Translations under genes and position numbers: made by a program
Part shown: positions 1 through 64,000 of the stretch, piece by piece
How positions within the stretch are numbered: position 1 is the stretch's first letter
Layout: every line of letters starts with the position of its first letter
Assembly: GCA_044224405.1 (NCBI GenBank)
Contig: JBGAKN010000001.1
Location: forward strand, 416,973-480,972
Length of the DNA: 64,000 nt
From: Tagaea sp.
Lineage (GTDB): Bacteria > Pseudomonadota > Alphaproteobacteria > CACIAM-22H2
Direction: 5' to 3'
Notes under the pieces: generated by a model
Told to the model about the DNA's origin: nothing
Database searches by the model: none
What the model saw: only the letters and a program-made list of their open reading frames with translations

Positions 1-534
1 AATCTTCTTGCCCTTGAGCGTGCCTTCCTTCGACTTGATGAACTGAAGGATCGCGTCCATCTGCGAATAGTAGGTGGCGGGCAGCGTGAACATCCACGGG
101 AAGATCCGGCCGTCCGAACCGTCCGAGCGGCCATAGCCCGAGGTGAGCATCGGGATCTTGTCCTGCGCGGTGCGCTCGATCAGGGCGTAGGTGATGCCGG
201 TCGACAGCGGCACGATGGCGGTGGCACCCGTCGGGCCCTTGCTCTTCAGACGCTCGTAGCACTCGACGCCGCGGTCGGTGTTGTAGGCCGTCTCGCACTC
301 TTCATAGGTGATCTTGACGCCGTTGATGCCGCCGTCGCGCGCGTTGATCATCTTGAAATAGTCGATGAAGCCGTCCGCGAAGGGCGTGCCGTTCGGCCCG
401 AACGGGCCGGTGCGGTACGAGAAGGACGGAATGAACTGTTCGTTGGCTTGCGCCAGTGCCGGGGCCGGAAGTGCCATCGGGGCTGCCAGGATGGCGGCGC
501 CGAGCAATGCGGACCCAAAGCGGATAAGGCTCAT
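1..534 (-). CDS. Branched-chain amino acid/aromatic acid-type ABC transporter substrate-binding protein (LivK-like), N-terminal part; gene continues beyond window start
   Basis: Reverse-strand translation from ATG at 532-534 gives MSLIRFGSALLGAAILAAP...signal peptide followed by a typical Leu/Ile/Val-binding-protein fold sequence (TGPFGPNG..GINGVKI..YEECET..); not in ORF track because truncated at window edge. Confidence 0.8.
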   Translation of the reverse strand, partial: MSLIRFGSALLGAAILAAPMALPAPALAQANEQFIPSFSYRTGPFGPNGTPFADGFIDYFKMINARDGGINGVKITYEECETAYNTDRGVECYERLKSKGPTGATAIVPLSTGITYALIERTAQDKIPMLTSGYGRSDGSDGRIFPWMFTLPATYYSQMDAILQFIKSKEGTLKGKKI

Positions 535-691
535 CGGGCATTCTCCCTGTTGACGTGACGTCTGTTGCCGGGGGGTCCCGGCTGGCCGTTTGCGGCCTTG
601 GGCAAGACCTTACGACAAGCCCGGTCCGCCGCCAAGGCCCGGAAATATCGCGGTGATTGGCCGGCGCGACCGGCAGGGTTATGCGTACATA

Positions 692-721
692 TTGACACAT
701 TCAAATTTATCGATGTATAGA
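692..721 (+). promoter_or_regulatory. Putative sigma70-type promoter of arsR (TTGACA-N18-TATAGA) ending about 6 nt before the arsR ATG; overlaps imperfect inverted repeats (ACATTCAAAT / TTATCGATGT) that could be the ArsR operator
   Basis: Hexamers read directly in the sequence; position relative to ATG 728 suggests a leaderless or very short-leader transcript. Confidence 0.35.
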
Positions 722-727
722 TCGACC

Positions 728-1036
728 ATGATCGAAATCTGCAAGGCGCTCGCCGATCCCGCCCGGCTCAAGATCCTCGAATTCCTGCGGCGGCCGGATT
801 CGCAGTGCTGCACGTTCGCCGACCGGGTCTGCGCGTGCGACATCGAGCCGCTGCTGGGCCTGTCGCAGCCGGCGACCAGCCATCACATGCGCATCCTCGT
901 GCGTGCGGGTCTGGTCACGTCCGAGAAGGACGGGCGCTTCATCTATTACCGCCTGAACGGCCCGGCCTTCGCCGAAGCCGTCGAATATCTCGGCCGTTTC
1001 GTGCGTGCGCCCCGCAAGGCGCAGCGCGTGGCCTGA
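728..1036 (+). CDS. arsR: ArsR/SmtB-family metalloregulator (As(III)-responsive repressor)
   Basis: HTH of ArsR family with the C-x-C metalloid-binding motif (RVCACDIEPLLGLSQPATSHHMRIL); adjacent to arsC/aqpS; internal ATG chosen because the longer ORF-track start would cover the promoter. Confidence 0.85.
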   Translation: MIEICKALADPARLKILEFLRRPDSQCCTFADRVCACDIEPLLGLSQPATSHHMRILVRAGLVTSEKDGRFIYYRLNGPAFAEAVEYLGRFVRAPRKAQRVA

Positions 1037-1058
1037 AACCCGAAAAAGGAGTCCGCAA

Positions 1059-2516
1059 ATGGAACAGCTTCCCGTCGCCGTGATCGGCGCAGGCCCCGTG
1101 GGCCTCGCCGCCGCCGCCCATCTCCTCGCGCGCGGCTTCACGCCCGTCGTGCTGGAGGCCGGCCCTTCGGCCGGGCACGTCGTGGCGCAATGGGCGCATG
1201 TGCACATGTTCTCGCCCTGGTCGTTCAACATCGACGCGGTGTCGCGCCGGCTTCTCGACAAGGCCGGATGGACGGCGCCGAAGGCGACGGATGTGCCGAC
1301 CGGCGGCGAACTCGTCGAGCAATACGTGAGGCCGCTGGCGGCGACGCCAGAGCTTGCGCCTCACATCGTCTATGGCGCGAAGGTCGAGGCGGTCGCGCGC
1401 GCGACGCGCGACAAGCTGCGCGATGACCGCGACGGCGATCCGTTCGTGCTGCGTTATCGCAAGGACGGCAAGTCCGTCTCGTTGCGCGCGCGCGCCGTCA
1501 TCGACGCGTCGGGAACCTGGTCGTCGCCCAATCCGCTCGGCGCCAACGGCCTCGCGGTCGACGGCGAAGGGCAGGTCGCACGCGCCATCGGCTATGGCAT
1601 TCCCGACGTCGGCGGCATCGACCGGCCGCTCTATGCCGGCAAGACCACGCTGGTGGTCGGCGGCGGCCACTCGGCGATCAATGCACTTCTCGACCTCGTC
1701 GCGCTGCGTGCGTCCGATCCGGGCACGCGCGTTCTGTGGGGAATCCGGCGCGCGAACCCGACACGCGCCATCGGCGGCGGTGCGGCCGACGCGCTGGCCG
1801 AACGCGGCGCGCTCGGCACGCGGCTGGAGGCGGCGCTTGCGGCCGGCGATATCGAACTGGTCACTTCCTTCGCGATCGACGCGCTTGCGCCGGTCGCGGG
1901 CGGGATCGCGGTCGCCGGGCGCACGGGCGCGTTCCCGATAAATTTCGTGGTCGACCGGATCGTCGCCGCGACGGGCTTCCGGCCCGATCTCGCGATGCTG
2001 CGCGAGGTGCGCGTCGACCTCGATGCGGCACTCGAATGCACGCCGGCGCTGGCGCCGCTGATCGACCCGAACATCCATTCGTGCGGCACGGTGCGCCCGC
2101 ACGGCGCGATCCAGCTCGCGCACCCGGAAAAGGATTTCTACATCGCCGGCATGAAGAGCTACGGCCGCGCGCCGACCTTCCTGCTCGCCACCGGTTACGA
2201 GCAGGTGCGCTCCATCGCGGCCGCGCTCGCGGGCGACATGGAAGCCGCCGCACGCGTCGAACTCGACCTGCCGCAGACAGGCGTCTGCTCGGTCACGGTG
2301 CGCGAAGCGGCGGTCGCGGAAGCCGGCTGCTGTGGCGGCCCGCCGGCACCCGTCGAAGCGGCACCATGCTGCTTCAAGGAGGTTCAGGTGAAGAGACCGG
2401 AACCCGTCGCGCAAGCCGGCTGTTGCGGGGGGCCTGCGCCCGCCGAAACCGATGCCTGCTGCGTCAAAGATGCCGAAGCGAAGGCGGCCGGCAAGTCCGG
2501 TTGCGGCTGCAGCTAG
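1059..2516 (+). CDS. FAD/NAD(P)-binding flavoprotein oxidoreductase (ArsO/CzcO-like) with C-terminal tail rich in vicinal cysteines
   Basis: Two Rossmann motifs (VAVIGAGPVGLAAA.., TTLVVGGGHSAINALLD); C-terminus contains GCCGGPPAP..PCCFKE and GCCGGPAPAE..ACCVKD repeats then GCGCS; RBS AAAGGA 8 nt upstream of ATG 1059; immediately downstream of arsR. Confidence 0.8.
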   Translation: MEQLPVAVIGAGPVGLAAAAHLLARGFTPVVLEAGPSAGHVVAQWAHVHMFSPWSFNIDAVSRRLLDKAGWTAPKATDVPTGGELVEQYVRPLAATPELAPHIVYGAKVEAVARATRDKLRDDRDGDPFVLRYRKDGKSVSLRARAVIDASGTWSSPNPLGANGLAVDGEGQVARAIGYGIPDVGGIDRPLYAGKTTLVVGGGHSAINALLDLVALRASDPGTRVLWGIRRANPTRAIGGGAADALAERGALGTRLEAALAAGDIELVTSFAIDALAPVAGGIAVAGRTGAFPINFVVDRIVAATGFRPDLAMLREVRVDLDAALECTPALAPLIDPNIHSCGTVRPHGAIQLAHPEKDFYIAGMKSYGRAPTFLLATGYEQVRSIAAALAGDMEAAARVELDLPQTGVCSVTVREAAVAEAGCCGGPPAPVEAAPCCFKEVQVKRPEPVAQAGCCGGPAPAETDACCVKDAEAKAAGKSGCGCS

Positions 2517-3171
2517 CGCAGCAGGCGGCGGGCAAGGACGGCCGCGACGGCTGCGCCCGCGCATTGCGCGACGATGAATCCCGGCGCATCGGCCGGCCGG
2601 ATGCCGGCGAAGCTATCGGTCAGCGCGCGCGCCAGCGTCACGGCCGGATTGGCGAAGCTGGTTGACGCGGTGAACCAGTAGGCGCCTGCGATATATCCGG
2701 CGACGGCGGCGGGCACGTTCGGCGCGCTGCGCTTCGAAGCAAGCAGCACGATCAGCAGAAGCCCGAAGGTCGCCACCGCCTCGGCGAACCATTGGGGCAA
2801 TCCGGCGCGGATTTTCGTGCCGGCCTGGAACAGCGCCACATCGAACATGCCGTGCGCCGCGAGCACGCCAAGCACGGCGCCGGCGATCTGCGCCAAGAAA
2901 TAGGGCAGCACGTCGGTGCGCGGCAGGTCGCCGCGCGCGGCCAGCGCCAGCGTGACCAGCGGATTGAAATGCGCGCCCGAAACAGGGCCGAGTGCCGCGA
3001 TCAGCGCGTAGAGCACGCCCGCGGTCGCGATCGCGTTGGCGAGCAAAGCGAGCGCGACGTTCCCGCCGGAAAGCCGCTCGGCCATGATGCCCGAGCCGAC
3101 GATCGCCGCCAGCAGCAGGGCGCTTCCCGCGGCTTCGGCAAAGATGCGTGCGGTCCGGTCGGCGGTCACGC
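2513..3171 (-). CDS. aqpS: Aquaglyceroporin (MIP family) of ars operons, arsenite channel AqpS-like
   Basis: Two NPA motifs (HFNPLVT, FANPAVT) and six TM segments; GTG start overlaps arsC stop (GTGA); the 396-aa ORF in the track is run-through in the same frame. Confidence 0.8.
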
Positions 3172-3672
3172 GGGTTCGGTCTTCCGGCCCATCTCGTCGA
3201 CCTTGCGCTTGATCTCGAGCGTCGTGAGCGATGCCATCGGCAGGCTCGCGAAGATGCGGATGCGCCGTTCGATCATGGCGAACACGTCGGCCGTGAAGGC
3301 GGCCTTTTCCGCATCCGTGCCTTCGAACGACGAGGGATCGGGAAAGCCCCAGTGCGCCGTGATCGGCTGGCCCGGCCAGACCGGGCAGACCTCGCCGGCC
3401 GCGTCGTCGCAGACCGTGAAGACGAAATCCATCACGGGCGCGCCGGGTCGCGCGAATTCGCCCCAATCCTTCGAGCGGAAGCCGGACGTGTCGAAGCCGA
3501 GCCGGTCGAGCAGCGATTTGACGGACGGATTGATCCGGCCCGACGGCTGGCTGCCAGCACTGTAGGCGCGGAAGCGCCCTTCGCCGTGCCGGTTCAGCAG
3601 CGCCTCGGCCATCACCGAACGCGCGGAATTGTGGGTGCAGAGAAACAGGACATTCTTGCGGGTATCGGTCAT
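3166..3672 (-). CDS. arsC: Arsenate reductase, LMW-PTPase/thioredoxin-coupled type
   Basis: CTHNSARS P-loop motif, 168 aa, typical ArsC of LMW phosphatase family. Confidence 0.9.
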   Translation of the reverse strand: MTDTRKNVLFLCTHNSARSVMAEALLNRHGEGRFRAYSAGSQPSGRINPSVKSLLDRLGFDTSGFRSKDWGEFARPGAPVMDFVFTVCDDAAGEVCPVWPGQPITAHWGFPDPSSFEGTDAEKAAFTADVFAMIERRIRIFASLPMASLTTLEIKRKVDEMGRKTEPA

Positions 3673-3732
3673 GACGCGGCCTGCGCTCGTGGAACGGGAT
3701 CAAGAATATGCGGCCATCGCGTTACAGTCATG

Positions 3733-4488
3733 TTACGCCGACGTCAGGCCCAGCACGGCAGCCGCGATGGCGCGCGGGCGCTCGCCGATGCCGGTCGCGA
3801 CGGCGCCGGCCTGCGGGTCGATTTCCAGAAGCTTTGTCCCGATGACGACGTCGACGCCGTCATGGACGAGGCCGCGGATCGTGCCCGCAAGCGGTGCCGC
3901 GATCGGCGCGCCATCGACCGTCGCGACCGGTGCGCCGGCAGCGACCTTGTCGCCGATGCGTGCGTTCGTGCGCAGCGTGCCCGAAACCGGCGAATAGACA
4001 AGCCGCTCGCGCCCGGCGCCGCCCAGCGGCTTCGGCTCGCCCGCAAGCGCCAATGTCGCCCCGTCGCGTACGATGCGGCCGAGATCGGTCCAGCTCGTCT
4101 CGACGGCGACGTGGCAGTTCCTCCAGGCGTCGAAGCCCGGCCCGAGGCCGATGGCGAGCGGCGCCTGCCCGCGCAGGTCTTCGGGTTCCGCGCGCTTGCG
4201 CAGGCGCGCATCGACCAGCATGTCGGGCCGGAAGGCGCCCCGCACGGCATCGTAGGGCAGGGACGTGGCGACAAGGCCTTCGCCGATACGCGCAAGATCG
4301 TCGGCGCGCCTGCACTCCAGCCCTTCGAGTGCCGCGCGCCCGTCGAACATCGCGTCGGCGAAGCTCATGCCGCGCCGGTGCGTGGTCGGGTGCGCGACGT
4401 CGTGGATCAGCACGATGTGCTCCGCCATGCGCAGCGCGTGGGCGACGGCCGAGCCGACATCGCCGATCCCGCGCACGAGGACGCGCAT
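3733..4488 (-). CDS. YqeB/EF2563-family protein (family normally associated with selenium-dependent molybdenum hydroxylase systems)
   Basis: MRVLVRGIGDVGSAVAHAL N-terminus, MSFADAMFDG, AIGLGPGFDA and VETSWTDLGRIV motifs resemble TIGR03309-type proteins; start codon 2 nt downstream of livM stop. Confidence 0.55.
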   Translation of the reverse strand: MRVLVRGIGDVGSAVAHALRMAEHIVLIHDVAHPTTHRRGMSFADAMFDGRAALEGLECRRADDLARIGEGLVATSLPYDAVRGAFRPDMLVDARLRKRAEPEDLRGQAPLAIGLGPGFDAWRNCHVAVETSWTDLGRIVRDGATLALAGEPKPLGGAGRERLVYSPVSGTLRTNARIGDKVAAGAPVATVDGAPIAAPLAGTIRGLVHDGVDVVIGTKLLEIDPQAGAVATGIGERPRAIAAAVLGLTSA

Positions 4489-4490
4489 CG

Positions 4491-5567
4491 TCAGTGCGGG
4501 AACGGCCAGAGCCGCAGCTTTTCCTTGCCGATCTGCCAGAGCCGCGCGAGGCCGTGCGGCTCGGCGATCAGGAAGAACACGATGAGCGCGCCGAAGATCA
4601 TCAGCTCGAAATGCGCGATCGTGGAGGTGGAGAGCGGCACGCCCATGGCCGTGGGCACCACGTTGAGGAAGATCGGCAGCAGCACGATGAACGCCGCCCC
4701 CAGGAACGAGCCGAGGATCGAGCCGAGCCCGCCGATGATGATCATGAACAGGATCTGGAACGAGCGGTTGATGTCGAAGGCGAGGGCCTCGACCGAGCTC
4801 GTGTAGATGAAGGCCCACAGCGCTCCCGCAACGCCGCAGTAGAACGACGAGACGGCGAAGGCGAGCAGCTTGGTGTGCAGCGGGCGGATGCCGATGATCT
4901 CGGCCGCGATGTCCATGTCGCGGATCGCCATCCACGCGCGCCCGATTCGCCCGCGTACGAGATTCTTTGCGACGAGCGCCAGCAGCGCCACGAACGAGAG
5001 GCAGAAAATGTACTTGGCGTGCGAGGTCGCCTCGATGCCGGTGACGTAGAAGCCGAAGACCGCACGCGGCGGTGCCGAGATGACGCCGGAGGCCGAATAG
5101 TTCACGAACCACGGCACCTTCGTGAACAGCCAGATCAGGAAGAACTGCGCGGCGAGCGTGGCGACCGCGAGGTAGAAGCCCTTGATGCGCAGGCTGGGGA
5201 TGCCGAACGCGACGCCGACGGCGGCCGTGACGCCGCCCGCCAGCAGGAACACGAACACGATGTTGAGTTCGGGGAACGCGATCGCGAGCTTGTAGGCCGC
5301 GAAGGCGCCGCACGCCATGAAGCCGCCCGTACCCAGGCTGAGCTGCCCGCAATAGCCGGTCAGGATGTTGAGGCCGAGGGCGGCGACCGAAAAGACGAGG
5401 AACGGGATCAGGATCGTCGACAGGAAATAGTCGCTCGCCACCATCGGCGCGCCGACGAACGCGACGAGCAGCAGCAGCGCCAGCGCGATCCGGTCCTGCA
5501 GGATCGGGAAGATCGCCTGGTCTGCGGCATAGCTCGTCTTGTACTGGCCGGCCTCGCGGTAGATCAC
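4491..5567 (-). CDS. Branched-chain amino acid-type ABC transporter permease (LivM-like)
   Basis: 358 aa polytopic membrane protein with LivM-type sequence. Confidence 0.85.
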   Translation of the reverse strand: MIYREAGQYKTSYAADQAIFPILQDRIALALLLLVAFVGAPMVASDYFLSTILIPFLVFSVAALGLNILTGYCGQLSLGTGGFMACGAFAAYKLAIAFPELNIVFVFLLAGGVTAAVGVAFGIPSLRIKGFYLAVATLAAQFFLIWLFTKVPWFVNYSASGVISAPPRAVFGFYVTGIEATSHAKYIFCLSFVALLALVAKNLVRGRIGRAWMAIRDMDIAAEIIGIRPLHTKLLAFAVSSFYCGVAGALWAFIYTSSVEALAFDINRSFQILFMIIIGGLGSILGSFLGAAFIVLLPIFLNVVPTAMGVPLSTSTIAHFELMIFGALIVFFLIAEPHGLARLWQIGKEKLRLWPFPH

Positions 5568-5571
5568 GTCG

Positions 5572-6507
5572 TCACACCCTCTCGATGATGCGTTCGCCGA
5601 ACAGGCCCTGCGGGCGGAACATCAGGAAGAACAGCGCGAGGATATAGGCGAACCAATCCTCGATGCCGCCGCCGATCTTCGCGGCCCAGAATACCTCCGC
5701 GACCTTCTCGCCCACGCCGATGATGAGGCCGCCGATGATGGCGCCGGGGATCGACGTGAAGCCGCCGAGGATCAGCACGGGCAGCGCCTTCAGCGCGACC
5801 AGCGCCAGCGAGAACTGCACGCCGAGCTTCGAGCCCCACATGATGCCCGCGACCAGCGCCACGATGCCGGCGACCGACCAGACGATCACCCAGATCGTCT
5901 GCAGCGGGATGCCGACCGACTGCGCAGCCTGATGGTCGTCGGCCACCGCGCGCAGCGCCCGCCCGATGCGGGTCGACTGGAAGAAGAAGGCGAGCGTGGC
6001 GACGAGCGTGCCGGCCACGAGAGCCGCGACGATGTCGAACGTGTTGACCAGCACGCCGCCGATCTCGATCGGGTCCTTCGGGATGCCGACATCGAGGCGC
6101 TTCACGTCCTCGCCCCACAGCATCTGGAAGAAGCCGTCGATGAAGAAGGTCACGCCGATCGTCGCCATGAACAGGATGATCGCCGGCTGGTTGACGAGCG
6201 GGCGCAGCACGACGCGCTCGATCGCGAAGGCGAGCGCGATCATGGTGGCAAGCGCCAGCAGCAAGGCGAGCCACTGGGGCGCCCCCAGTTCGTTGAAGCC
6301 CACGAACGAGAGGGCCGCGCTCAGCACCATCGCCCCTTGCGCGAAATTGAACACGCCCGAGGCCTTGAAGATCAGCACGAAGCCCAGCGCCACGAGGCTG
6401 TACATGACGCCCGTCAGCAGGCCGCCGACCAGCACCTCGACGAAGAAGGTCGGGAATTCCCAGATCTCCTTGAGCGGGCCGAAGAGGAAGTCGAGGAGGA
6501 AATCCAT
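5572..6507 (-). CDS. Branched-chain amino acid-type ABC transporter permease (LivH-like)
   Basis: 311 aa, typical LivH sequence (..GGLIIGVGEKVAEVFW..). Confidence 0.85.
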   Translation of the reverse strand: MDFLLDFLFGPLKEIWEFPTFFVEVLVGGLLTGVMYSLVALGFVLIFKASGVFNFAQGAMVLSAALSFVGFNELGAPQWLALLLALATMIALAFAIERVVLRPLVNQPAIILFMATIGVTFFIDGFFQMLWGEDVKRLDVGIPKDPIEIGGVLVNTFDIVAALVAGTLVATLAFFFQSTRIGRALRAVADDHQAAQSVGIPLQTIWVIVWSVAGIVALVAGIMWGSKLGVQFSLALVALKALPVLILGGFTSIPGAIIGGLIIGVGEKVAEVFWAAKIGGGIEDWFAYILALFFLMFRPQGLFGERIIERV

Positions 6508-6518
6508 CTAGCGGCGCC

Positions 6519-7319
6519 TCATGCGTGGCTCGTGCCGAGATAGGCGTCGATGACCTTGGGGTCCGCCTTCACCGTGTCGGGCGTGCCGTCGGCGATCTTG
6601 CGGCCGTATTCGAGCACGACCACGCGGTCGGAGATGTCCATCACCACGCCCATGTCGTGCTCGATCAGCGCGATCGTCGTGCCGAACTGCTCGTTGACGT
6701 CGAGGATGAAGCGGCACATGTCCTCCTTCTCCTCGAGATTCATGCCGGCCATCGGCTCGTCGAGCAGCAGCAGTTCTGGCTCGGCGGCGAGCGCGCGACC
6801 CAGTTCCACGCGCTTCTGCAGGCCATAGGGCAGGCGGCCGACAGGCGTTTTCCGGATCGCCTGGATTTCCAGAAAGTCGATGACGCGCTCGACGACCTCG
6901 CGGTGCGCGATCTCCTCCTTCTGCGCCGGCCCCCAGTGCAGGCACTGCCAGAAGAAGCCGCGCTTCATCTTGAGCATGCGCCCGGTCATGATGTTGTCGA
7001 GCGTCGACATGCCGCGGAACAGCGCGATGTTCTGGAAGGTGCGTGCGATGCCGTTCTTGGCCGCTTCGTGCGGGCGCATGGCGCCGCGCGCCAGACCCTT
7101 GTAAGTGATGCGCCCTTCGCTCGGATGATAAAAGCCGTTGATGCAGTTCAGCATCGACGACTTGCCGGCACCGTTGGGCCCGATGATCGCGCGGATCTCG
7201 CCCTTGCGGATGTCGAACGAGACGTCGCTGAGCGCACGTACGCCGCCGAAGCCGAGGCTGACGTTCTCGACCTCCAGCAGCGTGCCCCCGATTTCCCGCG
7301 CGACGGCCGGACGCGACAT
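6519..7319 (-). CDS. ABC transporter ATP-binding protein (LivG-like)
   Basis: Walker A GPNGAGKSS, signature and Walker B LLLLDEP; ATG 7317-7319, 2 nt after ligase stop; the 687-aa ORF in the track is antisense run-through. Confidence 0.9.
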   Translation of the reverse strand: MSRPAVAREIGGTLLEVENVSLGFGGVRALSDVSFDIRKGEIRAIIGPNGAGKSSMLNCINGFYHPSEGRITYKGLARGAMRPHEAAKNGIARTFQNIALFRGMSTLDNIMTGRMLKMKRGFFWQCLHWGPAQKEEIAHREVVERVIDFLEIQAIRKTPVGRLPYGLQKRVELGRALAAEPELLLLDEPMAGMNLEEKEDMCRFILDVNEQFGTTIALIEHDMGVVMDISDRVVVLEYGRKIADGTPDTVKADPKVIDAYLGTSHA

Positions 7320-7321
7320 GC

Positions 7322-9298
7322 CTAGCTCGCCCGCCGCAGTTCGGGTTTTGCCGATGCGGGCACGCGCGCCGCCTCGCGGATGGCGAGATCGGCCTCGATC
7401 TTGCCCTTGCGGCCGTCCTCGAAGGTGACGACCGTGGAGATGTGCGCGCGCTCGGCGCCCGAATAGAGTGCCTCGACGAGCGGGCCGTAGCGGTCGGCGA
7501 TGAAGCCGCGGCGCACCTTGCGCGTGCGCGTGAGCTCGCCGTCGTCGGCGTCGAGTTCCTTGTGGAGCACGAGGAAGCGGCGGATCTGCGAGCCGGCAAG
7601 TGCGGGATCGTCGGCGAGGTCGCGGTTCACCTTCTCGACGCATTCCTGCACGAGGGCGAGGATCTCGGGCTTGGCGGCAAGTTCCTGATAGGAGGCGTAC
7701 GCGATGCCGCGCCGCTCGGCCCAATTGCCGGCCGCCTCGAGGTCGATATTGACGAAGCAGGCGACGTGCTCCTGCCCGTGGCCGAAGGCGACGGCTTCCT
7801 TGATGAAGCTGAAGAACTTGAGCTTGTTCTCGACATATTTGGGCGCGAACAGCGTGCCGTCGCGCAATTTGCCGACGTCCTTCGCGCGGTCGATGATCTT
7901 GAGCTGGCCCGACTTGTCGAAATAGCCGGCATCGCCCGTGCGGTAATAGCCGTCGGGCGTCTTGGCCGAGGCGGTCGCCGCGTCGTTCTTGTAGTAGCTC
8001 TGGAAGATGCCGGGCGAGCGCACGAGCACCTCGCCACTCTCCTCGATTCGGATCTCGACTTCCGGCGCCGGCACGCCGACCGTGTCGGAGCGGATCTCGC
8101 CGTCCTTCTGCATGCAGATGAAGACGGAGGTTTCGGTGGCGCCGTAGAGCTGCTTCAGGTTCAGCCCGAGCGAGCGGTAGAAATCGAAGATGTCGGGACC
8201 GATCGCCTCGCCGGCAGTGTAGCCGATGCGCATCTTGGCGAAACCCAGCGCGTTCTTGAGCGGCCCATACACCAGCCGTTCGCCCAGCGCGTAGAGGAAA
8301 CGGTCGGCGAGCGAGACGGGTTCCTTGTCCATCAGCGCGATGCCGGTGCGCCGCGCGATATCCATGAAATAGCGGAACATGGCGCGCTTGATCGTGCCGG
8401 CATCCTCCATGCGGATGGCGACCTGCGTCAGGATGTTCTCGAAGATGCGCGGGGGCGCGAAGAAGAAGCTCGGCCCGATCTCCTTCAGGTCCGTCATCAC
8501 CGTGGCGCCCGATTCCGGGCAGCTCACGCAGAAGCCGGCGACGTAGGCTTCGGCGTACGAGAAGATGTGATCGCCCACCCACGCCATCGGCAGATAGGCG
8601 AGGATCTCGTCGTCCTCGCGCAGGCCGTCGAAGGCGATGGCGTTCTCCGCCGTTCGGATGACGTTGTCGTAGGTGAGCAGCACGCCCTTGGGCTGGCCGG
8701 TCGTGCCCGACGTGTAGAGCATGACGGAGGCATCCGCGCCCTTGCCCCTGGCGATCTCGGCATCGAGGAAAGCGGGATTGGCGGCCGCGTGCGCGTCGCC
8801 CGCCTGCATCAGCGCGTCGATGGCGAGCAGGCCTTCGTCGGCATAGGTGCGCATGCCGCGCGTGTCGTCATAGGCGATGATCTTCGGCAGGCCGGTGCGC
8901 GCGCGGATGCCCAGCAGCTTGTCGACCTGCTCCTGGTCCTCGGCGATGGCCACGCGCGCCTCGGCGTGGTCGATCACGTAGGCCATCTCGTCGGCGACCG
9001 CGTCCTGATAGACCGGCACGGGGACGGCACCCAGGCACTGCGCGGCGCAGATCGACCAGTAGAGGCGCGGGCGGTTGTCGCCCACCAGCACCAGCTTGTC
9101 GCCGCGCTTCACGCCAAGGCTGGCAAGGCCGCTCGCGATGCGCCGGATTTCCGCCGCACTCTGGGCCCATGACCAGCTCTGCCAGATGCCCAGTTCCTTC
9201 TCGCGCATCGCCGGCCGGTCGCCCCGCACGCGCGCGTTGTGCCCCAGCAGCTTGGGGAACGTGTCGAGCGACGGATTGCGGGCGGGAAGCTGGGTCAT
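7322..9298 (-). CDS. AMP-dependent synthetase/ligase (acyl- or aryl-CoA ligase) heading the ABC uptake operon
   Basis: AMP-binding motifs YTSGTTGQPKGV and GYTAGE..; start chosen at MTQLP ATG (9296-9298); an upstream ATG at 9335-9337 is an alternative. Confidence 0.8.
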   Translation of the reverse strand: MTQLPARNPSLDTFPKLLGHNARVRGDRPAMREKELGIWQSWSWAQSAAEIRRIASGLASLGVKRGDKLVLVGDNRPRLYWSICAAQCLGAVPVPVYQDAVADEMAYVIDHAEARVAIAEDQEQVDKLLGIRARTGLPKIIAYDDTRGMRTYADEGLLAIDALMQAGDAHAAANPAFLDAEIARGKGADASVMLYTSGTTGQPKGVLLTYDNVIRTAENAIAFDGLREDDEILAYLPMAWVGDHIFSYAEAYVAGFCVSCPESGATVMTDLKEIGPSFFFAPPRIFENILTQVAIRMEDAGTIKRAMFRYFMDIARRTGIALMDKEPVSLADRFLYALGERLVYGPLKNALGFAKMRIGYTAGEAIGPDIFDFYRSLGLNLKQLYGATETSVFICMQKDGEIRSDTVGVPAPEVEIRIEESGEVLVRSPGIFQSYYKNDAATASAKTPDGYYRTGDAGYFDKSGQLKIIDRAKDVGKLRDGTLFAPKYVENKLKFFSFIKEAVAFGHGQEHVACFVNIDLEAAGNWAERRGIAYASYQELAAKPEILALVQECVEKVNRDLADDPALAGSQIRRFLVLHKELDADDGELTRTRKVRRGFIADRYGPLVEALYSGAERAHISTVVTFEDGRKGKIEADLAIREAARVPASAKPELRRAS

Positions 9299-9455
9299 GG
9301 ACGAAATAACGGTGTCTCCCTGTACGATCGGACCCATACGGACGAACCAGTAAGATCCGGCACGTTCCCCTTCCGGTGGCCGCGCTGACGGTTGTAGAAC
9401 CCGTCATTCGCGGCAGGGATGCCTGCCTCGGTCCACTTAAGTCGAAAGGCCGAAC

Positions 9456-10226
9456 TTGGTCAAGCAAAGCACGCCGTTCTTCGTGGCCCTGGGCGGGCGC
9501 AAGCTGCACGCGGTCCGCATTGACGGGCCGGAGGCGCCGCCGCTCGTGTTCCTGCACGAAGGGCTCGGCTCGATTCCCCAGTGGCGCGACTTTCCCGTCG
9601 CCCTGTGCGCGGCCGCGGCGCGCCCCGGCCTCGTCTACGAACGCTTCGGCCACGGCAAGTCGTCGCCGATGGCAGGGCCGCGTACCGTGGGCTATCTGCA
9701 CGACGAGGCGACGACGCTGCTCGCCATCCTCGACGCGCTCTCGATCCCGAGGGCCGATCTCGTCGGCCATTCCGACGGCGGATCGATCGCGCTGCTGGCG
9801 GCGGCGCGGGCACCTTCGCGCATCGGGCGGCTGGCCACGATCGCGGCGCACGTGCTGGTCGAGGACGTGACGATCGCCGGCATCCGGGCGGCCCAGCTCA
9901 CCTATGCGGGCACCGACCTGCGCGAACGGCTCGCGCGCTATCATGGCGAGGGGACCGACGCGCTGTTCCGCGCGTGGGCCGACACGTGGCTGTCGGCGCC
10001 GTTCCGCGACTGGAACATCGAGAAGGAGCTGCGCCTGCTGACCTCGCCCGTGCTGGCCCTGCAGGGCGAGGGCGACGAATACGGCACGCTCGACCAGCTC
10101 CAGCGCATCAAGGCGGCGGTCGGTGGCCCGTGCGTGACGTGGGCGGTGCCCAAGACCGCGCACCATCCCCACCTGCAGGCGCGCGCCGAAGTGCTCGACC
10201 GGCTGGCGGCGTTCTTCCGGGTCTAG
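9456..10226 (+). CDS. Alpha/beta-fold hydrolase
   Basis: GHSDGG nucleophile elbow, C-terminal conserved His, about 256 aa; TTG start with GAAAGG RBS. Confidence 0.75.
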
Positions 10227-10251
10227 GCGGGGCGGGTCCAGGCGCCCGGGG

Positions 10252-12816
<2,565 letters not shown>

Positions 12817-13026
12817 ATCCTTTCGGCAGGCAAACGCCCCCGATTTGGGCCCCAATATGCTCCGGCGACGGTTAACAAGTGTTTGACGCGCAACCGCTTC
12901 CGCCGGGGGCGCAGGGCCCGGCCGCCGGGCGCGCCTTCCCCCGGCAGCACTTCAATGAAAAGGGCGGGCGTGCTATCCAGTGGGCCGCCTTTTCTTTTGC
13001 ATCAGGGATATAGGGGAGATCTGCCC

Positions 13027-15717
<2,691 letters not shown>

Positions 15718-15739
15718 GGGGCCGGGTTCCGGCAGGAAA

Positions 15740-15782
15740 AGCCCCGTCCGCCCCCGAAAGGGCGGGCGGGGTTTCCTTTTTC
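15740..15782 (+). terminator. Rho-independent terminator after acnA
   Basis: CCCCGTCCGCCC-CCGAAA-GGGCGGGCGGGG hairpin followed by TTTCCTTTTT. Confidence 0.6.
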
Positions 15783-15796
15783 CGAGAGAGGTCGCG

Positions 15797-16183
15797 ATGG
15801 CAATCGAAATCGTTCCGCCCTATGCGGCGGTGCTGGGGCTCTTTTTCATCGCGCTCACGCTGCGGGCCGTGATGGCACGCGGCGCCGCACGCCGGCTGAT
15901 CGGGCCCATCGAGGACGAAAGGCTCAATCGCCGCCTGCGCGTGCACGGGAATTTCGCCGAATACGCGCCGATGGCGATCGTGCTGCTCGCCTTCGCCGAA
16001 CTGCGCGGCACGCCGCCCGCGATCCTGCATGCCGCGTGCGCGGCGCTGGTCGCCGGACGGCTCCTGCATGCGTGGGGCGTTTCGCGCGTGCCCGAGACGC
16101 TGCGCTGGCGCAAGGCGGGCATGCTGCTGTCGCTCGGCGCGATCGTGACCGCGTCGATCCGGATCCTCGCGAGCTATCTCTAG
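15797..16183 (+). CDS. MAPEG-family membrane protein (YecN-like)
   Basis: 128 aa, three to four TM helices, MAPEG family; RBS GAGAGAGG. Confidence 0.7.
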   Translation: MAIEIVPPYAAVLGLFFIALTLRAVMARGAARRLIGPIEDERLNRRLRVHGNFAEYAPMAIVLLAFAELRGTPPAILHAACAALVAGRLLHAWGVSRVPETLRWRKAGMLLSLGAIVTASIRILASYL

Positions 16184-17013
16184 CCCGCGGCGTCCGCCCG
16201 CAGGTTCTCGAGGAACTTGCCCAGCGCCGCGATCTGCTTGCTGCGCGTCTCGACCTGCCAGGACTGATCGAATTTCTTCGCGTACTCGGCCGCATCGAGC
16301 GCCTTGCGGACGAGCGCCGCATAGTCCGCATCGGGCCCGATATAGGCGCTGTTCCCGCCCGGCTGCCCGTCCGCGGCGACCGTGATCGGCATGAAGCTGG
16401 TCTCCAGAAGCATCCTGTCGCGCTCGCTCATGCCGGCGGTCGTTTCGGCCCAGGCCTTCTTGACGCCGTCGGGCGCGTTGGACGGCGGGAACTTCCAGAG
16501 CTTTGCCGCACCCACCATCTCGAAGCCGTCATGGTCGATGTCGCGTATCTTGTCCGGGGAAACCAGCAGGTTCCCCGCGCCTTCGACGCTGAGGCCCGAA
16601 GGATCGATCGGCGTGCCGAGGCCGTGGATATCCTGCAGCACCTTCAGTTCCGCCGGCGAGAGCGATTTCAGGAACGCCTTGGGGTCGGCGTCGGCGTTCT
16701 GGTCCGCGGCGCGCTGGAGCAGCTTCTGGAAATCGGCGGAAGCGTCGAGCACCTGCTGGCGGCGATCCTGCGAGATGCTGGATCTGGCGAGATATCCGGC
16801 CGACCAGTCCTCGAAGTCGGCGACCGCGGAGATCACGGCACTTTGCGTCGCGCTCGAAAGCAGTGCTGACGATGTCCGTGCGGCGCCGCTGATATCGGAA
16901 GGCGCGCTCGTCGTCGTCGGCGTCGTTTCGCCGGATGCGGATGCCGGCGTGGTTCTGCGGAGGGGCTGAAAATTCGCGGATATGCCGGTGATCATTGTCG
17001 AGATCGATGTCAT
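16180..17013 (-). CDS. Hypothetical protein with Ser/Thr-rich N-terminal region
   Basis: Long ORF with coding-like composition; ATG at 17011-17013 selected from several possible starts; no recognisable domain. Confidence 0.45.
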   Translation of the reverse strand: MTSISTMITGISANFQPLRRTTPASASGETTPTTTSAPSDISGAARTSSALLSSATQSAVISAVADFEDWSAGYLARSSISQDRRQQVLDASADFQKLLQRAADQNADADPKAFLKSLSPAELKVLQDIHGLGTPIDPSGLSVEGAGNLLVSPDKIRDIDHDGFEMVGAAKLWKFPPSNAPDGVKKAWAETTAGMSERDRMLLETSFMPITVAADGQPGGNSAYIGPDADYAALVRKALDAAEYAKKFDQSWQVETRSKQIAALGKFLENLRADAAG

Positions 17014-17220
17014 GCCGAATTTCCCAATCTGTGTTCGCGACTTCTTGGCGAAGTGGCGAGCAACCGGCATGCCAGAATACCGCGACCGGCGACGCTCCAT
17101 GTCGCCGCTGAAAACGGGCACTCCGTTGGTTGACGGCAATTAACCTTGTCGGTGCCGCCCGGCAGAATCTTCCGCGTTCGGAATTTTGTGCCGACGTTTT
17201 CCGCCGCGAGAAGTTTCCGC

Positions 17221-17481
17221 CTACAGCGTCAGCCCGTCGTCCTGCTTGCGCGGAACCTGGCCCGTGCTCTTGGGCGGGTTGAGGCGGCGGATCGTGATGT
17301 TGCCGTCGGCGTCGATCTCGGGTGCGGCATATTGCGGCAGGTTGGCGATCATGCCCTGCAGGGCCTCGATCATCTTGCCGATCGCCTCGCGGGCAAGCGC
17401 GTCGGGGGCGGGGCCTTGCGTCTGGGCCGCGGCGGGCGTGGCGAGAAGCAGGGCGGCAAGCGCCAAGATCTTGAATCGCAT
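17221..17481 (-). CDS. Small secreted hypothetical protein (86 aa) with signal peptide
   Basis: MRFKILALAALLLATPAAAQ signal peptide; strong RBS GGAGG 5 nt upstream of ATG. Confidence 0.55.
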   Translation of the reverse strand: MRFKILALAALLLATPAAAQTQGPAPDALAREAIGKMIEALQGMIANLPQYAAPEIDADGNITIRRLNPPKSTGQVPRKQDDGLTL

Positions 17482-17538
17482 GGAAACCTCCATTGTCTGG
17501 CGCGACAACGGCGGGGCCAGCACGCTTAGTCCGTCGCG

Positions 17539-18822
17539 TTACGTGACGCGGGCGCGGGTCTGGTATTTCGGGTCCTCGTAGGCGCGCGTCTCGATCACGT
17601 CCACGAGGCTGGCGGCCGCGTCCCACACGTCGACATGGCGCACATAGAGGGGCGCGAAGCCGAAGCGCAGGATGTCGGGCGCGCGGAAGTCGCCCACCAC
17701 GCGCCGTTCGATCAGCGCCTGCATGATCGCGTAGCCGTGCCGGTGGCGATAGCACATCTGGCTGCCGCGGGACGCGAAGTCGCGCGGGCTGGCGCGCGTC
17801 AGTTCCAGCTTTTCGGCGAGCGAGTCGACGAGGATGCGGAAGATCTCGCCCAGCGCCTCGGACTTGGCGCGGATCGCCGCCATGTCCCAAAGTGCAAGCA
17901 GGTCCACGCCGCATTCGAGCGCGGCCAGCGCCAGGATCGACGGCGTCGAGACGATGGCGCGCGCGATCCCGTCGGCCGGGCGGTAGCCGGTCTCGAACGC
18001 GAAGGGCGCGGCATGGCCGAGCCAGCCCTGCAAGGCGGGCACGAAGCTCTTCTGCAGGCGTTCGGCGACATAGAGGAACGCCGGCGCGCCCGGCCCGCCA
18101 TTGAGATACTTGTAGCCGCAGCCCACCGCATAGTCGGCCTCGCAGCCGGCGAGATCGACGGGAAGTGCGCCCGCGGAATGCGCCAGATCCCAGATCACGA
18201 GCGCGCCCTTCTCGTGCGCGGCCTTCGTCACGGCCGCCATGTCGTGCAATGCGCCGGTGCGGTAGTCGACTTGGGTGAGCATCACGGCGGCCGTGTCGTC
18301 GTCGATCGCCGCCGCGATGCCTTCGGGCCGGTCGACGAGATGCAGCCGGTGGCCTTTCCCCAGCGTGCGGAACAGGCCTTCCGCGACATAGAGGTCGGCC
18401 GGGAAATTGGCGCGCTCGGAGATCACCGTGCGCCGCGCCGGCCGCTCGGCAAGGGCCGCGGCCAGCACCTTGTGGAGATTGAGGCTCGTCGTGTCGCACG
18501 CAACGACCGTGCCCGGCGGTGCGCCGATCAGCCTTGCGATCTTGTCGCCGACGCGCAGCGGCATGTCGATCCAGCCATGCTTCGTCCAGCCGGCGATCAG
18601 GTCTTCGCCCCATTCGTCGCGCACCGTGGCGTGGAGCCGCGCGGCCGTGGCGCGCGGCAGCGCGCCCAGCGAGTTCCCGTCGAGATAGATCGTGTCGTGC
18701 GGCAGCGAGAACGCCCCGCGCGCGGCCGCCAGCGGATCGCGCGAATCCATCGCCTTGGCGTCGGCGCGCGTCGGGGCGGAATCGGGGAACGGCGAATGGC
18801 GGTCGAGCGAGGCCGTGTTCAT
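17539..18822 (-). CDS. kynU: Kynureninase
   Basis: PLP-dependent aminotransferase class V fold with the kynureninase signature block (..IYLDGNSLG..DLAHSAGA..CGYKYLNGGPG..). Confidence 0.9.
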   Translation of the reverse strand: MNTASLDRHSPFPDSAPTRADAKAMDSRDPLAAARGAFSLPHDTIYLDGNSLGALPRATAARLHATVRDEWGEDLIAGWTKHGWIDMPLRVGDKIARLIGAPPGTVVACDTTSLNLHKVLAAALAERPARRTVISERANFPADLYVAEGLFRTLGKGHRLHLVDRPEGIAAAIDDDTAAVMLTQVDYRTGALHDMAAVTKAAHEKGALVIWDLAHSAGALPVDLAGCEADYAVGCGYKYLNGGPGAPAFLYVAERLQKSFVPALQGWLGHAAPFAFETGYRPADGIARAIVSTPSILALAALECGVDLLALWDMAAIRAKSEALGEIFRILVDSLAEKLELTRASPRDFASRGSQMCYRHRHGYAIMQALIERRVVGDFRAPDILRFGFAPLYVRHVDVWDAAASLVDVIETRAYEDPKYQTRARVT

Positions 18823-18871
18823 GCCCGCCGATCAGGCCACGCCCGATGCTTCCCGGTCAATGCGTGCCGGA

Positions 18872-20752
18872 TCAGGGTGCGCCGAACCCCGCCGCCAGCG
18901 CGTCGGCCATGCGTTTGGCGAACGCGGCGGGATCGTCGAGCTTGTCGCCTTCGACGAGACGCGCCTGGTCGTAGAGCAGCTTCGCCACGTCGCCGACGCG
19001 CGCCTGCACGGCCGCGTTCTCGCCGCTTGCCTTCACCGTGGCCGCCAGCGCCTTCACCAGCGCATGCGACGGGTTCACCTCGAGGATGCGCTTGGCGGCG
19101 GACTTGAGCTGCTTGTGCTGGCGCAGCATGCGCTCGAGATGGATGTCCATGTCGTTCTCGTCGGCGACGAGGCAGACCGCGCTCTCGGCCAGCCGTTCGC
19201 TCGCGCGCACGTCTTTCACGGTGTCGCCCAGCGACAGGCGGAACAGCGCCAGCAGCGGCGCCACGTCGGGCGCGTCGTCGGGCTTCGTCTCGTCCTTCTT
19301 CGCCTCGTCCGCGAACTTGGCAAGGTCGGCCGCACCGCGCGTGACGGACTTGAACTTCTTGCCTTCGAAATCGTCGGTCTGCGCCACCCAGAATTCGTCG
19401 ACCGGGTCGGAGAGCAGCAGCACCTCGATCCCGCGCCGTGCGAAGCCTTCCAGATGCGGGCTTGCGGCCACCGCCTTGGGATCGTCGCCGGCGATGTAGT
19501 AGATCGCGTCCTGCTCGGGCTTCATGCGCGAAACGTAATCGGCCAGCGACACCCACGCATCGCCCTGCGTGGACGTGCGCAGGCGCGCGAGGCCCAGCAC
19601 GCGCTTGCCGTGCTCGGCATCCTCGAAGATGCCTTCCTTCATCACTTCGCCGAAATTGCCCCAGAACGCGGCATAGCCTTCGGCATCGTCCTTGGCGCGC
19701 TTCTCCAGCTCGCCCAGCACGCGGCCCGTCAGGCCGTGGCGGATCTTCGCGATGACCGGGTTGTTCTGCAGCATCTCGCGGCTGACGTTCAGCGGCAGGT
19801 CTTCGGAATCCACGACGCCGCGCAGGAAGCGCAGATAGCGCGGCACGAGGCCCTCGGGCGCCTCGTTGACGAAAACGCGGCGCACATAGAGCTTCACGCC
19901 GTGCTTGCGCTCGGGCGCGAACAGGTCGAAGGGCCGGGTGCCGGGCACGTAGAGCAGCGCGGAATATTCGATTGTGCCTTCCGCGCGCCAGTGCAGGTTC
20001 GCCCAGGGCGTATCGAAGGCATGCGCGATGTGGTGGTAGAATTCGGTGTGCTGTTCGGCGGTCACCTCGCCCTTGGGCCGCATCCACAGCGCCGAGGCGC
20101 GGTTGAGCGTCTTGTCGCCCAGCGCGATCGGGATCGCGATATGGTCGGAATAGCGCCGGACGATCTCGCCGAGCCTTCCCTCGTCCACGAATTCGGCGGC
20201 ATCGTCCTTCAGATGCAGCGTGATCGCGGTGCCGCGCGCAGCACGCTCCGCCGGGGCCACCGTGTAGCTGCCCTTGCCGTCGGATTCCCAGCGCCAGGCG
20301 GCGTCGGTGCTCGCCTTGCGGCTTTCCACGCTCACGCGGTCGGCCACCATGAAGGCCGAATAGAAGCCGACGCCGAACTGCCCGATCAGCGGGTTGTCCT
20401 TGCGTTTGGCCTCTTCCATCGACTTGACGAAAGCGGCCGTGCCCGAGCGCGCGATGGTGCCGAGATTGGCGACCAACTCGTCCTTGTCCATGCCGATGCC
20501 GTTGTCGGCAATGGTGAGCGTGCGCTTGTCGCGGTCGGGCGTCAGGGTGATGCGGAATTCGGCGTCGCTGCCGATCAGGCTTGCGTCCTGCTGGCCGAGG
20601 AAGCGCAGCTTGTCGCAGGCGTCCGACGCGTTGGAGATCAGCTCGCGCAGGAAGACCTGCCGCTCGCTGTAGAGCGAATGGGCGACGATCTCGAGCAGGC
20701 GGCTGACTTCCGCCTGGAATTCGTGGGTTTCGGGTTTCGGCGTGTCGGTCAT
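18872..20752 (-). CDS. htpG: Molecular chaperone HtpG (Hsp90)
   Basis: GHKL ATPase N-domain (..LISNASDA..GQFGVGFYS..), 626 aa. Confidence 0.95.
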   Translation of the reverse strand: MTDTPKPETHEFQAEVSRLLEIVAHSLYSERQVFLRELISNASDACDKLRFLGQQDASLIGSDAEFRITLTPDRDKRTLTIADNGIGMDKDELVANLGTIARSGTAAFVKSMEEAKRKDNPLIGQFGVGFYSAFMVADRVSVESRKASTDAAWRWESDGKGSYTVAPAERAARGTAITLHLKDDAAEFVDEGRLGEIVRRYSDHIAIPIALGDKTLNRASALWMRPKGEVTAEQHTEFYHHIAHAFDTPWANLHWRAEGTIEYSALLYVPGTRPFDLFAPERKHGVKLYVRRVFVNEAPEGLVPRYLRFLRGVVDSEDLPLNVSREMLQNNPVIAKIRHGLTGRVLGELEKRAKDDAEGYAAFWGNFGEVMKEGIFEDAEHGKRVLGLARLRTSTQGDAWVSLADYVSRMKPEQDAIYYIAGDDPKAVAASPHLEGFARRGIEVLLLSDPVDEFWVAQTDDFEGKKFKSVTRGAADLAKFADEAKKDETKPDDAPDVAPLLALFRLSLGDTVKDVRASERLAESAVCLVADENDMDIHLERMLRQHKQLKSAAKRILEVNPSHALVKALAATVKASGENAAVQARVGDVAKLLYDQARLVEGDKLDDPAAFAKRMADALAAGFGAP

Positions 20753-20825
20753 GGTCGGCTCCGGTCTTTCCCGCGCTATCTAGGCGGCCGACCGCGCCCG
20801 CGCAAGTCCATCGCCGCCCGGGGCG
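20753..20825 (-). promoter_or_regulatory. Candidate sigma-32 (RpoH)-type heat-shock promoter of htpG
   Basis: Reverse strand reads gaCTTGcg-N17-gCCTAGATA, resembling alphaproteobacterial RpoH promoters. Confidence 0.3.
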
Positions 20826-21626
20826 CTACCAGGGAAAATTGAACGGTTCGCCGAAATCGCCGATGGCGGCCGTGTGCGTGACGAGGCCCGCGTCCGGCTG
20901 CCAGTAATGGAGCTGGTAGCCCGGCGGGTCCATCTTCATCGCCGACGGCCCGTCGGCGCGCAGGTCGAGATTGATCTGGTGCGCGGTCGAAGGGGCCACC
21001 GACGCGATCGTGCCGGCGAAGCGCGTCTGGATCGCGCGGTGGATGTGGCCGCACACGATGCGCTCCACGTTCGGGTACTTCTTCACGACCGCCGCCATCG
21101 CGGGCACGTTGGTCAGGCCCGAGCGGTCCATGTGCCCGATTCCGGTCTTGAAGGGCGGGTGGTGCAGGAAGATCACCGTCGGCTTGTCGCCGCCGGCCGC
21201 AAGGGTGCGGTCGAGCCAGTCCGCGCGCGCGGCGCACACTTCGCCGTGATGGTGCTTGGCCACGATGGTGTCGTAGCCGATCAGGCGCACCGGGAATTCA
21301 TCGACGGCGTAGTGGAAGAATTCAGATGCGCCCACGCGCTTGCCGCATTCGGGGAACGCGGCGGCGAGCGTGTCGCGCGCGTCGTGATTGCCCGGGACGA
21401 CCAGCAGCGGCGCCTTCAGGGCCGCGAGGATTTCCGTGAGGATGCCGTATTCCTCGGCCGAGCCGCGCTCGACGAGGTCGCCGGTGGCGAGCACCACGTC
21501 GGGCTGCGGGTCGAGGGCGTTGAGCGCCTCCACCGCGCGTTTCAGCATCGTGACGGTGTCGACGCGGCCATAGGCGGGACGGCCGCCCTTCTGGATGTGC
21601 AGGTCTGATATCTGGGCGATGAGCAT
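20826..21626 (-). CDS. Metallophosphoesterase (GpdQ/Icc-like phosphodiesterase)
   Basis: Canonical motifs QISDLH, GDLVERG, GNHD, HHPP; ATG at 21624-21626. Confidence 0.8.
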   Translation of the reverse strand: MLIAQISDLHIQKGGRPAYGRVDTVTMLKRAVEALNALDPQPDVVLATGDLVERGSAEEYGILTEILAALKAPLLVVPGNHDARDTLAAAFPECGKRVGASEFFHYAVDEFPVRLIGYDTIVAKHHHGEVCAARADWLDRTLAAGGDKPTVIFLHHPPFKTGIGHMDRSGLTNVPAMAAVVKKYPNVERIVCGHIHRAIQTRFAGTIASVAPSTAHQINLDLRADGPSAMKMDPPGYQLHYWQPDAGLVTHTAAIGDFGEPFNFPW

Positions 21627-21666
21627 GGCTTGAAATCTGCCGGAAGACGCCGGAGAGTCAAGCGTC

Positions 21667-24114
21667 ATGGGCGAGTCGAAAATCACCGCGGTTCTCGGGC
21701 CCACCAACACCGGCAAGACGTTCCTCGCCGTCGAGCGGATGCTCGGCCACCGCACGGGCATGATCGGCTTCCCGCTGCGCCTGCTGGCGCGCGAGAACTA
21801 CGAACGCATCGCCGCCGCCAAGGGGGCGGGGCAGGTGGCGCTCGTCACGGGCGAGGAGCGCATCGTGCCGCCGCACGCGCGCTGGTTCGTGTGCACGGTC
21901 GAGGCGATGCCGATGGACCGCGAGGTGGGCTTCCTCGCGGTCGACGAGATCCAGATGGTCGCCGACCGCGAGCGCGGCCACGTCTTCACCGACCGGCTGC
22001 TGCATGCGCGCGGTCGCAACGAGACGATGTTCATGGGCGCGGAGACCGCGCGCCCGCTGATCCGCCGCCTCGTGCCGGATGCCGAGTTCGTCGTGCGGCC
22101 GCGGCTGTCCACGCTGACCTATACGGGGCCGCGCAAGATCACGCGCCTGCCGCGCCGCTCGGCCGTCGTCGCGTTCTCGGGTGCGGAAGTCTACGAGATC
22201 GCCGAACTGGTGCGCCGCCAGCGCGGCGGGGCGGCGCTGGTGTTCGGGGCGCTGTCCCCGCGTACGCGCAACGCGCAGGTCGCGATGTACCAGTCGGGCG
22301 ACGTCGATTATCTGGTGGCGACCGATGCGATCGGCATGGGCCTCAACATGGATATCGACCATGTTGCCTTCGCCGCGACGTCGAAGTTCGACGGCCGCGG
22401 CATGCGCAGGCTCGCACCCCAGGAACTGGGCCAGATCGCCGGGCGCGCGGGACGCAACATGTCGAACGGCACGTTCGGCACGACCGCCGAGATCGGCCCG
22501 CTCGACAACGACGTGATCACCGCGATCGAGGAACACCGTTTCCCCGCGCTGACGCACGCCTATTGGCGCAATGCCGACCTCGACATGCGCACGCTCGACG
22601 GGCTGCTGGCGAGCCTCGATGCGCGCGCGCCCTCGGGCGAACTGGTGCGCGTGCGCGATGCCGACGACCATCTCGCCCTCCAGCAGCTCGCCCGCGATGC
22701 CGAACTGCGTGATCTCGCGAAGGGCCGCGTGGCGCTGCTGTGGGAAGTCGCGCGCATCCCCGATTTCCGCAAGCAGATGTCGGACATGCATGCGCGCCTG
22801 CTCGCGACCGTGTTCCGCCATCTGGCGGGGCCGTCTGCGCGGCTTCCCGACGAATGGGTCGCGAAATCCATCGCCCGCCTCGACGATTCCGAAGGTGACA
22901 TCGACCGGCTGCTGCAGAAGATCGCGGCGATCCGCACCTGGACCTACGTGTCGCACCGTGCCGACTGGCTTGCCGATGCCGCCACGCATCAGGCGAAGGC
23001 GCGCGCCGTCGAAGACCGCCTTTCCGACGCGCTGCACGAACGCCTCACGCAGCGTTTCGTCGACCGGCGCAACGCCGTCATCGTGCGCAAGCTTGCCGAC
23101 GGCGAGGACCTGCTGGCGTCCGTCGCGGCCGACGGCGAGGTGCGTGTCGAAGGCGTGCATGCGGGGCGCCTCGACGGGTTCGAGTTCCGCCCCGATCCCA
23201 CGCTCGACATGGGCGCGCCTGCGGTTCGTGCGGCGGCAAACCGCGCGCTGCGCCGCGACATCGGCCTGCGCACCGCGCGCCTTGCGGGCGATGCCGACAG
23301 CGCGTTCGCGCTGCTGCCCGACGGACGCATCGCCTGGCAGGGCCAGCCGGTCGCGCGGCTCGTCGCGGGCGCGAACGCGCTGGCACCCGAAATCACGCTG
23401 GGGCGCAGCGACCTGCTGGAGCCCGCGCACCGGCAGGCCGTGACGCGGCGCCTCGCCGACTGGCTGGCGGGCGAACTGAAGCTCCGGCTTGCGCCGCTGT
23501 TCCGTCTGCGCGAGGCCGAACTGCCGGCGCCCGCGCGCGGGCTCGCGTTCGAGATCGTCGCCGCGCTGGGTGCGGTGCCGGCCGCGTCGGCGACGATCGC
23601 GCTCGACACGCTCGACCGTCCGACGGCGGGGGCGCTGGGGCGCGCCGGCGTGCGCGTGGGCGCTTTCGGCGCGTTCGTCCCAGCGCTGAAGGACCACGCG
23701 TCGACGAAGCTGCGTGCGTTGCTGTGGGCGATCCATCGCGGCGCGGAACCGGGCGTGCCGCCGACGGGCCGCGTCAGCGTGCCGCGCGCGGCGCTGGCGG
23801 CCGATCTGATGGCCGCGTGCCTCTATCTGCCGGCGGGCCCGCTCTATGTGCGCGCCGACCGGCTGGAGAAGCTGGGCGAAACGCTTGGCGCCGCGGCGAA
23901 GGCGGGCGCTTTCGTTCTCGATCCCGTCTGGGCACGGCTTGTCGATTGCGAGGCGGCGATGCTGCCCGCGGTCGTCGCCTCGCTCGGCTACCGGATGCTG
24001 CGCGAGCCCGGCGATCCGCCGCGCTTCGTGCCCAAGAAGATGCGCAGCGTGGCGGGGCGCGCGGCCGACGCGGACTCGCCCTTTGCAGCACTCGCACCGC
24101 TCGTGAAGCCTTGA
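21667..24114 (+). CDS. ATP-dependent RNA/DNA helicase, Suv3-like superfamily 2
   Basis: Walker A GPTNTGKT, DEIQ box, helicase C motifs; 815 aa. Confidence 0.8.
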   Translation: MGESKITAVLGPTNTGKTFLAVERMLGHRTGMIGFPLRLLARENYERIAAAKGAGQVALVTGEERIVPPHARWFVCTVEAMPMDREVGFLAVDEIQMVADRERGHVFTDRLLHARGRNETMFMGAETARPLIRRLVPDAEFVVRPRLSTLTYTGPRKITRLPRRSAVVAFSGAEVYEIAELVRRQRGGAALVFGALSPRTRNAQVAMYQSGDVDYLVATDAIGMGLNMDIDHVAFAATSKFDGRGMRRLAPQELGQIAGRAGRNMSNGTFGTTAEIGPLDNDVITAIEEHRFPALTHAYWRNADLDMRTLDGLLASLDARAPSGELVRVRDADDHLALQQLARDAELRDLAKGRVALLWEVARIPDFRKQMSDMHARLLATVFRHLAGPSARLPDEWVAKSIARLDDSEGDIDRLLQKIAAIRTWTYVSHRADWLADAATHQAKARAVEDRLSDALHERLTQRFVDRRNAVIVRKLADGEDLLASVAADGEVRVEGVHAGRLDGFEFRPDPTLDMGAPAVRAAANRALRRDIGLRTARLAGDADSAFALLPDGRIAWQGQPVARLVAGANALAPEITLGRSDLLEPAHRQAVTRRLADWLAGELKLRLAPLFRLREAELPAPARGLAFEIVAALGAVPAASATIALDTLDRPTAGALGRAGVRVGAFGAFVPALKDHASTKLRALLWAIHRGAEPGVPPTGRVSVPRAALAADLMAACLYLPAGPLYVRADRLEKLGETLGAAAKAGAFVLDPVWARLVDCEAAMLPAVVASLGYRMLREPGDPPRFVPKKMRSVAGRAADADSPFAALAPLVKP

Positions 24115-24392
24115 GCGACGACGCGGAAGCGACGCGCATGCGCGTCGATGCGTGGCTGTGGGCCGCGCGCTTCTTCCGCAAGCGGGCGCTTGCGCAGGCG
24201 TTCCTCGCCGAGGGGCGCGTGCGCATGCGCGGGCGCGTGCTCGATAAGGGCGATTTCGTGAAGCCGGGCGACGTGCTGACCTTCGTGGCCGGCGACAAGC
24301 TGCGCACGATCGAGATCGTCGGCCTCGCCGAACGGCGCGGCAATTCGGGTGCGGCAAAAGGTCTCTACCGCGATCTCTACGAACCGGTTTGA
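24111..24392 (+). CDS. S4-domain RNA-binding protein, Hsp15 (HslR)-like
   Basis: [27 protein letters not shown]4 motif; in-frame TTG overlapping helicase stop (TTGA) gives an N-terminus of length typical for Hsp15; ATG at 24138 is the alternative. Confidence 0.7.
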
Positions 24393-24480
24393 CCCCATTT
24401 GGCGCGGGGTTGCCCGTCGGTCGGGCGTGTGCTACCCGACGGGCCGGTTTTCATCCGTCCCGCTGCCCGAGAGTCCCGCA

Positions 24481-24822
24481 ATGACCTACGTCGTCACCGA
24501 AGCCTGCATCAAGTGCAAGTACACCGACTGCGTCGAGGTGTGCCCGGTCGACTGTTTCTACGAAGGCGAGAACATGCTCGTCATCAAGGCGGACGAGTGC
24601 ATCGATTGCGGCGTGTGCGAGCCCGAATGCCCCGCCGAGGCGATCGTGCCCGACACCGACCCCAAGGCGAGCAAGTGGGCGGAAATGAACAACGATTACG
24701 CCGCCAAGTGGCCGAACCTGACCCGCAAGAAGGACGCCCCGGCGGACGCCGACAGCTGGAAGGGCGTCGAAGGCAAATTCGACAAGCATTTTTCTCCTAA
24801 TGGCGGGACCGGAAACCCATAA
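24481..24822 (+). CDS. fdxA: 7Fe ferredoxin (FdxA type, [3Fe-4S][4Fe-4S])
   Basis: [29 protein letters not shown]...[12 protein letters not shown]. Confidence 0.9.
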
Positions 24823-24892
24823 GGGGTATCCGAGGGTCGCTTAAAAGACCGAAATCATTCGACAGGACGCGGAGCCGTGCGGAAAACGCGCG

Positions 24893-24916
24893 GGTAGCGC
24901 GTGCTTTTTGATCATT
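24893..24916 (+). terminator. Putative terminator after fdxA
   Basis: ACGCGC-GGGTA-GCGCGT hairpin followed by GCTTTTT. Confidence 0.45.
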
Positions 24917-25207
24917 TTTGTGATAGCTTCTTTTTTGACGGGCTGTGGCAATTGCGCCGCACGCTGCTGTGCCCCTGAAGGGGTTTGACCGGGCTTGGCC
25001 GCCCGCCTCATGAAAGTCCGATCTTGCAGCTATTTCAAATAGTTGCCTGATACGGCCGCAGCGCCGACGGGTCAAATCGACCCTTCGGAACGGGAGATTT
25101 TTCTGTCCGCCGGACCGGCACATTGGTCTGACGGAACGTCGAGACGGGTTTCGGGGTTGGCAACCGGCCGGCATCTGCCGGGCGGGTCTGAAAGGAGCAG
25201 CTTTTCC

Positions 25208-25732
25208 ATGACGCTACGCAAGACGACGGTGCGCGAGACGGACGATCTGGGCTTCGCGGTTGGCGATCACGTCGTGTACCCCACGCACGGCGTGGGCAAG
25301 ATCACCGGCCTCGAGACGCAGGAGATCGCCGGGACGAAGCTGCGCCTGTTCGTGATCCAGTTCGACAAGGACCGCATGACGCTGCGCGTGCCGACGATGA
25401 AGGCCAAGACGTCGGGCCTGCGCCGCCTGTGCACGAAGAAGGAAATGCAGAATGCCCTCGCCACGCTGAAGGCGCGCGCGCGCATCCGCCGCACGATGTG
25501 GAGCCGCCGCGCGCAGGAATACGAGGCGAAGATCAATTCGGGCGACCCCAAGGCGATCGCCGAAGTGGTGCGCGACCTGCACCGCAACGCCGGCCAGCCC
25601 GACCAGTCGTTCTCCGAGCGCCAGATGTACCAGGCGGCGCTCGACCGTCTGGTGCGCGAGTTCGCCGCCGTCGAGAAGATCTCGGAAGAGACGGCGACCC
25701 AGCGCCTCGAGGCGATGCTCAAGGCCGCGTAA
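25208..25732 (+). CDS. cdnL: CarD-family transcriptional regulator (CdnL)
   Basis: RNAP-interacting N-domain (GDHVVYPTHGVGKI), 174 aa; RBS AAAGGAG. Confidence 0.85.
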   Translation: MTLRKTTVRETDDLGFAVGDHVVYPTHGVGKITGLETQEIAGTKLRLFVIQFDKDRMTLRVPTMKAKTSGLRRLCTKKEMQNALATLKARARIRRTMWSRRAQEYEAKINSGDPKAIAEVVRDLHRNAGQPDQSFSERQMYQAALDRLVREFAAVEKISEETATQRLEAMLKAA

Positions 25733-25761
25733 GCAGGTTCCTTTGTTTCCGATGCGACAGA

Positions 25762-25788
25762 CCCCGCCGGGCGACCGGCGGGGTTTTT
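25762..25788 (+). terminator. Rho-independent terminator after cdnL
   Basis: CCCCGCCGG-GCGA-CCGGCGGGG followed by TTTTT. Confidence 0.6.
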
Positions 25789-25847
25789 CGTTCGGGGTCC
25801 AATTTCGTTTGGGGCGACGCGGCGCCGCGCGATAGCTTTCCGCAAAG

Positions 25848-26678
25848 ATGACGACGGCCCCGCCCGCATCCCTTCCCGCCAAGAGCGAGCGCTTCGCGAT
25901 CCTGCGCAAGTGCCGGCGCGTGTGGGCGATCGCGGCGATCCACGGCAATGCCGAAGGGCTCGCGCGCATCCATGCCGGCATCGCCGAGCGGCTCGAAACC
26001 GGCGACCGCATCGTCTATCTGGGCAACTGGCTGGGGCGAGGGGCGGGCACCATCGCCACGCTCGACGAGATGGTGCGCTTCCGGCGCGAGGTGATCGCGG
26101 CGCCCGGCTTCTTCGCGTCCGACGTCGTGTTCCTGCGCGGCGCGCAGGAGGAGATGTGGCAGAAATGCCTGCAGCTCCATTTCGCCGTCAATCCGGGCGA
26201 GGTCTTGCGCTGGATGCTCGACCAGGGGCTTGCCGCCACGCTGCAGGGCTACGGCGCCGATCCCAAGGCGGGCCTGTCGGTCACTCGCGAAGGCGCGCAA
26301 GCGCTGGCGCGCTGGACGACGGGCCTGCGCAAGGCGCTCGACTCCCATCCCGGCCACCGCGAGGTCACGCTCGCCATGCGGCGCGCGGCCTACGACGATC
26401 GCGGGCGCATGCTGCTCGTCAGCGCCGGCCTCGATCTCGACCGGCCATTGGCGGCGCAGGGCGACGCGCTGTGGTGGGGCGGGCGCGGTTTCGACAAGCT
26501 CGACCGGCCGTTCGAATCCTTCCTGCGCGTGGTGCGCGGCTACGCGCCCACGCATCCGGGTGCTACGCAAGGCCCCTACACCCTCACGCTCGACGGCGGC
26601 AGCGGCTTCGGCGGCAGCCTGCTCGCCGCAAGCCTCGGGCCCGACGGCGAGATCCTCGAGATCCTCGACGCCGGGTGA
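25848..26678 (+). CDS. PPP-family metallophosphatase-like protein with degenerate catalytic motifs
   Basis: AIHGN in place of GDxHG, GNWLGRG in place of GDxxDRG, GNHE motif not recognisable. Confidence 0.6.
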   Translation: MTTAPPASLPAKSERFAILRKCRRVWAIAAIHGNAEGLARIHAGIAERLETGDRIVYLGNWLGRGAGTIATLDEMVRFRREVIAAPGFFASDVVFLRGAQEEMWQKCLQLHFAVNPGEVLRWMLDQGLAATLQGYGADPKAGLSVTREGAQALARWTTGLRKALDSHPGHREVTLAMRRAAYDDRGRMLLVSAGLDLDRPLAAQGDALWWGGRGFDKLDRPFESFLRVVRGYAPTHPGATQGPYTLTLDGGSGFGGSLLAASLGPDGEILEILDAG

Positions 26679-26709
26679 TCCGCCCCGTGGCCGGCGGCGT
26701 AGAACGCGC

Positions 26710-27594
26710 ATGGCCCATCTGGACGACACCGACACCCAGCGCGCCAACACGATCTATATCCGCCGCGCGATGAAGGCGCCGCTGCTGGCGCGCGAGCACG
26801 AGCTTGAACTCGCGCGGCGCTGGCGCGACACCGGCGACCAGACGGCGCTGGCGGAGCTGGTCGGCGCCTATGGCCGCATGGCGGTATCGCTGGCGCTGCG
26901 CTTCCGCCATTACGGCCTGCCTGTCGGCGACCTGATCCAGGAGGGCAATATCGGGCTGATGCAGGCGGCCCAGCGCTTCGAGCCGTCGCGCGACGTGCGC
27001 TTCTCGACCTACGCGCAATGGTGGATCCGCGCGGCGATCCAGGATTTCGTGCTGCGGAACTGGTCGATCGTGCGCACCGGAACGACGGCCGCGCACAAGA
27101 CGCTGTTCTTCAACCTTCGCCGCCTGCGCGCGCGCCTCGACGATCCGTCTTCCGAGCGGATGAGCGACGCCCAGCGCGACACGATCGCGCGCACGCTCAA
27201 GGTGAGTGTGCCCGACGTGGCCGAGATGGAAGGGCGGCTTGCCGCCGGCGACCGCTCGCTCGACGCGAAGATCGGCCCCGAGGGCGAAAGCGACTGGGCC
27301 GCCACGCTCGTCGATCCGAACCCGACGCCTGAGGACGCGACGATCGGGATGCGCGGGGCGAGCGCGCGCGTGCGGCTGGTGCGTGCGGCGCTGGGCGAAC
27401 TCGATCCGCGAGAACGCACGGTGATCGAGGCCCGCCAGCTCGCCGAGGAAAGCGTGACGCTGGAATCGCTCGGCACGAAGCTCGGCATTTCCAAGGAGCG
27501 CGTGCGCCAGATCGAGCACCGCGCGATGGGCAAGCTCAAGGCGGCACTGGTCCGCCGCGTGAGCAACCCGTCGGATCTTTTCGCGGGCGCCTGA
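26710..27594 (+). CDS. rpoH: RNA polymerase sigma-32 factor
   Basis: Sigma-70 regions 2-4 plus an RpoH-box-like QRFEPSRDVRFSTYAQWWIRAAIQDF segment; 294 aa. Confidence 0.9.
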   Translation: MAHLDDTDTQRANTIYIRRAMKAPLLAREHELELARRWRDTGDQTALAELVGAYGRMAVSLALRFRHYGLPVGDLIQEGNIGLMQAAQRFEPSRDVRFSTYAQWWIRAAIQDFVLRNWSIVRTGTTAAHKTLFFNLRRLRARLDDPSSERMSDAQRDTIARTLKVSVPDVAEMEGRLAAGDRSLDAKIGPEGESDWAATLVDPNPTPEDATIGMRGASARVRLVRAALGELDPRERTVIEARQLAEESVTLESLGTKLGISKERVRQIEHRAMGKLKAALVRRVSNPSDLFAGA

Positions 27595-27601
27595 AGCGCC
27601 G

Positions 27602-28651
27602 TCAGATCGCTTCCAGCTCGGTCCAGGCCTGGTCGGCGAGGCCGCGCAGGCGCTGGCTGTCGATGCGGCCGGCGAAGGCGTAGGCGTAGCCGCCGCGATG
27701 CCAGTGGACGACATTCACGCCCTGGCGCAGGTCGGCGCGCGGGCTCTGCTCGCGCCGTTCGGAGAACGCGATGACGAGGCCGACGACCTCGTTCGCGCCG
27801 TTCTTGTAGAGAAGCTGCGCCGCGGGCTTGCCGCCGACGACCAGCATGCGCCCGCCCTGCAGCTCGAAGCCCTGCGACGTGAGATCGGGCAGCGCCAGAT
27901 TGCGGTTGAGCTTGGCGCCGAACCACTTGCCCAGTTCCGGCATGTCCTCGGTCGTGAAGTCGACGAGCAGGCGGCCTTCGCTGGCCTGCGTCGCTTCCGC
28001 GACATTGTAGAAGCCCGCGACATTGTCGAGCCAACGGTCGGTCGAGGCGAGCTCGAGCCCGCCGATCTGCGGCTGGATGCGCCCGGTGAACACGCCGCCG
28101 GCCCCCAGCACGAGGAAGAGCGCCACCGACGCGGCGACCGCCCAGACGAGCGGGCGGCGGATGCTGCCGGCCCGGGGCTTCATCGGGACGACGTTGCCGG
28201 CCTTGGTCTCGCGCACCGCCGCGACGAGGCGTGCAGGCACCGGCTCGTCCACGACGGGGGCGAGTGCGGCGCGCGCCAGCATGGCGGTGCGCCGGAAAAT
28301 CTCGATGCGGTTGCGCACGCGGCGGTCGGCGAGGGCGCCCCGCGCCACGCGCGCGGCGGCAGCGCCTTCGAGCGCGCCGTCGGCATAGGCCATCAATGTC
28401 TCGTCGTCGAACGCGCGCGCGGGCGCCACGGGCGCCTTCATCACGGCATCGACCAGCCGCTGCGGCACGGGCTCGAGCAGCACCTCGTTCATCGCGGCAT
28501 GCGCCATCGCGGCCATGCGGCGGAACATCGTCACGCGCGCGGCAACCTCGGCATCGTTCGCGAGAGCGGCTTCGACCGCGCGCAATTCCGCCGGCTCGGC
28601 CGTGCCGTCGGCGTAGCGCATCAGGGTCTCGTCGTCGAAGCGCGGTGACAT
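27602..28651 (-). CDS. Membrane anti-sigma factor (cognate of the upstream ECF sigma) with tandemly duplicated N-terminal cytoplasmic domain
   Basis: FDDETLMRYADG.. and FDDETLMAYADG.. repeats, single TM helix (PLVWAVAASVALFLVLG), periplasmic C-domain; ATG 14 nt after sigma-factor stop. Confidence 0.75.
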   Translation of the reverse strand: MSPRFDDETLMRYADGTAEPAELRAVEAALANDAEVAARVTMFRRMAAMAHAAMNEVLLEPVPQRLVDAVMKAPVAPARAFDDETLMAYADGALEGAAAARVARGALADRRVRNRIEIFRRTAMLARAALAPVVDEPVPARLVAAVRETKAGNVVPMKPRAGSIRRPLVWAVAASVALFLVLGAGGVFTGRIQPQIGGLELASTDRWLDNVAGFYNVAEATQASEGRLLVDFTTEDMPELGKWFGAKLNRNLALPDLTSQGFELQGGRMLVVGGKPAAQLLYKNGANEVVGLVIAFSERREQSPRADLRQGVNVVHWHRGGYAYAFAGRIDSQRLRGLADQAWTELEAI

Positions 28652-28665
28652 TCCTTGCAGTCCCT

Positions 28666-29253
28666 CTATTCGGCGGGCGAGGCGAGCGAGGAGCCCGTTT
28701 CGCCCAGCATGCGTGCCAGTGCGGTCCGTGCCCGCGCGAGACGGCTCATCACCGTCCCGATCGGGATGTCCAAGGCGGCGGCAGCCTCCTTGTAGCTCTG
28801 CCCCTCGACGCACACGAGCGTCAGCACCGTGCGCTGCTCGTCGGGCAGCTTCGCCATCGCCGCGCGCACGGCCTCGTAGGTCATGTGCGCCTCGATGCCG
28901 CGCCCGCCGTCGAAGGCGAGCTCGTCTTCCACCATGTCCGCGTCGATCCGGCCTTCGCCGGTGCGGACCTTGTTGGCGCGCCGGTCGTCCAGATAGATCG
29001 TCTGGACGATGCGGAACATCCAGCTGTCGAGCCGCGTACCGGGCTGGTACTGGTCGATCCGGGTCAGCGCGCGTTCGCACGCGGCCTGCACCAGATCGTC
29101 GGCCTGGTCGGGGGCGCCTGCGAGTCCGCGTGCGAAACGCCGCAGGCGCGGCAGCAGGGCCACCATCTCTTCGCGGATCTGGCGGATGGTGTCGTCGTTC
29201 ACGACGCTCTCCGGGGCGATCCGGTCCGGCAACCAGCCGTCCGACAGGAGCAC
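28666..29253 (-). CDS. ECF-family RNA polymerase sigma factor
   Basis: Sigma-70 region 2 (DDLVQAACERAL) and region 4 (VLTLVCVEGQSYKEAAAALDIPIGTVMSRLARAR); GTG start at 29253 or in-frame GTG near 29202. Confidence 0.85.
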   Translation of the reverse strand: MLLSDGWLPDRIAPESVVNDDTIRQIREEMVALLPRLRRFARGLAGAPDQADDLVQAACERALTRIDQYQPGTRLDSWMFRIVQTIYLDDRRANKVRTGEGRIDADMVEDELAFDGGRGIEAHMTYEAVRAAMAKLPDEQRTVLTLVCVEGQSYKEAAAALDIPIGTVMSRLARARTALARMLGETGSSLASPAE

Positions 29254-29440
29254 AACGACGGCGTTTCGGGATTATTCGGCACGGTTACGGCTTCCTTGGG
29301 ACTGTTGCCATTGCGCCACAGCTTCGCGGCCGGGACGATCGCGCAAATAAACCCCAACAGCGTTGAAAAGTCGAGGAAAGCCGGGGTTTTAGCGCGGCCC
29401 GGCCAAAGGGCGGCCAAGGCGAACGTCTCCGGTGCTATTT

Positions 29441-29454
29441 ATGATCCGGATCAT
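29441..29454 (+). promoter_or_regulatory. Perfect 14-bp palindrome ATGATCCGGATCAT matching an FNR/Dnr/NnrR-type box (TTGAT-N4-ATCAA) upstream of the cytochrome c' gene
   Basis: Palindrome read directly; centre about 61 nt upstream of the cycP ATG; followed by direct repeats GGATCGGAAAC / GGATCGGAACC. Confidence 0.5.
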
Positions 29455-29508
29455 ATGGATCGGAAACGGACCGGGACAGGATCGGAACCTGAAACCGGAG
29501 GGCTCGTC

Positions 29509-29967
29509 ATGCGCAGACTTTTCTTCATTCTCCTTGCCGCCGTCGGCATCGCCGCGCTTTCGGCTGCCGTCGGTACCGCGCGCGCTGGCGAGGATCGCGA
29601 ACTCGTCAAGATGCCGGCGATGATGCAGGAGCACATGCTTGCCAGCATGCGCGATCACCTGATGACGCTCGGCGAGATTTTCGCCGACCTGACAGTCGAG
29701 AATTTCGATGCGGCCGCCAAGGCGGCCGAGACGCGGCTCGGGCTCAGCTCGTTCGCGCTGCACGATTCGGCGCACATGGCGGCGTTCATGCCCAAGCCGA
29801 TGCAGGATGCCGGAACCGAGCTGCACAAGGCCGCCAGCCGCTTCGCGATCGTCGCGCAGGAGGCCGATGTCGAACGCTCTTACGAGTCGATGAAGAAGCT
29901 GAACGGCGCACTCGCCGAAATGGTCTCGAGCTGCAATGCCTGCCATGTCGGCTACCGAATCCGGTAG
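29509..29967 (+). CDS. cycP: Cytochrome c' (class II c-type cytochrome), periplasmic
   Basis: Signal peptide MRRLFFILLAAVGIAALSAAVGTARA, four-helix length (152 aa), single C-terminal CNACH haem motif; RBS GGAGG 8 nt upstream. Confidence 0.8.
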   Translation: MRRLFFILLAAVGIAALSAAVGTARAGEDRELVKMPAMMQEHMLASMRDHLMTLGEIFADLTVENFDAAAKAAETRLGLSSFALHDSAHMAAFMPKPMQDAGTELHKAASRFAIVAQEADVERSYESMKKLNGALAEMVSSCNACHVGYRIR

Positions 29968-30610
29968 CTCCCGCGCGAAGGGAGCCACCCCGGCCGCCGC
30001 CCCCTGGATCGCGGCGGCTGGGGTGGCCGCATCGCGTCGCAGCCTCGATGCGGGCCAGCCCTTGTTTCGGCAGGGCGACGCGACATTCGGGATCTTCGCC
30101 GTCGAGAGCGGGCGCCTACGCCTGCTCCGGCACGCCCGCGACGGCAGCGATTGCGTCCTGCATGTCGCCGCGCGCGGCGACACGTTCGCCGAAGCGGCTC
30201 TGTTCTCGCCGCACTATCATTGCGACGCCATCGCAGACATTCCCTCGCGCGTCACGGTCTTTCCCAAGGACGCGCTTCTCGCCGCGTTCGCGGCGGATAC
30301 GGATCTTGCCGCGGCCTTCATGGCGCACCTGGCGCGCCAGGTGCAGGCGCTGCGCGCGCGCGTGGAGATGCGCAACATCCGGTCGGCGGACGAGCGCGTG
30401 ATGCGATACCTCGCCCTTCGGGCAATTGACGGCGCGGCGACGGTGACGTTCGACCGGCCGTTGCGCGACGTGGCCGGCGAAATCGGTCTCGCGCATGAAT
30501 CGTTCTACCGCGCGCTGAAGATACTGGAGACGCGCGGCGCGATCGGGCGGAACGGGCGGAAAATCCGGCTGCTTGGCAGCCCCGACACACGACGGCGCAC
30601 CAGAACCTAG
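29936..30610 (+). CDS. Crp/Fnr-family transcriptional regulator (Dnr/NnrR-like), overlapping the end of cycP
   Basis: cNMP-binding-like beta-roll then C-terminal HTH (..VAGEIGLAHESFYRALKILE..); no N-terminal Cys cluster. Confidence 0.8.
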   Translation: MPAMSATESGSSRAKGATPAAAPWIAAAGVAASRRSLDAGQPLFRQGDATFGIFAVESGRLRLLRHARDGSDCVLHVAARGDTFAEAALFSPHYHCDAIADIPSRVTVFPKDALLAAFAADTDLAAAFMAHLARQVQALRARVEMRNIRSADERVMRYLALRAIDGAATVTFDRPLRDVAGEIGLAHESFYRALKILETRGAIGRNGRKIRLLGSPDTRRRTRT

Positions 30611-31133
30611 TCGCCTGGCGGCGGGGTTGCCGGGGCCGGCAGGAACGCCTCGGGGATTTCCGGCGGAGATTCGGGTTCGCTGTCGCCGCGCCAGTAGACG
30701 ACGAAGAAGCGCCCGTCGTCTTCGCGCAGGTAGACCTGCCAGTCGTCCCAGCTTTCACCTGCGCAGCTCCCTTCCGCGGGGCAGCGGCGGGCCTTGGCTT
30801 CGGCCAGCAGGAAGCCCGCGCGGAACCAGGTGAGGTGGCGCAGGTCCTCGGTGACGTCCTCGGGCTTGATCGTGCTGAGGCGATCGACGGCGAATTCCAG
30901 CACGTGCGGCTCGTCGACGAGCTTGGGAATTTCGGTGAGGCCGACGCGCGCGCACGATTCTTCGGTAAGGCGCGCGGCGCACGTGAAGAAGAGCGCGATG
31001 GCGCAGCCCGCGTCGCGCGCCTGTCCGCCGCAGGCAGGCTCGCCGTCGAGTGCTGCACGCCCCGGCTTGTCGGCGGTCTGCGCGTGCGCCGCACCCGCCC
31101 CTAGCAGCAGGAGCGCGAGGAGGAGTGTGCGGA

Positions 31134-31137
<4 letters not shown>
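30607..31137 (-). CDS. Secreted Cys-containing hypothetical protein (176 aa)
   Basis: Signal peptide [20 protein letters not shown]; start ATG overlaps stop of upstream DUF853 gene (ATGA). Confidence 0.6.
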
Positions 31138-32624
<1,487 letters not shown>

Positions 32625-32723
32625 GGATATGCGGACTCCGGGGATGCATCAAACGAACGGGGCGCGGGAGAGAACTCCCGCGCCCCGGAATGAAGCGGAC
32701 GGCGTGTGTAAAAGCAAGAAGCT

Positions 32724-33218
32724 CTAGGCGGCCTCGGTCTTCGGCTTCATCTTGACGTAGGCGATGGAGGCGTGCGCCGAGCAGTAGGGCTTGCTCTCCA
32801 GCGAACGCTCGCCGCAGAAGTGGAAATCGGCATCGCCCGGATCGCCGATCGGCCAGCGGCAGGTGCTGGCGGACAGCGCCATCATCGGCAGGCGCTTGGC
32901 CGAAGGCTGGTTGGCCAGCGCCTTGATGGCGGCGGCGCTCGTCTGCTGGGCGGCGGTGGCGACGCGCGGTTCGCGCGGGGCCTGCGGCATGCGGGGCGCG
33001 CTGGGCTGCGAGGGGCGCGAGGCGGCCGTCTGGCGGAAGATCTGCGGGCGCGGACCGGTGCGCTTGATCGGCGAAGGCCGGGCCGGCAGATGCAGGCGGT
33101 GGGCCTTGCCGACGACGGCGTTCTTGGAGATTCCAAGCCGCTTGCCGATCTCCGCGGTGGTGAGGCCTTCGCCCCACAAGCGCGTGAGCTCCGTGATCTG
33201 CTCGGGTGTCCAATCCAT
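32724..33218 (-). CDS. gcrA: Cell-cycle transcriptional regulator GcrA
   Basis: N-terminal MDWTPEQITELTRLWGEGLTTAEIGKRLGISKNAVVGKAHRLHL and C-terminal domain typical of GcrA; internal ATG (M25 of the ORF) chosen. Confidence 0.85.
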   Translation of the reverse strand: MDWTPEQITELTRLWGEGLTTAEIGKRLGISKNAVVGKAHRLHLPARPSPIKRTGPRPQIFRQTAASRPSQPSAPRMPQAPREPRVATAAQQTSAAAIKALANQPSAKRLPMMALSASTCRWPIGDPGDADFHFCGERSLESKPYCSAHASIAYVKMKPKTEAA

Positions 33219-33266
33219 TGCGCCATCCCCTTGAATTATCGAACGGTTTTTAATCTCGCTAGGGGT

Positions 33267-33275
33267 TGTGGATAA
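33267..33275 (+). promoter_or_regulatory. Perfect DnaA box TGTGGATAA upstream of gcrA
   Basis: 9/9 match to reverse complement of TTATCCACA, embedded in inverted repeat GTTGTGG..CCACAAC. Confidence 0.5.
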
Positions 33276-33353
33276 CTTCACTCTCCCCACAACATATTGT
33301 GATATTCGGGCCTCGATGAGTCAAGCCCCGGCCACAAGGGCCCTACAAGGGGT

Positions 33354-33362
33354 TGTGGGTAA
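33354..33362 (+). promoter_or_regulatory. Second DnaA-box-like site TGTGGGTAA (8/9) upstream of gcrA
   Basis: Same GGGGTTGTGGRTAAC context as the first box. Confidence 0.35.
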
Positions 33363-33432
33363 CTGACTAGATGTTGAATCATTTTGCGGCGGCTGCGAAG
33401 AAAGGCGCGCTGACTGGAAGCGGGCTTCGCGC

Positions 33433-34425
33433 ATGATCTTCGCCTATATCGCGCACGACGGAATCATCGAACGGCACACCGTCGGACCGGACGAGGACCT
33501 GCCGGCGTCCGCCCTGTGGATCGACCTGTTCGAGCCGACCGAAGCCGACCGCGCGCGCGTCGATGCCGCCCTCAATCTCGCGATCCCCACGCACGCCGAG
33601 ATGCTGGAGATCGAGCCCTCCGCGCGTCTCTATTCGGAGAACGGCGCGCTCTACATGACCGCGACGATCCTGGCGCGCACGGACGAATCCAACCCCACGG
33701 CCGACGCCTTCACCTTCGTGCTCGCCAAGCGCAGCCTCGTCACGGTGCGCCACCACGATCCGCGCCCGGTGCACACCTATGGCGCGCGCATCGTGCGCCA
33801 GCCGTCGATCTGCGCGTCGGGGGAGGAGGCGCTGCTGGGCCTGCTCGAAACCTTCGTCGACCGCATCGCCGACATCCTCGAGAAGGCGGGGCTCGATCTC
33901 GACGCGATCTCGCGCGGCATCTTCGGACGGCCGACGGCGATGACGCGCCAGAGCGAGCAGGAGCAGGACATGCAGCAGGTGCTGCGCCAGCTCGGACGCA
34001 TCGAGGACATCTGCTCGACCGCGCGCGAGAGCATGCTCGGCCTCGTGCGCCTGATCCGCTTCCTCGACGTGACGATGGATTTCGAGGCCAAGAAGCAGGC
34101 CAAGGAATTGAAGGCGCGGATCAAGACGGTGAACCGAGATCTCGTCTCGCTGATGGAGCACGCGGATTTCGACAGCCGCAAGGTGAACTTCCTGCTCGAC
34201 GCCACGCTCGGCCTCATCAACATCGAGCAGAACCGCATCATCAAGCTGTTCTCGGTCGTGTCGGTCGTGCTGATGCCGCCCACGCTGGTGGGCACGATCT
34301 ACGGCATGAACTTCAAGTCGATGCCCGAGCTCGACTGGTCCTTCGGCTATCCGATGGCGATCGTGCTGATGCTCGCCTCGGCGATTCTGCCTTACCTCTA
34401 TTTCAAGAAGCGCGGCTGGTTCTGA
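33433..34425 (+). CDS. corA: Magnesium/cobalt transporter CorA
   Basis: YGMNF signature and two C-terminal TM helices. Confidence 0.9.
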   Translation: MIFAYIAHDGIIERHTVGPDEDLPASALWIDLFEPTEADRARVDAALNLAIPTHAEMLEIEPSARLYSENGALYMTATILARTDESNPTADAFTFVLAKRSLVTVRHHDPRPVHTYGARIVRQPSICASGEEALLGLLETFVDRIADILEKAGLDLDAISRGIFGRPTAMTRQSEQEQDMQQVLRQLGRIEDICSTARESMLGLVRLIRFLDVTMDFEAKKQAKELKARIKTVNRDLVSLMEHADFDSRKVNFLLDATLGLINIEQNRIIKLFSVVSVVLMPPTLVGTIYGMNFKSMPELDWSFGYPMAIVLMLASAILPYLYFKKRGWF

Positions 34426-34505
34426 CGGCCCGCCGATGTTTGAGCCGCATCGTTTCCCGTTTCGACATACAACCGTAGAAATATATCCCGAATCGCGCGC
34501 CTGCG

Positions 34506-34536
34506 CTTGACAGTAAAGCACCGACTCAAGCTATAC
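34506..34536 (+). promoter_or_regulatory. Candidate sigma70 promoter (TTGACA-N19-TATACC) for the outer-membrane protein gene pair
   Basis: Hexamers read directly about 40 nt upstream of ATG 34575. Confidence 0.35.
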
Positions 34537-34574
34537 CCGGATTGGTGGTAACGTACTACATCCGGGAGTTGTTC

Positions 34575-35423
34575 ATGCGTTCCGTGTCCGTCGGCCTTTT
34601 CGCGTCCCTCTTTCTTGCTGTCGGTATCCAGGGGGCCGTCGCCCAAACCGAGGGTGGCCCGCGCGTGGTGCCGACATTCGGCCAGGTCACGCTGACACCG
34701 CATTTCGGAACCGAAGTCCCGCTCGCCGGATTGATGACCAAGTCCGGCCGGGCCCGGGTGAGCCCGTTCGAGCCGTTCTCCGGCATCGTCTTCGACAATC
34801 CCGGCTTCGTCGACGTAAAGAGCATGAAGTTCCGCGACCTCTACGGCGCGCCGCTCGAAGTCGGCATCGGCGTCGCTTACGGCGTGTCCGCCAACGGCGA
34901 AGTTTTCGGAAACATCCGGTACATGCATGCCGCCGGCCAGAAGACGACGGTCGGCTCGATCTCGGTCACGGGCTCCGTCGGCGGCGTCGGCTACCTTGGC
35001 GGCGCGGCACTGATCGCCACGCCCGACAATTTCTCGGCCGGTTCGGCCGAGATCGGCTACCGCCATTTCCTCGCGACGGGCGGGCCGCTGCTTCCCTATG
35101 TCGCGGGCATGGCCGGCGTCACCCGGACGGGCGCGATCGATGCCCAGATTTTCGTCGATGGCGGCGCCAACGGCGAGCTGAAGGGGGGGCGCGTCAAGAT
35201 CTATGACGGGACGATCGCCGCGACGAGCGGGCTCCAGCTCGGCGTCACCTACGTGCTTTCGCCGCAGTCTTCGGTCGGCATCGAGACCGGAATCCGGTAC
35301 GACGCGAAGCTGAAAGGCGACGATACGATGCTCGGTCTCGGCGATGGCGGCCTTGCGCGCATCAACAACACCGGCAGCCGCTGGTCGGCGCCGATGCGTC
35401 TGACCGCCCGCCTCGCGTTCTGA
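34575..35423 (+). CDS. Outer-membrane beta-barrel protein (porin/OmpW-like), paralog 1
   Basis: Signal peptide, alternating amphipathic beta-strands, C-terminal Phe (..RLTARLAF); RBS GGGAG. Confidence 0.7.
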   Translation: MRSVSVGLFASLFLAVGIQGAVAQTEGGPRVVPTFGQVTLTPHFGTEVPLAGLMTKSGRARVSPFEPFSGIVFDNPGFVDVKSMKFRDLYGAPLEVGIGVAYGVSANGEVFGNIRYMHAAGQKTTVGSISVTGSVGGVGYLGGAALIATPDNFSAGSAEIGYRHFLATGGPLLPYVAGMAGVTRTGAIDAQIFVDGGANGELKGGRVKIYDGTIAATSGLQLGVTYVLSPQSSVGIETGIRYDAKLKGDDTMLGLGDGGLARINNTGSRWSAPMRLTARLAF

Positions 35424-36313
35424 TGCCGATGCGCGCGCTCGCCCCCGCCGCCGTCCTTCTCGCCCTCGCCGGGCCTGCCGTCGGCCAGACGAACAACGCG
35501 CCCCGCACGGTACCCGTGGCCGGGCAGTTCACGGCGTCGCCATTCGTCGGGACGGATGCCTCCGTCGGCGGCCGGATGCTGCGGCAGACGGAAATCCGCT
35601 CGCCTGGCGCCGGGAACATCCAGATCGTGACCGGCGGTCCCGAAATCTCGTTTCTCGTCCCGAACAGGCCGGCCCTCACCTTTCACGACATATCGTTCGG
35701 CAAACTGTACGAAGCGCCGCGTGAAATCGGTCTCGGTTTCGCCTACGCGATCGTGGATCGCGGGGAAATCTTCGCGAGCTTGCGGCATGTCCATGCCAGT
35801 CCGCGTAACGCGATCATCGGCGAAGTGGCGGAAAACACGACCGCTGGCGTCGTGGGCGGCCCCAATTTCAGATCGCGCGACGAAATCCGCGCCAAAGCCG
35901 GTACGTTCAATGCGACGACGGTCGAGGCGGGATACCGCCATTTCTTCCAGACTTCTTCTTCGTTCGCGCCCTATGTCGCCGGTTCGGCCGGCGCGACCTA
36001 CCTGCCTGCGGTCGCTGTCGATCTTCTCATCCGCAACGCGCGGACGGCTGCCGGCGAGGTCGAGGGCAGGGATTTCTCGATCGGCAAGATGAACATGTTC
36101 GACAGGACATTCGCGCCGACATTCGGCGTCGAGATCGGCGCCACCTACAGCCTGACGGACGGGATGTCGATCGGGGTCGAGACGGGCCTGCGGTATACGG
36201 CACGCCCTCGGCAGAACGACAGCCAGTTCGCCCATGCGCCGGCGGTCGGCCTCAACGACGCGACCGAGCGGTACTCGATCCCGTTCCGTCTCTCCGGCCG
36301 GATCGCGTTCTAG
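35423..36313 (+). CDS. Outer-membrane beta-barrel protein, paralog 2 (tandem duplicate)
   Basis: Signal peptide MPMRALAPAAVLLALAGPAVGQ; shared blocks AGYRHF, PYVAG, C-terminal RLSGRIAF; start overlaps previous stop (TGATG). Confidence 0.7.
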   Translation: MPMRALAPAAVLLALAGPAVGQTNNAPRTVPVAGQFTASPFVGTDASVGGRMLRQTEIRSPGAGNIQIVTGGPEISFLVPNRPALTFHDISFGKLYEAPREIGLGFAYAIVDRGEIFASLRHVHASPRNAIIGEVAENTTAGVVGGPNFRSRDEIRAKAGTFNATTVEAGYRHFFQTSSSFAPYVAGSAGATYLPAVAVDLLIRNARTAAGEVEGRDFSIGKMNMFDRTFAPTFGVEIGATYSLTDGMSIGVETGLRYTARPRQNDSQFAHAPAVGLNDATERYSIPFRLSGRIAF

Positions 36314-36354
36314 GCCGACAGCCGTCAGTCGATTCCGCCTGGCTTGAAAATGTC

Positions 36355-37341
36355 CTAACGGGCGATCGCCCGCTTGATGATCCAACCGGCGACGCTGTTC
36401 GCCGGGATCGAGATCAGCATCCACTCGGCCGTCTCTTCGGCGACGAGCGCGCGGTAGTTGCCGGCCGGCAGCGTGGCGCGCTGCTCGCAACTCGTGCCCG
36501 CGCACCGGCGCACGTTGGTCTTGCCGGAAATGCGCAGCACGCGCAGCTCGGCGTCCCGTGCGGGCGGCGACAGGGGTGCGGGCGGGGCGAGCAGGTCGGG
36601 TCGCGGCCCGCCATGCGGCGCCAGGTTCAACGGCCGGTCGCCCATCAGCGGCAACGCGAAACGCCCGTCGCCCAGCTGCGCCACCGCGCGCAGGTGCGGC
36701 GCCTCGCAGCGTGGCAGGTGCGCCACGGCAAGACGCGCAGCCCAGCCCGAGACCCCGAGATTGGGGTGTGCCGCGCGCGCCACGTCGGGGCGCGGCCGGT
36801 CGACCTTCACCGTCGCGACGACCGCGCCGCACACCGCGATCGCCACGTTGCGCGCGCGCCAGCCCAGATCGCCGTCGCCCGCCCAGCCGGAAATTTCGAG
36901 GATGTCGTTGTCGCCCAGCGTGCGTCCGCCGTCGCCCAGCGCGTCGATCCAGCCGCCGACCGCCTGCCCGATGCGCCAGTCCGTCAGCGGATAGGTGCGC
37001 TCCGCGCTGTCGACGACGCGCGCGGGTGACGCGGGCGGCGGCGGTGCGGCGGCAGGCGGCGGGGCCGGCAACGCGGCGACGGGTGCAGGTGCCGCGGCGA
37101 CGGGTGCCGGCGAAGCTGCGGCCGGTGCGGGCGCAGGCGCAGGCGCAGGTGCAGGCGCCGCGGGCGCGGCCGCGCGTGCCGGCGGCGGCGGTGGGGCAGG
37201 CTTGGGCGCCGGCGGCGGGAGATTCGCGACGGCGGCGGGCAGCGGGCCGGGATCTGTCGTGACGATCCAGAAGCTCGCGGCACCCGCGATGCCGAGGATC
37301 GCGACGAAGACGACGAGCCAGATGCGGCCGAGCGCCTCCAT
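36355..37341 (-). CDS. Membrane-anchored hypothetical protein with long Pro/Ala-rich linker
   Basis: N-terminal TM helix, (AP)n low-complexity region encoded by GGYGCA hexanucleotide repeats (about 37040-37200), C-terminal globular region with 4 Cys; ATG 3 nt after Ldh_2 gene stop. Confidence 0.55.
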   Translation of the reverse strand: MEALGRIWLVVFVAILGIAGAASFWIVTTDPGPLPAAVANLPPPAPKPAPPPPPARAAAPAAPAPAPAPAPAPAAASPAPVAAAPAPVAALPAPPPAAAPPPPASPARVVDSAERTYPLTDWRIGQAVGGWIDALGDGGRTLGDNDILEISGWAGDGDLGWRARNVAIAVCGAVVATVKVDRPRPDVARAAHPNLGVSGWAARLAVAHLPRCEAPHLRAVAQLGDGRFALPLMGDRPLNLAPHGGPRPDLLAPPAPLSPPARDAELRVLRISGKTNVRRCAGTSCEQRATLPAGNYRALVAEETAEWMLISIPANSVAGWIIKRAIAR

Positions 37342-37344
37342 CGC

Positions 37345-38403
37345 CTATCCCCCGAGATACGAGTCCGGATCGAGCTTCAGGCTCCGCGCGAGTTCGGCAA
37401 GCTGCGCCCAGTTGCCCGCGTCGATGGGGATCATCGCGGCCCGCGCCTTGCGCGCGCGCAGTTCGGGCTCGCCCGGCAGCATCACGTCGCCGGTGCTGGA
37501 TTTGAGCCAGGCCTCCAGCCGCTCGGCCTCGCCGGTGATGTAATCGGCCGTGCCGAGCGCCGCGGGATCGATGGCGACGGCGATCGCGTTGTTGACGATG
37601 CGCCGCGTCGTCGGCGGGATGCTGGCGATCGTGCCGCCGCCGCCCAGCGCCCCGGTGAACAGCTCGATCAGCGCCGAGAGCGCATAGCCCTTGTGCGCCG
37701 CCATCGTCAGCAGCGCGCCCGACGGGCGGTCCTCGCGGAACATCACGCCCGGATCGTTGGTGGGCTTGCCCTCGGCGTCGATGAGAATGCCGTCATCGAC
37801 CGGCACGCCCTTGTTGAAGGCGACGCGCACCTTGCCCACCGCGATGCGGCTCGTCGCCATGTCGGCGACGATGGGCGGGCGGCCCTTCACGGGCAGGCCG
37901 ATGCAGATCGGGTTGGTGCCAAGCCGCCCTTCGCGCCCGCCGGTGGGCGCCACCTTGGCGTCCACGCCCGCCACGTCCACCACGAAGAACGAGGCGAGGC
38001 CGTGGCGCGCGGCCTGCTCGGCCCAGGCGCCGATGCGCCCGATATGGTGCGTGTTGCGCAGCGCCATCACGGCCGCGCCCGCGCTCTTCGCCTTGGCGCA
38101 GAGCAGTTCGGTCGCCTCGGTCATGATCGTCTGGCCGTAGCCGCGGTTGCCGTCGACGACGAGCGTCGCGGCCGTCTGCGAGACGACGGTGAGCTTCGCG
38201 CCAAGTTCCAGCACGCCGCGGCGCACCGCGTCGATATAGATCGGCAGCATGCCCACGCCGTGCGAATCGTGGCCCGTGAGGTTCGCGTCGACCAGATTGT
38301 CGGCGACCGTCTTCGCCTCGCCGTCGGCCGAACCGGCCGCCTTGCAGATCGCGGTGCCGAGGGCGCGCAGCCGGTCAGGCGAAATCGAAACGTCGTTTGC
38401 CAT
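37345..38403 (-). CDS. Ldh_2 family (malate/L-lactate/sulfolactate-type) NAD(P)H-dependent 2-hydroxyacid dehydrogenase
   Basis: LTGHDSHGVGMLP and HKGYALS motifs of the Ldh_2 family; 352 aa; 2-nt gap after upstream gene stop. Confidence 0.8.
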   Translation of the reverse strand: MANDVSISPDRLRALGTAICKAAGSADGEAKTVADNLVDANLTGHDSHGVGMLPIYIDAVRRGVLELGAKLTVVSQTAATLVVDGNRGYGQTIMTEATELLCAKAKSAGAAVMALRNTHHIGRIGAWAEQAARHGLASFFVVDVAGVDAKVAPTGGREGRLGTNPICIGLPVKGRPPIVADMATSRIAVGKVRVAFNKGVPVDDGILIDAEGKPTNDPGVMFREDRPSGALLTMAAHKGYALSALIELFTGALGGGGTIASIPPTTRRIVNNAIAVAIDPAALGTADYITGEAERLEAWLKSSTGDVMLPGEPELRARKARAAMIPIDAGNWAQLAELARSLKLDPDSYLGG

Positions 38404-38405
38404 GT

Positions 38406-40109
38406 TCAGGCCACCCACTCGGAGACAGGGGCCTTGGCTTCGTGCAGCGGCTGGCAGATCACGTCGACCAGCGTGGGCCCGCCATGCGCGAACGCCTCGG
38501 CCAGCGTGGATCTGAGTTTCGCAGGATCTTCCACGCGCCAACTCCTCAATCCGAACGCGGCCGCGACGGCCGCATGGTCGGTCCGGTTGAAATCGACCGA
38601 GAAATAACGCTGCCCGTAGCCGGTCTTCTGCCCGGCCTTGATCCAGCCATAGACGGCGTTCGACACGACGACGAGCGTGACCGGCAGGTTGAGCCTGGCG
38701 ATCGTCTCCATCTCGCCGCACGCGAAGCCGAAGCTGCCGTCGCCCATGACGGCGACGCATTTCGATTGCGGGCGCGCGATGGCCGCACCCACGACGGCGG
38801 GCAGCGAATAGCCCAGCGCCCCGTGCGCGCGGTTCGTCACGAACCAGCGCCCGGTGCGGCGCTTGGGATAGAAGGCCGAGAAATAGGGGCAGGGCGTGCC
38901 CGGATCGGCGACGATGACGGCGTCTTCCGGAAGCAGCGCCGCCATTTCGGCCACCAGCCGCTCGGGCTTGATCGGCGTGTCGTTCGACTGCGCCAGCGCC
39001 ATGAACGCCGCTTCGCGCTCCTTGCGTGCGGCCGCCACGCGCGCCGCCGCGTCGGAAGCGACCGCCTTCTTGCCGAGTGCGGCGACGAGCATCCCGAGTG
39101 CCAGCTTCGCGTCGCCCACCACGCCCGCCTTGGTCGGATAGATGGCGCCGATCACGGCGGGGTCCACGTCCACATGCACGATGGTCGTGCCCTTGGCAGG
39201 GAAGCGCCAGCGCTCGGTCGTCACCGACCCTGCGCGGCAGCCGATGAACAGCACGAGGTCGGCTGCCTGCACGAGTGCACGCGTCGGCATCGTGCCGCCG
39301 TTCGATCCGACCACGCCGGCCGAAAGGGGATGCGAATCTTCGATCGAGCCCTGGCCCGAGATCGTGGTGAGCACGACCGCGCCCAGCCGCTCGGCCAACG
39401 CACGCAGTTCGGGCTCGGCGTTCGAGATGACGACACCACCACCCACGACGATGACAGGCACCTTCGCCGCGCTCAACGTCTTCGCCGCGCGCTCGATATC
39501 GGCGGGATCGGGCGCCACGCGATGCGAGGGATAGCTGCCGTGCGCGGGCTCGCCCCACATGTCGGCCTCGTCCACCGCGTCCTTCTGCACGTCATAGGGC
39601 AGGCCCAGATGAACGGCACCGGGGCGCCCGCTCGTCGCCTCGCGGAAGGCGCGGCGCACGATCGACGGGATATCGACCGCACGGTCGATCACCGTGTTCC
39701 ACTTGGTCACGGGCTTGAACAGCGCCTTCTGGTCGAGTTCGGTCAGCGTGTATTTGCCGCGCGAGGAGACCGAGATGTCGGTCGTCACGGCCAGCATCGC
39801 GACGGAGGATTCGTTCGCCTCCGCCACCGCGGGGAGGATATAGGTGGCCCCGCCGCCCGACGGCCCTTCGCACACGCCGACCTTGCCGGTCAGCCGCGCA
39901 TAGGTATCGGCCATGTAGCCGGCCGAGCGTTCGTCGCGCGTCAGGATGTGCCGGATGCCGTGGCCGCCGGCCCCGCCGAGGCGCGCGAGCGCGTCGTAGA
40001 GCGGCAGGCTGGTATCGCCGCACAGACCGAACACGTGATCGACGCCGTGCGCCGCCAGAAGCTTCACGAAAGCCTCGGCGCCGCCGAGCCTGTTGCCGGA
40101 ACCATCCAT
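38406..40109 (-). CDS. Thiamine-pyrophosphate-dependent enzyme of the acetolactate synthase / sulfoacetaldehyde acetyltransferase family
   Basis: N-terminal Pyr domain (GAEAFVKLLAAHGVDHVFGLCGD), central FAD-like domain, C-terminal TPP motif GDGSFGF..N(26)..NN-like; start at the ATG for MDGSGN. Confidence 0.8.
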   Translation of the reverse strand: MDGSGNRLGGAEAFVKLLAAHGVDHVFGLCGDTSLPLYDALARLGGAGGHGIRHILTRDERSAGYMADTYARLTGKVGVCEGPSGGGATYILPAVAEANESSVAMLAVTTDISVSSRGKYTLTELDQKALFKPVTKWNTVIDRAVDIPSIVRRAFREATSGRPGAVHLGLPYDVQKDAVDEADMWGEPAHGSYPSHRVAPDPADIERAAKTLSAAKVPVIVVGGGVVISNAEPELRALAERLGAVVLTTISGQGSIEDSHPLSAGVVGSNGGTMPTRALVQAADLVLFIGCRAGSVTTERWRFPAKGTTIVHVDVDPAVIGAIYPTKAGVVGDAKLALGMLVAALGKKAVASDAAARVAAARKEREAAFMALAQSNDTPIKPERLVAEMAALLPEDAVIVADPGTPCPYFSAFYPKRRTGRWFVTNRAHGALGYSLPAVVGAAIARPQSKCVAVMGDGSFGFACGEMETIARLNLPVTLVVVSNAVYGWIKAGQKTGYGQRYFSVDFNRTDHAAVAAAFGLRSWRVEDPAKLRSTLAEAFAHGGPTLVDVICQPLHEAKAPVSEWVA

Positions 40110-40263
40110 TTTTAAGCGAGTCCCCCGTTGGAAGGCCGCATCGGGCCACGCGCCGGGCATCACTGTCAACCCGACGCTTTCCCGTTTGCGGCCGGGCGGT
40201 TACGCCCTATTCTGCCGCCTGAACGCGCATCCTTCGACAAGGCGCGAAACGGAGTGGAACCCC

Positions 40264-41757
40264 ATGAAGACCCTCGGCCATTTCATCGCCGGCAAGGCGA
40301 CGCCCGGCACCTCGGGCCGCACCGCGCCCGTGTTCAATCCCGCGACCGGCGAGCAGCAGGCTTCCGTGGCGCTGGCCAGTGCCGCGGAAGTGAACGCGGC
40401 CGTCGCCAATGCCGCCGCCGCTTATGAAGGCTGGTCGGCGACGCCGCCGCTGCTGCGCGCACGCGTGCTGTTCAAGTTCAAGGAACTGCTGGAGAAGCGC
40501 CGCGACGACATCGCGAAGCTCATCACCGCCGAACACGGCAAGACCTTCGACGACGCCAAGGGCGAACTGGTGCGCGGGCTCGAGGTCGTCGAGTTCGCCT
40601 GCGGCATCCCGCACCTGCTGAAAGGCGAGTTCACCGAAAACGTGGGCCGCAACATCGACTCGTTCTCGGTGCGCCAGTCGCTGGGCGTCGTCGCCGGCAT
40701 CACGCCGTTCAACTTCCCCGTCATGGTGCCGATGTGGATGTTCCCCGTCGCCATCGCGTGCGGCAACAGCTTCATCCTGAAGCCGTCGGAGAAGGACCCG
40801 AGCCCCGGCCTGCTGCTGGCCGAGATCGCGCTCGAGGCGGGCCTGCCGCCCGGCGTGCTCAACGTGGTCAACGGCGACAAGGAAGCCGTCGACACGATCC
40901 TCAACCACCCGAAGATCCAGGCCGTCAGCTTCGTCGGCTCCACGCCCATCGGCGAGTACGTCTACAAGACGGGTGCCGCCGCCGGAAAGCGCGTGCAGGC
41001 GCTGTGCGGGGCGAAGAACCACATGGTCATCATGCCCGACGCCGACATGGACCAGGCGACGGACGCGCTGATGGGGGCGGGCTACGGCTCGGCCGGCGAG
41101 CGCTGCATGGCGATCTCGGTCGCCGTCGCGGTCGGCAAGGCGGGCGATGCGCTGATGGAACGCCTCGTGCCGAAGGTGCAGGCGCTGAAAGTCGGCCCCG
41201 GCATGGACCCGGCCAGCGAGATGGGCCCGCTCGTCACCAAGGAACATCTCGCCAAGGTGAAGGGCTATGTCGATATCGGCGTGAAGGAGGGCGCGAAGCT
41301 CGCGGTCGACGGGCGCGGCCTGAAGCTGCAGGGCTACGAGGGCGGCTACTTCATCGGCGGCACGCTGTTCGACAACGTGACGCCCGACATGCGCATCTAC
41401 AAGGAAGAGATCTTCGGCCCCGTGCTGTCGGTCGTGCGCGCGAAGAACTTCGACGAGGCGATCAAGCTGGTCAACGACCACGAATACGGCAACGGCACCG
41501 CGATCTACACGCGCGACGGCGACAGCGCGCGCACCTTCCAGCAGAACGTGCAGGCCGGCATGGTCGGCATCAACGTGCCGATCCCGGTGCCGATGGCCTT
41601 CCACAGCTTCGGCGGTTGGAAGCGCTCGATCTTCGGCGACCGCAACGCCTACGGGCCGGAAGGCGTCGGCTTCTACACGAAGCTCAAGACCACGACGGCG
41701 CGGTGGCCGACGGGGCTGCGCGCGGGCGCCGAGTTCGTGATGCCGACGATGAAGTGA
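40264..41757 (+). CDS. mmsA: Methylmalonate-semialdehyde dehydrogenase (CoA-acylating)
   Basis: ALDH superfamily with catalytic ..GERCMAISV.. and MmsA-typical N-terminus MKTLGHFIAGK; 497 aa. Confidence 0.9.
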   Translation: MKTLGHFIAGKATPGTSGRTAPVFNPATGEQQASVALASAAEVNAAVANAAAAYEGWSATPPLLRARVLFKFKELLEKRRDDIAKLITAEHGKTFDDAKGELVRGLEVVEFACGIPHLLKGEFTENVGRNIDSFSVRQSLGVVAGITPFNFPVMVPMWMFPVAIACGNSFILKPSEKDPSPGLLLAEIALEAGLPPGVLNVVNGDKEAVDTILNHPKIQAVSFVGSTPIGEYVYKTGAAAGKRVQALCGAKNHMVIMPDADMDQATDALMGAGYGSAGERCMAISVAVAVGKAGDALMERLVPKVQALKVGPGMDPASEMGPLVTKEHLAKVKGYVDIGVKEGAKLAVDGRGLKLQGYEGGYFIGGTLFDNVTPDMRIYKEEIFGPVLSVVRAKNFDEAIKLVNDHEYGNGTAIYTRDGDSARTFQQNVQAGMVGINVPIPVPMAFHSFGGWKRSIFGDRNAYGPEGVGFYTKLKTTTARWPTGLRAGAEFVMPTMK

Positions 41758-41764
41758 CGCGAAT

Positions 41765-41904
41765 ACCCCTCACCCCGCAACGTATACGTTGCGCCTCTCC
41801 CGCAAGGGGAGAGGGGACTCCAGTCTTAGGTACGCGCGCACTGCGTGTCCGCTTCAACGGTATGATTCCCTCTCCCCTTGCGGGAGAGGGTTAGGGTGAG
41901 GGGG
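41765..41904. repeat. Composite palindromic MITE/REP-like element, copy A
   Basis: Outer inverted repeats CCCCTCACCC / GGGTGAGGGGG enclosing three hairpins: CGCAACGTA-TACGTTGCG, CCTCTCCC-GCAA-GGGGAGAGG and CCCTCTCCCC-TTGC-GGGAGAGGG; right arm supplies the last codons of the EamA gene. Confidence 0.6.
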
Positions 41905-42745
41905 CTTTTGCCCGCTTCGCCGCAATCGCCAGCCCCACGCCGCCCAGAATGAACACGCTCGCGACCGCGAGCCTTAGCGTCATCGTCTCCCCGAGCAGCA
42001 CGATCCCGCCGAAGGCGGCGAGCATCGGTACGGTGAGCTGCACGGTGGCGCTTTGCGTGGTCGTGAGGCCGGGCAAGGCGCGATACCAGATCACGTAGCC
42101 GAGGCCCGAGGTGACGGCGCCCGAGAAGATCGCGAGGGCGAGGCCGTGCGTGTCGGCGTGGCCGCCCATCATTGGCGTGGCGGCGAAGGGCAGGCACAGC
42201 AGGGCGGCGCGCACGAAATTTCCGGCGGTGGCGTCGAGCGGGTTGCCCGCACCTCGTCCGCGTAACGAGTAAACGCCCCAGCCGATGCCGGCCGCGATCA
42301 TCAGCAGGCTTCCCAGCAGGTCCGGCGCCTCCAGGCCCGGCAGCAGCAGCCACACGAACGCGGCGAAGGCGATGGCGAGGCCGGCGAGTTCCGTTCGCGT
42401 CGGCCGATCGGCGCGGAGAATTCCCCACAGCACCATCGTGCCCTGCACCGACGCGAACAGGATCACCGCACCCGTGGCCGCGCCCAGCCGCCGGTAGGCG
42501 AGCGAGAAGGCGAGCGCGTAGACGAGCAGGGATGCGGCCGATGCCCAGCTTCCCGGCTTTGCGCGCACGATGTCGGTCCGCCGTTGCGCCGCGAGCAGCA
42601 ATGCGAGCGCCACGGCGCCCGACACGATGCGGATCGACGTGAAGCTCAGTACGTCGATGCCGCCGCCCGCCATCGCGGCGCGCGCGAGCAGCGAATTGGC
42701 GGCGAAGGCGAGCATCGCGATGCAGGTCAGCAGCAACGTGGGCAA
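41891..42745 (-). CDS. EamA/DMT-family transporter
   Basis: Ten TM helices, two EamA repeats; start uncertain: GTG 42758, TTG 42745 preceded by AGGAGA, or ATG 42715. Confidence 0.7.
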   Translation of the reverse strand: MPTLLLTCIAMLAFAANSLLARAAMAGGGIDVLSFTSIRIVSGAVALALLLAAQRRTDIVRAKPGSWASAASLLVYALAFSLAYRRLGAATGAVILFASVQGTMVLWGILRADRPTRTELAGLAIAFAAFVWLLLPGLEAPDLLGSLLMIAAGIGWGVYSLRGRGAGNPLDATAGNFVRAALLCLPFAATPMMGGHADTHGLALAIFSGAVTSGLGYVIWYRALPGLTTTQSATVQLTVPMLAAFGGIVLLGETMTLRLAVASVFILGGVGLAIAAKRAKAPSP

Positions 42746-42754
42746 TTGAGTTCT

Positions 42755-42855
42755 CCTCACCCTTACCCTAGCCCTCTCCCGCTAGCGGGAGAGGGGACAA
42801 GATCGGTGCATACCATCCCCTCTCCCCTCCGGGGAGAGGGCAAGGGTGAGGGGGG
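42755..42855. repeat. Composite palindromic MITE/REP-like element, copy B, same orientation as copy A
   Basis: CCTCACCC ... CCCTCTCCCGC-TA-GCGGGAGAGGG ... CCCCTCTCCCC-TCC-GGGGAGAGGG ... GGGTGAGGGGGG. Confidence 0.6.
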
Positions 42856-42924
42856 CTTCTTGTAGACTTGTGCGCGCCGCGGCGCTTCAATCGGTGACGA
42901 CAATTTTTCCGGAGGATTCCACCC

Positions 42925-43719
42925 ATGACCGCACCCAAGCCCGGCCCCGTCACGCTTGTCACCGGCGCTTGTGGCGGGATCGGTTCGGCCATTGTCGAGA
43001 AGCTGGCCGTGTCGGGGCACCGGCTGGTGCTGAACGGGCTGGATGCGGCGAAGCTCGACGCGCAGGTGAAGGCGCTGGCGGCAGCGGGGCACGAAGGCGT
43101 GGCGCTGGCGGGCGACGTGTGCGACCGCGCGCTGCCCGGCAAGCTCCGCGATCTCGCGGTTTCCACATTCGGCGGCATCGACGGGCTGGTCAGCGGGGCG
43201 GGCACGTCGCGCCCGGTCGCCTTCGTCGACATGGACGATGCGGAATGGGACCGGCTCGTGGACATCAATCTTTCGTCGGTCGCGCGCATCGCGCGGGCAG
43301 TGGCCAAGCAGATGCTGGCGCAGAAGCGCGGCGGGGCGATCGTGCATATCTCGTCGATCTCGCATGCCAATGGCGGGGCCAATCTCGCCTACGGTTCGGC
43401 CAAGGGTGCGGTCGCCACGCTCACCTACGGCATGGCGGCGCAGCTCGGCCCCCACGGCATCCGCGTCAATGCGGTCGCCCCCGGCGTGATCGACACGCCC
43501 CTGGTGCGCGGCGCGTTCGAGGCGAACTTCAACGCGCTGGTCGCCGGCGCTTCGGCGCGCACGCCCTTGCGGCGCATCGGCCGGCCGCAGGACGTGGCGG
43601 AAGTGGTGGCGTTCCTGCTGTCGGATGCCGCCGCGTTCGTCACGGGCGCGCTGGTGCCGATCACCGGCGGGATCGAGTTCCTCGCGCCGATCTCGGCGCT
43701 ACACGAGGGCGCGCGCTGA
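42925..43719 (+). CDS. SDR-family short-chain dehydrogenase/reductase
   Basis: TGACGGIG cofactor motif, catalytic YGSAK; RBS GGAGG. Confidence 0.85.
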   Translation: MTAPKPGPVTLVTGACGGIGSAIVEKLAVSGHRLVLNGLDAAKLDAQVKALAAAGHEGVALAGDVCDRALPGKLRDLAVSTFGGIDGLVSGAGTSRPVAFVDMDDAEWDRLVDINLSSVARIARAVAKQMLAQKRGGAIVHISSISHANGGANLAYGSAKGAVATLTYGMAAQLGPHGIRVNAVAPGVIDTPLVRGAFEANFNALVAGASARTPLRRIGRPQDVAEVVAFLLSDAAAFVTGALVPITGGIEFLAPISALHEGAR

Positions 43720-43722
43720 CGC

Positions 43723-44085
43723 TCAGTTATACGAAGGCTTTGGAACGACGAGGCCGGCGAAGGACTGCATGACGATCCGCCCGCCGCGCACCTGGAACGT
43801 GTCGGTCGCCAGCTCGTAGGTGTTGTCGGCCGTCTCGCCGTGCCAGAGGATGAAGGCGTATTCGCCGACGATGGACTGGTAATCCAGCGCGAAGCTCGCC
43901 CCCGGCTTGGCGAATTCGGCGAGCATCGCCTCGAACATCGGGCGGATCATCGCCTGCCCCTGCAGCGGCCCGCGCGGCGTGAACAGCACGGCGTCGGGCG
44001 CATAGTCGGCGACGATCGCATCGAGATCGCCGCGACCGAACGCCGCAATATGGTTGTCGAGAATGGCCTTGGTCGTCGGCTGCAT
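43723..44085 (-). CDS. SnoaL-like / NTF2-family protein
   Basis: 120 aa, NTF2-like fold signature (..[16 protein letters not shown]..). Confidence 0.7.
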
Positions 44086-44239
44086 GGTGCGCGTCCCCGG
44101 TTTCGTGGACGTATTTACGATCCGCGCGCGCCCACCTCGAATTGCCGTCCGTCCGATTGGAATGACCGTTCTTCCGAATTTGCCTGCAACATCCTATATT
44201 TGTAGTCCATCCTCTCGCCCCCCGAAGAAGGACCCGCCC

Positions 44240-44875
44240 ATGACCGCTTCCGGCACGGCCGATCTGAAGACGCACCGCACGCCCGACGGCGTGTCGGATC
44301 GCATCGCGCTGGCGATCACGAAGATCCTGCGCTTCTTCGCCGACACGTTCTTCGCCAAGCGCTATGGCCATCGCGCGATCGTGCTCGAGACGGTCGCGGC
44401 CGTGCCCGGCATGGTGGGGGCGGCGCTGGTGCATCTCAAATGCCTGCGCCGCATGTCGGACGATCACGGGTGGATCCGCACGCTGCTCGACGAGGCCGAG
44501 AACGAGCGCATGCACCTGATGACCTTCATCGAGATCGCCAGGCCCAACGCGTTCGAGCGTTTCCTCGTCGTGCTGGTGCAGGGCGTGTTCTACAACGCGT
44601 TCTTCGTCCTCTATCTTCTCGCGCCCAAGACCGCGCATCGGGTCGTCGGCTATTTCGAGGAAGAGGCCGTGATCAGCTACACCGAATATCTCGCCGGCAT
44701 CGATGCGGGCCAGCACGCCAACGTGCCCGCACCCGCGCGCGCGAAGGAATACTGGAAGCTCGCGCCCGATGCCACGCTGCGCGACGTGGTGATCGCCGTG
44801 CGCGCCGACGAGGCCGGGCACCGCGACGTCAACCACCGCTTCGCCGACGCGCTTGCGCAGGGTGGGCCGGCGTAA
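44240..44875 (+). CDS. aox: Alternative oxidase (cyanide-insensitive ubiquinol oxidase), di-iron carboxylate protein
   Basis: Iron-binding motifs [11 protein letters not shown] and [12 protein letters not shown]; 211 aa; RBS GAAGGA. Confidence 0.85.
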
Positions 44876-45228
44876 ATATTCCCGGTTGTATTTTCAGACA
44901 ATCAGATTATATTCCCCGGCACGGTCCGGCGATTTCCGGGCCCGTGCTCTTTGACATGTGAAGAAATGTGCACGTCCGCAATCTGCGGCAAATGCCCGTC
45001 GTTCCGGCATTTCTTGCGGGCATTGCGGTTGCAGAAAGCGCGGTTGCAGTAACAATCCAGTAACTTCAAGGCGGTAGGCGCGCTACAGGTGCAGGTGGTA
45101 ACGTGATTCGGGCGACCGCAGCCTTTGCGGCAAAATCGGTGCCGGGCGAAACCTGATTCAGGTTACCTGCGTTCCGGATCAACGACTTAAACAGGTTACC
45201 GTCGCCAGTCGTAACCTGTTTCCGCCGA

Positions 45229-46842
45229 TCAGGCGCGGGCATCCTCCAGGATCATCGTGGCAGCCTTCTCGGCGATCATGATCGTCGGCGCGTTGGTGTT
45301 GCCTGACGTGATCGTCGGCATCACCGAGGCATCCGCCACGCGGCATCCCGCAAGGCCACGCAAGGCGAGCCGCGCATCGACCACCGCGCCGTCGTCGGCC
45401 CCCATCCGGCAGGTGCCGACGGGATGGAAAATAGTCGTTCCGATCTTTCCGGCCGCCTCGACGAGTGCCGAATCGCTCGTGAATTCCGGCCCCGGGCGGA
45501 ACTCCTCGGGCCGGAAGCGGCGCAGCGCCGGCGCCGCGACGATCCGCCGCGTGAGCCGGATCGCCTCGGCCGCGACATGCCGGTCGGCGTCGGTCGAAAG
45601 ATAGTTGGGCCGGATCGCGGGCGCGGCGTTCGCATCGGCGGACTTGATGCGCACATGGCCGCGGCTCGTGGGCCGCAGATTGCAGACCGAGGCGGTGAAG
45701 GCGGGGAAGCTGTGCAGCGGCTCGCCGAACCTGTCGAGGCTTAGCGGCTGCACGTGATACTCGAGATCGGGTGTGGCCTTCGCCGGGTCCGACTTCGCGA
45801 ACGCGCCAAGCTGGGAAGGCGCCATCGTCAGCGGGCCGCGCTTGAACAGCGCGTATTCCAGCGCCATGCCGATCTTGCCCGTCCAGCTGTGGACGCGCTC
45901 GTTGAGAGTCTTCGTGCCGCTCACCTTGTAGGCGCAGCGGATCTGCAGATGGTCCTGCAGGTTCTCGCCGACGCCCGGTGCAGCATGCGCGACGCCGATG
46001 CCGTGCTGCGCCAGCAGCGCCGGATCGCCGATGCCCGAAAGCTGCAGGATCTGCGGCGAGCCGATGGCGCCGGCCGCGAGCACGACCTCGCGCGCGGCAT
46101 CCGCTCTCGCCGGCGCGCCGTCGAGCGTGAACTCGATGCCGGTCACGCGGCCATCCGAAAGCGTGAGGCGGCCCGCCTGCGCCTTCGTCAGCACGCGCAG
46201 GTTGGGCCTTCCCATCGCGGGGCGCAGGAAGCCCTTGGCCGTCGTCCAGCGCACGCCGCGGTTCTGGTTCACCTGGAAATAGGCGCAGCCGTGATTGTCG
46301 CCGCGGTTGAAGTCGTCGATCTTGGGGATGCCGGTCTCGGCCGCGGCCTCGCGGAACGCGTCGAGGATCTCCCATGAAAGGCGCATCTCCTCGACGCGGA
46401 ACTCGCCGCCCGATCCGTGCAGCGCGTCGCCCGCGAAGCGCACGTTGTCTTCCGACTTGCGGAAGAAGGGCAGCACGTCGTCCCACGCCCAGCCCGTCAG
46501 GCCGAGCTGGCGCCAATGGTCGTAGTCGGCCGCCTGTCCGCGCATGTAGATCATGCCGTTGATCGCGGTACAGCCGCCCAGCACCTTGCCGCGCGGATAG
46601 CCGAGCGCGCGGTTGCCGAGGCCGGGCTCGATCTCGGTCCTGAAGCACCAGTCCACGCGCGGATTGCCGTGCGAATAGATGTAGCCGATGGGCACGTCGA
46701 TCCAGAAATAGTCGTCCTTGCCGCCGGCCTCGAGCAGCAGCACGCGGTTCTTCGGATCGGCCGACAGCCGGTTGGCGAGCACGCAGCCGGCCGAGCCCGC
46801 GCCCACGACGATATAGTCGTACGTGCCCAGATGCGCGCTCAT
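45229..46842 (-). CDS. GMC-family FAD-dependent oxidoreductase (choline/alcohol dehydrogenase-like)
   Basis: N-terminal YDYIVVGAGSAGCVLANRLS, GMC signatures, C-terminal active-site His region (IFHPVGTCRMG). Confidence 0.85.
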   Translation of the reverse strand: MSAHLGTYDYIVVGAGSAGCVLANRLSADPKNRVLLLEAGGKDDYFWIDVPIGYIYSHGNPRVDWCFRTEIEPGLGNRALGYPRGKVLGGCTAINGMIYMRGQAADYDHWRQLGLTGWAWDDVLPFFRKSEDNVRFAGDALHGSGGEFRVEEMRLSWEILDAFREAAAETGIPKIDDFNRGDNHGCAYFQVNQNRGVRWTTAKGFLRPAMGRPNLRVLTKAQAGRLTLSDGRVTGIEFTLDGAPARADAAREVVLAAGAIGSPQILQLSGIGDPALLAQHGIGVAHAAPGVGENLQDHLQIRCAYKVSGTKTLNERVHSWTGKIGMALEYALFKRGPLTMAPSQLGAFAKSDPAKATPDLEYHVQPLSLDRFGEPLHSFPAFTASVCNLRPTSRGHVRIKSADANAAPAIRPNYLSTDADRHVAAEAIRLTRRIVAAPALRRFRPEEFRPGPEFTSDSALVEAAGKIGTTIFHPVGTCRMGADDGAVVDARLALRGLAGCRVADASVMPTITSGNTNAPTIMIAEKAATMILEDARA

Positions 46843-47089
46843 GCGCCGGCCCTGAATCCGATCGCGCGGCTGCCGGTGATGTTGCCCAGGATCGCCCGCC
46901 AGGGCAGGCCCTTGGGGCCGACATGCGCCAGCACTGTTTCCGACGCGAGATGTCGCCCGACGCCGCCCGGCGCGTTTCCCGCGGCGATCCAGAGATGGAT
47001 TCCCATGCGATTTCCGTCCCTTGGCCCCGACTGGCACGCGAGGCCCGCAATCGTTAAACTGGTCGAGCTTAACAGGCTTGGAATTGAAT

Positions 47090-47935
47090 TTGCGAGTTCG
47101 GCTTTTCACGGTGTTCTGTCTGGTTCTGGCGGCCACGGGCGCGTTCGCCCAGGGAAGTCCGGCCGGCGGACCGGTCCATCCGGTGCCGGCGATGGGCGCT
47201 TCGACGGAGATCGTGGCCGCACGCTGCGAGGTGCCGTCCGAGATGCTGCGCCTGCGCTTCCCGCTGCCGCGCGTCGCGCGACGACTGGCGGAAGGGAAGT
47301 CGCTCACCATCGTCGCCCTCGGCTCGTCCTCGACCGAAGGGGCGGGTGCCTCGAGCCCGGCGCTCACCTATCCCGCGCGCCTCGAGGCCGAGCTCCACGC
47401 GCTCTTCCCGCACATGGCGATCACCGTCATCAACCGCGGCGTCAGCGGCGAGGAAGCGGGTGCCATGTACAAGCGCATCGAGCGCGACGTCGTCGCCGCC
47501 GAACCCGACCTGATGATCTGGCAGGCCGGCGTCAACGCGGCGATCAGGGATTCGCCGCTCGACGAGTTCGCCGAGACGATGACGGCAGGCATCGAGAAGG
47601 CGAAGGCGCACGGCATCGACGTGATGCTGCTGGGCCCGCAGAACGCGCCGCGCTACGTCAACGCGCCGCACCGGCGCGAATACTCCGATCACCTGATGCT
47701 GATCAGCCGCGCCAAGGAAGTGCCGATCTTCCCGCGCTTCCGCGTGATGAACCACTGGCAGGCGACCGGCCAGATCGTGGCGAAGGACGCCATCGCCGCC
47801 GACCGGCTGCACATGACCGACGCAAGCTACTACTGCATCGCCAACCTGCTCGCGCGCACGATCGCCTCGGCGCTGCCGCCGCCGGCACCGGTGGCCGTGC
47901 CGAGCGCCAAGCCGCACGCGGCGGCGCTGCGCTAG
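47090..47935 (+). CDS. SGNH/GDSL-family hydrolase, secreted
   Basis: Signal peptide then GSSSTEG block I and C-terminal DxxH; start probably a TTG (MRVRLF..), coordinate +/-1. Confidence 0.6.
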   Translation: MRVRLFTVFCLVLAATGAFAQGSPAGGPVHPVPAMGASTEIVAARCEVPSEMLRLRFPLPRVARRLAEGKSLTIVALGSSSTEGAGASSPALTYPARLEAELHALFPHMAITVINRGVSGEEAGAMYKRIERDVVAAEPDLMIWQAGVNAAIRDSPLDEFAETMTAGIEKAKAHGIDVMLLGPQNAPRYVNAPHRREYSDHLMLISRAKEVPIFPRFRVMNHWQATGQIVAKDAIAADRLHMTDASYYCIANLLARTIASALPPPAPVAVPSAKPHAAALR

Positions 47936-47938
47936 CCT

Positions 47939-49006
47939 TCAAGCCTCGTCGAAATCGAGCACGACTTCCGCGCTGACGGGGCGCGACTGGCAGGCGAGCA
48001 CGAAGCCTTTTTCCAGTTCCCACGCTTCCAGCGAATAGTTCGCCGCCATCACGACATCGCCCGCGCGCTTCAGGCACCGGCAGGTCGAGCACACGCCGCC
48101 CTTGCAGCTGAACGGCAGTTCGAGCCCCGCCGCGATGCCCGCATCGAGGATGCTGGGGCCGTCGAAAGGAACCTCGACGACCTGCCGGATGCCGTCGCGC
48201 ACGACCGTGACGCGCGCGTTGGCGCCGTGCCGCGCCGGCGCTGCAACCGGCGCCGGAGCGGGAACGTCTGGTGCGAGGAACAGCTCGCTGTGGATGCGCG
48301 CGGCCGGCACGCCGAGCCCCGCGAGGGCGGCCTTCACGGTCTCGACCATCGCGAACGGGCCGCAGAGATAGAACCCGGTAACGGACGCAGGTTCGAACAG
48401 CGCCTTCGCCAGCGCCCTGATCTTGTCCGCGTCGATGCGGCCGTCGAGCAGGGCCGTGTCCTGCCTTTCGCGGCTGAGCACATGGACGAGCGACAGCCGC
48501 GTCATGTGGCGGTTCTTGAGGTCTTCGAGATCCTCGCGGAAGATGATCGAATCGATCGTGCGGTTCGCGTAGACGAGCACGACACGCGACGCGGGCTCGC
48601 GTTCCAGCACCGACCTTGCGATCGAGATCACCGGCGTGATGCCGCTGCCCGCCGCGACCAGCACGATGTCGCGCCGCACGGCCGGATCGGGGATCAGCCC
48701 GAAACGCCCTTCGGGCGTGCCGACCTCGATCCGGTCGCCATGCTTCAGCCGCGCGTTGGCAAACGACGAGAACGCACCGCCCTCCACGCGCTTGACCGCG
48801 ACGCGCAGCTCGCCCTCGTGCGGGGCCGAGCAGATCGAGTAGGAGCGGCGCAGTTCCTTCCCGCCGACCATCGCCTTCATCACCAGATACTGGCCGGGCG
48901 AGAAGCGGTAGGCCTCGGCGAGCGCGGCCGGAACGCGGAAGGCGATCGATACGCAGTCGGGCGTTTCGCGGCGGACGTCTTCGATCTCGAGGGAATGGAA
49001 CGCCAT
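47939..49006 (-). CDS. paaE: 1,2-phenylacetyl-CoA epoxidase reductase subunit (ferredoxin-NADP reductase type with plant-type [2Fe-2S])
   Basis: RxYS FAD motif (RRSYSICS), NAD-binding GSGITP, C-terminal CxxGxCxxC..C. Confidence 0.85.
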   Translation of the reverse strand: MAFHSLEIEDVRRETPDCVSIAFRVPAALAEAYRFSPGQYLVMKAMVGGKELRRSYSICSAPHEGELRVAVKRVEGGAFSSFANARLKHGDRIEVGTPEGRFGLIPDPAVRRDIVLVAAGSGITPVISIARSVLEREPASRVVLVYANRTIDSIIFREDLEDLKNRHMTRLSLVHVLSRERQDTALLDGRIDADKIRALAKALFEPASVTGFYLCGPFAMVETVKAALAGLGVPAARIHSELFLAPDVPAPAPVAAPARHGANARVTVVRDGIRQVVEVPFDGPSILDAGIAAGLELPFSCKGGVCSTCRCLKRAGDVVMAANYSLEAWELEKGFVLACQSRPVSAEVVLDFDEA

Positions 49007-49518
49007 CAGATGCACTTGAAATATTCGAAGGGCTCGGCGCATGCGTTGCAGGCATGGAAAGCCTTGCACGCGGTCGAGCCGAACTCGCTGGTCTTGCGCG
49101 TATCGCCGGATCCGCAGCGCGGGCAGGCAACGGAAGGCTCCGGCGCGAACATCGCGGCCTGCAGGGCCGACGCCTTGCCGGCCGGGGGCGCGATGCCGTA
49201 GCTGCGCAGCTTCTCGCGCGCGGCGGGGCCGATCCAGTCGCTCGTCCAGGCAGGCGCATTGACGAGCGCGATTTCGGGGCGCCCCAGTCCCGCCGCCTCG
49301 ATCGCCGTCTCGACATCGATGCGGATCGCGGCGGTGGCGGGGCAGCCGGTATAGGTCGGCGTCAGGTCGATCGCGAGGCGGCCCGCTTCAGCGCGCACCG
49401 CGCGCACGATGCCGAGATCGACGACCGACAGCACCGGCACCTCCGGGTCCATGACCGTACCGAGCACGGCCCAGGCGCGCGCGACGCGCGGATCTTCGGT
49501 GCTCGCGACGCTCACCAT
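49006..49518 (-). CDS. paaD: Phenylacetate-CoA oxygenase subunit PaaD (DUF59/Fe-S assembly-like)
   Basis: C-terminal CPRCGS..C..CNAC cluster, 170 aa; stop overlaps paaE start (ATGA). Confidence 0.8.
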   Translation of the reverse strand: MVSVASTEDPRVARAWAVLGTVMDPEVPVLSVVDLGIVRAVRAEAGRLAIDLTPTYTGCPATAAIRIDVETAIEAAGLGRPEIALVNAPAWTSDWIGPAAREKLRSYGIAPPAGKASALQAAMFAPEPSVACPRCGSGDTRKTSEFGSTACKAFHACNACAEPFEYFKCI

Positions 49519-50267
49519 TTCGCACCCGGATAGGCGCGGGGCAGGAACTGCATCGTCGCCAGCAGATGGCCGAGCGCCTCGCCGTGCTGGCCCTTGAACC
49601 CGCCGGTCTGCATCCAGCCGGACGCGGGCTTCGCCAGCGTGGCCTCGGCCAGCACGCCGTCCACCGTGCGCACCCAAGCGGCGCGGATCGGCGCCATGTC
49701 GGGCGCGATGCGCGCGTCGGCCAGCGAACGCGCGGTCGCGTCCGTCTCGAACATCTCGCCGGTGAAGGGCCAGAACTGGTCGAGGGCGGCCTGCGCGCGC
49801 GCATGGCTCTCGTCCGTGCCGTCGCCGAGCCGGATCACCCATTCGCCGGAATGGCGCAGGTGATAGCGCGCTTCCTTCACGCCCTTGGCGGCGATACCCG
49901 CGACTTCGGCATCCGCCGAATCCGCAAGGCCGGCATAAAGCTCCGCCTGCCAGGCATCGAACAGGAACTGGCGCACAAGCGTGTGCGCGAAATCGCCGTT
50001 CGGCCGCTCGCAGAGCAGCAGGTTGCGATAGTCGGCCGCATCGCGCAGGAAGGCGAGCGCGTCGGCATCCCGCCCCTTGTTCTCGACGCGCGCGGCATAT
50101 CCGAGCAGCGCTTCGGCCTGCCCGGTCAGGTCGAGGGCGACGTTGGCGAGCGCGATGTCGGATTCGAGTTCGGGCGCGTGGCCGCACCATTCGGATACGC
50201 GATGTCCGAGCACGAGGCAGGAATCCCCGAGCCGCAGCAGATATTCGAAAAGGGCATCGCGGTCCAT
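49512..50267 (-). CDS. paaC: 1,2-phenylacetyl-CoA epoxidase subunit C
   Basis: 251 aa ferritin-like PaaC sequence; position between paaB and paaD. Confidence 0.85.
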   Translation of the reverse strand: MDRDALFEYLLRLGDSCLVLGHRVSEWCGHAPELESDIALANVALDLTGQAEALLGYAARVENKGRDADALAFLRDAADYRNLLLCERPNGDFAHTLVRQFLFDAWQAELYAGLADSADAEVAGIAAKGVKEARYHLRHSGEWVIRLGDGTDESHARAQAALDQFWPFTGEMFETDATARSLADARIAPDMAPIRAAWVRTVDGVLAEATLAKPASGWMQTGGFKGQHGEALGHLLATMQFLPRAYPGAKW

Positions 50268-50268
50268 G

Positions 50269-50568
50269 TCAGATGTTCTTCACGTCCGGCGGGATCTCGT
50301 AGAAGGTCGGGTGGCGATAGACCTTCGAGACCATCGGCTCGAAATTGCTGTCTTTCAGCGCCGGGTCGGACGCGACGATGTCGCGCGAGGGAACGACCCA
50401 GACGCTGACGCCCTCGGCGCGCCGGCAATAGACGTCGCGCGCCAGTTCGACCGCCATCGCCCCGTCGATCGCGTGCAGCGAGCCGACATGGCGGTGCGCA
50501 AGCCCGTTGCGCGAACGCACGAAGACTTCGTAGAGCGGCCAGTCGGCTTTTTCGGTTGCGCCTGTCAT
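50269..50568 (-). CDS. paaB: 1,2-phenylacetyl-CoA epoxidase subunit B
   Basis: 99 aa, highly conserved PaaB sequence (WPLYEVFVRSR..VWVVP); RBS GGAG. Confidence 0.9.
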   Translation of the reverse strand: MTGATEKADWPLYEVFVRSRNGLAHRHVGSLHAIDGAMAVELARDVYCRRAEGVSVWVVPSRDIVASDPALKDSNFEPMVSKVYRHPTFYEIPPDVKNI

Positions 50569-50573
50569 GTCTT

Positions 50574-51569
50574 TCACTCCGCCGCGCGCGCGGCAAGACG
50601 GGCCGCACGCTTGCGGCCGTGGGCGATGGCGGCCTCGCGCACCCAGGCGCCCTCTTCGTGCGCCTTGCGACGCGCGGCGAGTCGTTCGCGATTGCACGGG
50701 CCGTCGCCCGCGACGACGCGGTTGAACTCGGCCCAGTCGATGGGCCCGTAGTTCCAGTGGCCGCTCGCTTCGTCGAGCTTCAGGTCCGGATCGGGGAAGG
50801 TGAGGCCGAGGAAATGGCCCTGTGGCACCGTGACGTCGACGAATTTCTGGCGCAGGTCGTCGTTCGACACGCGCTTGATCTTCCACGCGGCGTTCTGCGA
50901 GGAGTGGATCGAATCCTTGTCGGACGGGCCGAACATCATCAAGGCCGGCCACCACCAGCGGTCCAGCGCGGACTGCGCCATGCGCTTCTGCTCGGGCGTG
51001 CCCTGCGCCAGCTTCAGCATCAGCTCGTATCCCTGGCGCTGGTGGAAGCTCTCCTCGCGGCAGATGCGCACCATCGCGCGCGCGTAGGGGCCGTAGGAGC
51101 AGCGGCACAGCGGCACCTGGTTCATGATCGCGGCCCCGTCGACCAGCCAGCCGATGGCGCCGATATCGGCCCAGGTCAGCGTGGGATAGTTGAAGATCGA
51201 CGAGTACTTGGCCTTGCCGGCGAGCAGCTGGTCGACCAGCTCGGCGCGCGGCACGCCCAGCGTCTCGGCCGCCGAATATAGATAGAGGCCGTGGCCGCCC
51301 TCGTCCTGCACCTTGGCGAGCAGGATCATCTTGCGCCGCAGGCTGGGCGCGCGCGTGATCCAGTTGCCCTCGGGCAGCATGCCGACGATTTCGGAATGCG
51401 CGTGCTGCGAGATCTGGCGCACGAGCGTGCGCCGGTAGCCCTGCGGCATCCAGTCGTTCGGCTCGATCTTCTCCTCGCGGTCGATGCGCGCCTGGAAGGC
51501 GGCAAGTGCTGCTGGATCGTCGGTTGCCGCCGGCACCGGTGCGCGCTGGTCGAGGCCTTGCGTGTACAT
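50574..51569 (-). CDS. paaA: 1,2-phenylacetyl-CoA epoxidase catalytic subunit A
   Basis: Di-iron ferritin-like oxygenase with PaaA signatures (..QDEGGHG.., ..EESFHQ..). Confidence 0.9.
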
Positions 51570-51603
51570 GGCGTTTCGATCCTCCCGTCGGAGCAGCCGA
51601 ATA

Positions 51604-51643
51604 TGTCACAGAATCTATGTCTTCGTAACTCGATTTCGTGACA
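51604..51643. promoter_or_regulatory. Imperfect inverted repeat TGTCACAGAATC-N16-GATTTCGTGACA in the paaX-paaA junction, candidate operator of the paa promoter
   Basis: Read directly; lies 35-75 nt upstream of paaA ATG and overlaps the paaX stop codon. Confidence 0.35.
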
Positions 51644-52520
51644 TGTCGTCGGCAAACCGCCTTCGTGACGCGACGGCCGGTGGCGGCAGTTCGCCTTTGG
51701 GATTCAGCAGATTGGCGTCGATCCAGGCTTCCGATGCCGGAAGGAGCTGGCGATAGACGGTTCCGGCGAACCGCCGCGCGGCCCCGCCGACCCAGTCGCG
51801 CGGCAGCAGTTCGGCGGGGAGGCCCGGATCGCGCAGCGCCAGCCGCCGGAAGGCGTGGATCAGCCGCACGCGCCCTTCGAGAGCGGCCTGCGGCGACGTG
51901 CTGCCGCGTGCCGCGCGCGCGAGGCCCGCGAAGGCGGCCATGAAATCGCGATAGCCGCGCCCCAGCGCATCGAGATCCCAGCCCTGCCGGACGAGTGCGT
52001 GCGCCGCCTTGCCGGGCGAGCCTGGCCCTTCGACCAGCAGCGGGCGCAAGGCGGGATCGAGATCGGCGAGCAGCGAGGAAAGCGCTGCGGGATCTGGGCA
52101 GGGATGCAGCAGCGTCTGCGGGCCGACGGCGCCGAAGCCAAGCCACGATAGCGGCCGGCGCACGGCGTCGCGCCCGGCCGCATCGAGGGCCGGCAACAGC
52201 GCCACGCACCATTTGCCGTTCCATTCGCCGGTTGCGCCGGCATAGATGCGCGCCTCGGCTTCGCGCGTGCGATGGCGGCCGGCCTTCGACAGCGAATAGA
52301 AGGCGCTGCGCCCGATGCGTTCGGAAACCAGCCAGTCCTGCGCGACGAGGCGCGAGAGCGCGGTGCGCGCCTGGCTGTCGTTGATGCCGAAAAGGGCGAG
52401 AACGCGCGCGAGCCCGGCATAGGCGAGCGTGCCGCCGCGCGGCGCGACCACGTCGCCGAACAATGTGACGATCAGCGAGCCGGCCCGGATCGGGGCGGCG
52501 GCGTTGCGGGCGGCCTTCAT
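51615..52520 (-). CDS. paaX: Phenylacetic acid catabolism transcriptional repressor PaaX
   Basis: Homology to PaaX (..SLIVTLFGD..RGG..SRIGRSAFYSLS..); ATG at 52518-52520. Confidence 0.85.
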   Translation of the reverse strand: MKAARNAAAPIRAGSLIVTLFGDVVAPRGGTLAYAGLARVLALFGINDSQARTALSRLVAQDWLVSERIGRSAFYSLSKAGRHRTREAEARIYAGATGEWNGKWCVALLPALDAAGRDAVRRPLSWLGFGAVGPQTLLHPCPDPAALSSLLADLDPALRPLLVEGPGSPGKAAHALVRQGWDLDALGRGYRDFMAAFAGLARAARGSTSPQAALEGRVRLIHAFRRLALRDPGLPAELLPRDWVGGAARRFAGTVYRQLLPASEAWIDANLLNPKGELPPPAVASRRRFADDMSRNRVTKT

Positions 52521-52606
52521 GGCGCAGAAGACTAGTCGAGCGCGACGCTTGGCGCGAGAGGCCGATGCGTGCCACTTTTGCGGCAACGATGAACCGGGAG
52601 AAACGC

Positions 52607-53257
52607 ATGTCCGATCCGCTCGCCGACCGCCTTGGCCGCTGCTACAGCTCGGCCGTCCACGACGTGCTGCGCGCCCTGGGGCACGAGCGCTGCGTGCTGC
52701 CGCCGGCGATCAGGTCGCTTGCCCCGCGCGGCACGCTGGCGGGCCCGGTCTGGACGGTGAGCGGCCGGATCGATCGCACGAAATCGAGCCACGAGACGCT
52801 GCTGGAATGGACCGGCCTGCTTTCAAAGGCGCCGGCCGGCACGGTCATCGTGTGCCAGCCCAACACGCACGAGATCGCGCTGATGGGCGAGCTTTCGGCC
52901 GCCGCGCTGAAGTTGAAGGGCGTGCGCGGCTACATCGTCGACGGGGGTACACGCGACGTGGACATGATCCTCGAACTGGGATTTCCGGTCTTTTGCAGCT
53001 TCGCCACGCCCGCCGACATCGGCGCGCGCTGGGTCCCCGACTCGTTCGGCGCGCCCGTCACGATCGGGGCGGTGACGGTCTCGACCGGCGACTATGCACT
53101 GGCGGATGCCGACGGCGTCGTCATCATCCCCAAGGCGATGGCGGAAGAAGCCGTGACGAAGACCGAGCAGGTCGTCGGCACCGAGAACGCCGTGCGCAAG
53201 GCGATCCTCGGCGGAATGGACCCGCAGGCGGCGTATCTCAAATACGGGAAGTTCTGA
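52607..53257 (+). CDS. RraA-like protein / class II aldolase of the HMG-CHA aldolase (4-carboxy-4-hydroxy-2-oxoadipate aldolase) family
   Basis: 216 aa, RraA/demethylmenaquinone methyltransferase-like fold motifs (..GYIVDGGTRDVD..); RBS GGGAG. Confidence 0.75.
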   Translation: MSDPLADRLGRCYSSAVHDVLRALGHERCVLPPAIRSLAPRGTLAGPVWTVSGRIDRTKSSHETLLEWTGLLSKAPAGTVIVCQPNTHEIALMGELSAAALKLKGVRGYIVDGGTRDVDMILELGFPVFCSFATPADIGARWVPDSFGAPVTIGAVTVSTGDYALADADGVVIIPKAMAEEAVTKTEQVVGTENAVRKAILGGMDPQAAYLKYGKF

Positions 53258-53263
53258 GCGGAA

Positions 53264-54076
53264 CTAGGACGCGTCGGCCTTCGCGTGGCCGATGCGGAAA
53301 TCGTTGCGCCCGGTGCGGTCCGTGCCCGCCAGCAGCCAGATCGGCCGCGTGGCGAAATCGACCCGGTAGCCGCTGCCCGAACCCGTTTCCATCAGCGACC
53401 GGTCGAACAGCGACGTGGCCGGCATGTAGCGGATGGCCACGCCCGCGCGCCGCTTGGGCGAGCGATTGGCGTTCGAGCCGTGGATGAGGAACACGTCGTG
53501 CATCGACATCTGGCCGGGGTCGAGTTCGATGTCGGCTGCCGCGCTCTCGTCGAAGGAATCCGGCCGGGCGCGCTGGTTGAGCACGAGATCCGTGCGGTCC
53601 TCGCGCAGATGCGGCAGCAGTTCCTTGGTGCGGTGCGAGCCGGGGATGACGCGCAGGCAGCCGTTCTCAATCTTCGATTCGTCGAGCGCGATCCACACGG
53701 TGCAGGTCGCGAGTGGGCGGATTGGCCAATAGTGGCCGTCCTGGTGCCAGGGCACTTCCATGCCATCGCCACCGGGCTTGCAGAAGATCTGGCAGCCCCA
53801 GAGCACGATGTCCGGGCCGATGGCGCTCGCCACGGCGGAAAGGATCGCCGGATCGCGCGCGAGCTCGAAGAAATCCGAGCTGCCGCGCACGCCTTCGGCG
53901 TTCTTGCCCTCGATATGCGCGCTGATCAGCCGCTCGGGTCGCACGCCGGGATTCTCGGCGATCAGGCGGTCGAGCGTGGCGCGCAGGGAAGCGACGCGGG
54001 CGGGCGCGAGGCGCAGGGAAGGAATGACGTAGCCCGTCTCGCGATAGCGTTCGATCTCGGCGGCCGTAAGGCTCAT
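53264..54076 (-). CDS. PhyH-family Fe(II)/2-oxoglutarate-dependent dioxygenase
   Basis: HxD..H facial triad (PWHQDGHYW, IHGSNANRS); start overlaps stop of upstream ABC permease (ATGA). Confidence 0.8.
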   Translation of the reverse strand: MSLTAAEIERYRETGYVIPSLRLAPARVASLRATLDRLIAENPGVRPERLISAHIEGKNAEGVRGSSDFFELARDPAILSAVASAIGPDIVLWGCQIFCKPGGDGMEVPWHQDGHYWPIRPLATCTVWIALDESKIENGCLRVIPGSHRTKELLPHLREDRTDLVLNQRARPDSFDESAAADIELDPGQMSMHDVFLIHGSNANRSPKRRAGVAIRYMPATSLFDRSLMETGSGSGYRVDFATRPIWLLAGTDRTGRNDFRIGHAKADAS

Positions 54077-54909
54077 GACTTGACCGAGCCCGAGGTGAGA
54101 TCGGCCGCCATGTAGCGGCGGAAGGCGTAATAGATCGCGGCCGGCGGCAGCGCGTAGATGAAGCCCGCCGTCATCAGCAGTTCCCAGGGCGAATCGTCGG
54201 CCGACAGGAACGCGCCCAGCGCCACGGCCAGCGTCGTGTCGATGTCGCGCGACAGCAGCAGGAACGCGTAGAGATATTCGTTCCACGCCAGCAGCAGCGC
54301 GTAGGTGCCGACCGCCATCATCGAGGGCGTCATCAGCGGCACGAAGATGTGGCGGAAGAGCTGCGGGGCGGTGGCGCCGTCGATGATCGCGGCCTCGTCC
54401 AGTTCCAGCGGAAGCTTGTCGGCCGCCTGCTTCAGCACCCAGATCGCATAGGGCGTCGCGACCGTGACCATGGCCAGGATCAGCGCCCACTGGCTGTTGA
54501 GCAGGCCGTAGGTGCCCATCGCCTTGTACATCGGGAGTGCGAGGAACGCCGCCGGCACGAAATAGGTGAGGAGGGCCATGTTCATGATCACCCGCCCGCC
54601 GCGCACGCGCAGCCGGCTGATCGCGAAGGCCGCGGCCGTGGCCACGAACAGCGTGAGGATGCCGACCGCGACCGCGATCAGCACCGAGTTCCACATCTGG
54701 TGCCAGAAATTGATGAGGTAATGGTGCTTCTGCTCGAAGACGAGACGGAAGTTCCGCAAGGTCGGCTCGTCGGGCCACAGGTTGCCCTTGAAGCCCGCCT
54801 CCTTGGGCGAGATCGCGAACAGGAACAGGTGGTAGATCGGGATCATCGTCCAGAGCAGGACGGGAATGCCGACGAGAAGCAGGCGCGCTTCGGTGAAGTA
54901 TTTTCGCAT
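54073..54909 (-). CDS. Carbohydrate-type ABC transporter permease (MalG/UgpE-like)
   Basis: EAA loop region (..IDGATAPQLFRHIFVPL..), 6 TM. Confidence 0.85.
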   Translation of the reverse strand: MRKYFTEARLLLVGIPVLLWTMIPIYHLFLFAISPKEAGFKGNLWPDEPTLRNFRLVFEQKHHYLINFWHQMWNSVLIAVAVGILTLFVATAAAFAISRLRVRGGRVIMNMALLTYFVPAAFLALPMYKAMGTYGLLNSQWALILAMVTVATPYAIWVLKQAADKLPLELDEAAIIDGATAPQLFRHIFVPLMTPSMMAVGTYALLLAWNEYLYAFLLLSRDIDTTLAVALGAFLSADDSPWELLMTAGFIYALPPAAIYYAFRRYMAADLTSGSVKS

Positions 54910-54917
54910 CTACCGGC

Positions 54918-55808
54918 CTATTTCGACAGTCGGCGCATCATGAAGAACATCAGCGGCAGCATCAGCGGCAGCGCCACGATGATCGACGCCATCGCGAGAT
55001 CCACGCGGTCGAGGCGGATATAGCGGATGCCGAGCGTGGCGAGCACGTGGGTGAGATCGGCCGGCCCGCCGCCGGTGAGCAGGTACACGCTGTTGAAATC
55101 GCCCAGCGTGAAGAACATCGAGAGGATCGTGCAGGTCAGGTAGAGCTGGCGCATCGACGGCCAGGTGATGTGCGTGAAGCGCTGGATGCCGCTGGCGCCG
55201 TCAATCGCGGCGGCCTCGTACATCTCCTTCGAGATCGCGAGGCGCCCGGCGAGCAGGATCAGCGTCCAGAACGGCAGCGACTTCCAGATATGCACCGTGA
55301 TGGCGAGCGTGAGGCCGAGCGTGGGATCGTTGAGCCAGTTCGGTCCGTCCTCGAAGGTCAGGTTGTAGATGATCTGGTTGATCACGCCCCATTCGGGATT
55401 GAGCATGAAGCGCAGCGACAGGATCGTGGGGATCGACGGCACCGCCCAGGGAATGATGAACAGGAGCCCGAGCGCGCGGATCCACCAGCGCGGGATCGCG
55501 AAGAATCCCGACAGCAGCAGGGCGATCGCCATCTTCACGTTGATGCCAACCAGCAGGAAAATCGCGGTGTTGTAGACGGAGCTGAGGAAGATCGGGTCTT
55601 CGAACAGCTCGACATAGCTCTCGGGATTGTGACCGAGCCAGAAGCCGTAGGTGACCGGGTAGACCACGAACACGGCGAAGACGAGAAGATAGGGTGCCAC
55701 CAGCACGATGCCCCAGGCCTGCCAGGAGGCCATCCGGGTCGCGGCGGCTGCGGCGACGGGAATGCCGCTTGCGTCGCTTGCGGCGGCGGTGGCGATCGAC
55801 TGGGACAT
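54918..55808 (-). CDS. Carbohydrate-type ABC transporter permease (MalF/UgpA-like)
   Basis: EAA motif (EAAAIDGASGIQRFTHITWP), 6 TM. Confidence 0.85.
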   Translation of the reverse strand: MSQSIATAAASDASGIPVAAAAATRMASWQAWGIVLVAPYLLVFAVFVVYPVTYGFWLGHNPESYVELFEDPIFLSSVYNTAIFLLVGINVKMAIALLLSGFFAIPRWWIRALGLLFIIPWAVPSIPTILSLRFMLNPEWGVINQIIYNLTFEDGPNWLNDPTLGLTLAITVHIWKSLPFWTLILLAGRLAISKEMYEAAAIDGASGIQRFTHITWPSMRQLYLTCTILSMFFTLGDFNSVYLLTGGGPADLTHVLATLGIRYIRLDRVDLAMASIIVALPLMLPLMFFMMRRLSK

Positions 55809-55894
55809 GCGGGGGGCTCGGATTCTGTCGGGTGGTTCGGCGGACCGGCCGGCCGCAGGAGGATCGCCCCCGCGGCCGGCCTTCGTCCCGTCGC

Positions 55895-57262
55895 TTAGCC
55901 GGCGACCTGCTTGATGCGCGCGATCATCTCGTCAATCGCCTTTTCAGGGGCGACCTTCTCGTTGAGCACGCGATTGGCGGCCTTGGCCCAGACGTTCTCG
56001 TTGTTGAGGATCGTGAACTTCCAGTTCTTCGTGAACTCGAAGGGCACGGTGCCGTTGAAGAACTGGCTCTGCACCGCCTGGCGATGGCGGTCGGCCTTCC
56101 AGAACGCGCTGTTCTGCGCGTTCTTCGTGACCGGGAACCAGCGACCCAGCGAACCTTCGACGTACGGCGTCAGGTTCTCTTCCTGGAGCAGGAACGCGAC
56201 GAACTCCTTGGCGCGGTTCTTGTTCTTCGCCTCGGAGAAGACCACGCCCGTCTTGACGGCGGCGCGATAGACCATCGGCTTGCCGTCCGGACGGTTCGGG
56301 AAGCCGGCGGTCGCGATGTTCTTCTCGTAGTTTTCCTTGCCCTTGGCGCGTTCCTCGGCCGTGAGGGACGCATTGTTGGCGTCGTCGAGCCACTTGGCCG
56401 CGATCGAGATGGTCGCGTTGTGCGTCATCACGGTCGTGCGGTTGTGGAAGGCGACGTTGTTGTCGGGGTCCTTCCAGCTGGTCGACGAGGGCGGCGAGCA
56501 GCCCTTCGTGTACGGCGCCGTATAGTCCTTGAGCGCGTTGACGAGCCCGGCCTTCACCGCCGGCTGGTCGACGAGCAGCTTGCCGTCGTCGGCGACGAGC
56601 TTGACGTTATACGCGTCCATGAACGTCAGGAACGAGTAGAACGAGTCCGACGAGTCGACGCCCAGGGGCTGGCCGATGCCGAAGCCGCGCTGGCCGGTCG
56701 CCTTGCGGAAGCCCGGCTGCACCTTGTCGCACCAGAAGGCCCAATAGCCCTTCCAGTCCTTCGGGATGTCGCTTTCCTTGAAGCCCGACTGGTTCAGCAG
56801 GTCGATCCAGTACTGGATGTGCATCGTCTGCTGCTTGAGCGGGAAGGCGTAATAGGCGCGCTTCTTGGCGACGTCGTTCCACAGCAGCGTGGTTTCGACC
56901 GTGTTGCCCGCGAAGGTCGGCAGCAGCGGCTGGATGACGCTCGAGATGTCTTCGAGGCGGCCTTCGAAGGCCCACTTGCCGGTGACCTGGAAGTCGTAGA
57001 CGTCGGCATAGGCGACGTCCGGCACCGTCTTGGCGTCGAGCGCCGCGACCGTCTTCGGGATCATGTCCTGGATCGCGTACTGCGACAGGTCGACCTTCAC
57101 GCCGGTCTTGGCTTCGTACTTCTTGATCGCAGCATAGAGCGCGTCGTCTTCGGCCTTGTAGAAACCCTTGACCCACCAGACTTCGAGCTTTTCCTGCGCC
57201 TGGGCCGGAAGGCTCAAGGCTGCAAGACCTGCAATGACGGCGAAAGCGGCTAAGCGCTTCAT
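55895..57262 (-). CDS. ABC transporter substrate-binding protein, family 1 (sugar/oligosaccharide type)
   Basis: Signal peptide MKRLAAFAVIAGLAALSLPAQA, 455 aa; RBS GGGAGGA. Confidence 0.85.
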   Translation of the reverse strand: MKRLAAFAVIAGLAALSLPAQAQEKLEVWWVKGFYKAEDDALYAAIKKYEAKTGVKVDLSQYAIQDMIPKTVAALDAKTVPDVAYADVYDFQVTGKWAFEGRLEDISSVIQPLLPTFAGNTVETTLLWNDVAKKRAYYAFPLKQQTMHIQYWIDLLNQSGFKESDIPKDWKGYWAFWCDKVQPGFRKATGQRGFGIGQPLGVDSSDSFYSFLTFMDAYNVKLVADDGKLLVDQPAVKAGLVNALKDYTAPYTKGCSPPSSTSWKDPDNNVAFHNRTTVMTHNATISIAAKWLDDANNASLTAEERAKGKENYEKNIATAGFPNRPDGKPMVYRAAVKTGVVFSEAKNKNRAKEFVAFLLQEENLTPYVEGSLGRWFPVTKNAQNSAFWKADRHRQAVQSQFFNGTVPFEFTKNWKFTILNNENVWAKAANRVLNEKVAPEKAIDEMIARIKQVAG

Positions 57263-57494
57263 GTCGTAATCCTCCCTCGTTTACCGCGGCCGACCTTCGG
57301 ATGTGGTCGTTCTCGAGCCGCCAATGGGGCGTCTTATAGCCTGCCCCCCGCCGGGTGTCGACACTCGCGGGACGGTTTTGCGACAAATGGAAACTCTGGA
57401 TTGCGGCCATAAACAGCGCGTAAACGCGATGTCGTCCGGTCGGGGTCGACGGCTGCCCAATCCGTTGGCATGATGCGTCCGACGGGGGCGTTTC

Positions 57495-58499
57495 ATGGCA
57501 TTCAGCGAACTGCGCAACGAGTACGAATCGCCGATGGTCGTGGCGAGCGCCGTCTACCGGAAAGGCACGCGCATGCGCGACATCCCGCTGGAGGATGTCG
57601 GGCCCGCTGCCCTGGCCGAAGGCGAATTCGTCTGGATCGGGCTGCACGAGCCTTCGATGGCGGTTCTCGAACATATCCAGCAGCGCTTCGGCCTGCATCC
57701 CCTGGCCGTCGAGGACGCCAACCGGTCGCACCAGCGCCCGAAGATCGATCTCTACGGCGAGGCGATCTTCATGGTCTTGCGCACGGCGCAGGTGAAGGAC
57801 GCCTGCATCGTCTTCGGCGAGACGCATATCTTTGCCGGGCGCGGCTACGTCATCGCCGTGCGCCACGGGCCATCGACTTCCTACGGCGACGTTCGCGCGC
57901 GCTGCGAGCGCGAGAACGCGATGTTCGCGCGGGGTGCCGGCTACGTGATCTACGCGATCATGGATTTCGTCGCCGACAATTTCTTCCCCGTCATCGACAC
58001 GATCGCCGACGAGGTCGCCGAAATCGAAGGCCACATTGTCGCGAAGACCTTCACCTCGGACGAGGTCAACCGCCTCTACCAGCTGCGCCGCGAGCTGCTG
58101 GGGTTCCGACGGTCGGTGTCGCCGATGCTCGAGGTCTGCGCGCGCCTGGAACGGTACAATCTGCCGATCATCGACGCCGAGATGCGGCCCTACTACCACG
58201 ACGTCTACGACCACGTGCTGCAGGTGAACGAATCGATCGACAACCTGCGCGAGGCGCTCGCTTCGGCTTTCGATGCGGCGATGATGCTCTCGGCCGCGAG
58301 CCAGAACGAGGTCACCAAGAAACTCGCGGCTTGGGCCGCCATCCTTGCCGTGCCCACGGCGATCGCCGGCGTCTACGGCATGAATTTCAAGAACATGCCC
58401 GAACTCGAATACGAGTATGGATATTACGTCGTCGTCGTCGCGATCGTCGCGATCTGCGCCTATCTCTACCGGCGTTTCCGCAAGGCCGACTGGCTGTGA
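57495..58499 (+). CDS. corA: Magnesium/cobalt transporter CorA, second paralog
   Basis: YGMNF signature, two C-terminal TM helices. Confidence 0.9.
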   Translation: MAFSELRNEYESPMVVASAVYRKGTRMRDIPLEDVGPAALAEGEFVWIGLHEPSMAVLEHIQQRFGLHPLAVEDANRSHQRPKIDLYGEAIFMVLRTAQVKDACIVFGETHIFAGRGYVIAVRHGPSTSYGDVRARCERENAMFARGAGYVIYAIMDFVADNFFPVIDTIADEVAEIEGHIVAKTFTSDEVNRLYQLRRELLGFRRSVSPMLEVCARLERYNLPIIDAEMRPYYHDVYDHVLQVNESIDNLREALASAFDAAMMLSAASQNEVTKKLAAWAAILAVPTAIAGVYGMNFKNMPELEYEYGYYVVVVAIVAICAYLYRRFRKADWL

Positions 58500-58511
58500 C
58501 CGGTAGGGAAA

Positions 58512-60182
58512 ATGTCTGATTCAGGCGAGGCGTTCGAAGCGCTGCTTTCCGCCGCCAACGACGCCCGCAATGCCCGCGACCTCGCGACCGCGAGCATGCT
58601 GTACGATCGCGTCCTGCGGCTGCGCCCGAACGATCCGGATGTGCTCTACAATTATGGCCATCATCTCGTCGAATGCGGCGAGGGCGAGCGCGCCTGCCTG
58701 CTGCTGAACGCGGCCCTGGGCGCGGATCCCGGAAATTTCAAGATCGCGTCCGCGCTCGGCGTGGCGCTGCGCGCGACAGACCGCTTCGCATTCGCCGAGA
58801 CGCTCTGGCGTTCGCTGGCGACCGTCATGCCAGACCAGCCGCAACCGCACTACGAGCTCGGGCAGGCATTGCTGGGGCTGGCGCGGCCCGAAGAGGCGGT
58901 CGAGGCGTTCCGCACCGCCCTTCGCTACAGCGCCGGCGTCGCCGAGCGCGACCTGAACTGGAAAGCCTATCTGCTGGCGATGGCCTATGCCGACGGCGTC
59001 GATCCGCTGCTCGTGCGCGACGAAAACCGCCGGCGCGCGGCGGAACTGGCACCGGCGCAGGTCGATCGGACCTATCCGAACGCGCGCGATCCCGAACGGC
59101 GCCTGCGCGTCGGCTACGTGTCGTCGGATTTCCGCGCCCATTCGGTCGCGCGCACGATGGAGCCGCTGTTCGCCAACCGCGACCGCGACCGCTTCGAGAT
59201 CTTCGCCTATGCCGAGGACCGGCGCAGCGATGCGGTCACGCGGCGTTTCCGCGAAATGGCCGATGCGTGGCGCTCGACCGCCGGGCTGGACGATTCGAGC
59301 GTGGCGCGCGCGATCCGGGCCGACGGAATCGACGTGCTGGTGCTGTCGGCGGCGCATTTCGACGAAAACCGGTTGGGTATCGCGCTGCACCGTCCGGCAC
59401 CCGTGCAGGTGTCGATCTACGATTCGGCGCCGACCGGTTCCGACGCTTTCGACGCGCTCGTCGTCGATCCGGCGATGGCCGGCGGCGGGGACGATCATCC
59501 GACCGAGCGCGTCTTCCGGCTGCGCAGCATGTACGTGCATCCGCCGCTCGACTTCGCGCCGCCTGTTGCAGCCGCGCCTGCCGCCGCGAACGGCTACGTC
59601 ACGTTCGGTTCGGCCAACCATCCCTCGAAATTCTCGAAGCGGACATTCGCGCTCTGGGCGGCGGCGCTGCGTGCGGTGCCTTCGTCGCGCCTGCGGCTCA
59701 AGTCCGCGCGGCGTTACGACGATCCGACGATGCGCGAGGTGCTGGCGCGGCGTTTCACCGAACTGGGCGTGGCGCCCGAACGCCTGATCTTCGATCGCGG
59801 CGATCTCGGCCTTGCCGCCCATCTCTCGTTCTATGCGCGCATCGACGTCTCGCTCGACACGACGCCGTTCAACGGCGCCACGACGACGTTCGAATCGCTG
59901 TGGATGGGCGTGCCGGTCGTGGCGCTCGCCGGCCGGACGATCATGTCGCGCTGGGCGCTTGCCGTGCTGTCGCGGATCGGCCGGCAAGAATGGGCCGCAC
60001 CCGACGAGGCGGGCTTCGCGCGGATCGCCGCCGCGCTCGCCGCCGCGGCGCCGGCGCAGGATCGCGCGGCCTTGCGCGCTGCGGTGCAGCATTCGGCACT
60101 CTGCGACCTGCCGCGCCATGCGCGCGACTATGAACGCGTCTATCGCGCCCTTTGGCGGCGTTGGTGCCGGCGCACGGCCTGA
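58512..60182 (+). CDS. TPR-repeat protein with C-terminal GT41-like (O-GlcNAc transferase / SPINDLY-type) glycosyltransferase domain
   Basis: N-terminal TPR repeats, C-terminal block (..VTFGSANHPSKFS..RIDVSLDTTPFNGATTTFESLWMGVPVV..) typical of GT41. Confidence 0.7.
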   Translation: MSDSGEAFEALLSAANDARNARDLATASMLYDRVLRLRPNDPDVLYNYGHHLVECGEGERACLLLNAALGADPGNFKIASALGVALRATDRFAFAETLWRSLATVMPDQPQPHYELGQALLGLARPEEAVEAFRTALRYSAGVAERDLNWKAYLLAMAYADGVDPLLVRDENRRRAAELAPAQVDRTYPNARDPERRLRVGYVSSDFRAHSVARTMEPLFANRDRDRFEIFAYAEDRRSDAVTRRFREMADAWRSTAGLDDSSVARAIRADGIDVLVLSAAHFDENRLGIALHRPAPVQVSIYDSAPTGSDAFDALVVDPAMAGGGDDHPTERVFRLRSMYVHPPLDFAPPVAAAPAAANGYVTFGSANHPSKFSKRTFALWAAALRAVPSSRLRLKSARRYDDPTMREVLARRFTELGVAPERLIFDRGDLGLAAHLSFYARIDVSLDTTPFNGATTTFESLWMGVPVVALAGRTIMSRWALAVLSRIGRQEWAAPDEAGFARIAAALAAAAPAQDRAALRAAVQHSALCDLPRHARDYERVYRALWRRWCRRTA

Positions 60183-60267
60183 TCCGGCACGATTTTCGAT
60201 GTTGCGTTGCGGCATCGCTTGACGGAACCGGGCGCCGCGCCAATCCTGATTACAAAGGAGATCCGCC

Positions 60268-61050
60268 ATGGCCGACGGTGATGCCGTCCCGGTTGCAGGA
60301 TCGGAAGAGCAGAAGAAGCTCGAAATTCTCGCCGTCGAAGTGCTCTGCGGCTTCATCGAGACCGTGCAGGCGCGCCAGAAGGACGGCGGCGGCGCGATCC
60401 AGCTCGGCGATCTCAACGCCGCGATGACCGAGATGATCAACAACGGCCGGATCGCCAAGATCGCGCAGGTGGCGCTGGCCGGCATCGGGCAGGAACTGCG
60501 CCATCGCTGGGCGCGGCTGCTGCGCCGCGACGCGTTCGGCCGCGTGCTGTGCGAGCCGCTGTCGGGGCTGTTCGAGGAAGGGAAGGTGCCGCGCAGCGTG
60601 CATCACGGCGTGCGCCACTTCGCGCGGATGGTGCTGGGCGAGGAACTCGAAGCGGCACTCGTCAAGGAAGCGGCCGCGCTGATGGCGACATGCACCGGCC
60701 CCGAGGGCGTGGACTGGAACCGCTTCTATCGCCTCGCGCAGCCGATCTGGTGGCAGTTCGTCGTGCGCCTGCCCGCGGCGTTCCGCCATTTCGACGCGCG
60801 TCTCAACCACTTCCTCGGCATCCTCAACACGAACACGGGCCAGGTCAGCCTGTCGGCGAATGTCGTCGTGAAGACGGGGCGCGCGATGGGTGCCGACATC
60901 GTCGGCCCGGCGCAGGTCCGCCTGATGCTGTCGGCGTGGATCGCGACGGTCGATGCGCTGGGCGAAGCCGAGCGCGCGACGATGGCGGCGGCCACGGGAT
61001 TCTCGGTCGCCTTCGACGACCTGCGCGCGGAACTCGATCCCGACGCGTGA
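60268..61050 (+). CDS. Hypothetical protein (260 aa), no recognisable domain
   Basis: Good RBS AAAGGAGA 7 nt upstream, coding-like codon usage. Confidence 0.55.
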   Translation: MADGDAVPVAGSEEQKKLEILAVEVLCGFIETVQARQKDGGGAIQLGDLNAAMTEMINNGRIAKIAQVALAGIGQELRHRWARLLRRDAFGRVLCEPLSGLFEEGKVPRSVHHGVRHFARMVLGEELEAALVKEAAALMATCTGPEGVDWNRFYRLAQPIWWQFVVRLPAAFRHFDARLNHFLGILNTNTGQVSLSANVVVKTGRAMGADIVGPAQVRLMLSAWIATVDALGEAERATMAAATGFSVAFDDLRAELDPDA

Positions 61051-61078
61051 CAATCGGCTATTTCCGGAGGAAGGCGGC

Positions 61079-61152
61079 TGGAGCGGGTGAAGGGAATCGA
61101 ACCCTCGTATGCAGCTTGGGAAGCTGCCGTTCTACCATTGAACTACACCCGC
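61079..61152 (-). tRNA. tRNA-Gly (anticodon CCC)
   Basis: Reverse complement GCGGGTGTAGTTCAATGGTAGAACGGCAGCTTCCCAAGCTGCATACGAGGGTTCGATTCCCTTCACCCGCTCCA folds as a cloverleaf with anticodon loop TTCCCAA and encoded CCA. Confidence 0.85.
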
Positions 61153-61209
61153 GGACCGGCGCCGCGCGGCACTATATGAAGACTTGCCCGGACGGCGCAA
61201 GGCGTGCGC

Positions 61210-61238
61210 TTGACAGCCCCGGCCCGAGCGCCTAGTTT
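61210..61238 (+). promoter_or_regulatory. Candidate sigma70 promoter TTGACA-N17-TAGTTT driving the metZ leader
   Basis: Hexamers read directly just upstream of the riboswitch-like leader. Confidence 0.4.
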
Positions 61239-61244
61239 CCGGCT

Positions 61245-61300
61245 CCGTGGTGATTTGAGCCGGCCGGCTTGCGGACCACGTTAAAGAAACCGCTAAAAGG
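61245..61300 (+). ncRNA. SAM-II-like riboswitch in the metZ 5' leader
   Basis: GAUUUGAGCC..GGCUUGC..ACGUUAAAGAAACCGCUAAAAGG matches the conserved SAM-II core as I recall it (GCUUGC, AAAG, GCUAAAA); upstream of a methionine-biosynthesis gene. Confidence 0.55.
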
Positions 61301-61330
61301 TCGGAGCGTTTCGCGAGCGCATGCCCGCCG

Positions 61331-61360
61331 AACAGCCCCGGACCAAGAGGCCGGGGTTTT
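61331..61360 (+). terminator. Terminator-like hairpin (CCCCGG-ACCAAGAGG-CCGGGG-UUUUU) between riboswitch and metZ start; possible expression platform
   Basis: Read directly; lies inside the longer ORF-track frame, so the downstream ATG 61378 start is preferred. Confidence 0.45.
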
Positions 61361-61377
61361 TGATTCGGGGTAACGCG

Positions 61378-62607
61378 ATGGCAAAGAAAAACGAGTTTTC
61401 GACCGATCCGGCCTGGCGGGCGGGCACGGCCCTTGTGCATGGCGGCACCGAGCGTTCGCAATGGTCGGAGACCGGCGAGGCGATGTTCCTGACGTCGGGC
61501 TTCGTCTATGGCTCGGCCGGCGAGGCCGAACGCGCCTTTGCGACGCCGACCAAGCTCGAGGATCAGCGCTTCGTCTATTCGCGCTTCGGCAACCCGACGG
61601 TCGCGATGTTCGAGGCGCGGCTCGCCGCACTCGAAGGTGCCGAAGCCTGCAAGGGCACGGCCAGTGGCATGGCCGCGGTGTTCGCGGCGCTCGCCTGCCA
61701 GCTCAAGTCGGGCATGCGCGTCGTTTCGGCCCGCGCGCTGTTCGGCTCGTGCCACTACATCGTCACCGAGCTGCTGCCGCGCTGGGGCATCGAGACCGTG
61801 CTGGTCGATGGCCCGGATCTAAGCGCATGGAAGAAGGCGCTGTCGGTCAAGACCGACGTCGTGTTCCTCGAATCGCCGTCCAACCCGATGCTCGACCTCG
61901 TCGACATAAAGGGCGTCGCGAAGCTCGCGAAGAAGGCGGGCGCCAAGGTCGTCGTCGACAACGTGTTCGCCACGCCGCTTCTTCAGAAGCCGCTGGAGCT
62001 GGGTGCCGACGTCGTCGTCTATTCGGCGACCAAGCACATCGACGGGCAGGGGCGCGTGCTCGGCGGCGCCGTGCTGGGTTCGCGCGCGTGGATCGAGGGC
62101 ACGTTCGTGCCGTTCATCCGCCACACGGGCCCGACGCTGTCGGCGTTCAATGCATGGGTGCTGCTGAAGGGGCTCGAGACGTTGCCGCTGCGCGTCGCGG
62201 CGCATTCGCGCAACGCTCTCGCCGTCGCAAAGCATCTCGAGAAGGCGCGCGCCGTGGCGCGCGTGCTCTATCCCGGGCTCAAGTCGCATCCCCAGCATGC
62301 GCTGGCGCGCCGGCAGATGAAGGACGGCGGCCCGCTCGTCGCCTTCGATCTCAAGGGCGGCAAGAAGGCGGCCTTCGCGTTCGTCGATGCGCTCAAGCTC
62401 ATCCGCATTTCCAACAATCTCGGCGATGCCAAGAGCCTGATCTGCCATCCCGCGACCACGACCCATCAGCGCCTGCCGGCCGACGAGAAGGCCCGCCTGC
62501 GCATCGGGCCGGGCAGCCTGCGGCTGTCGGTGGGGATCGAGGACACGGCCGATCTCGTCGAGGATCTGGCCCGCGGTCTCGCGGCTGCCGCGAAGGCCAC
62601 GCGCTAG
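61378..62607 (+). CDS. metZ: O-succinylhomoserine sulfhydrylase / cystathionine gamma-synthase family PLP enzyme
   Basis: PLP-lysine block (..SATKHIDGQGR..), full-length homology to MetZ. Confidence 0.85.
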   Translation: MAKKNEFSTDPAWRAGTALVHGGTERSQWSETGEAMFLTSGFVYGSAGEAERAFATPTKLEDQRFVYSRFGNPTVAMFEARLAALEGAEACKGTASGMAAVFAALACQLKSGMRVVSARALFGSCHYIVTELLPRWGIETVLVDGPDLSAWKKALSVKTDVVFLESPSNPMLDLVDIKGVAKLAKKAGAKVVVDNVFATPLLQKPLELGADVVVYSATKHIDGQGRVLGGAVLGSRAWIEGTFVPFIRHTGPTLSAFNAWVLLKGLETLPLRVAAHSRNALAVAKHLEKARAVARVLYPGLKSHPQHALARRQMKDGGPLVAFDLKGGKKAAFAFVDALKLIRISNNLGDAKSLICHPATTTHQRLPADEKARLRIGPGSLRLSVGIEDTADLVEDLARGLAAAAKATR

Positions 62608-63227
62608 TGCGCCATCCGGCCTCGCCGTTCTTCTGGGCGCTCACGGCGCTTTGGGCGGCGGGGCTGGCGGCGAGCGGCGCCGCACCCTACGACCGGGCGA
62701 CGTGGTTCCTCGAAGTCCTGCCTGCGCTGGTCGCGTGGCCGATCCTTTTTATGACGCGGGAGTCGTTCCGCTTCACCGACCTCGCCTATGCGTTGGCGGC
62801 GCTGCACGGCCTGATCCTGATGCTGGGTGCCGCCTATACCTATGCGCGCGTTCCGCTCGGATTCACGCTGCAGGATTTCCTCGCACTTGACCGGAACCCC
62901 TACGACAAGATCGGGCATTTCGCGCAAGGCTTCGTGCCGGCGATCATTGCGCGCGAGTTGATGATCCGTTTGTTCCGGCTGAACAGCCTGCGGCTCGTCG
63001 CTTTCCTGTCTATCTGTGTTTGTATGACGATCAGTTCAATCTATGAACTGATCGAATGGGGTGTGGCGGTCGCGATCGGCCAGGACGCGACCGCCTTCCT
63101 TGGAACACAGGGCGATCCTTGGGATACGCAGTCCGACATGGCCTTCGCGCTACTGGGCGCGGTTCTGGCCCAGTTGCTCGGGCCCTGGCACGACCGTCAA
63201 ATTGCCGGTCTGGCGACCGGAAACTGA
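62607..63227 (+). CDS. DUF2238 (YjdF-like) membrane protein
   Basis: Six TM segments; GTG start overlapping metZ stop (TAGTG). Confidence 0.65.
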   Translation: MRHPASPFFWALTALWAAGLAASGAAPYDRATWFLEVLPALVAWPILFMTRESFRFTDLAYALAALHGLILMLGAAYTYARVPLGFTLQDFLALDRNPYDKIGHFAQGFVPAIIARELMIRLFRLNSLRLVAFLSICVCMTISSIYELIEWGVAVAIGQDATAFLGTQGDPWDTQSDMAFALLGAVLAQLLGPWHDRQIAGLATGN

Positions 63228-63320
63228 CGGGCCGGGGGGTTGGCCGCACGGGACGCGCGCCCTATACTATAGGCCAGCAAGCGGCATCCCGCCGCGGGCC
63301 GGTCCCTCCAGCGTGATGCG

Positions 63321-63713
63321 ATGTACAGCGAGACGACCCGCGAGATCAAAGTGACGGTCAAGCCGGTCTATCTCGAAGACCAGTCGTCGCCGGACGAAAA
63401 CCATTTCGTCTGGGCCTACCACGTCCGGATCGAGAATCTGGGCCGGCAGACCGTGCAGTTGCGCACCCGCCACTGGCGGATCACCGACGCGAACGGACGC
63501 CACCAGGAAGTACGTGGTGCCGGCGTGGTCGGCGAGCAGCCGGTCCTGAAGCCGGGACAGTCGTTCGAGTACACGTCGGGCACGCCGCTGGGCACGCCGT
63601 CCGGAATCATGGTCGGCAGCTACCAGATGGAAAGCGGCAACGGCGAGAAGTTCGACATCAAGGTTCCCGCCTTCTCGCTCGACTCGCCCAGCCAGTCCGT
63701 CCGGCTGAACTGA
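63321..63713 (+). CDS. apaG: ApaG protein (DUF525)
   Basis: Conserved ApaG sequence (..[36 protein letters not shown]..). Confidence 0.9.
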
Positions 63714-63737
63714 CCGATAGCCAAGGAAAGCACATCG

Positions 63738-64000
63738 CGTGAAAGCCCCACTGAAGCCGATCGTCGCGGCCCCGTTCCGCCCCGACCGCAACGCCGCCGA
63801 AGAAGCCGTCCGCACGCTCATCCGCTGGGCGGGCGACGATCCGGACCGCGAAGGCCTGCTCGACACGCCCAAGCGCGTGACGCGCGCGTACGAGGAATGG
63901 TTCGCCGGCTACAAGGAAGATCCCGTCGATATCCTCGCACGGACATTCGAAGAGACCGAGGGTTACGACGAGATGGTCGTCCTGCGGGACGTCCGTTTCG
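63738..64000 (+). CDS. folE: GTP cyclohydrolase I, N-terminal part (continues beyond window end)
   Basis: [21 protein letters not shown] motif; GTG start. Confidence 0.85.

Follow-up and report, generated by a model that had tools for sequence, protein, structure and literature searches.

The arsenic genes of Sinorhizobium meliloti are reportedly arranged as arsR-aqpS-arsC-arsH, with ArsC reducing arsenate and the aquaglyceroporin releasing the arsenite formed. Arsenic islands are also carried by plasmid 2 of Nitrobacter hamburgensis X14 (NC_007960.1, ~75.1-80.9 kb), where arsC-MIP-arsC-arsH is divergent from arsR-flavoprotein-MFS, and by plasmid pB32-2 of Bosea sp. F3-2, in the order arsR-flavoprotein-MFS-arsH-arsR-arsC-acr3. 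A seven-gene operon exemplified on Aminobacter aminovorans pAA01 (142438-150931) encodes an AMP ligase, LivG, LivH, LivM, a binding protein, LivF and a PaaK-like ligase. YqeB (TIGR03309) is an accessory protein of selenium-dependent molybdenum hydroxylases, in a family that includes E. coli b2875 and C. difficile yqeB (PMC2276186, PMC11448449); according to Haft and Self, it has a sister group drawn largely from species lacking selD.

Genes related to each of these systems lie together in the DNA analysed here, a stretch of 64,000 nucleotides (the window). We consider it likely, with a probability of about 0.8, that the locus is the seven-gene operon with two unrelated additions made in one lineage, a yqeB-like gene and an ars block whose function resembles that of the S. 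meliloti genes. Every gene named in a sequence-only reading of the window was recovered within a few bases of its assigned position (Table 1). The AMP ligase gene, livG, livH, livM, the yqeB-like gene, arsC and aqpS follow one another on the minus strand; arsR and the flavoprotein gene lie on the plus strand, convergent toward the arsC-aqpS side, and the truncated binding-protein gene comes next. The ligase is 671 aa long from its first ATG (9337) and 658 aa from the ATG at 9298, the end chosen in the sequence-only reading, which fits the 658-aa form in relatives' gene calls. LivF was correctly described as missing from the window. In relatives (e.g. L084), the genes for LivF and a PaaK-like ligase come after that for the binding protein, past the point corresponding to the window edge, and the N-terminus of the window binding protein is 94-98% identical to those of L084, L085, L088 and L093.

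Table 1. Features of the locus, in window coordinates
Feature	Position	Strand	Basis
Liv-type periplasmic binding protein, N-terminal 178 codons	1..534	-	Pfam Peripla_BP_6, 86 bits; truncated at window edge
Binding-protein leader, retained	535..660	-	Alignment across syntenic loci
arsR promoter/operator region, putative	661..727	+	Read from sequence
arsR, ArsR/SmtB metalloregulator, 102 aa	728..1036	+	Pfam HTH_5, 48 bits; NCBIfam HTH_metalloreg, 87.5 bits (cut-off 55)
FAD/NAD(P)-binding, pyridine-nucleotide-disulfide-type flavoprotein, 485 aa	1059..2516	+	Pfam Pyr_redox_3, Pyr_redox_2
aqpS-like MIP channel, 218 aa	2513..3169	-	Pfam MIP, 82 bits
arsC, LMW-PTP (thioredoxin-coupled) type, 168 aa	3166..3672	-	Pfam LMWPc, 57 bits
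Stand-alone yqeB-like gene, 251 aa	3733..4488	-	TIGR03309, 173.8 bits (cut-off 220)
livM-type permease	4491..5567	-	Pfam BPD_transp_2, 105 bits
livH-type permease	5572..6507	-	Pfam BPD_transp_2, 109 bits
livG-type ABC ATPase	6519..7319	-	Pfam ABC_tran, BCA_ABC_TP_C; best NCBIfam LivG, 244 bits
FadD-like AMP-dependent acyl-CoA ligase	7322..9337 (first ATG) or 7322..9298	-	Pfam AMP-binding, 220 bits

The liv and ligase genes agree with the pAA01-type operon in content, order and orientation, with protein identities of 54-79%, but are split after livM by ~4 kb, and the binding-protein gene is divergent from arsR. Annotated Aminobacter and Methylibium plasmids contain the full seven-gene order with the binding-protein gene directly after livM. 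Among the matches listed in the genome scan, livM is followed by the start of this gene at a distance of 11-227 nt (median 91) in 76 of 80 other genome loci, and neither yqeB nor ars genes intervene in those 76. The ~4 kb that sets the binding protein apart from its permeases, already pointed out from the sequence, is therefore extra DNA in the window. Beyond the matches listed, further lineages could carry inserts here. The sequence-only reading had proposed an ars cassette inserted into a transporter operon. Adjacency of livM and the binding-protein gene elsewhere supports insertion, but not of a single cassette, since the yqeB-like gene can occur apart from the ars genes. Base composition, put forward as a means of delimiting the insert, gave no sharp boundary: G+C is 0.66-0.73 in the inserted genes and 0.65-0.72 in the liv and other flanking genes, and GC3 is 0.85-0.88 and 0.90-0.95, respectively, with 0.88 in the native binding-protein gene. 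No target-site duplication, integrase or transposase was found at the insert.

The supposed sphingomonad relationship received no support, the syntenic relatives being uncultured metagenome-assembled genomes (MAGs) labelled Proteobacteria or Rhodospirillales. Five MAG loci (L084, L085, L086, L088 and L093) have the same gene order and share flanks, with aconitase, histidine kinase and hydrolase genes on one side and LivF, PaaK-like ligase and ccmABCDE genes on the other. Their DNA is collinear with the window and 81-90% identical to it; the liv proteins are 85-99% identical and liv-gene dS is 0.19-0.40. Judged from this divergence, the arrangement is not recent. Conservation of the order with its ars genes across distant relatives had been named as the mark of an ancestral arrangement; because five related loci keep the order, such conservation holds within this clade, but it does not reach beyond it.

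The ars block is present in these five relatives, replaced by a divergent module in one (L094) and absent from three contigs, L095, L096 and the 38.9-kb P0020 contig, which keep livM, yqeB and the binding-protein gene. Nothing in L095 or L096 corresponds to window bases 557-3754. In the ars-less loci nearly the whole spacer between yqeB and the binding-protein gene aligns with window positions 535-660, and homology at the 3′ end of yqeB breaks off a few codons short of the stop. The block, ~3.1-3.2 kb long, thus lies between the yqeB 3′ end and the retained binding-protein leader of ~125 nt. In L094 the MIP and flavoprotein are 52% and 54% identical to those of the window, whereas LivM is 91% identical; the module has an additional ArsK-like MFS transporter gene, and its arsC is frameshifted. 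Each of the three modules can occur without the others.

It is possible, if rather unlikely, that yqeB and the ars genes arrived as one island and that the ars-less lineage lost the latter by a deletion extending from after yqeB to before the leader. Counted in events, this history costs as much as two gains in succession. In an unbootstrapped neighbour-joining tree, the YqeB copies of L095, L096 and P0020 are nested among those from ars-bearing loci, and between the same pairs of genomes yqeB, arsC and aqpS each have a dS roughly double the liv-gene value. The binding-protein tree, however, places the ars-less lineage outside a tight ars-bearing clade (84-86% versus 93-98% identity). The ars-less spacer is continuous, aligning end to end with the retained leader and containing no ars remnant; no yqeB homologue was seen beside ars genes outside this clade, and exchange of an ars module need not involve yqeB, as L094 shows.

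The protein encoded by the yqeB-like gene matches TIGR03309 over its full length (E = 4e-51), as had been predicted, but its score lies below the curated cut-off, as do the scores of its whole clade (160-206 bits); E. coli YqeB scores 417 bits. The window protein has 35% identity to residues 271-520 of E. coli YqeB (E = 1e-37), with homology over the whole domain, and lacks the XdhC-like N-terminal half. On these comparisons it is placed in the sub-threshold sister group of TIGR03309, not tied to selenium. The sequence-only reading remarked that the window holds no selenium-dependent molybdenum hydroxylase, the usual neighbour of YqeB, but that association is one of true TIGR03309 members. Near the gene there is no molybdenum hydroxylase, yqeC, mocA or selD, and a Pfam scan of 30 further window ORFs found no molybdenum hydroxylase, XdhC or selD. 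An AlphaFold model of the protein (pLDDT 95) has a Rossmann-like domain and a barrel-sandwich hybrid domain. The gene is under purifying selection, with dN/dS of 0.16-0.37. Throughout the lineage it starts 2-10 nt downstream of livM (in the window, the livM TGA stop is 2 nt before the yqeB ATG), and it is therefore probably co-transcribed and translationally coupled with livM.

Such tight placement and selection could indicate that the importer and ligase operon has co-opted the protein as a functional component, in a role unrelated to molybdenum cofactor. Moreover, no molybdoenzyme occurs within ~10 kb of yqeB in any syntenic locus or among the ORFs scanned across the window, and some distant relatives likewise lie within ABC-transporter gene clusters. 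We nevertheless regard co-option as improbable. YqeB evolves much faster than its neighbours (69-88% versus 85-99% identity), it is missing from the operon in every other lineage among the matches listed, and residues invariant across the wider family are retained in it. In seven informative cases (L089, L090, L097, L098, L103, L104 and L106), the gene neighbourhood of a relative is linked to molybdenum or tungsten; L092 and the other contexts scanned showed no such link. More distant members of the group adjoin modABC or tungstate transporter genes, an XDH-family large subunit gene, FdhA-like and NuoF-like genes and MoeA, or are fused to a nitrate-reductase-associated domain.

The leader of the binding-protein gene contains the promoter-like hexamers TTGGCG (635-630) and TAAGGT (612-607) separated by 17 nt, followed by a pair of small hairpins (at 584-597 and 567-582) and, as Shine-Dalgarno sequence, GGGAG. 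It aligns across the five syntenic ars-bearing loci, the divergent L094 locus and two ars-less loci, with TTG, TAA.GT and the stem bases invariant, and its fold has a z-score of -2.8; it may act as a promoter. Upstream of arsR, TTGACA (692-697) and TATAGA (716-721) are separated by 18 nt, the latter 6 nt before the ATG, and an imperfect palindrome, ACATTCAAATTTATCGATGT, lies between them. All five syntenic loci that bear ars genes retain the block ATACATCGATAGATTTGAATGTGTCAAT, which the ars-less loci lack, and the region may serve as the arsR promoter and operator. A consensus promoter and terminator scan of positions 400-4700 called neither; the arsR promoter was missed because its -10 hexamer ends in A.

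Because arsR and the binding-protein gene are transcribed divergently, ArsR might conceivably act on the promoters of both. This bears on a further explanation raised in the sequence-only reading, that the Liv-type importer and CoA ligases import and activate an organo-arsenical or related organic acid, which the ars genes and YqeB then process. The co-directional and tight packing of yqeB, arsC and aqpS behind livM, with no terminator-like site, and the retention of the arrangement in at least five related genomes would suit a single unit of this kind. Each module, however, occurs alone elsewhere. The operon works without yqeB or ars genes in 76 of 80 other genomes, among the matches listed, and is also found with yqeB alone, while the same ars gene set is present in plasmid ars islands without Liv genes. 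The ars block itself is variable and has partly decayed in L094, and the putative arsR operator is ~57 nt from the putative binding-protein promoter and does not overlap it. A composite organo-arsenical locus thus finds no support here and is very unlikely. That the arrangement is an assembly chimera is hardly credible: the window evidently derives from a metagenome-type assembly and the sole exact-match contig retrieved is 1.2 kb, but this contig, from Logan, is independent evidence, running from livM through yqeB into arsC with 100% identity, and the same junctions occur in five further assemblies from different samples.

We therefore favour two additions to a widely conserved operon, which would serve uptake and CoA activation of an organic acid. 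In an uncultured alphaproteobacterial lineage, the short spacer that separates livM from the binding-protein gene would have gained, perhaps in this order, a yqeB-like gene from the sister group, not linked to selenium, of the YqeB family of molybdenum-cofactor maturation proteins, and the ars block. The separation of the binding protein, LivF and second ligase would be tolerable because they kept their own promoter-like leader. No terminator-like site was found upstream of arsC-aqpS, and these genes are probably transcribed by read-through from the liv promoter, from a promoter left over after yqeB, or from both. The locus would then represent ordinary genome mosaicism rather than a novel system for taking up arsenic.

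All four ars genes have homologues in the Nitrobacter island. ArsC, with C12-X5-R18 and further cysteines C88 and C95, scores 64 bits on TIGR02691, below the cut-off of 174, and shares 57% identity with the ArsC annotated next to the Nitrobacter MIP gene; the MIP protein, with NPL and NPA motifs, is 51% identical to the one inside that island. Homologues of the flavoprotein with 48-50% identity (48% in Nitrobacter) and the same cysteine-rich tail, CCGGP..CC..GCGCS, follow arsR directly in the Nitrobacter and Bosea islands, as in the window. The two gene pairs are convergent in the window, whereas those of Nitrobacter are divergent. The plasmid-borne islands additionally encode an MFS transporter, ArsH, and a glutaredoxin-type ArsC or Acr3, and adjoin arsenite oxidase or Tn-like genes; the window module is without mobility genes. 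Like ArsV, the flavoprotein is of the NAD(P)H/FAD type and is encoded directly after an arsenic-responsive repressor in ars islands, and in its relatives an ArsK-like MFS transporter gene comes next. No curated ars model was matched above threshold, the closest being NCBIfam ArsO at 45 bits (cut-off 425), and the protein may be ArsV-like, an identity to be taken as a lead.

The ars block most likely works as the S. meliloti AqpS pathway does. ArsC would reduce arsenate to arsenite, which would leave down its gradient through the MIP channel, and ArsR would repress its own arsR-flavoprotein unit until As(III) binds the cysteines of its CC...CxC motif (C27, C28, C35 and C37); a probable role for the flavoprotein with its cysteine tail is to oxidise trivalent arsenic or antimony species or to process them in some other way. 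The window system differs from the S. meliloti operon in having no arsH, in pairing arsR with the flavoprotein gene on the opposite strand, in the absence of an arsR belonging to arsC-aqpS (L088 and L093 have such a second arsR) and in its location inside another operon. The two systems have in common an arsC gene that adjoins and overlaps a MIP channel gene (in the window, the GTG start of the latter overlaps the arsC stop), an ArsR regulator encoded close by, and a module that dispenses with an ArsB or Acr3 pump.

Gene order in the window was established by ORF listing, translation and profile searches (see table), and agreed with that of the sequence-only reading, in which ars genes and a yqeB-family gene lie between livM and the gene for a LivK-like binding protein. 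The transporter genes have the make-up of a Liv-type (HAAT) importer with CoA ligases, of which the window holds one ligase, the LivG ATPase, the two BPD_transp_2 permeases LivH and LivM, and the N-terminal part of the binding protein. No LivF gene was found within the window. In L084, the contig of the closest syntenic relative, LivF (209.5 bits, best match) and a PaaK-like ligase follow the binding-protein gene; as read from relatives, the LivF gene that was to be sought outside the window lies just past its left edge. A Pfam scan of 30 further window ORFs revealed no molybdenum hydroxylase, XdhC or selD, and Rfam searches with gathering and E-value thresholds gave no match in 1-10300.

Features of the ligase/Liv operon and its insert, in window coordinates
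Feature	Position	Strand	Evidence
FadD-like AMP ligase	9337/9298-7322	minus	ORF listing, translation, profile searches
livG	7319-6519	minus	ORF listing, translation, profile searches
livH	6507-5572	minus	ORF listing, translation, profile searches
livM	5567-4491	minus	ORF listing, translation, profile searches
yqeB-like gene (251 aa)	4488-3733	minus	ORF listing, translation, profile searches
arsC (LMW-PTP type)	3672-3166	minus	ORF listing, translation, profile searches
MIP channel (aqpS)	3169-2513	minus	ORF listing, translation, profile searches
arsR	728-1036	plus, converging on minus-strand genes	ORF listing, profile searches
FAD/NAD(P) flavoprotein (485 aa)	1059-2516	plus, converging on minus-strand genes	ORF listing, profile searches
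Peripla_BP_6 binding protein (first 178 codons)	534-1	minus	ORF listing, profile searches

Elsewhere in the window, a tRNA gene (61082-61152, minus strand) and an alphaproteobacterial SAM riboswitch (RF00521, 71 bits; 61237-61316), the latter directly upstream of a Cys/Met-metabolism PLP-enzyme gene (61321-62607), support an alphaproteobacterial origin. The narrower assignment to sphingomonads found no support, the syntenic relatives being metagenomes or MAGs labelled Proteobacteria or Rhodospirillales. Wrong-strand ORFs of great length occur in this high-GC DNA, as at 12973-15669 (minus), opposite the plus-strand stretch 10357-15717. The minus-strand ORF is an antisense shadow of the aconitase gene, which ends at 15717 on the plus strand, and it is kept in relatives only because the aconitase gene itself is kept.

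The backbone operon was found in other genomes. Megablast hits for the ligase and the liv genes came from plasmids of Aminobacter and Methylibium; annotation there gives, in order, AMP-binding protein (~657 aa), ATPase, permease, permease, binding protein, ATPase and AMP-binding protein (~412 aa). In species-representative genomes, a scan with LivM found matches of 62-77% identity at 80 or more loci, spread over Alpha-, Beta-, Gamma- and Deltaproteobacteria and further phyla. This is a large sample rather than a census; the window proteins were placed on the listed loci by tblastn. In 76 of the 80 loci listed, livM is followed at a distance of 11-227 nt (median 91) by the start of the binding-protein gene; three of the others are on contigs that end too early to judge, and one has no binding-protein match. 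Neither yqeB nor ars genes were detected by tblastn between livM and the binding-protein gene in any of these 80. The two genes, whose adjacency elsewhere had been proposed as a check, are thus direct neighbours as a rule, and approximately 4 kb in the window is extra. The livM-to-binding-protein spacers of the distant genomes were too divergent to align with the leader of the window's lineage.

Two MAG loci had features of their own. In an Amylibacter MAG (L079, 11195-13901) some 2.2 kb of DNA splits the operon's binding-protein gene, another interruption near the junction. A Burkholderiales MAG (L065, 17223-19162) carries arsR-arsC-aqpS, 49-58% identical to those of the window, about 4 kb downstream of the ligase/Liv operon and outside it. 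Genes resembling paaE, paaC and paaA, for phenylacetyl-CoA oxygenase, lie at 47939-51569 in the window, about 40 kb from the operon; together with the terminal PaaK-like ligase of the operon in relatives, they hint that the importer might handle phenylacetate-like acids.

The YqeB-like protein has a tight group of homologues at 71-86% identity, every one of them from metagenomes or MAGs labelled Proteobacteria or Rhodospirillales. Five of their contigs (L084, L085, L086, L088 and L093) have the gene order of the window and the same flanks: on one side lie aconitase, a PAS histidine kinase and an alpha/beta hydrolase, and on the other, after the binding protein, come LivF, a PaaK-like ligase of 414 aa and ccmABCDE. 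Collinearity of L084 with the window extends over positions 2-14474, at 88.6-90.5% DNA identity; among the syntenic loci, liv proteins are 85-99% identical and liv-gene dS is 0.19-0.40. The common order and flanks indicate that the arrangement was inherited within the clade and is not recent. An assembly chimera was ruled out: the one contig recovered by an exact look-up of the window YqeB protein, 1.2 kb long and derived from an independent sequencing run, matches the livM-yqeB-arsC junctions exactly.

The outline of an insertion into a transporter operon, as suggested from the sequence, therefore stands, but the insert is not single: it is nested, in two parts, and shared by a clade. The 38.9-kb contig of P0020, a YqeB-like protein of 254 aa and 71% identity, carries in order a permease, yqeB, the binding protein, LivF, the PaaK-like ligase and ccm genes, and no ars genes were found on it. 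Two metagenome contigs, L095 and L096, have the same arrangement of yqeB without ars, and window positions 557-3754 have no counterpart in them. In a multiple alignment, the yqeB-to-binding-protein spacer of the ars-free loci aligned almost whole with window 535-660, where the ars-bearing loci have their binding-protein leader; on the yqeB side, homology ends a few codons before the yqeB stop. These two limits define an ars block of approximately 3.1-3.2 kb, running from the 3′ end of yqeB to the leader, which is intact at about 125 nt.

The ars block itself varies among relatives. In L088 (10799-11155) and L093 (10790-11146) an additional arsR lies between yqeB and arsC; its product has a CC..C motif at the C terminus. 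Upstream of arsC the window has an ATATT(C/T)T..GA stretch similar to sequence in these two contigs; the stretch may be a leftover of the promoter region of the extra arsR. A related contig, L094, whose LivM is 91% identical to that of the window, carries a different module at the same site (3074-7563), comprising arsR, a frameshifted arsC, a MIP gene, an ArsK-like MFS transporter gene (195.7 bits, under the cut-off of 400), a flavoprotein gene and another arsR; its MIP and flavoprotein are 52% and 54% identical to those of the window. This variation indicates repeated events of gain, replacement or loss at the site after yqeB.

The order of the yqeB and ars events is not settled, because two trees disagree: in the tree of binding-protein N-termini the ars-free lineage falls outside a tight ars-bearing clade, and in an unbootstrapped neighbour-joining tree of YqeB it is nested inside the ars-bearing copies. 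For the same genome pairs, dS of yqeB, arsC and aqpS (2513-4488) was 0.45-0.8, roughly double the value for the liv and ligase genes (4491-9337; 0.19-0.40), which may stem from a weaker codon bias or from exchange of the inserted segment by recombination. GC3 was 0.85-0.88 for yqeB, arsC and aqpS against 0.94-0.95 for livM and livH, and the comparison of G+C and GC3, proposed as a test of foreign origin, did not discriminate. A repeat search around the insert for target-site duplications and terminal repeats returned only chance-level GC-rich matches.

The leader of the binding-protein gene (535-660, minus strand) contains promoter-like elements, an invariant TTG and TAAGGT separated by 17 nt, together with two small hairpins (584-597 and 567-582) and a GGGAG Shine-Dalgarno sequence. 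All eight loci keep these elements, whether they carry ars genes or not, and one stem shows a compensatory C-G to U-A change as well as U-G changes. They suggest an internal promoter before the binding-protein gene that pre-existed the insertions; such a promoter would explain why no loss resulted when the genes for the binding protein, LivF and the second ligase were parted from livM. Upstream of arsR is a putative promoter, TTGACA and, after an 18-nt spacer, TATAGA 6 nt before the ATG, with a 20-bp imperfect palindrome between the two hexamers; this block is kept in the five syntenic ars-bearing loci. The arsR-flavoprotein unit would be under the control of ArsR itself. A promoter and terminator scan of 400-4700 found nothing, and as no terminator-like site precedes arsC, transcription from the liv promoter may run on into arsC-aqpS.

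The yqeB gene starts 2-10 nt after livM in every member of the clade, and 2 nt after the livM stop in the window. The window (4486-4493) and L084 (9996-10003) share an 8-nt deletion at this junction, leaving TGA-CG-ATG and removing Shine-Dalgarno-like AGG(G) bases that six other loci retain. Translation of yqeB in the window probably depends on coupling to livM. The gene is intact throughout the clade and under purifying selection (dN/dS 0.16-0.37), and evolves much faster than its neighbours (69-88% identity versus 85-99%).

The protein is homologous to YqeB over its full length: residues 3-246 matched positions 1-250 of the 256 in TIGR03309, and BLASTP gave 35% identity to residues 271-520 of E. 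coli YqeB (E = 1e-37). The TIGR03309 score was 173.8 bits, below the equivalog cut-off of 220; nine relatives, from its own clade and more distant, also fell below it, at 160-206 bits. E. coli YqeB scores 417 bits over residues 271-526 and has an XdhC-like N-terminal half that the window protein lacks. A selD gene in the genome is a criterion for the TIGR03309 family (PMC2276186), and no selD-like ORF was seen in the 64-kb window. Xdh-type genes, yqeC and mocA/ygfJ were absent from the window ORFs scanned and from the 20-kb loci of the five syntenic relatives. [quoted passage not shown] Homology to the YqeB family is thus upheld, and the puzzle of a missing selenium-dependent hydroxylase dissolves, since its absence is not anomalous for a member of that group.

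More distant relatives, at 43-57% identity, adjoin molybdate/tungstate transporter, formate-dehydrogenase-type and XDH-type genes, and a selenium link was not seen. Their contexts include MoeA (L089), a fusion to a nitrate-reductase-associated domain (L090), a LysR-type regulator followed by modABC (L097), an XDH-family molybdenum-binding large subunit (L098), and FdhA/NuoG-like and NuoF-like genes with tungstate-/molybdate-type transporter genes (L103, L104 and L106). The exception is L092, where a split TPP enzyme is adjacent and there is no molybdenum link. An AlphaFold model (pLDDT 95) has a Rossmann-like N-terminal and a barrel-sandwich hybrid C-terminal domain. Foldseek against the PDB gave only domain-level matches (biotinyl/barrel-sandwich and AstE-type C-terminal; TM ≤0.31), and in a profile search of PDB sequences the matches were confined to Rossmann and biotinyl-domain fragments; no solved structure matched the whole fold. 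We know of no characterised member or solved structure in this sister family.

From these contexts we read yqeB as a putative molybdenum/tungsten cofactor accessory gene that landed behind livM and would be expressed with it. A bolder joint reading, to which we give roughly one chance in ten, makes yqeB a working part of the operon and the adjoining site a recurrent landing site for ars modules. YqeB might then mature a molybdenum or tungsten enzyme acting on the imported compound, or might work independently of molybdenum, and ars modules would have been gained, swapped and lost via recombination between the conserved flanks. The suggestion of a composite locus for uptake and activation of organo-arsenicals is not supported, because each module is found alone elsewhere.

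The locus is a case of operon mosaicism from known kinds of parts. It provides a clean natural example of insertions tolerated at an internal operon boundary that has its own promoter-like leader, and of ars modules exchanged as units at one fixed site of the chromosome, where no mobility genes are visible. It also corrects an annotation trap, in that proteins scoring below the family threshold, as this one does, bear the names YqeB, selenium-dependent or xanthine dehydrogenase accessory factor. There is nothing unconventional in the arsenic part; only the non-selenium YqeB-like family has real discovery potential, and it is the most rewarding part for study.

The sequence features of the ars block fit a conventional arsenic-resistance module. 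The putative arsenate reductase ArsC has the C12-X5-R18 loop and C88 and C95, as in thioredoxin-coupled LMW-PTP reductases; it matched Pfam LMWPc above threshold, but TIGR02691 at only 64 bits, below the cut-off of 174. The MIP channel (Pfam MIP, 82 bits) has NPL and NPA motifs. Its gene overlaps arsC by 4 nt in a pump-free arrangement of the AqpS type, no ArsB or Acr3 gene being present in 1-10300, and overlaps the flavoprotein gene tail to tail, also by 4 nt. ArsR scored 87.5 bits against NF033788 (cut-off 55), consistent with an ArsR/SmtB fold, and carries a CC...CxC cluster (QCC...VCACD), a putative As(III) site. In Sinorhizobium meliloti, according to Yang et al. in 2005, arsenate is reportedly reduced by ArsC and arsenite leaves through an aquaporin. 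By analogy, the simplest mechanism here would be reduction of arsenate to arsenite by ArsC and exit of arsenite through the MIP channel, which is predicted to be permeable to it.

Counterparts of all four ars genes occur in one ars island on plasmid 2 of Nitrobacter hamburgensis, where arsC-MIP-arsC-arsH is divergent from arsR-flavoprotein-MFS and the island adjoins arsenite oxidase; its annotated ArsC, MIP and flavoprotein are 57%, 51% and 48% identical to those of the window. A Bosea plasmid has arsR-flavoprotein-MFS-arsH-arsR-arsC-acr3 beside Tn-like genes. The Nitrobacter and Bosea flavoproteins share with that of the window a cysteine-rich tail, CCGGP..CC..GCGCS. In the window this tail is duplicated by a 93-bp tandem repeat (2313-2352, 2406-2445) into two CCGGP..CC units, interrupting the collinear alignment with syntenic relatives, in which the protein has 455-463 aa rather than 485. 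With ArsO, the closest curated model (NF040505), the flavoprotein scored 45.3 bits, far below the cut-off of 425. In its gene context it resembles ArsV, whose substrates as a flavin monooxygenase are methylarsenite, roxarsone(III) and antimonite (bioRxiv 10.1101/2021.08.12.456183).

Follow-up and report, generated by a model that had tools for sequence, protein, structure and literature searches.

Pairs of ECF sigma and anti-sigma factors rank among the most abundant signalling modules of bacteria. Synthetic biology employs them as orthogonal switches, and they are generally treated as 1:1 pairs. In the stretch of Tagaea sp. DNA analysed here (64,000 nucleotides, hereafter the window), an anti-sigma factor anchored in the membrane had been predicted to carry its sigma-binding N-terminal domain twice. 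This raises the question of whether both copies are complete anti-sigma domains (ASDs), how old the duplication is and whether one such polypeptide could hold two sigma molecules.

Operon structure and promoter

The locus is a two-gene operon on the minus strand, in which an ECF sigma factor gene (28666..29202) is followed by the anti-sigma factor gene (27602..28651). The anti-sigma reading frame is intact, extends from an ATG at 28651 to a stop codon at 27602-27604 and encodes a protein of 349 aa that begins with MSPRFDDETLMRYADG; the gene coordinates given in the original prediction are correct. The stop codon of the sigma gene and the start of the anti-sigma gene are separated by 14 nt on the same strand, which upholds the earlier assignment as an anti-sigma factor. 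This adjacency is kept at every locus whose sequence includes the sigma upstream region, and where the sources give a name to the 117 homologues that were found, it is anti-sigma factor or RsiW.

The sigma factor (178 aa from a GTG at 29202) contains matches to Pfam Sigma70_r2 and Sigma70_r4_2 and, among the NCBIfam sigma models that it hits, scores above the cut-off only for TIGR02937, the sigma70-ECF superfamily model. It shows the features of an ECF sigma factor, namely sigma2 and sigma4 only, a length of about 180 aa and a GGAAC..CGT-type promoter. The putative autoregulated ECF-type promoter, GAATAA-N14-CGTT, is located at 29254..29277 on the minus strand and is the sole match in the 64-kb window. 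A family consensus, GGAATA-N15-CGTT, was detected at the same position at all loci of both the double- and the single-domain form that include the sigma upstream region. Its conservation ahead of the sigma gene indicates a positively autoregulated operon, and its GGAATA -35 element may resemble ECF26-type promoters. A longer sigma reading frame starts at 29253 and overlaps the -10 element (29254-29257). This start is therefore probably upstream of the transcription start, which implies translation from the GTG at 29202. The orthologue in the relative L001 is called at 178 aa, and the start region, GTGAACGA, is conserved. A search of 27300-29500 revealed neither a sigma-70 promoter nor an intrinsic terminator. 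More distant families contain additional GGAATA-N15-CGTT copies nearby, including divergent ones.

The genes adjacent to the operon encode a cytochrome c'-like protein, a Crp/Fnr regulator, RpoH and a 276-aa protein. The RpoH-like sigma-70 family gene (26710-27594, plus strand) is convergent with the anti-sigma gene, and only 7 nt separate their stop codons. Given this short distance and no recognisable intrinsic terminator, the two transcripts are likely to overlap; L001-L003 show the same arrangement. Divergent from the sigma promoter are two genes that overlap by 32 nt. One (29509-29967, plus strand) encodes a small secreted protein that has a CNACH haem motif at its C-terminus and a weak cytochrome c' match, the other (29936-30610, plus strand) a Crp/Fnr-type regulator. 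This gene pair is present on L002 and missing from the 92%-identical relative L001, and is thus probably not part of a conserved regulon.

The repeated unit and its fold

The two N-terminal halves of the anti-sigma factor align without gaps over aa 5-70 and 81-146 with 52% identity (34/66; BLASTP, E 6e-17). Their Smith-Waterman score of 146 compares with 32.4 +/- 6.1 (maximum 70) for 5000 shuffles of the second half, none of which attained the real score (z 18.7). Moreover, a profile of the unit finds two matches in the protein, each spanning the entire profile (positions 1-67), and the same holds for all members of the double-domain clade. The self-similarity is hence highly significant and confirms the proposed homology. 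The bounds of the units, originally placed at about residues 4-75 and 79-150, are best defined as aa 5-72 (R1; 28436..28639, minus strand) and aa 81-148 (R2; 28208..28411, minus strand), as supported by BLASTP, AlphaFold2 (AF2) and the unit profile. According to the alignment and the profile, they are joined by a Pro/Ala-rich linker, APVAPARA (aa 73-80; 28412..28435, minus strand), which comprises about 4 residues in the Tagaea subclade and 4-9 residues overall.

A single transmembrane helix, read from the sequence as LVWAVAASVALFLVLGAGGVF (aa 168-188; 28088..28150, minus strand), follows the two units, and the basic residues that stand before it place the N-terminus in the cytoplasm. The C-terminal part (aa 196-349; 27605..28066, minus strand) is a periplasmic alpha/beta domain with an RseB/MucB-like fold and without a Pfam family.

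The full-length AF2 model, built on an alignment of 62 sequences, shows four helices in unit 1 (7-15, 20-30, 34-59 and 64-72) and four in unit 2 (83-90, 96-108, 110-134 and 140-148), with pLDDT values above 90 for helices 1-3 in both. Thereafter, the model contains a transmembrane helix of low pLDDT (167-183) and then the alpha/beta domain. When aa 1-151 were modelled alone, the mean pLDDT was 84.7 and the pTM 0.40, which indicates two confident bundles without a fixed mutual orientation. In the models, both units consist of an N-terminal three-helix bundle and a fourth helix, as is characteristic of class I ASDs.

The protein scored 20.4 with Pfam zf-HC2, under the gathering threshold of 22.2, and the NCBIfam anti-sigma models that match both units all remained under their cut-offs. 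Among 34 units, 19 matched zf-HC2 over helices 1-2 at E <= 0.01 and 11 matched Pfam NepR (PF18557) over helices 3-4. Neither unit of the protein contains the HxxxCxxC zinc motif, as both lack Cys and a suitably placed His, and the protein thus falls outside the zinc-binding anti-sigma (ZAS) subclass. Judged by the predicted fold, each repeat is a complete, zinc-free class I ASD and not a fragment, which supports the earlier view that the repeated unit is the cytoplasmic sigma-binding domain. By analogy, the system would work like a standard ECF sigma factor with a single-pass class I anti-sigma factor, set apart by its tandem ASD. RslA, RsiW, RskA and RseA/MucA, which belong to this type, carry one ASD instead of two, and the Tagaea protein differs from them also in lacking the HxxxCxxC zinc site.

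The best PDB sequence match of the unit profile was NepR (2lfw_B, E 0.026), via the ...EPVPxRL... segment. NepR is EcfG's anti-sigma factor in the alphaproteobacterial general stress response; it is short and soluble, works together with PhyR and has neither helices 1-2 nor a transmembrane helix or periplasmic domain. The consensus of the unit, fRxxAxxxRxAxxxxxxEPVPxRL, resembles the ...EEQVPDEML segment of the solved NepR, although these matches are weak and only the helix 3-4 motif of the 349-aa membrane protein is NepR-like. The corresponding segment, fRxxAxLARAAxxxVLxEPVPxRL, occurs in both repeats (28208-28290 and 28436-28520, minus strand), and the sigma factor scores above the cut-off on Pfam PhyR_sigma2. 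Together, these two observations may reflect an evolutionary link of the anti-sigma family to EcfG/NepR. No PhyR-like gene was found near the operon, in the window or at the related loci.

RseB and MucB are separate periplasmic proteins that bind the anti-sigma factors RseA and MucA in trans. In contrast, the RseB-like fold is fused here in cis to the anti-sigma factor, with a sequence identity of only 13-15%, and the domain does not belong to the RseB/MucB family of free periplasmic proteins that bind an anti-sigma tail.

Age, distribution and conservation of the two copies

Similarity between the repeats is also visible at the DNA level. A stretch of 44 nt encoding FDDETLMRYADGTAE (28596..28639, minus strand) is 82% identical to a second one encoding FDDETLMAYADGALE (28368..28411, minus strand). 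The local similarity reported originally is hence real, but the period is 228 bp, or 76 codons from start to start, and not about 237 bp. Similarity of this kind would suggest a recent event, and this reading does not hold. When all 204 nt of the unit are compared, the copies are only 56% identical in DNA, with 48.5% at the third positions of codons, and synonymous sites between R1 and R2 are saturated. Among the codon pairs that encode the same residue, 18 of 34 share the codon, compared to 20 expected from the codon usage of the gene (GC3 91%), and the output of Tandem Repeats Finder contains no 228-bp array. These results rule out a recent duplication; the local similarity is explained by the conserved peptide FDDETLMxYADG and the GC-rich codon usage. 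Instead, the event is ancient, and the duplicated form has become fixed in a clade whose members have diverged to about 53% identity.

In a protein search, the homologues fall cleanly into a double-domain and a single-domain group. The double-domain proteins (P0001-P0032; 343-360 aa) cover 100% of the query with 53-92% identity, and the single-domain proteins (P0034-P0068; 271-312 aa) cover about 76% with 41-51% identity, exactly one unit being missing. A local HMM of the unit gave two full-length matches with a start-to-start distance of 71-79 aa in each of the former and one match in every other protein. The single-domain orthologues, which thus differ from the double-domain form in their one ASD and shorter length, share with it the sigma factor, the GGAATA-N15-CGTT promoter, the transmembrane helix and the RseB/MucB-like periplasmic sensor domain.

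The double form comprises about 32 protein clusters. In a species-dereplicated genome collection it was present in 12 species-level genomes (L004-L015), labelled Tagaea sp., 'Azospirillum sp.', in one case 'Asaia bogorensis', and several unclassified MAGs of Rhodospirillales, Rhodospirillaceae, Alphaproteobacteria or Proteobacteria. The 18 loci that come next (L016-L033) are all from alphaproteobacterial MAGs, and most of them have the single form. An identical protein to that of the window was recovered on two independent Logan assemblies, and the nearest relative on a large contig (4.45 Mb) is 92% identical. A profile scan of 1.84 billion representative proteins detected 5127 proteins with the unit, only two of which attained E <= 1e-30; both belong to the double clade. 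No protein outside this clade contained two full units among the best 150 of the 5127 matches. Five candidate two-unit proteins (P0137, P0167, P0172, P0200 and P0224) were rejected and classified as single-ASD, as their second stretches are fragments of 5-10 bits. The duplication is neither private to the Tagaea genome of the window nor universal in the anti-sigma family, and since single-domain orthologues exist, the original statement that two modules are uncommon holds within these searches.

An unrelated soluble protein of 370 aa from a JGI metagenome (P0123; L084 3096-4208, 3300002042) contains five partial ASD-like units. Its own sequence is made up of an internally duplicated super-unit of roughly 160 aa, and its gene lies just upstream of a Sigma70_r2 gene of 177 aa. 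Proteins with several ASD-like units hence exist outside the double clade.

A neighbour-joining tree of 98 units placed R1, R2 and the single units in separate groups with bootstrap values of 402, 357 and 493 of 500, respectively; this is a simple tree on 68 columns, and support for the R1 and R2 groups is 71-80%. Mean identity is 62-67% within the three groups and 47% (R1-R2), 44% (R1-single) and 45% (R2-single) between them. In a tree of the periplasmic domain only, the double and the single proteins were kept apart in 295 of 300 bootstraps. These groupings indicate that the two ASDs arose by one ancient internal duplication in the ancestor of the Tagaea-related Rhodospirillales clade.

To what extent selection has acted on each copy can be read from 13 genes of the double clade, in which dN/dS (Nei-Gojobori) is about 0.2-0.34 for R1 and 0.2-0.35 for R2; it is higher in the membrane linker and lower in the periplasmic domain than in the repeats. 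Column entropy is 0.90 for R1, 1.02 for R2 and 0.92 for the single units. At the level of sequence evolution, these values show that both copies are kept under similar purifying selection. Nine positions are invariant in R1, R2 and the single units (D2, D11, G12, R40, A49, E56, P59, R61 and L62), and both copies retain the acidic/DG motif of helix 1 and the EPVPxRL motif of helices 3 and 4, the latter in the region that accounts for the bulk of the contacts with sigma region 2 in class I ASDs. The most conserved segment of all is the helix-3/4 linker with helix 4 of R1 (EPVPqRL.DAv). R1 has additional features of its own: R12, N55 and D68 are invariant only there, the GEL motif after helix 1 is missing and MRYADG replaces MAYxDG. 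The equal distance of R1 and R2 from the single units is unlike that expected for a fast-evolving, neofunctionalised copy. Overall, conservation speaks for two working sigma-binding modules rather than for a degenerate decoy.

Proposed sigma binding by a tandem anti-sigma domain

Class I ASDs contact sigma region 4 with helix 1 and sigma regions 2.1/2.2 with helix 4, as known from co-crystals and covariation, and most of their specificity resides in helix 4 (PMC7406223). In the Tagaea protein, both interfaces are kept in two copies of equal divergence that are predicted to be independent modules. Exactly one ECF sigma factor is encoded directly upstream at every locus that includes the sigma upstream region. 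Its identity is 80-98% within the double clade and 62-75% to the single clade, and regions sigma2 and sigma4 are almost identical in the two clades, with one fixed core difference. As the sigma factor is nearly invariant, sigma-ASD covariation cannot tell which of the two ASDs is contacted. The clades do differ at the C-terminus of the sigma factor (28666-28690), where the tail contains ...NVVRLG at single-ASD loci and ends with ...SLASPAE at double-ASD loci. A short motif resembling the former, GNVV-x-(F/L/M), is conserved in the anti-sigma factor of both clades, between the last ASD and the membrane helix (aa 151-158; 28178-28201).

With both interfaces kept, equal divergence, an unchanged sigma factor and predicted independent modules, dual binding of the cognate sigma is the most economical reading. 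We consider the chances evenly balanced that the two ASDs have each retained the ability to bind one and the same cognate ECF sigma, which would give two sigma-binding sites per anti-sigma factor. A 2:1 sigma:anti-sigma stoichiometry can be proposed tentatively. Similarly tentative is the idea of a stoichiometric amplifier, in which one membrane anti-sigma factor would hold two sigma molecules, or one sigma and a second candidate partner on R1. Two sites would double the sequestering capacity relative to the sigma produced from the same operon and could thereby lead to a tighter OFF state. A single signal-triggered proteolytic event at the membrane would then release two sigma molecules, resulting in a steeper switch of higher gain. 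Two sigmas on one membrane assembly have been described for the transmembrane DdvA2-DdvS2 anti-sigma/sigma dimer (PMC11506125). In DdvA-DdvS, the two ASDs are brought together by dimerised single-ASD chains, whereas they are located on one polypeptide here.

A division of roles between the copies is another, rather unlikely explanation. In this case, only the membrane-proximal R2, which occupies the position of the single ASD in the orthologues, would sequester the cognate sigma. R1 would bind a different partner, such as another, unlinked ECF sigma, a sigma mimic of the PhyR type, an anti-anti-sigma factor or another regulator, or would act as an intramolecular decoy that competes with the sigma and tunes the release threshold. 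The class-specific invariants of R1 and its lost GEL motif, which set it apart from R2 and the single ASDs, could be a sign of such a diverged function. The linker of 4-9 residues points in the same direction, as two sigmas of roughly 20 kDa side by side might hinder each other sterically, which may prevent their simultaneous binding. The NepR-like region of helices 3 and 4 would also fit, NepR being known to switch between a sigma factor and the sigma-like domain of PhyR. Still, R1 retains all family-invariant residues, no segment is better conserved than its sigma2-binding helix-4 motif, and it has not diverged further from the single ASDs than R2. Furthermore, no candidate second partner is encoded beside the operon at any locus, and tblastn detected no second ECF sigma, ASD or PhyR-like target in the 64-kb window. 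A decoy in cis would need packing of R1 against R2, which AF2 does not predict with confidence (pTM 0.40).

It is also conceivable, but improbable in our view, that the two ASDs cooperate on one sigma in a 1:1 complex and thereby raise affinity and lower leakage. One bundle could bind sigma4 and helix 4 of the other unit sigma2, or the second unit could act by avidity rebinding. The two interfaces of class I ASDs, helices 1-3 to sigma4 and helix 4 to sigma2, are indeed separable (PMC7406223), the short linker holds the units close together and co-transcription at a distance of 14 nt suggests roughly similar synthesis of sigma and anti-sigma factor. However, each unit keeps both interfaces. If the units had divided the labour, selection should be relaxed on those halves that are no longer in use. 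This is not seen, as R1, R2 and the single units have similar entropies when compared helix by helix.

Finally, the additional domain might be a remnant that is neutral or in decay, an artefact of assembly or annotation, or sequence that is not translated. Nothing but the a priori frequency of such artefacts speaks for this notion, which is very improbable and effectively refuted by a reading frame that is intact in about 32 independent clusters of proteins and in 12 species-level genomes, the dN/dS of 0.2-0.34 in R1, the pLDDT values above 90 and the identical protein on two independent Logan assemblies.

What differs from known systems is the tandem ASD; the fold and the regulatory logic are already known. 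Targeted searches of a survey of 10,930 ASDI sequences and of the ECF re-classification gave no mention of tandem or duplicated ASDs. The pipeline of the ASDI survey retained only the best-scoring ASD envelope per protein, so that tandem ASDs would have been missed. Further full-text literature searching yielded no relevant report of a tandem ASD, which is not proof of absence, as most subscription journals were outside the search.

If the amplifier reading is true, the operon would represent an ECF signalling architecture that is not described in these two large ASD/ECF surveys. Either way, the scope is modest, comprising one clade, a known fold and a known regulatory logic. Together with its single-module sister lineages, the double clade offers a natural paired comparison for the effects of anti-sigma valency on leakiness, threshold and gain. 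Should a 2:1 complex form, placing ASDs in tandem would offer a simple rule for designing ECF switches that are tighter or steeper; if it does not, R1 would mark another partner.

Follow-up and report, generated by a model that had tools for sequence, protein, structure and literature searches.

A putative regulator-target module in Tagaea sp. pairs an undescribed DNR-related Crp/Fnr regulator with a secreted monohaem cytochrome and is probably not dedicated to nitric oxide

Crp/Fnr-family regulators are classically known to sense cAMP, O2, NO, CO and further signals, and they mostly activate transcription from a site centred at -41.5. In CooA, a member of this family, the haem is held by Cys75 and His77. 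CooA and HcpR are haem-based gas sensors in which the nucleotide pocket has been repurposed for a non-nucleotide effector, and members of the DNR-HcpR group use haem to detect NO (PMC12750200). The DNR box reads CTTGATnnnnATCAAG and the NnrR box ctTTGcgnnnncgCAAag (PMC1274295). Periplasmic DsrE-like proteins, encoded beside some relatives of the locus described here, are known from sox operons (PMC9371685).

We analyzed a stretch of 64,000 nucleotides from Tagaea sp. (GCA_044224405.1 JBGAKN010000001.1:416973-480972; the window), in which a palindromic box is followed by a cytochrome-like gene and an overlapping Crp/Fnr-family regulator gene. The features discussed below are the following, with positions counted from the first letter of the window.

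27602-28651, minus strand: anti-sigma factor gene, divergent neighbour, with a zf-HC2 domain
28666-29253, minus strand: ECF sigma gene, divergent neighbour, with Sigma70_r2 and r4_2 domains
29440-29455, no strand: putative operator, perfect 16-bp palindrome TATGATCCGGATCATA, read directly and self-complementary
29477-29482, plus strand: predicted -10 hexamer CAGGAT, from a box-anchored alignment of 34 promoters
29497-29501, plus strand: Shine-Dalgarno sequence GGAGG, 7 nt before the ATG, read from the sequence
29509-29967, plus strand: secreted monohaem c-type cytochrome gene (152 aa, from translation), a family of its own
29509-29586, plus strand: signal peptide of 26 aa, MRRLFFILLAAVGIAALSAAVGTARA and then GEDR, from translation
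29932-29946, plus strand: C-N-A-C-H codons, which contain both candidate regulator starts in another frame
29936-30610, plus strand: Crp/Fnr-family regulator gene (224 aa), with cNMP_binding (61.8 bits) and HTH_Crp_2 domains
30215-30226, plus strand: Y94-H95-C96-D97 codons, effector pocket, invariant in the regulator alignment
30497-30511, plus strand: E188-S-F-Y191-R192 codons, DNA-recognition helix, E-x-x-Y-R

The first-pass annotation had described a self-contained unit with a palindrome about 60 nt upstream of the haem-protein gene and an overlap of about 30 nt between that gene and the regulator gene, and all three statements hold. The neighbours in the window are housekeeping genes; the ATG at 29509 lies 61.5 nt from the box centre and 53 nt from the box end; and the overlap is 32 nt with the regulator start at ATG 29936 or 23 nt with ATG 29945, the only two start codons upstream of the conserved PWIA segment. 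The ECF sigma and anti-sigma genes are real genes as judged by domain searches, and the 255-bp intergenic region common to the ECF sigma and haem-protein genes contains the palindrome. This region yielded no Rfam match at E<=1, and an RNA element was rejected on that basis. It also carries small direct repeats (GGATCGGAA, 22-nt spacing), which are not conserved elsewhere.

The box had been reported as a perfect 14-bp palindrome with an FNR/Dnr/NnrR half-site. Perfect it is, and it is longer than reported: the 14-mer ATGATCCGGATCAT at 29441-29454, which is the core ATGAT-N4-ATCAT centred between 29447 and 29448, extends to a 16-mer at 29440-29455. A single exact copy is present in the 64-kb window, where 0.003 exact ATGAT-N4-ATCAT sites are expected from base composition. 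Two copies with one mismatch (12683 and 58651) both sit within long ORFs and were rejected as further operators. Our comparison set consisted of 80 fetched loci around homologous haem-protein genes, and in 33 of them an exact box lies no more than 420 nt upstream of the homologous gene. Across 850 kb of related loci we observed 44 exact boxes against 0.18 expected; the boxes of the 33 loci (GC 51-69%) have 26 different N4 spacers. Box-anchored alignment showed that the T/A positions flanking the core are likewise conserved, which supports a palindrome of 16-18 bp. The motif across the 33 loci is tATGATnnnnATCATa, not the DNR or NnrR box; it keeps the 5-N4-5 spacing of the proposed class, but its half-site is ATGAT rather than TTGAT (FNR/DNR) or TTGCG (NnrR). 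Literature searches for ATGAT-N4-ATCAT returned nothing.

Presence of the box follows presence of the regulator. A regulator homologue adjoins the cytochrome-like gene in 32 of the 80 loci, mostly as an isolated gene pair, and the box is found in 31 of these 32 loci as opposed to 13 of the 48 lacking an adjacent regulator (Fisher p = 9e-11). The adjacent regulator is thus the obvious candidate to bind the box, and these comparisons show the palindrome to be a genuine Crp/Fnr-type operator, putatively that of the regulator encoded just downstream. The ECF pair, by contrast, had been suggested to add an envelope-stress input to the module, and this suggestion was rejected because the linkage is not kept: tblastn and phmmer detected a linked homologue of the window's ECF sigma in none of the 80 loci, and a sensitive search turned up a single, unrelated ECF sigma (locus L077). 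By this measure, the ECF pair adjoins the module by chance.

We aligned 34 promoters (33 from related loci and that of the window) on the box and found a conserved [C/T]A[A/G]nnT element at +29.5 to +34.5 from the box centre, with A at +30.5 in 27 of the 34 (p = 4e-11) and T at +34.5 in 21. Because this -10-like element starts 29.5 bp past the box centre, the box would lie at -41.5, the class II geometry of Crp/Fnr activation, and transcription is predicted to start near 29489. A scan found no -35 element and no stand-alone sigma-70 promoter. The region thus combines a site near -41.5, as placed by the predicted start, with a -10 element and no -35 element, and we interpret it as a promoter that needs a class II activator. 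In the window, the hexamer reads CAGGAT and fits the pattern, itself a degenerate one, poorly. Additional boxes upstream of other genes in the relatives have the same offset to a -10 element. We propose that a regulator dimer would bind the box at -41.5 of this promoter (-10 CAGGAT, no -35) and would activate a bicistronic transcript, starting near 29489, that carries the cytochrome gene and then the regulator gene. Co-transcription is predicted because the two genes overlap by 32 nt; no other box or promoter was found inside the cytochrome gene, and translation of the regulator is probably coupled to that of the cytochrome. Because the regulator is the second gene of the transcript that it would activate, the circuit in the Tagaea genome is predicted to be positively autoregulated. 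The same arrangement occurs in three metagenome contigs encoding an identical cytochrome-like protein. Since none of the 32 related loci has this cytochrome-then-regulator order, positive autoregulation is predicted to be specific to the window's lineage. In 21 of the 32, the regulator gene runs divergently and starts ~20-45 nt from the box, which in these loci probably serves as a repressor site for it.

Two cysteines are all that the regulator contains, Cys96 and the non-conserved Cys73, and an N-terminal cluster of the FNR type is absent, in line with the earlier statement that it lacks Fe-S ligands. Its further description as Dnr/NnrR-like finds partial support: among solved structures, DNR (3dkw) matches the regulator profile best (90 bits, full length, low identity), but the box motif and recognition helix differ. 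The best NCBIfam matches, FixK and FtrB, both score ~40 bits, far below the equivalog cut-offs, and a few homologues bear the JGI KO label 'dissimilatory nitrate respiration regulator'. A literature search on H187 as haem ligand of DNR yielded nothing. The helix pattern E-x-x-Y-R is present in all 32 linked regulator homologues. In an hhalign comparison with FNR (aligned at 97.5% probability), E188, Y191 and R192 correspond to FNR E209, S212 and R213, and in that with CRP, H187/E188/R192 correspond to R180/E181/R185. The helix, E-S-F-Y-R, and the box, ATGAT-N4-ATCAT, are therefore not those of FNR, and Tyr191 in place of FNR Ser212 would fit the A at the outer base of the half-site. Within the effector domain, YHCD is exact in 30 of the 32 cytochrome-linked homologues, at identities down to 32%, the others having YRCD and HHCD. 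Aligned with CRP (97.9% probability), the H-C-D triad falls on Glu81, Arg82 and Ser83, so that Cys96/Asp97 replace the Arg82/Ser83 clamp for the cAMP phosphate, and E86 falls on Glu72, where the Glu is kept. Taken together, the regulator appears to belong to an undescribed DNR-related subfamily and to be neither a cAMP or Fe-S sensor nor a canonical DNR/NnrR sensor. The Y-H-C-D pocket is most likely the effector-sensing site; detection could rely on a cofactor or metal bound there, or on modification of Cys96, the only conserved thiol.

The protein encoded by the first gene has a Sec signal peptide, with cleavage predicted by the AxA rule after residue 26 (between ARA and GE), and its N-terminal hydrophobic segment is conserved in the family. 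This secreted 152-aa protein combines a four-helix bundle with a single C-terminal CxxCH, the latter already noted in the first-pass annotation: its only two cysteines both lie in CNACH (residues 142-146), and C142, C145 and H146 are invariant in the family alignment. Haem attachment and coordination are predicted from this motif. The name cytochrome c', on the other hand, cannot be upheld in its strict sense. PF01322 (Cytochrom_C_2) scores 18.9 bits against a cut-off of 26.5 and covers only the C-terminal 50 residues, and the best PDB profile match (E 0.016) is confined to the haem helix, although 23 of 27 relatives match PF01322 at E<=0.01 (best 3.9e-6). Twenty-three positions are invariant in the family, and c' lacks the four His and two Met among them that lie outside the haem motif; the invariants include H42, M47-R-D-H50, E74, R76, H85, M98, H106 and C142-x-x-C145-H146, and many of the invariant His, Met, Arg and Asp residues lack a counterpart in c'. 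The placement of H42 and M47-R-D-H50 on helix A suggests a polar or ligating distal side. An attempt to locate the distal haem ligand through Alcaligenes cytochrome c' and E. coli b562 was abandoned, hhalign having aligned the C-terminal helix only. Many homologues carry His/Met-rich N-terminal tails. Some family members are labelled 'cytochrome c556' by JGI, and literature searches for cytochrome c556 with Crp returned nothing. We therefore regard the protein as a marginal, distant class II (cytochrome c'/c556-like) relative with a putative family of its own. This family, which spans at least 552 species-level genomes and 688 sequence clusters, has no dedicated Pfam model or known function.

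Genes associated with the box in the relatives point away from denitrification. In the closest relatives, the cytochrome gene heads the series cyt-(ChrA)-periplasmic DsrE-SoxY-SoxZ, with TauE nearby. SoxY-SoxZ genes lie directly downstream of the boxed cytochrome gene in four of the six closest loci (L001, L003, L004 and L006/L084), three of which (not L003) also encode periplasmic DsrE. These are the only SoxYZ loci among the 80, and neither SoxAX nor SoxB was seen beside them; TauE-family genes occur in several other loci. The window itself has no genes for SoxYZ, DsrE or Met-rich proteins. Elsewhere, boxes with the same -10 offset precede genes for Met-rich periplasmic proteins, a MacB-like ABC exporter and a MerT-like membrane protein, and members of the regulator subfamily that lack a cytochrome neighbour adjoin boxes and Met/His-rich periplasmic proteins. 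One such Met/His-rich family counts over 5,000 members (E<=1e-5). Searches of Pfam, NCBIfam and the PDB returned no match for the co-regulated proteins, whose 120 listed homologues are without exception 'hypothetical' or unnamed. Heavy-metal two-component systems were considered and rejected, as the kinase and response regulator beside box-less members are EnvZ/CpxA-OmpR-like and score below the heavy-metal cut-offs. No nir, nor, nos or nnrS gene was recognized among the recurrent neighbour clusters of the 80 loci, in a non-exhaustive check, or within ~10 kb in the window, and no denitrification genes were found among the box-associated genes of the 80 loci.

Several other readings of these data have to be weighed, two of which concern the box. 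Its position in the 255-bp region shared with the ECF sigma gene might mean that it is a chance or structural element, or part of the control region of the divergent ECF gene. We find this scarcely credible. A chance origin is excluded by the comparative counts (44 boxes against 0.18 expected), in keeping with the 0.003 exact sites expected per window; the box is kept upstream of homologues in genomes without an ECF neighbour; a structural element finds no support in Rfam; and the string GGAAC-N16-CGTC, near the ATG, was rejected since it would start transcription within the ORF. Together, the comparative data effectively refute this explanation. It is also very unlikely that the regulator represses rather than activates at the window's box. 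The 21 divergent arrangements, with the box ~20-45 nt from the regulator start codon, would suit autorepression, and the window's -10 hexamer is weak; yet a -10-like element is conserved at the exact class II offset, towards the cytochrome gene as well as towards the targets of the extra boxes, there is no -35 element or stand-alone promoter, and most Crp/Fnr proteins activate from -41.5.

The remaining alternatives concern the signal. The first-pass annotation saw a self-contained NO-detoxification regulon, in which a Dnr/NnrR-type NO sensor activates an NO-buffering cytochrome c'. This is unlikely in our view, even though the solved structure nearest to the regulator profile (90 bits) is that of DNR, an NO sensor (PMC12750200), the target has a class II cytochrome fold with a C-terminal CxxCH-YR and a PF01322 signal weakly touched by 23 of 27 relatives, and the box has FNR/DNR-type 5-N4-5 geometry at -41.5. 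Against it, A occupies the specificity position, unlike in the DNR and NnrR boxes (PMC1274295), and Tyr replaces Ser in the helix; the cytochrome fails the Pfam cut-off and has an invariant polar, His- and Met-containing segment (H42...M47-R-D-H50) where, by our predicted placement, c' has a hydrophobic distal pocket; nir, nor, nos and nnrS were not recognized among the recurrent neighbours in the 80 loci or in ~10 kb of the window; and the operon partners are DsrE-SoxYZ sulfur carriers, Met/His-rich proteins and exporters. A reactive-sulfur regulon is a weightier candidate, which we still think improbable: Cys96 would be persulfidated or would sense sulfide, polysulfide or sulfite, and the cytochrome would be an electron acceptor or catalyst for SoxYZ/DsrE. 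The SoxY-SoxZ genes of four of the six closest loci, three with DsrE, the TauE-family genes of several others, the invariant regulator Cys beside His and Asp, and the membership of DsrE-like periplasmic proteins in sox operons (PMC9371685) all speak for it. However, SoxYZ occurs in only four of 80 loci and is absent from the window, no SoxAX or SoxB accompanies it, and the modules are mostly isolated gene pairs; nor did the searched literature contain a Crp-family sulfane-sulfur sensor. An effector-less or oxygen/redox-tuned FixK-like regulator, acting through its abundance or through Cys oxidation on an ordinary respiratory electron carrier made under certain oxygen regimes, is decidedly unlikely. 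Its best NCBIfam matches are indeed FixK and FtrB (weak, ~40 bits), and JGI calls some members of the cytochrome family 'cytochrome c556'. FixK-type proteins are also known to work without cofactors at the same promoter geometry. Nevertheless, these scores fall well short of the equivalog cut-offs, and the invariant Y-H-C-D pocket speaks for a particular ligand. Neither fixNOQP nor any other respiratory gene was seen beside the module, and the regulon otherwise consists of stress-type periplasmic proteins and exporters.

Overall, we consider it likely that the locus is a two-gene regulator-target module, composed of an operator, a class II autoactivated promoter, a monohaem cytochrome and a Y-H-C-D regulator, with an envelope-stress role that is not dedicated to NO. 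The predicted architecture is well supported by the comparative data. What the module answers is less certain: it may respond to periplasmic or envelope stress from thiol- or metal-reactive species such as reactive sulfur, soft metals or oxidants, a theme drawn from the loci of other genomes, and the cytochrome may be a periplasmic redox or ligand-binding protein. We do not think that the module is a dedicated NO-detoxification regulon, and such genes are best not annotated as 'cytochrome c'' or 'Dnr/NnrR', nor taken as a sign of NO metabolism.

Going further, we tentatively suggest, as a possibility that we would not yet expect to be borne out, that the Y-H-C-D proteins constitute a new sensor class. 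Their His-Cys-Asp site would sense a thiol- or metal-reactive signal derived from the periplasm (sulfane sulfur, Cu/Ag/Cd/Zn, or a chlorine or oxygen oxidant) and would control an unrecognized envelope-protection regulon, mainly in Alphaproteobacteria, in which the cytochrome is catalytic or ligand-binding. If so, the regulon would comprise the 'MRDHL' monohaem cytochrome, Met/His-rich periplasmic proteins, stand-alone DsrE-SoxYZ and MacB-type exporters, all of them uncharacterized, and the cytochrome would be a catalytic or ligand-binding haem protein rather than an electron shuttle or NO buffer. The other predicted targets are equally uncharacterized Met/His-rich periplasmic proteins. The subfamily can be defined from sequence alone by its rebuilt pocket (Y-H-C-D), its operator and its targets, and it appears to have a DNA code of its own, with A for T/G at the specificity base and Tyr for Ser in the helix. 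Now that the operator, the geometry of the promoter and the residues worth mutating have been spelled out, finding the signal could assign a role to several large families of 'hypothetical proteins'.

Compared with known systems, the regulator most resembles DNR of Pseudomonas aeruginosa (3dkw), with which it shares two domains, the lack of Fe-S cysteines and a 5-N4-5 box at the class II position. The two differ in box and helix, CTTGAT-N4-ATCAAG and E-x-x-S-R in DNR (PMC1274295 and our alignment) as opposed to tATGAT-N4-ATCATa and E-x-x-Y-R here, and in the pocket, where DNR has N-Y-V-A in place of the invariant Y-H-C-D; in addition, the regulon seen at the 80 loci and the window contains no denitrification genes. 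Class II promoters of FNR and FixK match that of the window in half-site spacing, TGAT/ATCA core, 29.5 bp to the -10 element and absence of a -35 element, whereas their outer half-site base is T rather than A, the regulator lacks the FNR cysteines, and its NCBIfam equivalog scores for FixK, FtrB and Fnr are far below the cut-offs. Similarity to CooA is weak (32 bits), and the H-C-D triad is not at the CooA ligand positions. Finally, the haem protein resembles cytochromes c'/c556 (PF01322) in being periplasmic, in its mature length of ~125 aa and in forming a four-helix bundle with one C-terminal CxxCH and YR after it, but of its helices the last alone aligns with cytochrome c', and the second is short and leads into a conserved loop.

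The gene layout described in the first-pass annotation holds: an ECF sigma/anti-sigma pair, a perfect palindrome, a gene with a single CxxCH and an overlapping gene for a Crp/Fnr-family regulator. The palindrome is indeed present, though it measures 16 bp rather than the 14 bp first reported. The features of the module are as follows.

27602-28651, minus strand: anti-sigma factor, 349 aa, weakly matching zf-HC2, one transmembrane segment
28666-29253, minus strand: ECF sigma factor, 195 aa, with Sigma70_r2 and r4_2 domains
29440-29455: palindrome TATGATCCGGATCATA, 16 bp, centred 61.5 nt before the haem-protein ATG
29477-29482, plus strand: predicted -10 hexamer CAGGAT, from the box-anchored alignment
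29497-29501, plus strand: GGAGG upstream of the haem-protein ORF
29509-29967, plus strand: haem-protein ORF, 152 aa
29936-30610, plus strand: regulator ORF, 224 aa, with cNMP_binding and HTH_Crp_2 domains

An exact copy of TATGATCCGGATCATA occurs once in the 64-kb window, where base composition predicts 0.003 copies, and two one-mismatch copies of the box both lie within long ORFs. A scan for relatives of the haem protein, with one genome per species, yielded 552 loci, of which we fetched 80. The exact core ATGAT-N4-ATCAT occurs 44 times in 850 kb of these related loci, against 0.18 copies expected. In 33 of the 80 loci the homologous gene is preceded by an exact box at a distance of at most 420 nt; these loci show 26 different spacers and span 51 to 69% GC, and 11 further loci carry a one-mismatch box. 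The flanking T at -7.5 and A at +7.5 are likewise conserved across loci beyond the core, which confirms the longer palindrome. A regulator homologue adjoins the haem-protein gene, in any orientation, in 32 loci, and a box is found in 31 of these vs 13 of the 48 without one (Fisher p = 9e-11). The box thus tracks regulator adjacency, the signature expected of a cognate regulator-operator pair. These comparisons across genomes show the palindrome to be a conserved operator tied to the regulator family. The earlier notion of a self-contained unit stands as well: around the gene pair lie housekeeping genes (HtpG, a Suv3-like helicase, CarD, an RpoH-like sigma factor, a HerA-like ATPase, GcrA and CorA). 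The stretch separating operator and start codon also contains a direct repeat (GGATCGGAAACGGA / GGATCGGAACCTGA, 29457-29492, 22-nt spacing) that echoes the GGATC of the right arm of the box; its conservation was not seen among the other loci.

Anchoring 34 promoters on the box, oriented toward the haem-protein gene, revealed one further conserved element, [C/T]A[A/G]nnT, spanning +29.5 to +34.5 relative to the box centre; its second position is A in 27/34 promoters (p = 4e-11) and its sixth is T in 21/34 (p = 6e-6). Were this element the -10 hexamer (-12 to -7), the box centre would fall at -41.5, which is the class II activation geometry of CRP, FNR, FixK and DNR. In the window, CAGGAT at 29477-29482 would then place the start site near 29489, leaving a 20-nt leader. 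A consensus scan of the region found no stand-alone sigma-70 promoter, nor was there an RNA family match. Additional boxes in other loci show the same -10 offset, toward whichever gene they precede. We infer that the box acts in activation of the haem-protein promoter, with the regulator dimer binding at -41.5 and recruiting RNA polymerase.

The regulator ORF begins inside the haem-protein ORF, with candidate ATGs at 29936 and 29945 (overlap of 32 or 23 nt). Both arise within the CNACH codons TGC AAT GCC TGC CAT GTC (29932-29947), so the regulator start is constrained by codons of the invariant haem motif. The overlap is real, because a PWIA segment conserved in close homologues precedes any later start codon. 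Since the regulator start lies without a Shine-Dalgarno sequence inside the last cytochrome codons, its translation is probably coupled to that of the cytochrome. A single transcript carrying both genes would create positive feedback in this genome. The window gene order occurs in none of the 32 related loci; in 21 of them the regulator is divergent, with the box about 20-45 nt from its start, which suggests autorepression in those loci.

Searched against solved structures, the regulator family profile matched Pseudomonas aeruginosa DNR best (90 bits), followed by a Ruegeria structural-genomics protein and CRPs; FNR, FixK2 and CooA were much weaker, and the NCBIfam equivalogs FixK, FtrB, CRP and Fnr scored far under their cut-offs. 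As the first-pass annotation stated, the FNR-type cluster is absent, the protein having only two cysteines. All sequences of the regulator alignment carry Y94-H95-C96-D97; of the 32 haem-protein-linked regulators, down to 32% identity, 30 have YHCD exactly and the other two YRCD and HHCD. In CRP, Arg82 and Ser83 form the cAMP phosphate clamp. Profile alignment to Escherichia coli CRP placed Cys96/Asp97 on these residues and Glu86 on Glu72; the E. coli CRP and FNR reference sequences both aligned along their whole length at >97% probability. Cys96 and Asp97 replace the clamp, so a cyclic nucleotide cannot bind in the CRP manner. Judged from this alignment, the pocket is rebuilt around His, Cys and Asp, and the effector is most plausibly sensed there, at His95-Cys96-Asp97. 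Comparative work has linked the outer box position to recognition-helix residues. The recognition helix here, E188-x-x-Y191-R192, is kept across the 32 homologues; in the alignment to E. coli FNR, Tyr191 falls on Ser212, and Glu and Arg are retained. It is at this outer position that the operator differs from the FNR/DNR box CTTGAT-N4-ATCAAG and the NnrR box TTGCG-N4-CGCAA (PMC1274295).

A signal peptide of 26 residues opens the haem protein, and its only CNACH spans residues 142-146. Homology searches recovered a coherent family of 140-200 aa, mostly unannotated with some members labelled 'cytochrome c556', and an exhaustive profile search gave 688 clusters at E<=1e-10. Pfam Cytochrom_C_2 matched only the last 50 residues of the window protein (18.9 bits vs a cut-off of 26.5), and matched 23 of 27 relatives at E<=0.01. 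When solved cytochromes c' were compared by profile searches and by hhalign, only the CxxCH helix aligned. AlphaFold2 predicted a confident helical bundle (pLDDT 91.7) of three long helices and one short one, the second, after which comes a conserved loop. Across the family alignment 23 positions are invariant; outside the haem motif they include H42, M47-R48-D49-H50, E74, R76, H85, M98, H106 and S110, conservation of a kind not seen in cytochromes c'. We conclude that the protein is a distant offshoot of class II cytochromes forming a family of its own; its earlier identification as cytochrome c', and the NO binding that this implied, are not established. Many homologues carry His/Met-rich N-terminal tails after the signal peptide (e.g., SPMDHMMMHDHSQAMQHMH; family alignment A1, related loci L048, L058, L062, L087 and L088), and the window protein has none. 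The tailed L088 member is divergent from a ZnuABC-type metal importer. In L003, a Magnetospirillum MAG, a second, divergent paralogue (1508-1879, 31% identity) sits 1.7 kb upstream of the regulator-cytochrome pair.

Many related loci, like the window, have only an isolated regulator-cytochrome pair; in others further genes are linked. The features noted, by related locus, are these.

L001 6426-7752, L004 7049-8243, L084 7575-8920: DsrE-SoxY-SoxZ trio directly downstream of the cytochrome-like gene
L012 11803, L048 7132, L058 10290, L062 9358: extra exact boxes with the class II -10 offset, before Met-rich protein genes
L090 3270-3887 (minus strand), L091 4682-5380: regulators without a cytochrome neighbour

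After the cytochrome gene, the closest relatives (L001, L003, L004 and Methylocapsa aurea) have SoxY and SoxZ. Among these four, L003 alone lacks a TAT-exported DsrE, and L001, L003 and L004 also encode a ChrA-type transporter; TauE-family genes occur near the L001 cytochrome gene and in other loci. No SoxAX or SoxB gene was seen next to the trios. The position of the trio directly after the cytochrome gene suggests a possible partnership between the haem protein and these sulfur carriers. The box-preceded Met-rich periplasmic proteins (~216 aa, HGMGPxMMG repeats, C-terminal GPMMMMRGMMH) have no family assignment. The regulators in L090 and L091 belong to the same Y-H-C-D subfamily and adjoin boxes with one mismatch and another, distinct Met/His-rich periplasmic protein, whose two copies are 47% identical and share LPGQxAFGxIQE...HHQxHHLA; the search for this protein's family gave 5,690 homologues at E<=1e-5, of which those listed are all 'hypothetical' or unnamed, with no Pfam or PDB match. 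Other linked genes encode a MacB-like ABC exporter (L004) and a MerT-like small membrane protein (L058), and EnvZ/CpxA-like two-component systems occur in box-less loci.

We favour a module that answers periplasmic or envelope chemical stress involving reactive sulfur, soft metals or oxidants, a theme drawn from other genomes rather than from the window. The proteins predicted to share its control are exporters and periplasmic carriers rich in Cys, Met and His. NO is a possible signal, given that DNR is the nearest characterised relative (PMC12750200). The NO-detoxification role first proposed is not supported: none of the recurrent neighbours in related loci resembled nir, nor, nos or nnrS. 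Nor does the suggested input from the ECF sigma/anti-sigma pair, 255 bp from the haem-protein gene, find backing, as the pair was not found with the module in related loci; a sensitive search detected a single, unrelated ECF sigma, beside the family member in L077. In that locus (2274-5670, Sedimenticolaceae), the cytochrome-like gene is divergent from a cluster encoding this sigma factor, a zf-HC2 anti-sigma factor, a small secreted KCGN-repeat protein, two further proteins and a DoxX-like protein, which resembles the DUF2282-DUF692-DUF2063-DoxX stress cluster.

Two observations concern the flanking genes. In the window anti-sigma factor (27605-28651, minus strand) the anti-sigma domain at the N-terminus is duplicated in tandem: the copies, residues 6-70 and residues 82-146, each start FDDETLM-YADG and end EPVP-RLV-AV (local alignment score 134 vs 33 +/- 6 for shuffles), and the transmembrane segment (168-190) follows. 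Convergent with the regulator gene, 30607-31137 (minus strand) encodes a 176-aa secreted Cys-rich protein, the stop codons overlapping by 4 nt; it has no Pfam/NCBIfam match and no homologue in the 80 related loci.

Defined by cofactor residues, box sequence and regulon, none of FNR, CRP and DNR/NnrR (the last being its earlier label) includes the regulator. In the open literature we found no description of the box, the regulator subfamily or the cytochrome family. The mechanism itself is no surprise, the system working like a class II activator of the DNR/FNR/FixK type that serves a single dedicated target; what emerges is an orphan regulon with clear limits and a signal that can be put to direct test.

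Follow-up and report, generated by a model that had tools for sequence, protein, structure and literature searches.

A conserved three-gene operon of the Tagaea lineage pairs a distinct ALS-like ThDP enzyme with a putative YbiC/HcxB-type dehydrogenase

The Tagaea lineage has its own conserved operon of three genes, which lies at positions 36355-40109 of the window (the whole 64,000-nucleotide stretch of DNA analysed, from a Tagaea-like alphaproteobacterium), and encodes a ThDP (TPP) enzyme, an Ldh_2-family dehydrogenase, and a Pro/Ala-rich membrane protein, P3 (Table 1). The operon is an ordinary small-acid metabolic module, in which the first two genes are translationally coupled and encode cytoplasmic enzymes. 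Judged from sequence, the TPP enzyme represents a distinct, highly conserved, and uncharacterised ALS-like family, and the Ldh_2 protein appears to be a YbiC/HcxB-type NAD(P)-dependent 2-hydroxy/2-oxo-carboxylate oxidoreductase. The preferred reading, offered tentatively and at somewhat less than an even chance, is that the two consecutive enzymes would convert a 2-hydroxyacid to a 2-oxoacid and then carry out its ThDP-dependent decarboxylation, with P3 taking no part in the chemistry.

Table 1. Coordinates of the operon genes and of the divergent region and gene upstream (positions in the window).
Feature	Position	Strand	Remarks
P3, Pro/Ala-rich membrane protein	37341..36355	-	328 aa
Ldh_2 dehydrogenase	38403..37345	-	352 aa; start 2 nt past TPP stop codon
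ThDP (TPP) enzyme	40109..38406	-	567 aa; operon's first gene
Divergent intergenic region, operon/mmsA	40110..40263	.	154 bp
mmsA, CoA-acylating methylmalonate-semialdehyde dehydrogenase	40264..41757	+	TIGR01722, 713 bits vs cut-off 448; ATG start 40264

All three minus-strand ORFs were confirmed, and the window sequence reads TGA-AC-ATG at the TPP-Ldh_2 junction (2 nt) and TAG-GCG-ATG at the Ldh_2-P3 junction (3 nt), bearing out the original prediction of a tightly coupled unit of an ALS-family ThDP enzyme, an Ldh_2 protein, and a membrane-anchored Pro/Ala-rich protein. A separate gene call on a public contig with an identical TPP protein returned the same three genes at the same lengths. In the ten related loci whose junctions were read (L001-L003, L005, L007-L011, and L020; species representatives, with TPP identity as low as 79%), TPP and Ldh_2 are separated by 1-2 nt or overlap by 13 nt, and in eight of the ten the Ldh_2-P3 junction is 2-5 nt; TPP-Ldh_2 adjacency is likewise present in L004 and L006. 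Since the tight spacing recurs across species-level loci, it is not a chance property of one genome. No internal terminator above background was found within the operon. The genes around it (corA, gcrA, herA, AOX, and EamA) are unrelated.

Upstream of the operon, a conserved TTGACA box lies on the minus strand at 40169-40164, with CCCGAT 18 nt later at 40145-40140, and TTGACAGT and TGGCCCGATG are invariant in this region in an alignment of seven Tagaea loci. The TTGACA/CCCGAT element is put forward only as an inferred candidate for the operon promoter, since a consensus promoter scan of the intergenic region did not call it. The divergent neighbour is a true methylmalonate-semialdehyde dehydrogenase gene, as originally proposed, but the suggestion that the operon may feed a 3-carbon aldehyde or acid into MmsA is weakened because the adjacency occurs only in the closest relatives. 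Only L001-L003 and L005-L007, where TPP identity is 85% or more, have mmsA next to the TPP gene (in L003 two ORFs lie between them); in the remaining Tagaea-clade loci its place is taken by a Na+/H+ exchanger or a GMC oxidoreductase.

The TPP enzyme matches Pfam TPP_enzyme_N, M, and C at E values of 1e-35 to 1e-38 (122, 130, and 132 bits against gathering cut-offs of 27, 30, and 22), as expected of the three-domain ALS/POX-like group, and no NCBIfam model reached its cut-off against it (the top model, PRK06112, scored 410 versus 673). Candidates tried and rejected were the biosynthetic AHAS large subunit (TIGR00118, 390.9 versus 538.35, with other ALS large-subunit models also under cut-off), Gcl (NF008431, 314.4 versus 791), and Xsc (TIGR03457, 294.7 versus 676.4, and NF005713, 297.4 versus 620, with more than ten other ThDP models scoring higher). 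Among solved structures, the TPP enzyme is most similar in sequence to the AHAS large subunit, Gcl, and BbmA (PDB 6lpi, 2pan, 7ct6, and 8x3x), which have the same TPP_enzyme_N/M/C architecture and a similar length, and whose catalytic Glu and GDGS...N motif are present in the TPP enzyme. However, the top PDB match, E. coli AHAS I, reaches only 1.6e-72, the closest characterised relatives are ~30% identical at most, the curated cut-offs are all missed, and no ilvN-type small subunit adjoins the TPP gene, the downstream gene being Ldh_2.

Orthologues of the TPP enzyme, 60-95% identical, were found in 80 loci retained from 232 relatives in species-representative genomes, and are spread over Alpha- and Betaproteobacteria. 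Glu60 aligns with the Glu of the AHAS I HEQ motif and stands where Gcl (7ct6) has Val. In an alignment of 69 orthologues it is present in all 68 sequences covering that column; the ThDP-Mg motif (GDGSFG...SNAVYG) is conserved throughout, and GDGS...N, LTELDQ, CRAGSVTTERW, and DPGTPCPY are invariant or almost so, DPGTPCPY and NAVYGWIKAGQ being motifs of the family's own. The FQE and RFDDR positions of AHAS, which are catalytic/active-site and herbicide-site residues, are occupied by LTE and CRAGSV, invariant in the 69 orthologues, so that the Gln common to AHAS, BbmA, and Gcl is an invariant Thr. Because these positions are invariantly LTE and CRAGSV, the enzyme is probably not an AHAS-type carboligase, a conclusion counted as support for the preferred reading. 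Firm clustering with biosynthetic AHAS, named in the original prediction as the result that would speak against it, was checked and did not appear, given the TIGR00118 score and the missing FQE and RFDDR; where that prediction had left the choice among Xsc, ALS, IolD, and OxC, the curated models point to a distinct ALS-like family.

The Ldh_2 protein (Pfam Ldh_2, 1.3e-93) passes NF007504 (PRK10098, YbiC/HcxB) with 384.8 against an equivalog cut-off of 336 over residues 4-345 of 352. Its top PDB match is 2g8y, E. coli YbiC (HcxB, hydroxycarboxylate dehydrogenase B), at 4e-80 from end to end, and the GHDSHG, HHIGRIG, and GTNP motifs line up between the two. HcxB itself has a poorly defined physiological substrate. 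Of the other types tried, ComC (L-sulfolactate dehydrogenase; NF040650, 198.1 versus 500) and AllD (TIGR03175, 115.5 versus 496, and NF011599, 117.3 versus 356, in partial alignment only) were rejected, as was 3-dehydro-L-gulonate 2-dehydrogenase (NF009750, far under cut-off). Compared with other YbiC/HcxB members, the Tagaea proteins form their own clade, with at least 64% identity within it and at most 53% to the rest, and only they are translationally coupled to a ThDP enzyme: the close orthologues are confined to the Tagaea clade and always lie beside the TPP gene, whereas the wider HcxB family stands alone elsewhere.

These assignments bear on the sulfolactate/sulfoacetaldehyde chemistry proposed originally, in which the Ldh_2 protein would be ComC/SlcC-like and the ThDP enzyme an Xsc-like acetyltransferase or a sulfopyruvate decarboxylase. 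Both superfamilies include sulfonate enzymes, and sequence does not reveal substrate specificity within them; the L-sulfolactate dehydrogenase 2x06 is the second PDB match of the Ldh_2 protein (5.9e-47), and the Xsc models give ~295 bits. Sulfonate chemistry is nevertheless very improbable, with both Xsc models missed by more than 300 bits and the ComC model missed while the YbiC/HcxB equivalog is passed. No pta, TauE/SafE-type sulfite exporter, SuyAB, sulfite dehydrogenase, or sulfonate transporter genes, the first two of which the original prediction had proposed to look for, were found within ±10 kb in the window and the 97%-identical locus L089, and a survey of the 80 orthologous loci found none of these sulfonate genes either.

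The neighbours of the TPP family vary by lineage and none is universal, the commonest being a Glyoxalase_3-domain protein (23 of 68 loci). L012 and L062 have an operon that begins with a TPP orthologue (72% identical) and also contains an L-arabinonate dehydratase, a different Ldh_2 protein (34% identical), and a TAXI-TRAP transporter. This pairing is a second, independent association of TPP and Ldh_2 genes; it is a single event, and a rough estimate puts at ~10% the probability that one such event would occur by chance in ~60 lineages. Elsewhere, TPP orthologues (60-68% identical) adjoin DAO-type FAD dehydrogenases and DctPQM TRAP transporters, with an aldehyde dehydrogenase also present at two such loci (L028 and L039), and others adjoin a nitrile hydratase, an amidase and an acyl-CoA ligase, or an IlvD/Edd dehydratase. 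Outside Tagaea, TPP orthologues are accompanied by other enzymes that produce or process 2-oxo acids, and the DAO-type, nitrile hydratase/amidase, and IlvD/Edd neighbours suggest that the substrate of the TPP enzyme is a 2-oxoacid supplied by a feeder enzyme.

A functional link between the TPP and Ldh_2 enzymes is suggested by the restriction of the close Ldh_2 orthologues to sites beside the TPP gene, and by the independent association in L012 and L062. In the preferred reading, the two enzymes would act in succession on one small carboxylate, probably aliphatic: the Ldh_2 enzyme would oxidise a 2-hydroxyacid to the 2-oxoacid, and the ThDP enzyme would attack the 2-oxo group and decarboxylate it to an aldehyde one carbon shorter. 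The aldehyde would then be oxidised by a general aldehyde dehydrogenase, possibly the neighbouring MmsA in the closest relatives; an aldehyde dehydrogenase adjoins the operon in only part of the clade. Such a module would resemble the mandelate cluster of Pseudomonas putida, which comprises the dehydrogenase MdlB, the benzoylformate decarboxylase MdlC, the aldehyde dehydrogenase MdlD, and the amidase MdlY. The proposed logic is the same (2-hydroxyacid to 2-oxoacid, ThDP-dependent decarboxylation to an aldehyde, then oxidation to an acid), the mandelate decarboxylase is likewise an ALS-like three-domain ThDP enzyme, and the mandelate clustering of an amidase with a ThDP decarboxylase and an aldehyde dehydrogenase recalls the amidase and aldehyde dehydrogenase neighbours in other TPP-family lineages. 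The likeness is one of analogy only: BFDC-type structures are weak matches to the TPP enzyme (benzaldehyde lyase and formolase, ~1e-44 to 1e-47), and the operon's dehydrogenase belongs to the NAD(P)-dependent Ldh_2 family rather than being FMN-dependent like MdlB.

Most characterised Ldh_2 enzymes (ComC, DpkA, YiaK, and HcxB) run reductively, so the order could be the reverse, with the ThDP product formed first and reduction second. The ThDP enzyme would then make a 2-oxo or α-hydroxy-carbonyl acid, such as tartronate semialdehyde or hydroxypyruvate from glyoxylate, for reduction with NAD(P)H by the HcxB-type enzyme, as a non-orthologous analogue of the Gcl, GlxR, and glycerate kinase route. 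The gene order, with TPP preceding Ldh_2, is consistent with this, as are the nearest solved structures, all of them carboligases (AHAS I, BbmA, and Gcl), and the DAO-type neighbours, which could furnish glyoxylate. Also in its favour, the TPP orthologue in Thalassobaculum and BAL199 is divergent from a MOFRL-type glycerate-kinase-like gene, near a formate-THF ligase; the top NCBIfam match of the MOFRL-type gene is glycerate 2-kinase, under cut-off (224 bits versus 550). The reductive order is rather unlikely, with the Gcl model missed, the canonical Glu kept where Gcl has Val, the Gln shared by the three carboligases replaced by Thr, and genes for tartronate-semialdehyde reductase and hydroxypyruvate isomerase not found nearby.

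P3 would ride on the same transcript as the enzymes of the preferred reading without a part in their chemistry. Its translation has an N-terminal hydrophobic signal-anchor helix (~2-28) and a disordered Pro/Ala linker of about 90 residues (~30-105), beyond which two folded units are predicted, a β-sandwich domain and then a small β-barrel of SH3-like type, with Cys pairs that are conserved. The AF2 model has a pLDDT of 86, rising above 90 in a C-terminal five-to-six-strand β unit, and a Foldseek search of the PDB with this model gave no significant fold match. Pfam gave no match to the window protein at E ≤ 0.01. Only 27 homologues were found among 5.8 billion proteins, two of them named "SH3 domain-containing protein", with PF08239 (SH3_3) carried by P0257 and P0264; C171, C212, and C285 are invariant and C280 almost so. 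P3 is a lineage-restricted membrane-anchored protein, and on the predicted topology it probably faces the periplasm. The original description of a membrane-anchored, Pro/Ala-rich, co-transcribed product stands, but the partnership it implied is weak, as P3 and the enzymes each occur without the other: in Magnetovibrio a homologue adjoins corA with neither TPP nor Ldh_2 present, and in the sister clade (L011 and L020) TPP-Ldh_2 is kept and P3 is absent. P3 is co-transcribed but probably outside the enzymology, although its tight coupling in eight species means that it may still have a role in the operon.

The separability of P3, which is coupled just as tightly as the enzymes, also fits an explanation in which no pathway is shared, and genome rearrangement in the Tagaea ancestor placed on one transcript the genes of a periplasmic protein and of two enzymes, each a housekeeping or orphan enzyme independent of the other. 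Outside the Tagaea clade, 66 of 68 loci have the TPP orthologue without an Ldh_2 neighbour, HcxB homologues are solitary elsewhere, and the genes flanking the operon are unrelated, all of which speaks for such packing. This account is unlikely, as the TPP-Ldh_2 coupling was retained while Ldh_2 diverged to 63% identity and persists in L011 and L020 despite rearranged flanks, the Tagaea Ldh_2 lineage is found only beside the TPP gene, and the operon of L012 and L062 pairs the two families independently.

The original prediction held that sequence alone does not assign the pathway, and the present analysis agrees. It is conceivable, if doubtful, that the reaction of the TPP family has yet to be described for any ThDP enzyme, or is a familiar one applied to a new substrate class, for which 2-keto-3-deoxy sugar acids and 2-oxoacids originating from nitriles, amides, or D-amino acids are candidates. 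If this were true, the Tagaea operon would represent the minimal two-enzyme form of the family, with a dedicated HcxB-derived dehydrogenase, and would provide a handle for finding a new catabolic route.

The original prediction of three tightly coupled genes, with gaps of 2 and 3 nt, was confirmed by the open reading frames, by the junction sequences (TGA-AC-ATG between the genes for the ThDP enzyme, TPP, and the dehydrogenase, Ldh_2; TAG-GCG-ATG between those for Ldh_2 and the Pro/Ala-rich protein P3), and by the same three gene calls on a public contig with an identical TPP protein. The nearest public relatives of the window (GC content ~68%) are MAGs labelled Tagaea sp. (Rhodospirillales), with 95% protein identity. 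Scanning a single genome for each species yielded 232 stretches encoding TPP relatives, of which the best 80 were fetched. Among these 80 loci, tblastn located the window's Ldh_2 after TPP only in twelve Tagaea-clade loci (L001-L011 and L020; TPP identity 79-95%). In all ten clade loci where the TPP-Ldh_2 junction was read, the two genes are 1-2 nt apart or overlap by 13 nt, and the Ldh_2-P3 spacing is 2-5 nt in L001, L002, L003, L005, and L007-L010; L011 and L020 lack P3, and other DNA follows the Ldh_2 stop there. Since the tricistronic unit and its junctions are kept across approximately nine species despite divergence of Ldh_2 (identity falling to 63%) and P3 (to ~44%), the arrangement is an operon and not an accident of one genome.

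Coordinates of the operon and of other features in the window and in related loci
Feature	Sequence	Position	Strand	Remarks
TPP enzyme, 567 aa	window	40109..38406	-	all three ThDP-enzyme Pfam domains
Ldh_2 protein, 352 aa	window	38403..37345	-	Pfam Ldh_2
P3, 328 aa	window	37341..36355	-	N-terminal hydrophobic helix, ~90 Pro/Ala-rich residues; no family match
Adjoining genes between P3 and corA	window	34542-35423; 35423-36313	+; +	no family assignment; weak OMP β-barrel match in one gene
Alternative oxidase (AOX)	window	44054-44875	+	Pfam 4.8e-83
GMC oxidoreductase	window	45229-47367	-	~5 kb from operon
GMC oxidoreductase	L011	3966-5627		immediately upstream of TPP gene, same direction
GMC oxidoreductase	L020	3955-5706		immediately upstream of TPP gene, same direction
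Operon headed by TPP orthologue	L012	7001-14559		unclassified alphaproteobacterial MAG
1859-codon open frame	window	10138-15717	+	high-GC artefact
PAS + dCache histidine kinase	window	10252-12951	-	opposite the 1859-codon frame
tRNA gene	window	61082-61152	-	just upstream of the riboswitch
SAM-alpha riboswitch	window	61237-61316	+	71 bits vs gathering score 36
436-aa ORF	window	61297-62607	+	start slightly overlapped by the riboswitch

The TPP enzyme reaches the curated cut-off of no NCBIfam model (bit score vs cut-off: PRK06112 subfamily, 410 vs 673; biosynthetic AHAS, TIGR00118, 391 vs 538; 5-guanidino-2-oxopentanoate decarboxylase, 330 vs 500; glyoxylate carboligase, Gcl, 314 vs 791; two Xsc models, 295 vs 676 and 297 vs 620), and its top PDB matches (E. 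coli AHAS I, BbmA, and glyoxylate carboligases) reach only 1e-67 to 1e-72. In pairwise alignments, the FQE and RFDDR segments of AHAS are replaced by LTE and CRAGSV, which, like DPGTPCPY and NAVYGWIKAGQ, are fully or almost fully conserved among 69 orthologues. The replaced segments and the missed TIGR00118 cut-off led to the rejection of biosynthetic AHAS. Canonical glyoxylate carboligase membership was likewise rejected, with a score far below the cut-off and the cofactor-activating Glu present where Gcl has Val. Two further assignments were discarded: no IolD model occurs among the best 25 of the 59 matching NCBIfam models, and the oxalyl-CoA decarboxylase and 2-hydroxyacyl-CoA lyase structures are weaker PDB matches (1e-45 to 1e-56). 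Relatives number in the thousands in a large protein database; the best 120, all at least 66% identical, carry NCBI's name 'thiamine pyrophosphate-binding protein' or JGI's 'acetolactate synthase large subunit', and nothing else. The missed cut-offs, distant structures, family motifs, and uninformative names indicate, at the level of sequence, that the enzyme belongs to a distinct, well-conserved, uncharacterised orthologous family inside the ALS-like group, for which the JGI label is probably wrong. Literature searches on ybiC/HcxB, Tagaea, thiamine-linked arabinonate dehydratase, ALS-like proteins of unknown function, and BbmA/CsmA brought up no relevant work.

The Ldh_2 protein passes the YbiC/HcxB equivalog (385 vs 336) and falls below the cut-offs for L-sulfolactate dehydrogenase (198 vs 500), 3-dehydro-L-gulonate 2-dehydrogenase (NF009750), and AllD, membership of the last being rejected on this basis. 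Its closest structure is 2g8y (4e-80, family motifs aligned), which we take to be E. coli YbiC. Close orthologues (at least 64% identical) are all from the Tagaea clade and the next relatives (at most 53%) belong to the general HcxB family, of which Ldh_2 is a divergent member. The one HcxB-family member examined in context is surrounded by unrelated genes, with no ThDP enzyme near. That the two enzymes of the operon share no pathway is considered quite unlikely.

The original prediction likened the pairing to sulfolactate or sulfoacetaldehyde chemistry (ComC plus an Xsc-like enzyme) and suggested that the locus may feed a 3-carbon aldehyde or acid into the product of the divergent mmsA. The pair does unite an ALS-like enzyme with an Ldh_2 protein; however, the Xsc and L-sulfolactate dehydrogenase cut-offs are missed, and no pta, sulfite exporter, suyAB, or sulfonate transporter gene lies within +/-10 kb of the operon. 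The sulfonate model was therefore rejected on family cut-offs and genomic context, and is considered highly improbable. Within the same distance, one flank carries herA-like, gcrA, corA, and two unknown or OMP-like genes, and the other carries mmsA, an EamA transporter, an SDR, a SnoaL-like gene, the alternative oxidase (a few genes from the operon), and a GMC oxidoreductase. The mmsA gene does encode a true MMSDH (713 vs 448) and is divergent in the window, but it neighbours TPP only in L001-L003 and L005-L007, being replaced upstream of TPP by a Na+/H+ exchanger in L008-L010 and a GMC oxidoreductase in L011 and L020. The link between MmsA and the operon is therefore weak, and mmsA was rejected by synteny as a conserved operon partner. 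The different positions of the GMC oxidoreductase gene in the window and in L011 and L020 suggest that the block mmsA-EamA-SDR-SnoaL-AOX was inserted or lost between it and the TPP gene. On the other flank, the two adjoining genes between P3 and corA look like a tandem paralogue insertion; in L005 they cross-match with 31-42% identity, and they are called in three copies in L089 (the locus of a 97%-identical relative), and are absent from L001-L003.

Outside the Tagaea clade (68 loci), the neighbours of TPP vary and are recurrently catabolic, with all counts being lower bounds because the GC3-based ORF calling was crude and missed some genes. The commonest neighbour is a Glyoxalase_3-domain protein (23 of 68 loci, often divergent). 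Many Burkholderiales loci (L018, L021, L027, L034, L037, L046, L055, L068, L076, L077, and others) cluster TPP with Co-type nitrile hydratase α and β, amidase (NF004815), acyl-CoA ligase, thioesterase, PxpABC (5-oxoprolinase-like) homologues, and an OYE flavoprotein, a cluster that is uncharacterised as far as we found. In six to seven loci TPP is accompanied by a DAO-type FAD dehydrogenase with DctPQM after it; two of these loci (L028 and L039) have an aldehyde dehydrogenase and an SDR upstream. Thalassobaculum and BAL199 combine TPP with a LysR regulator and a divergent MOFRL-type glycerate-kinase-like gene that is below the NCBIfam glycerate 2-kinase cut-off (224 vs 550). L012 and L062 carry an operon that opens with a TPP orthologue of 72% identity and also contains L-arabinonate dehydratase (NF009559, 998 vs 882), another Ldh_2 protein, and a TAXI-TRAP transporter; it may represent an undescribed sugar-acid route using a ThDP enzyme. 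This Ldh_2 (overlooked by ORF calling in L012 and recovered by tblastn) meets no equivalog and is 34% identical to that of the window, making L012 an independent second pairing of the TPP family with an Ldh_2 enzyme. What these neighbours share is the production or import of carboxylates that are 2-oxoacids or lie one step from them.

The operon encodes two cytoplasmic enzymes of the ALS-like and HcxB families with intact cofactor motifs, which may act consecutively on one small carboxylate. Ldh_2 would produce a 2-oxoacid for the ThDP enzyme to decarboxylate, and the resulting aldehyde would be handled last by an aldehyde dehydrogenase. This oxidative order is tentatively preferred because the TPP orthologue lies downstream of a 'feeder' enzyme in every other context, because aldehyde dehydrogenases recur in TPP neighbourhoods, and because the carboligation residues common to AHAS, BbmA, and Gcl are replaced. 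The same replacements count against the reverse order, in which Ldh_2 would reduce the ThDP product (e.g., a Gcl-like glyoxylate route), whereas the presence of glyoxylate carboligases among the top structural matches speaks for it; this order is judged unlikely. In its proposed logic the preferred oxidative order would resemble the dehydrogenase and decarboxylase pair of the mandelate module, although the operon does not belong to that family. Among the ALS-like ThDP enzymes the TPP enzyme is a new member at family level, and nothing at the operon is outside known kinds of system.

A search of 5.8 billion proteins recovered just 27 homologues of P3, almost all of them from this clade, of which two bear the name 'SH3 domain-containing protein' and two contain PF08239. 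Searches of its sequence against Pfam, NCBIfam, and the PDB gave nothing beyond low-complexity noise. In the AF2 model (pLDDT 86), a predicted transmembrane helix spans residues 2-28 and is joined by a low-confidence linker to a β-sandwich (~130-232), which is followed by a small β-barrel (~266-322); Foldseek gave no significant match in the PDB, only weak Ig-like ones at E >0.01. With no family, PDB-sequence, or significant Foldseek match, an enzyme or transporter was rejected. Cys171, Cys212, and Cys285 are invariant, Cys280 nearly so, alongside several invariant Trp and Gly residues, and the Cys pattern would fit an oxidising, periplasmic location. A Magnetovibrio homologue (38% identical) adjoins corA and has neither TPP nor Ldh_2 gene, and another homologue follows a dTDP-sugar cluster. 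Since P3 occurs without the enzymes in Magnetovibrio and the enzymes without P3 in L011 and L020, the two are separable in both directions. In our interpretation P3 is a cell-envelope protein that ancestrally adjoined corA and later came to share a transcript with an inserted enzyme pair.

Two elements are invariant in an alignment of the 154-bp region upstream of the operon, a TTGACAGT box and, 18 nt after it, TGGCCCGATG; we take the pair as the putative operon promoter. The mmsA side carries a separate conserved block. A shared operator was rejected, as the two blocks resemble back-to-back promoters and a palindrome is not obvious. At the locus, a consensus promoter scan gave nothing above background, terminator-like hairpins showed no excess over background, and no riboswitch or other RNA was found. 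Elsewhere in the window, a SAM-alpha riboswitch lies directly upstream of a 436-aa ORF, with a tRNA gene on the opposite strand, and aconitase occupies only the C-terminal part of the 1859-codon frame (Pfam domains from ~residue 1041).

No long-standing open question hangs on this locus. The result cautions against inferring sulfonate metabolism wherever an ALS-like and an Ldh_2 enzyme co-occur, and against assuming that any downstream gene with tight coupling must act in the same pathway. Should the proposed module prove correct, it would offer a simple system to de-orphan a widespread ThDP family, with two soluble enzymes, one making the other's substrate, and would place the poorly understood YbiC/HcxB dehydrogenases in a physiological setting. 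The main value of the operon is as a tractable handle on this widespread, probably mislabelled family.
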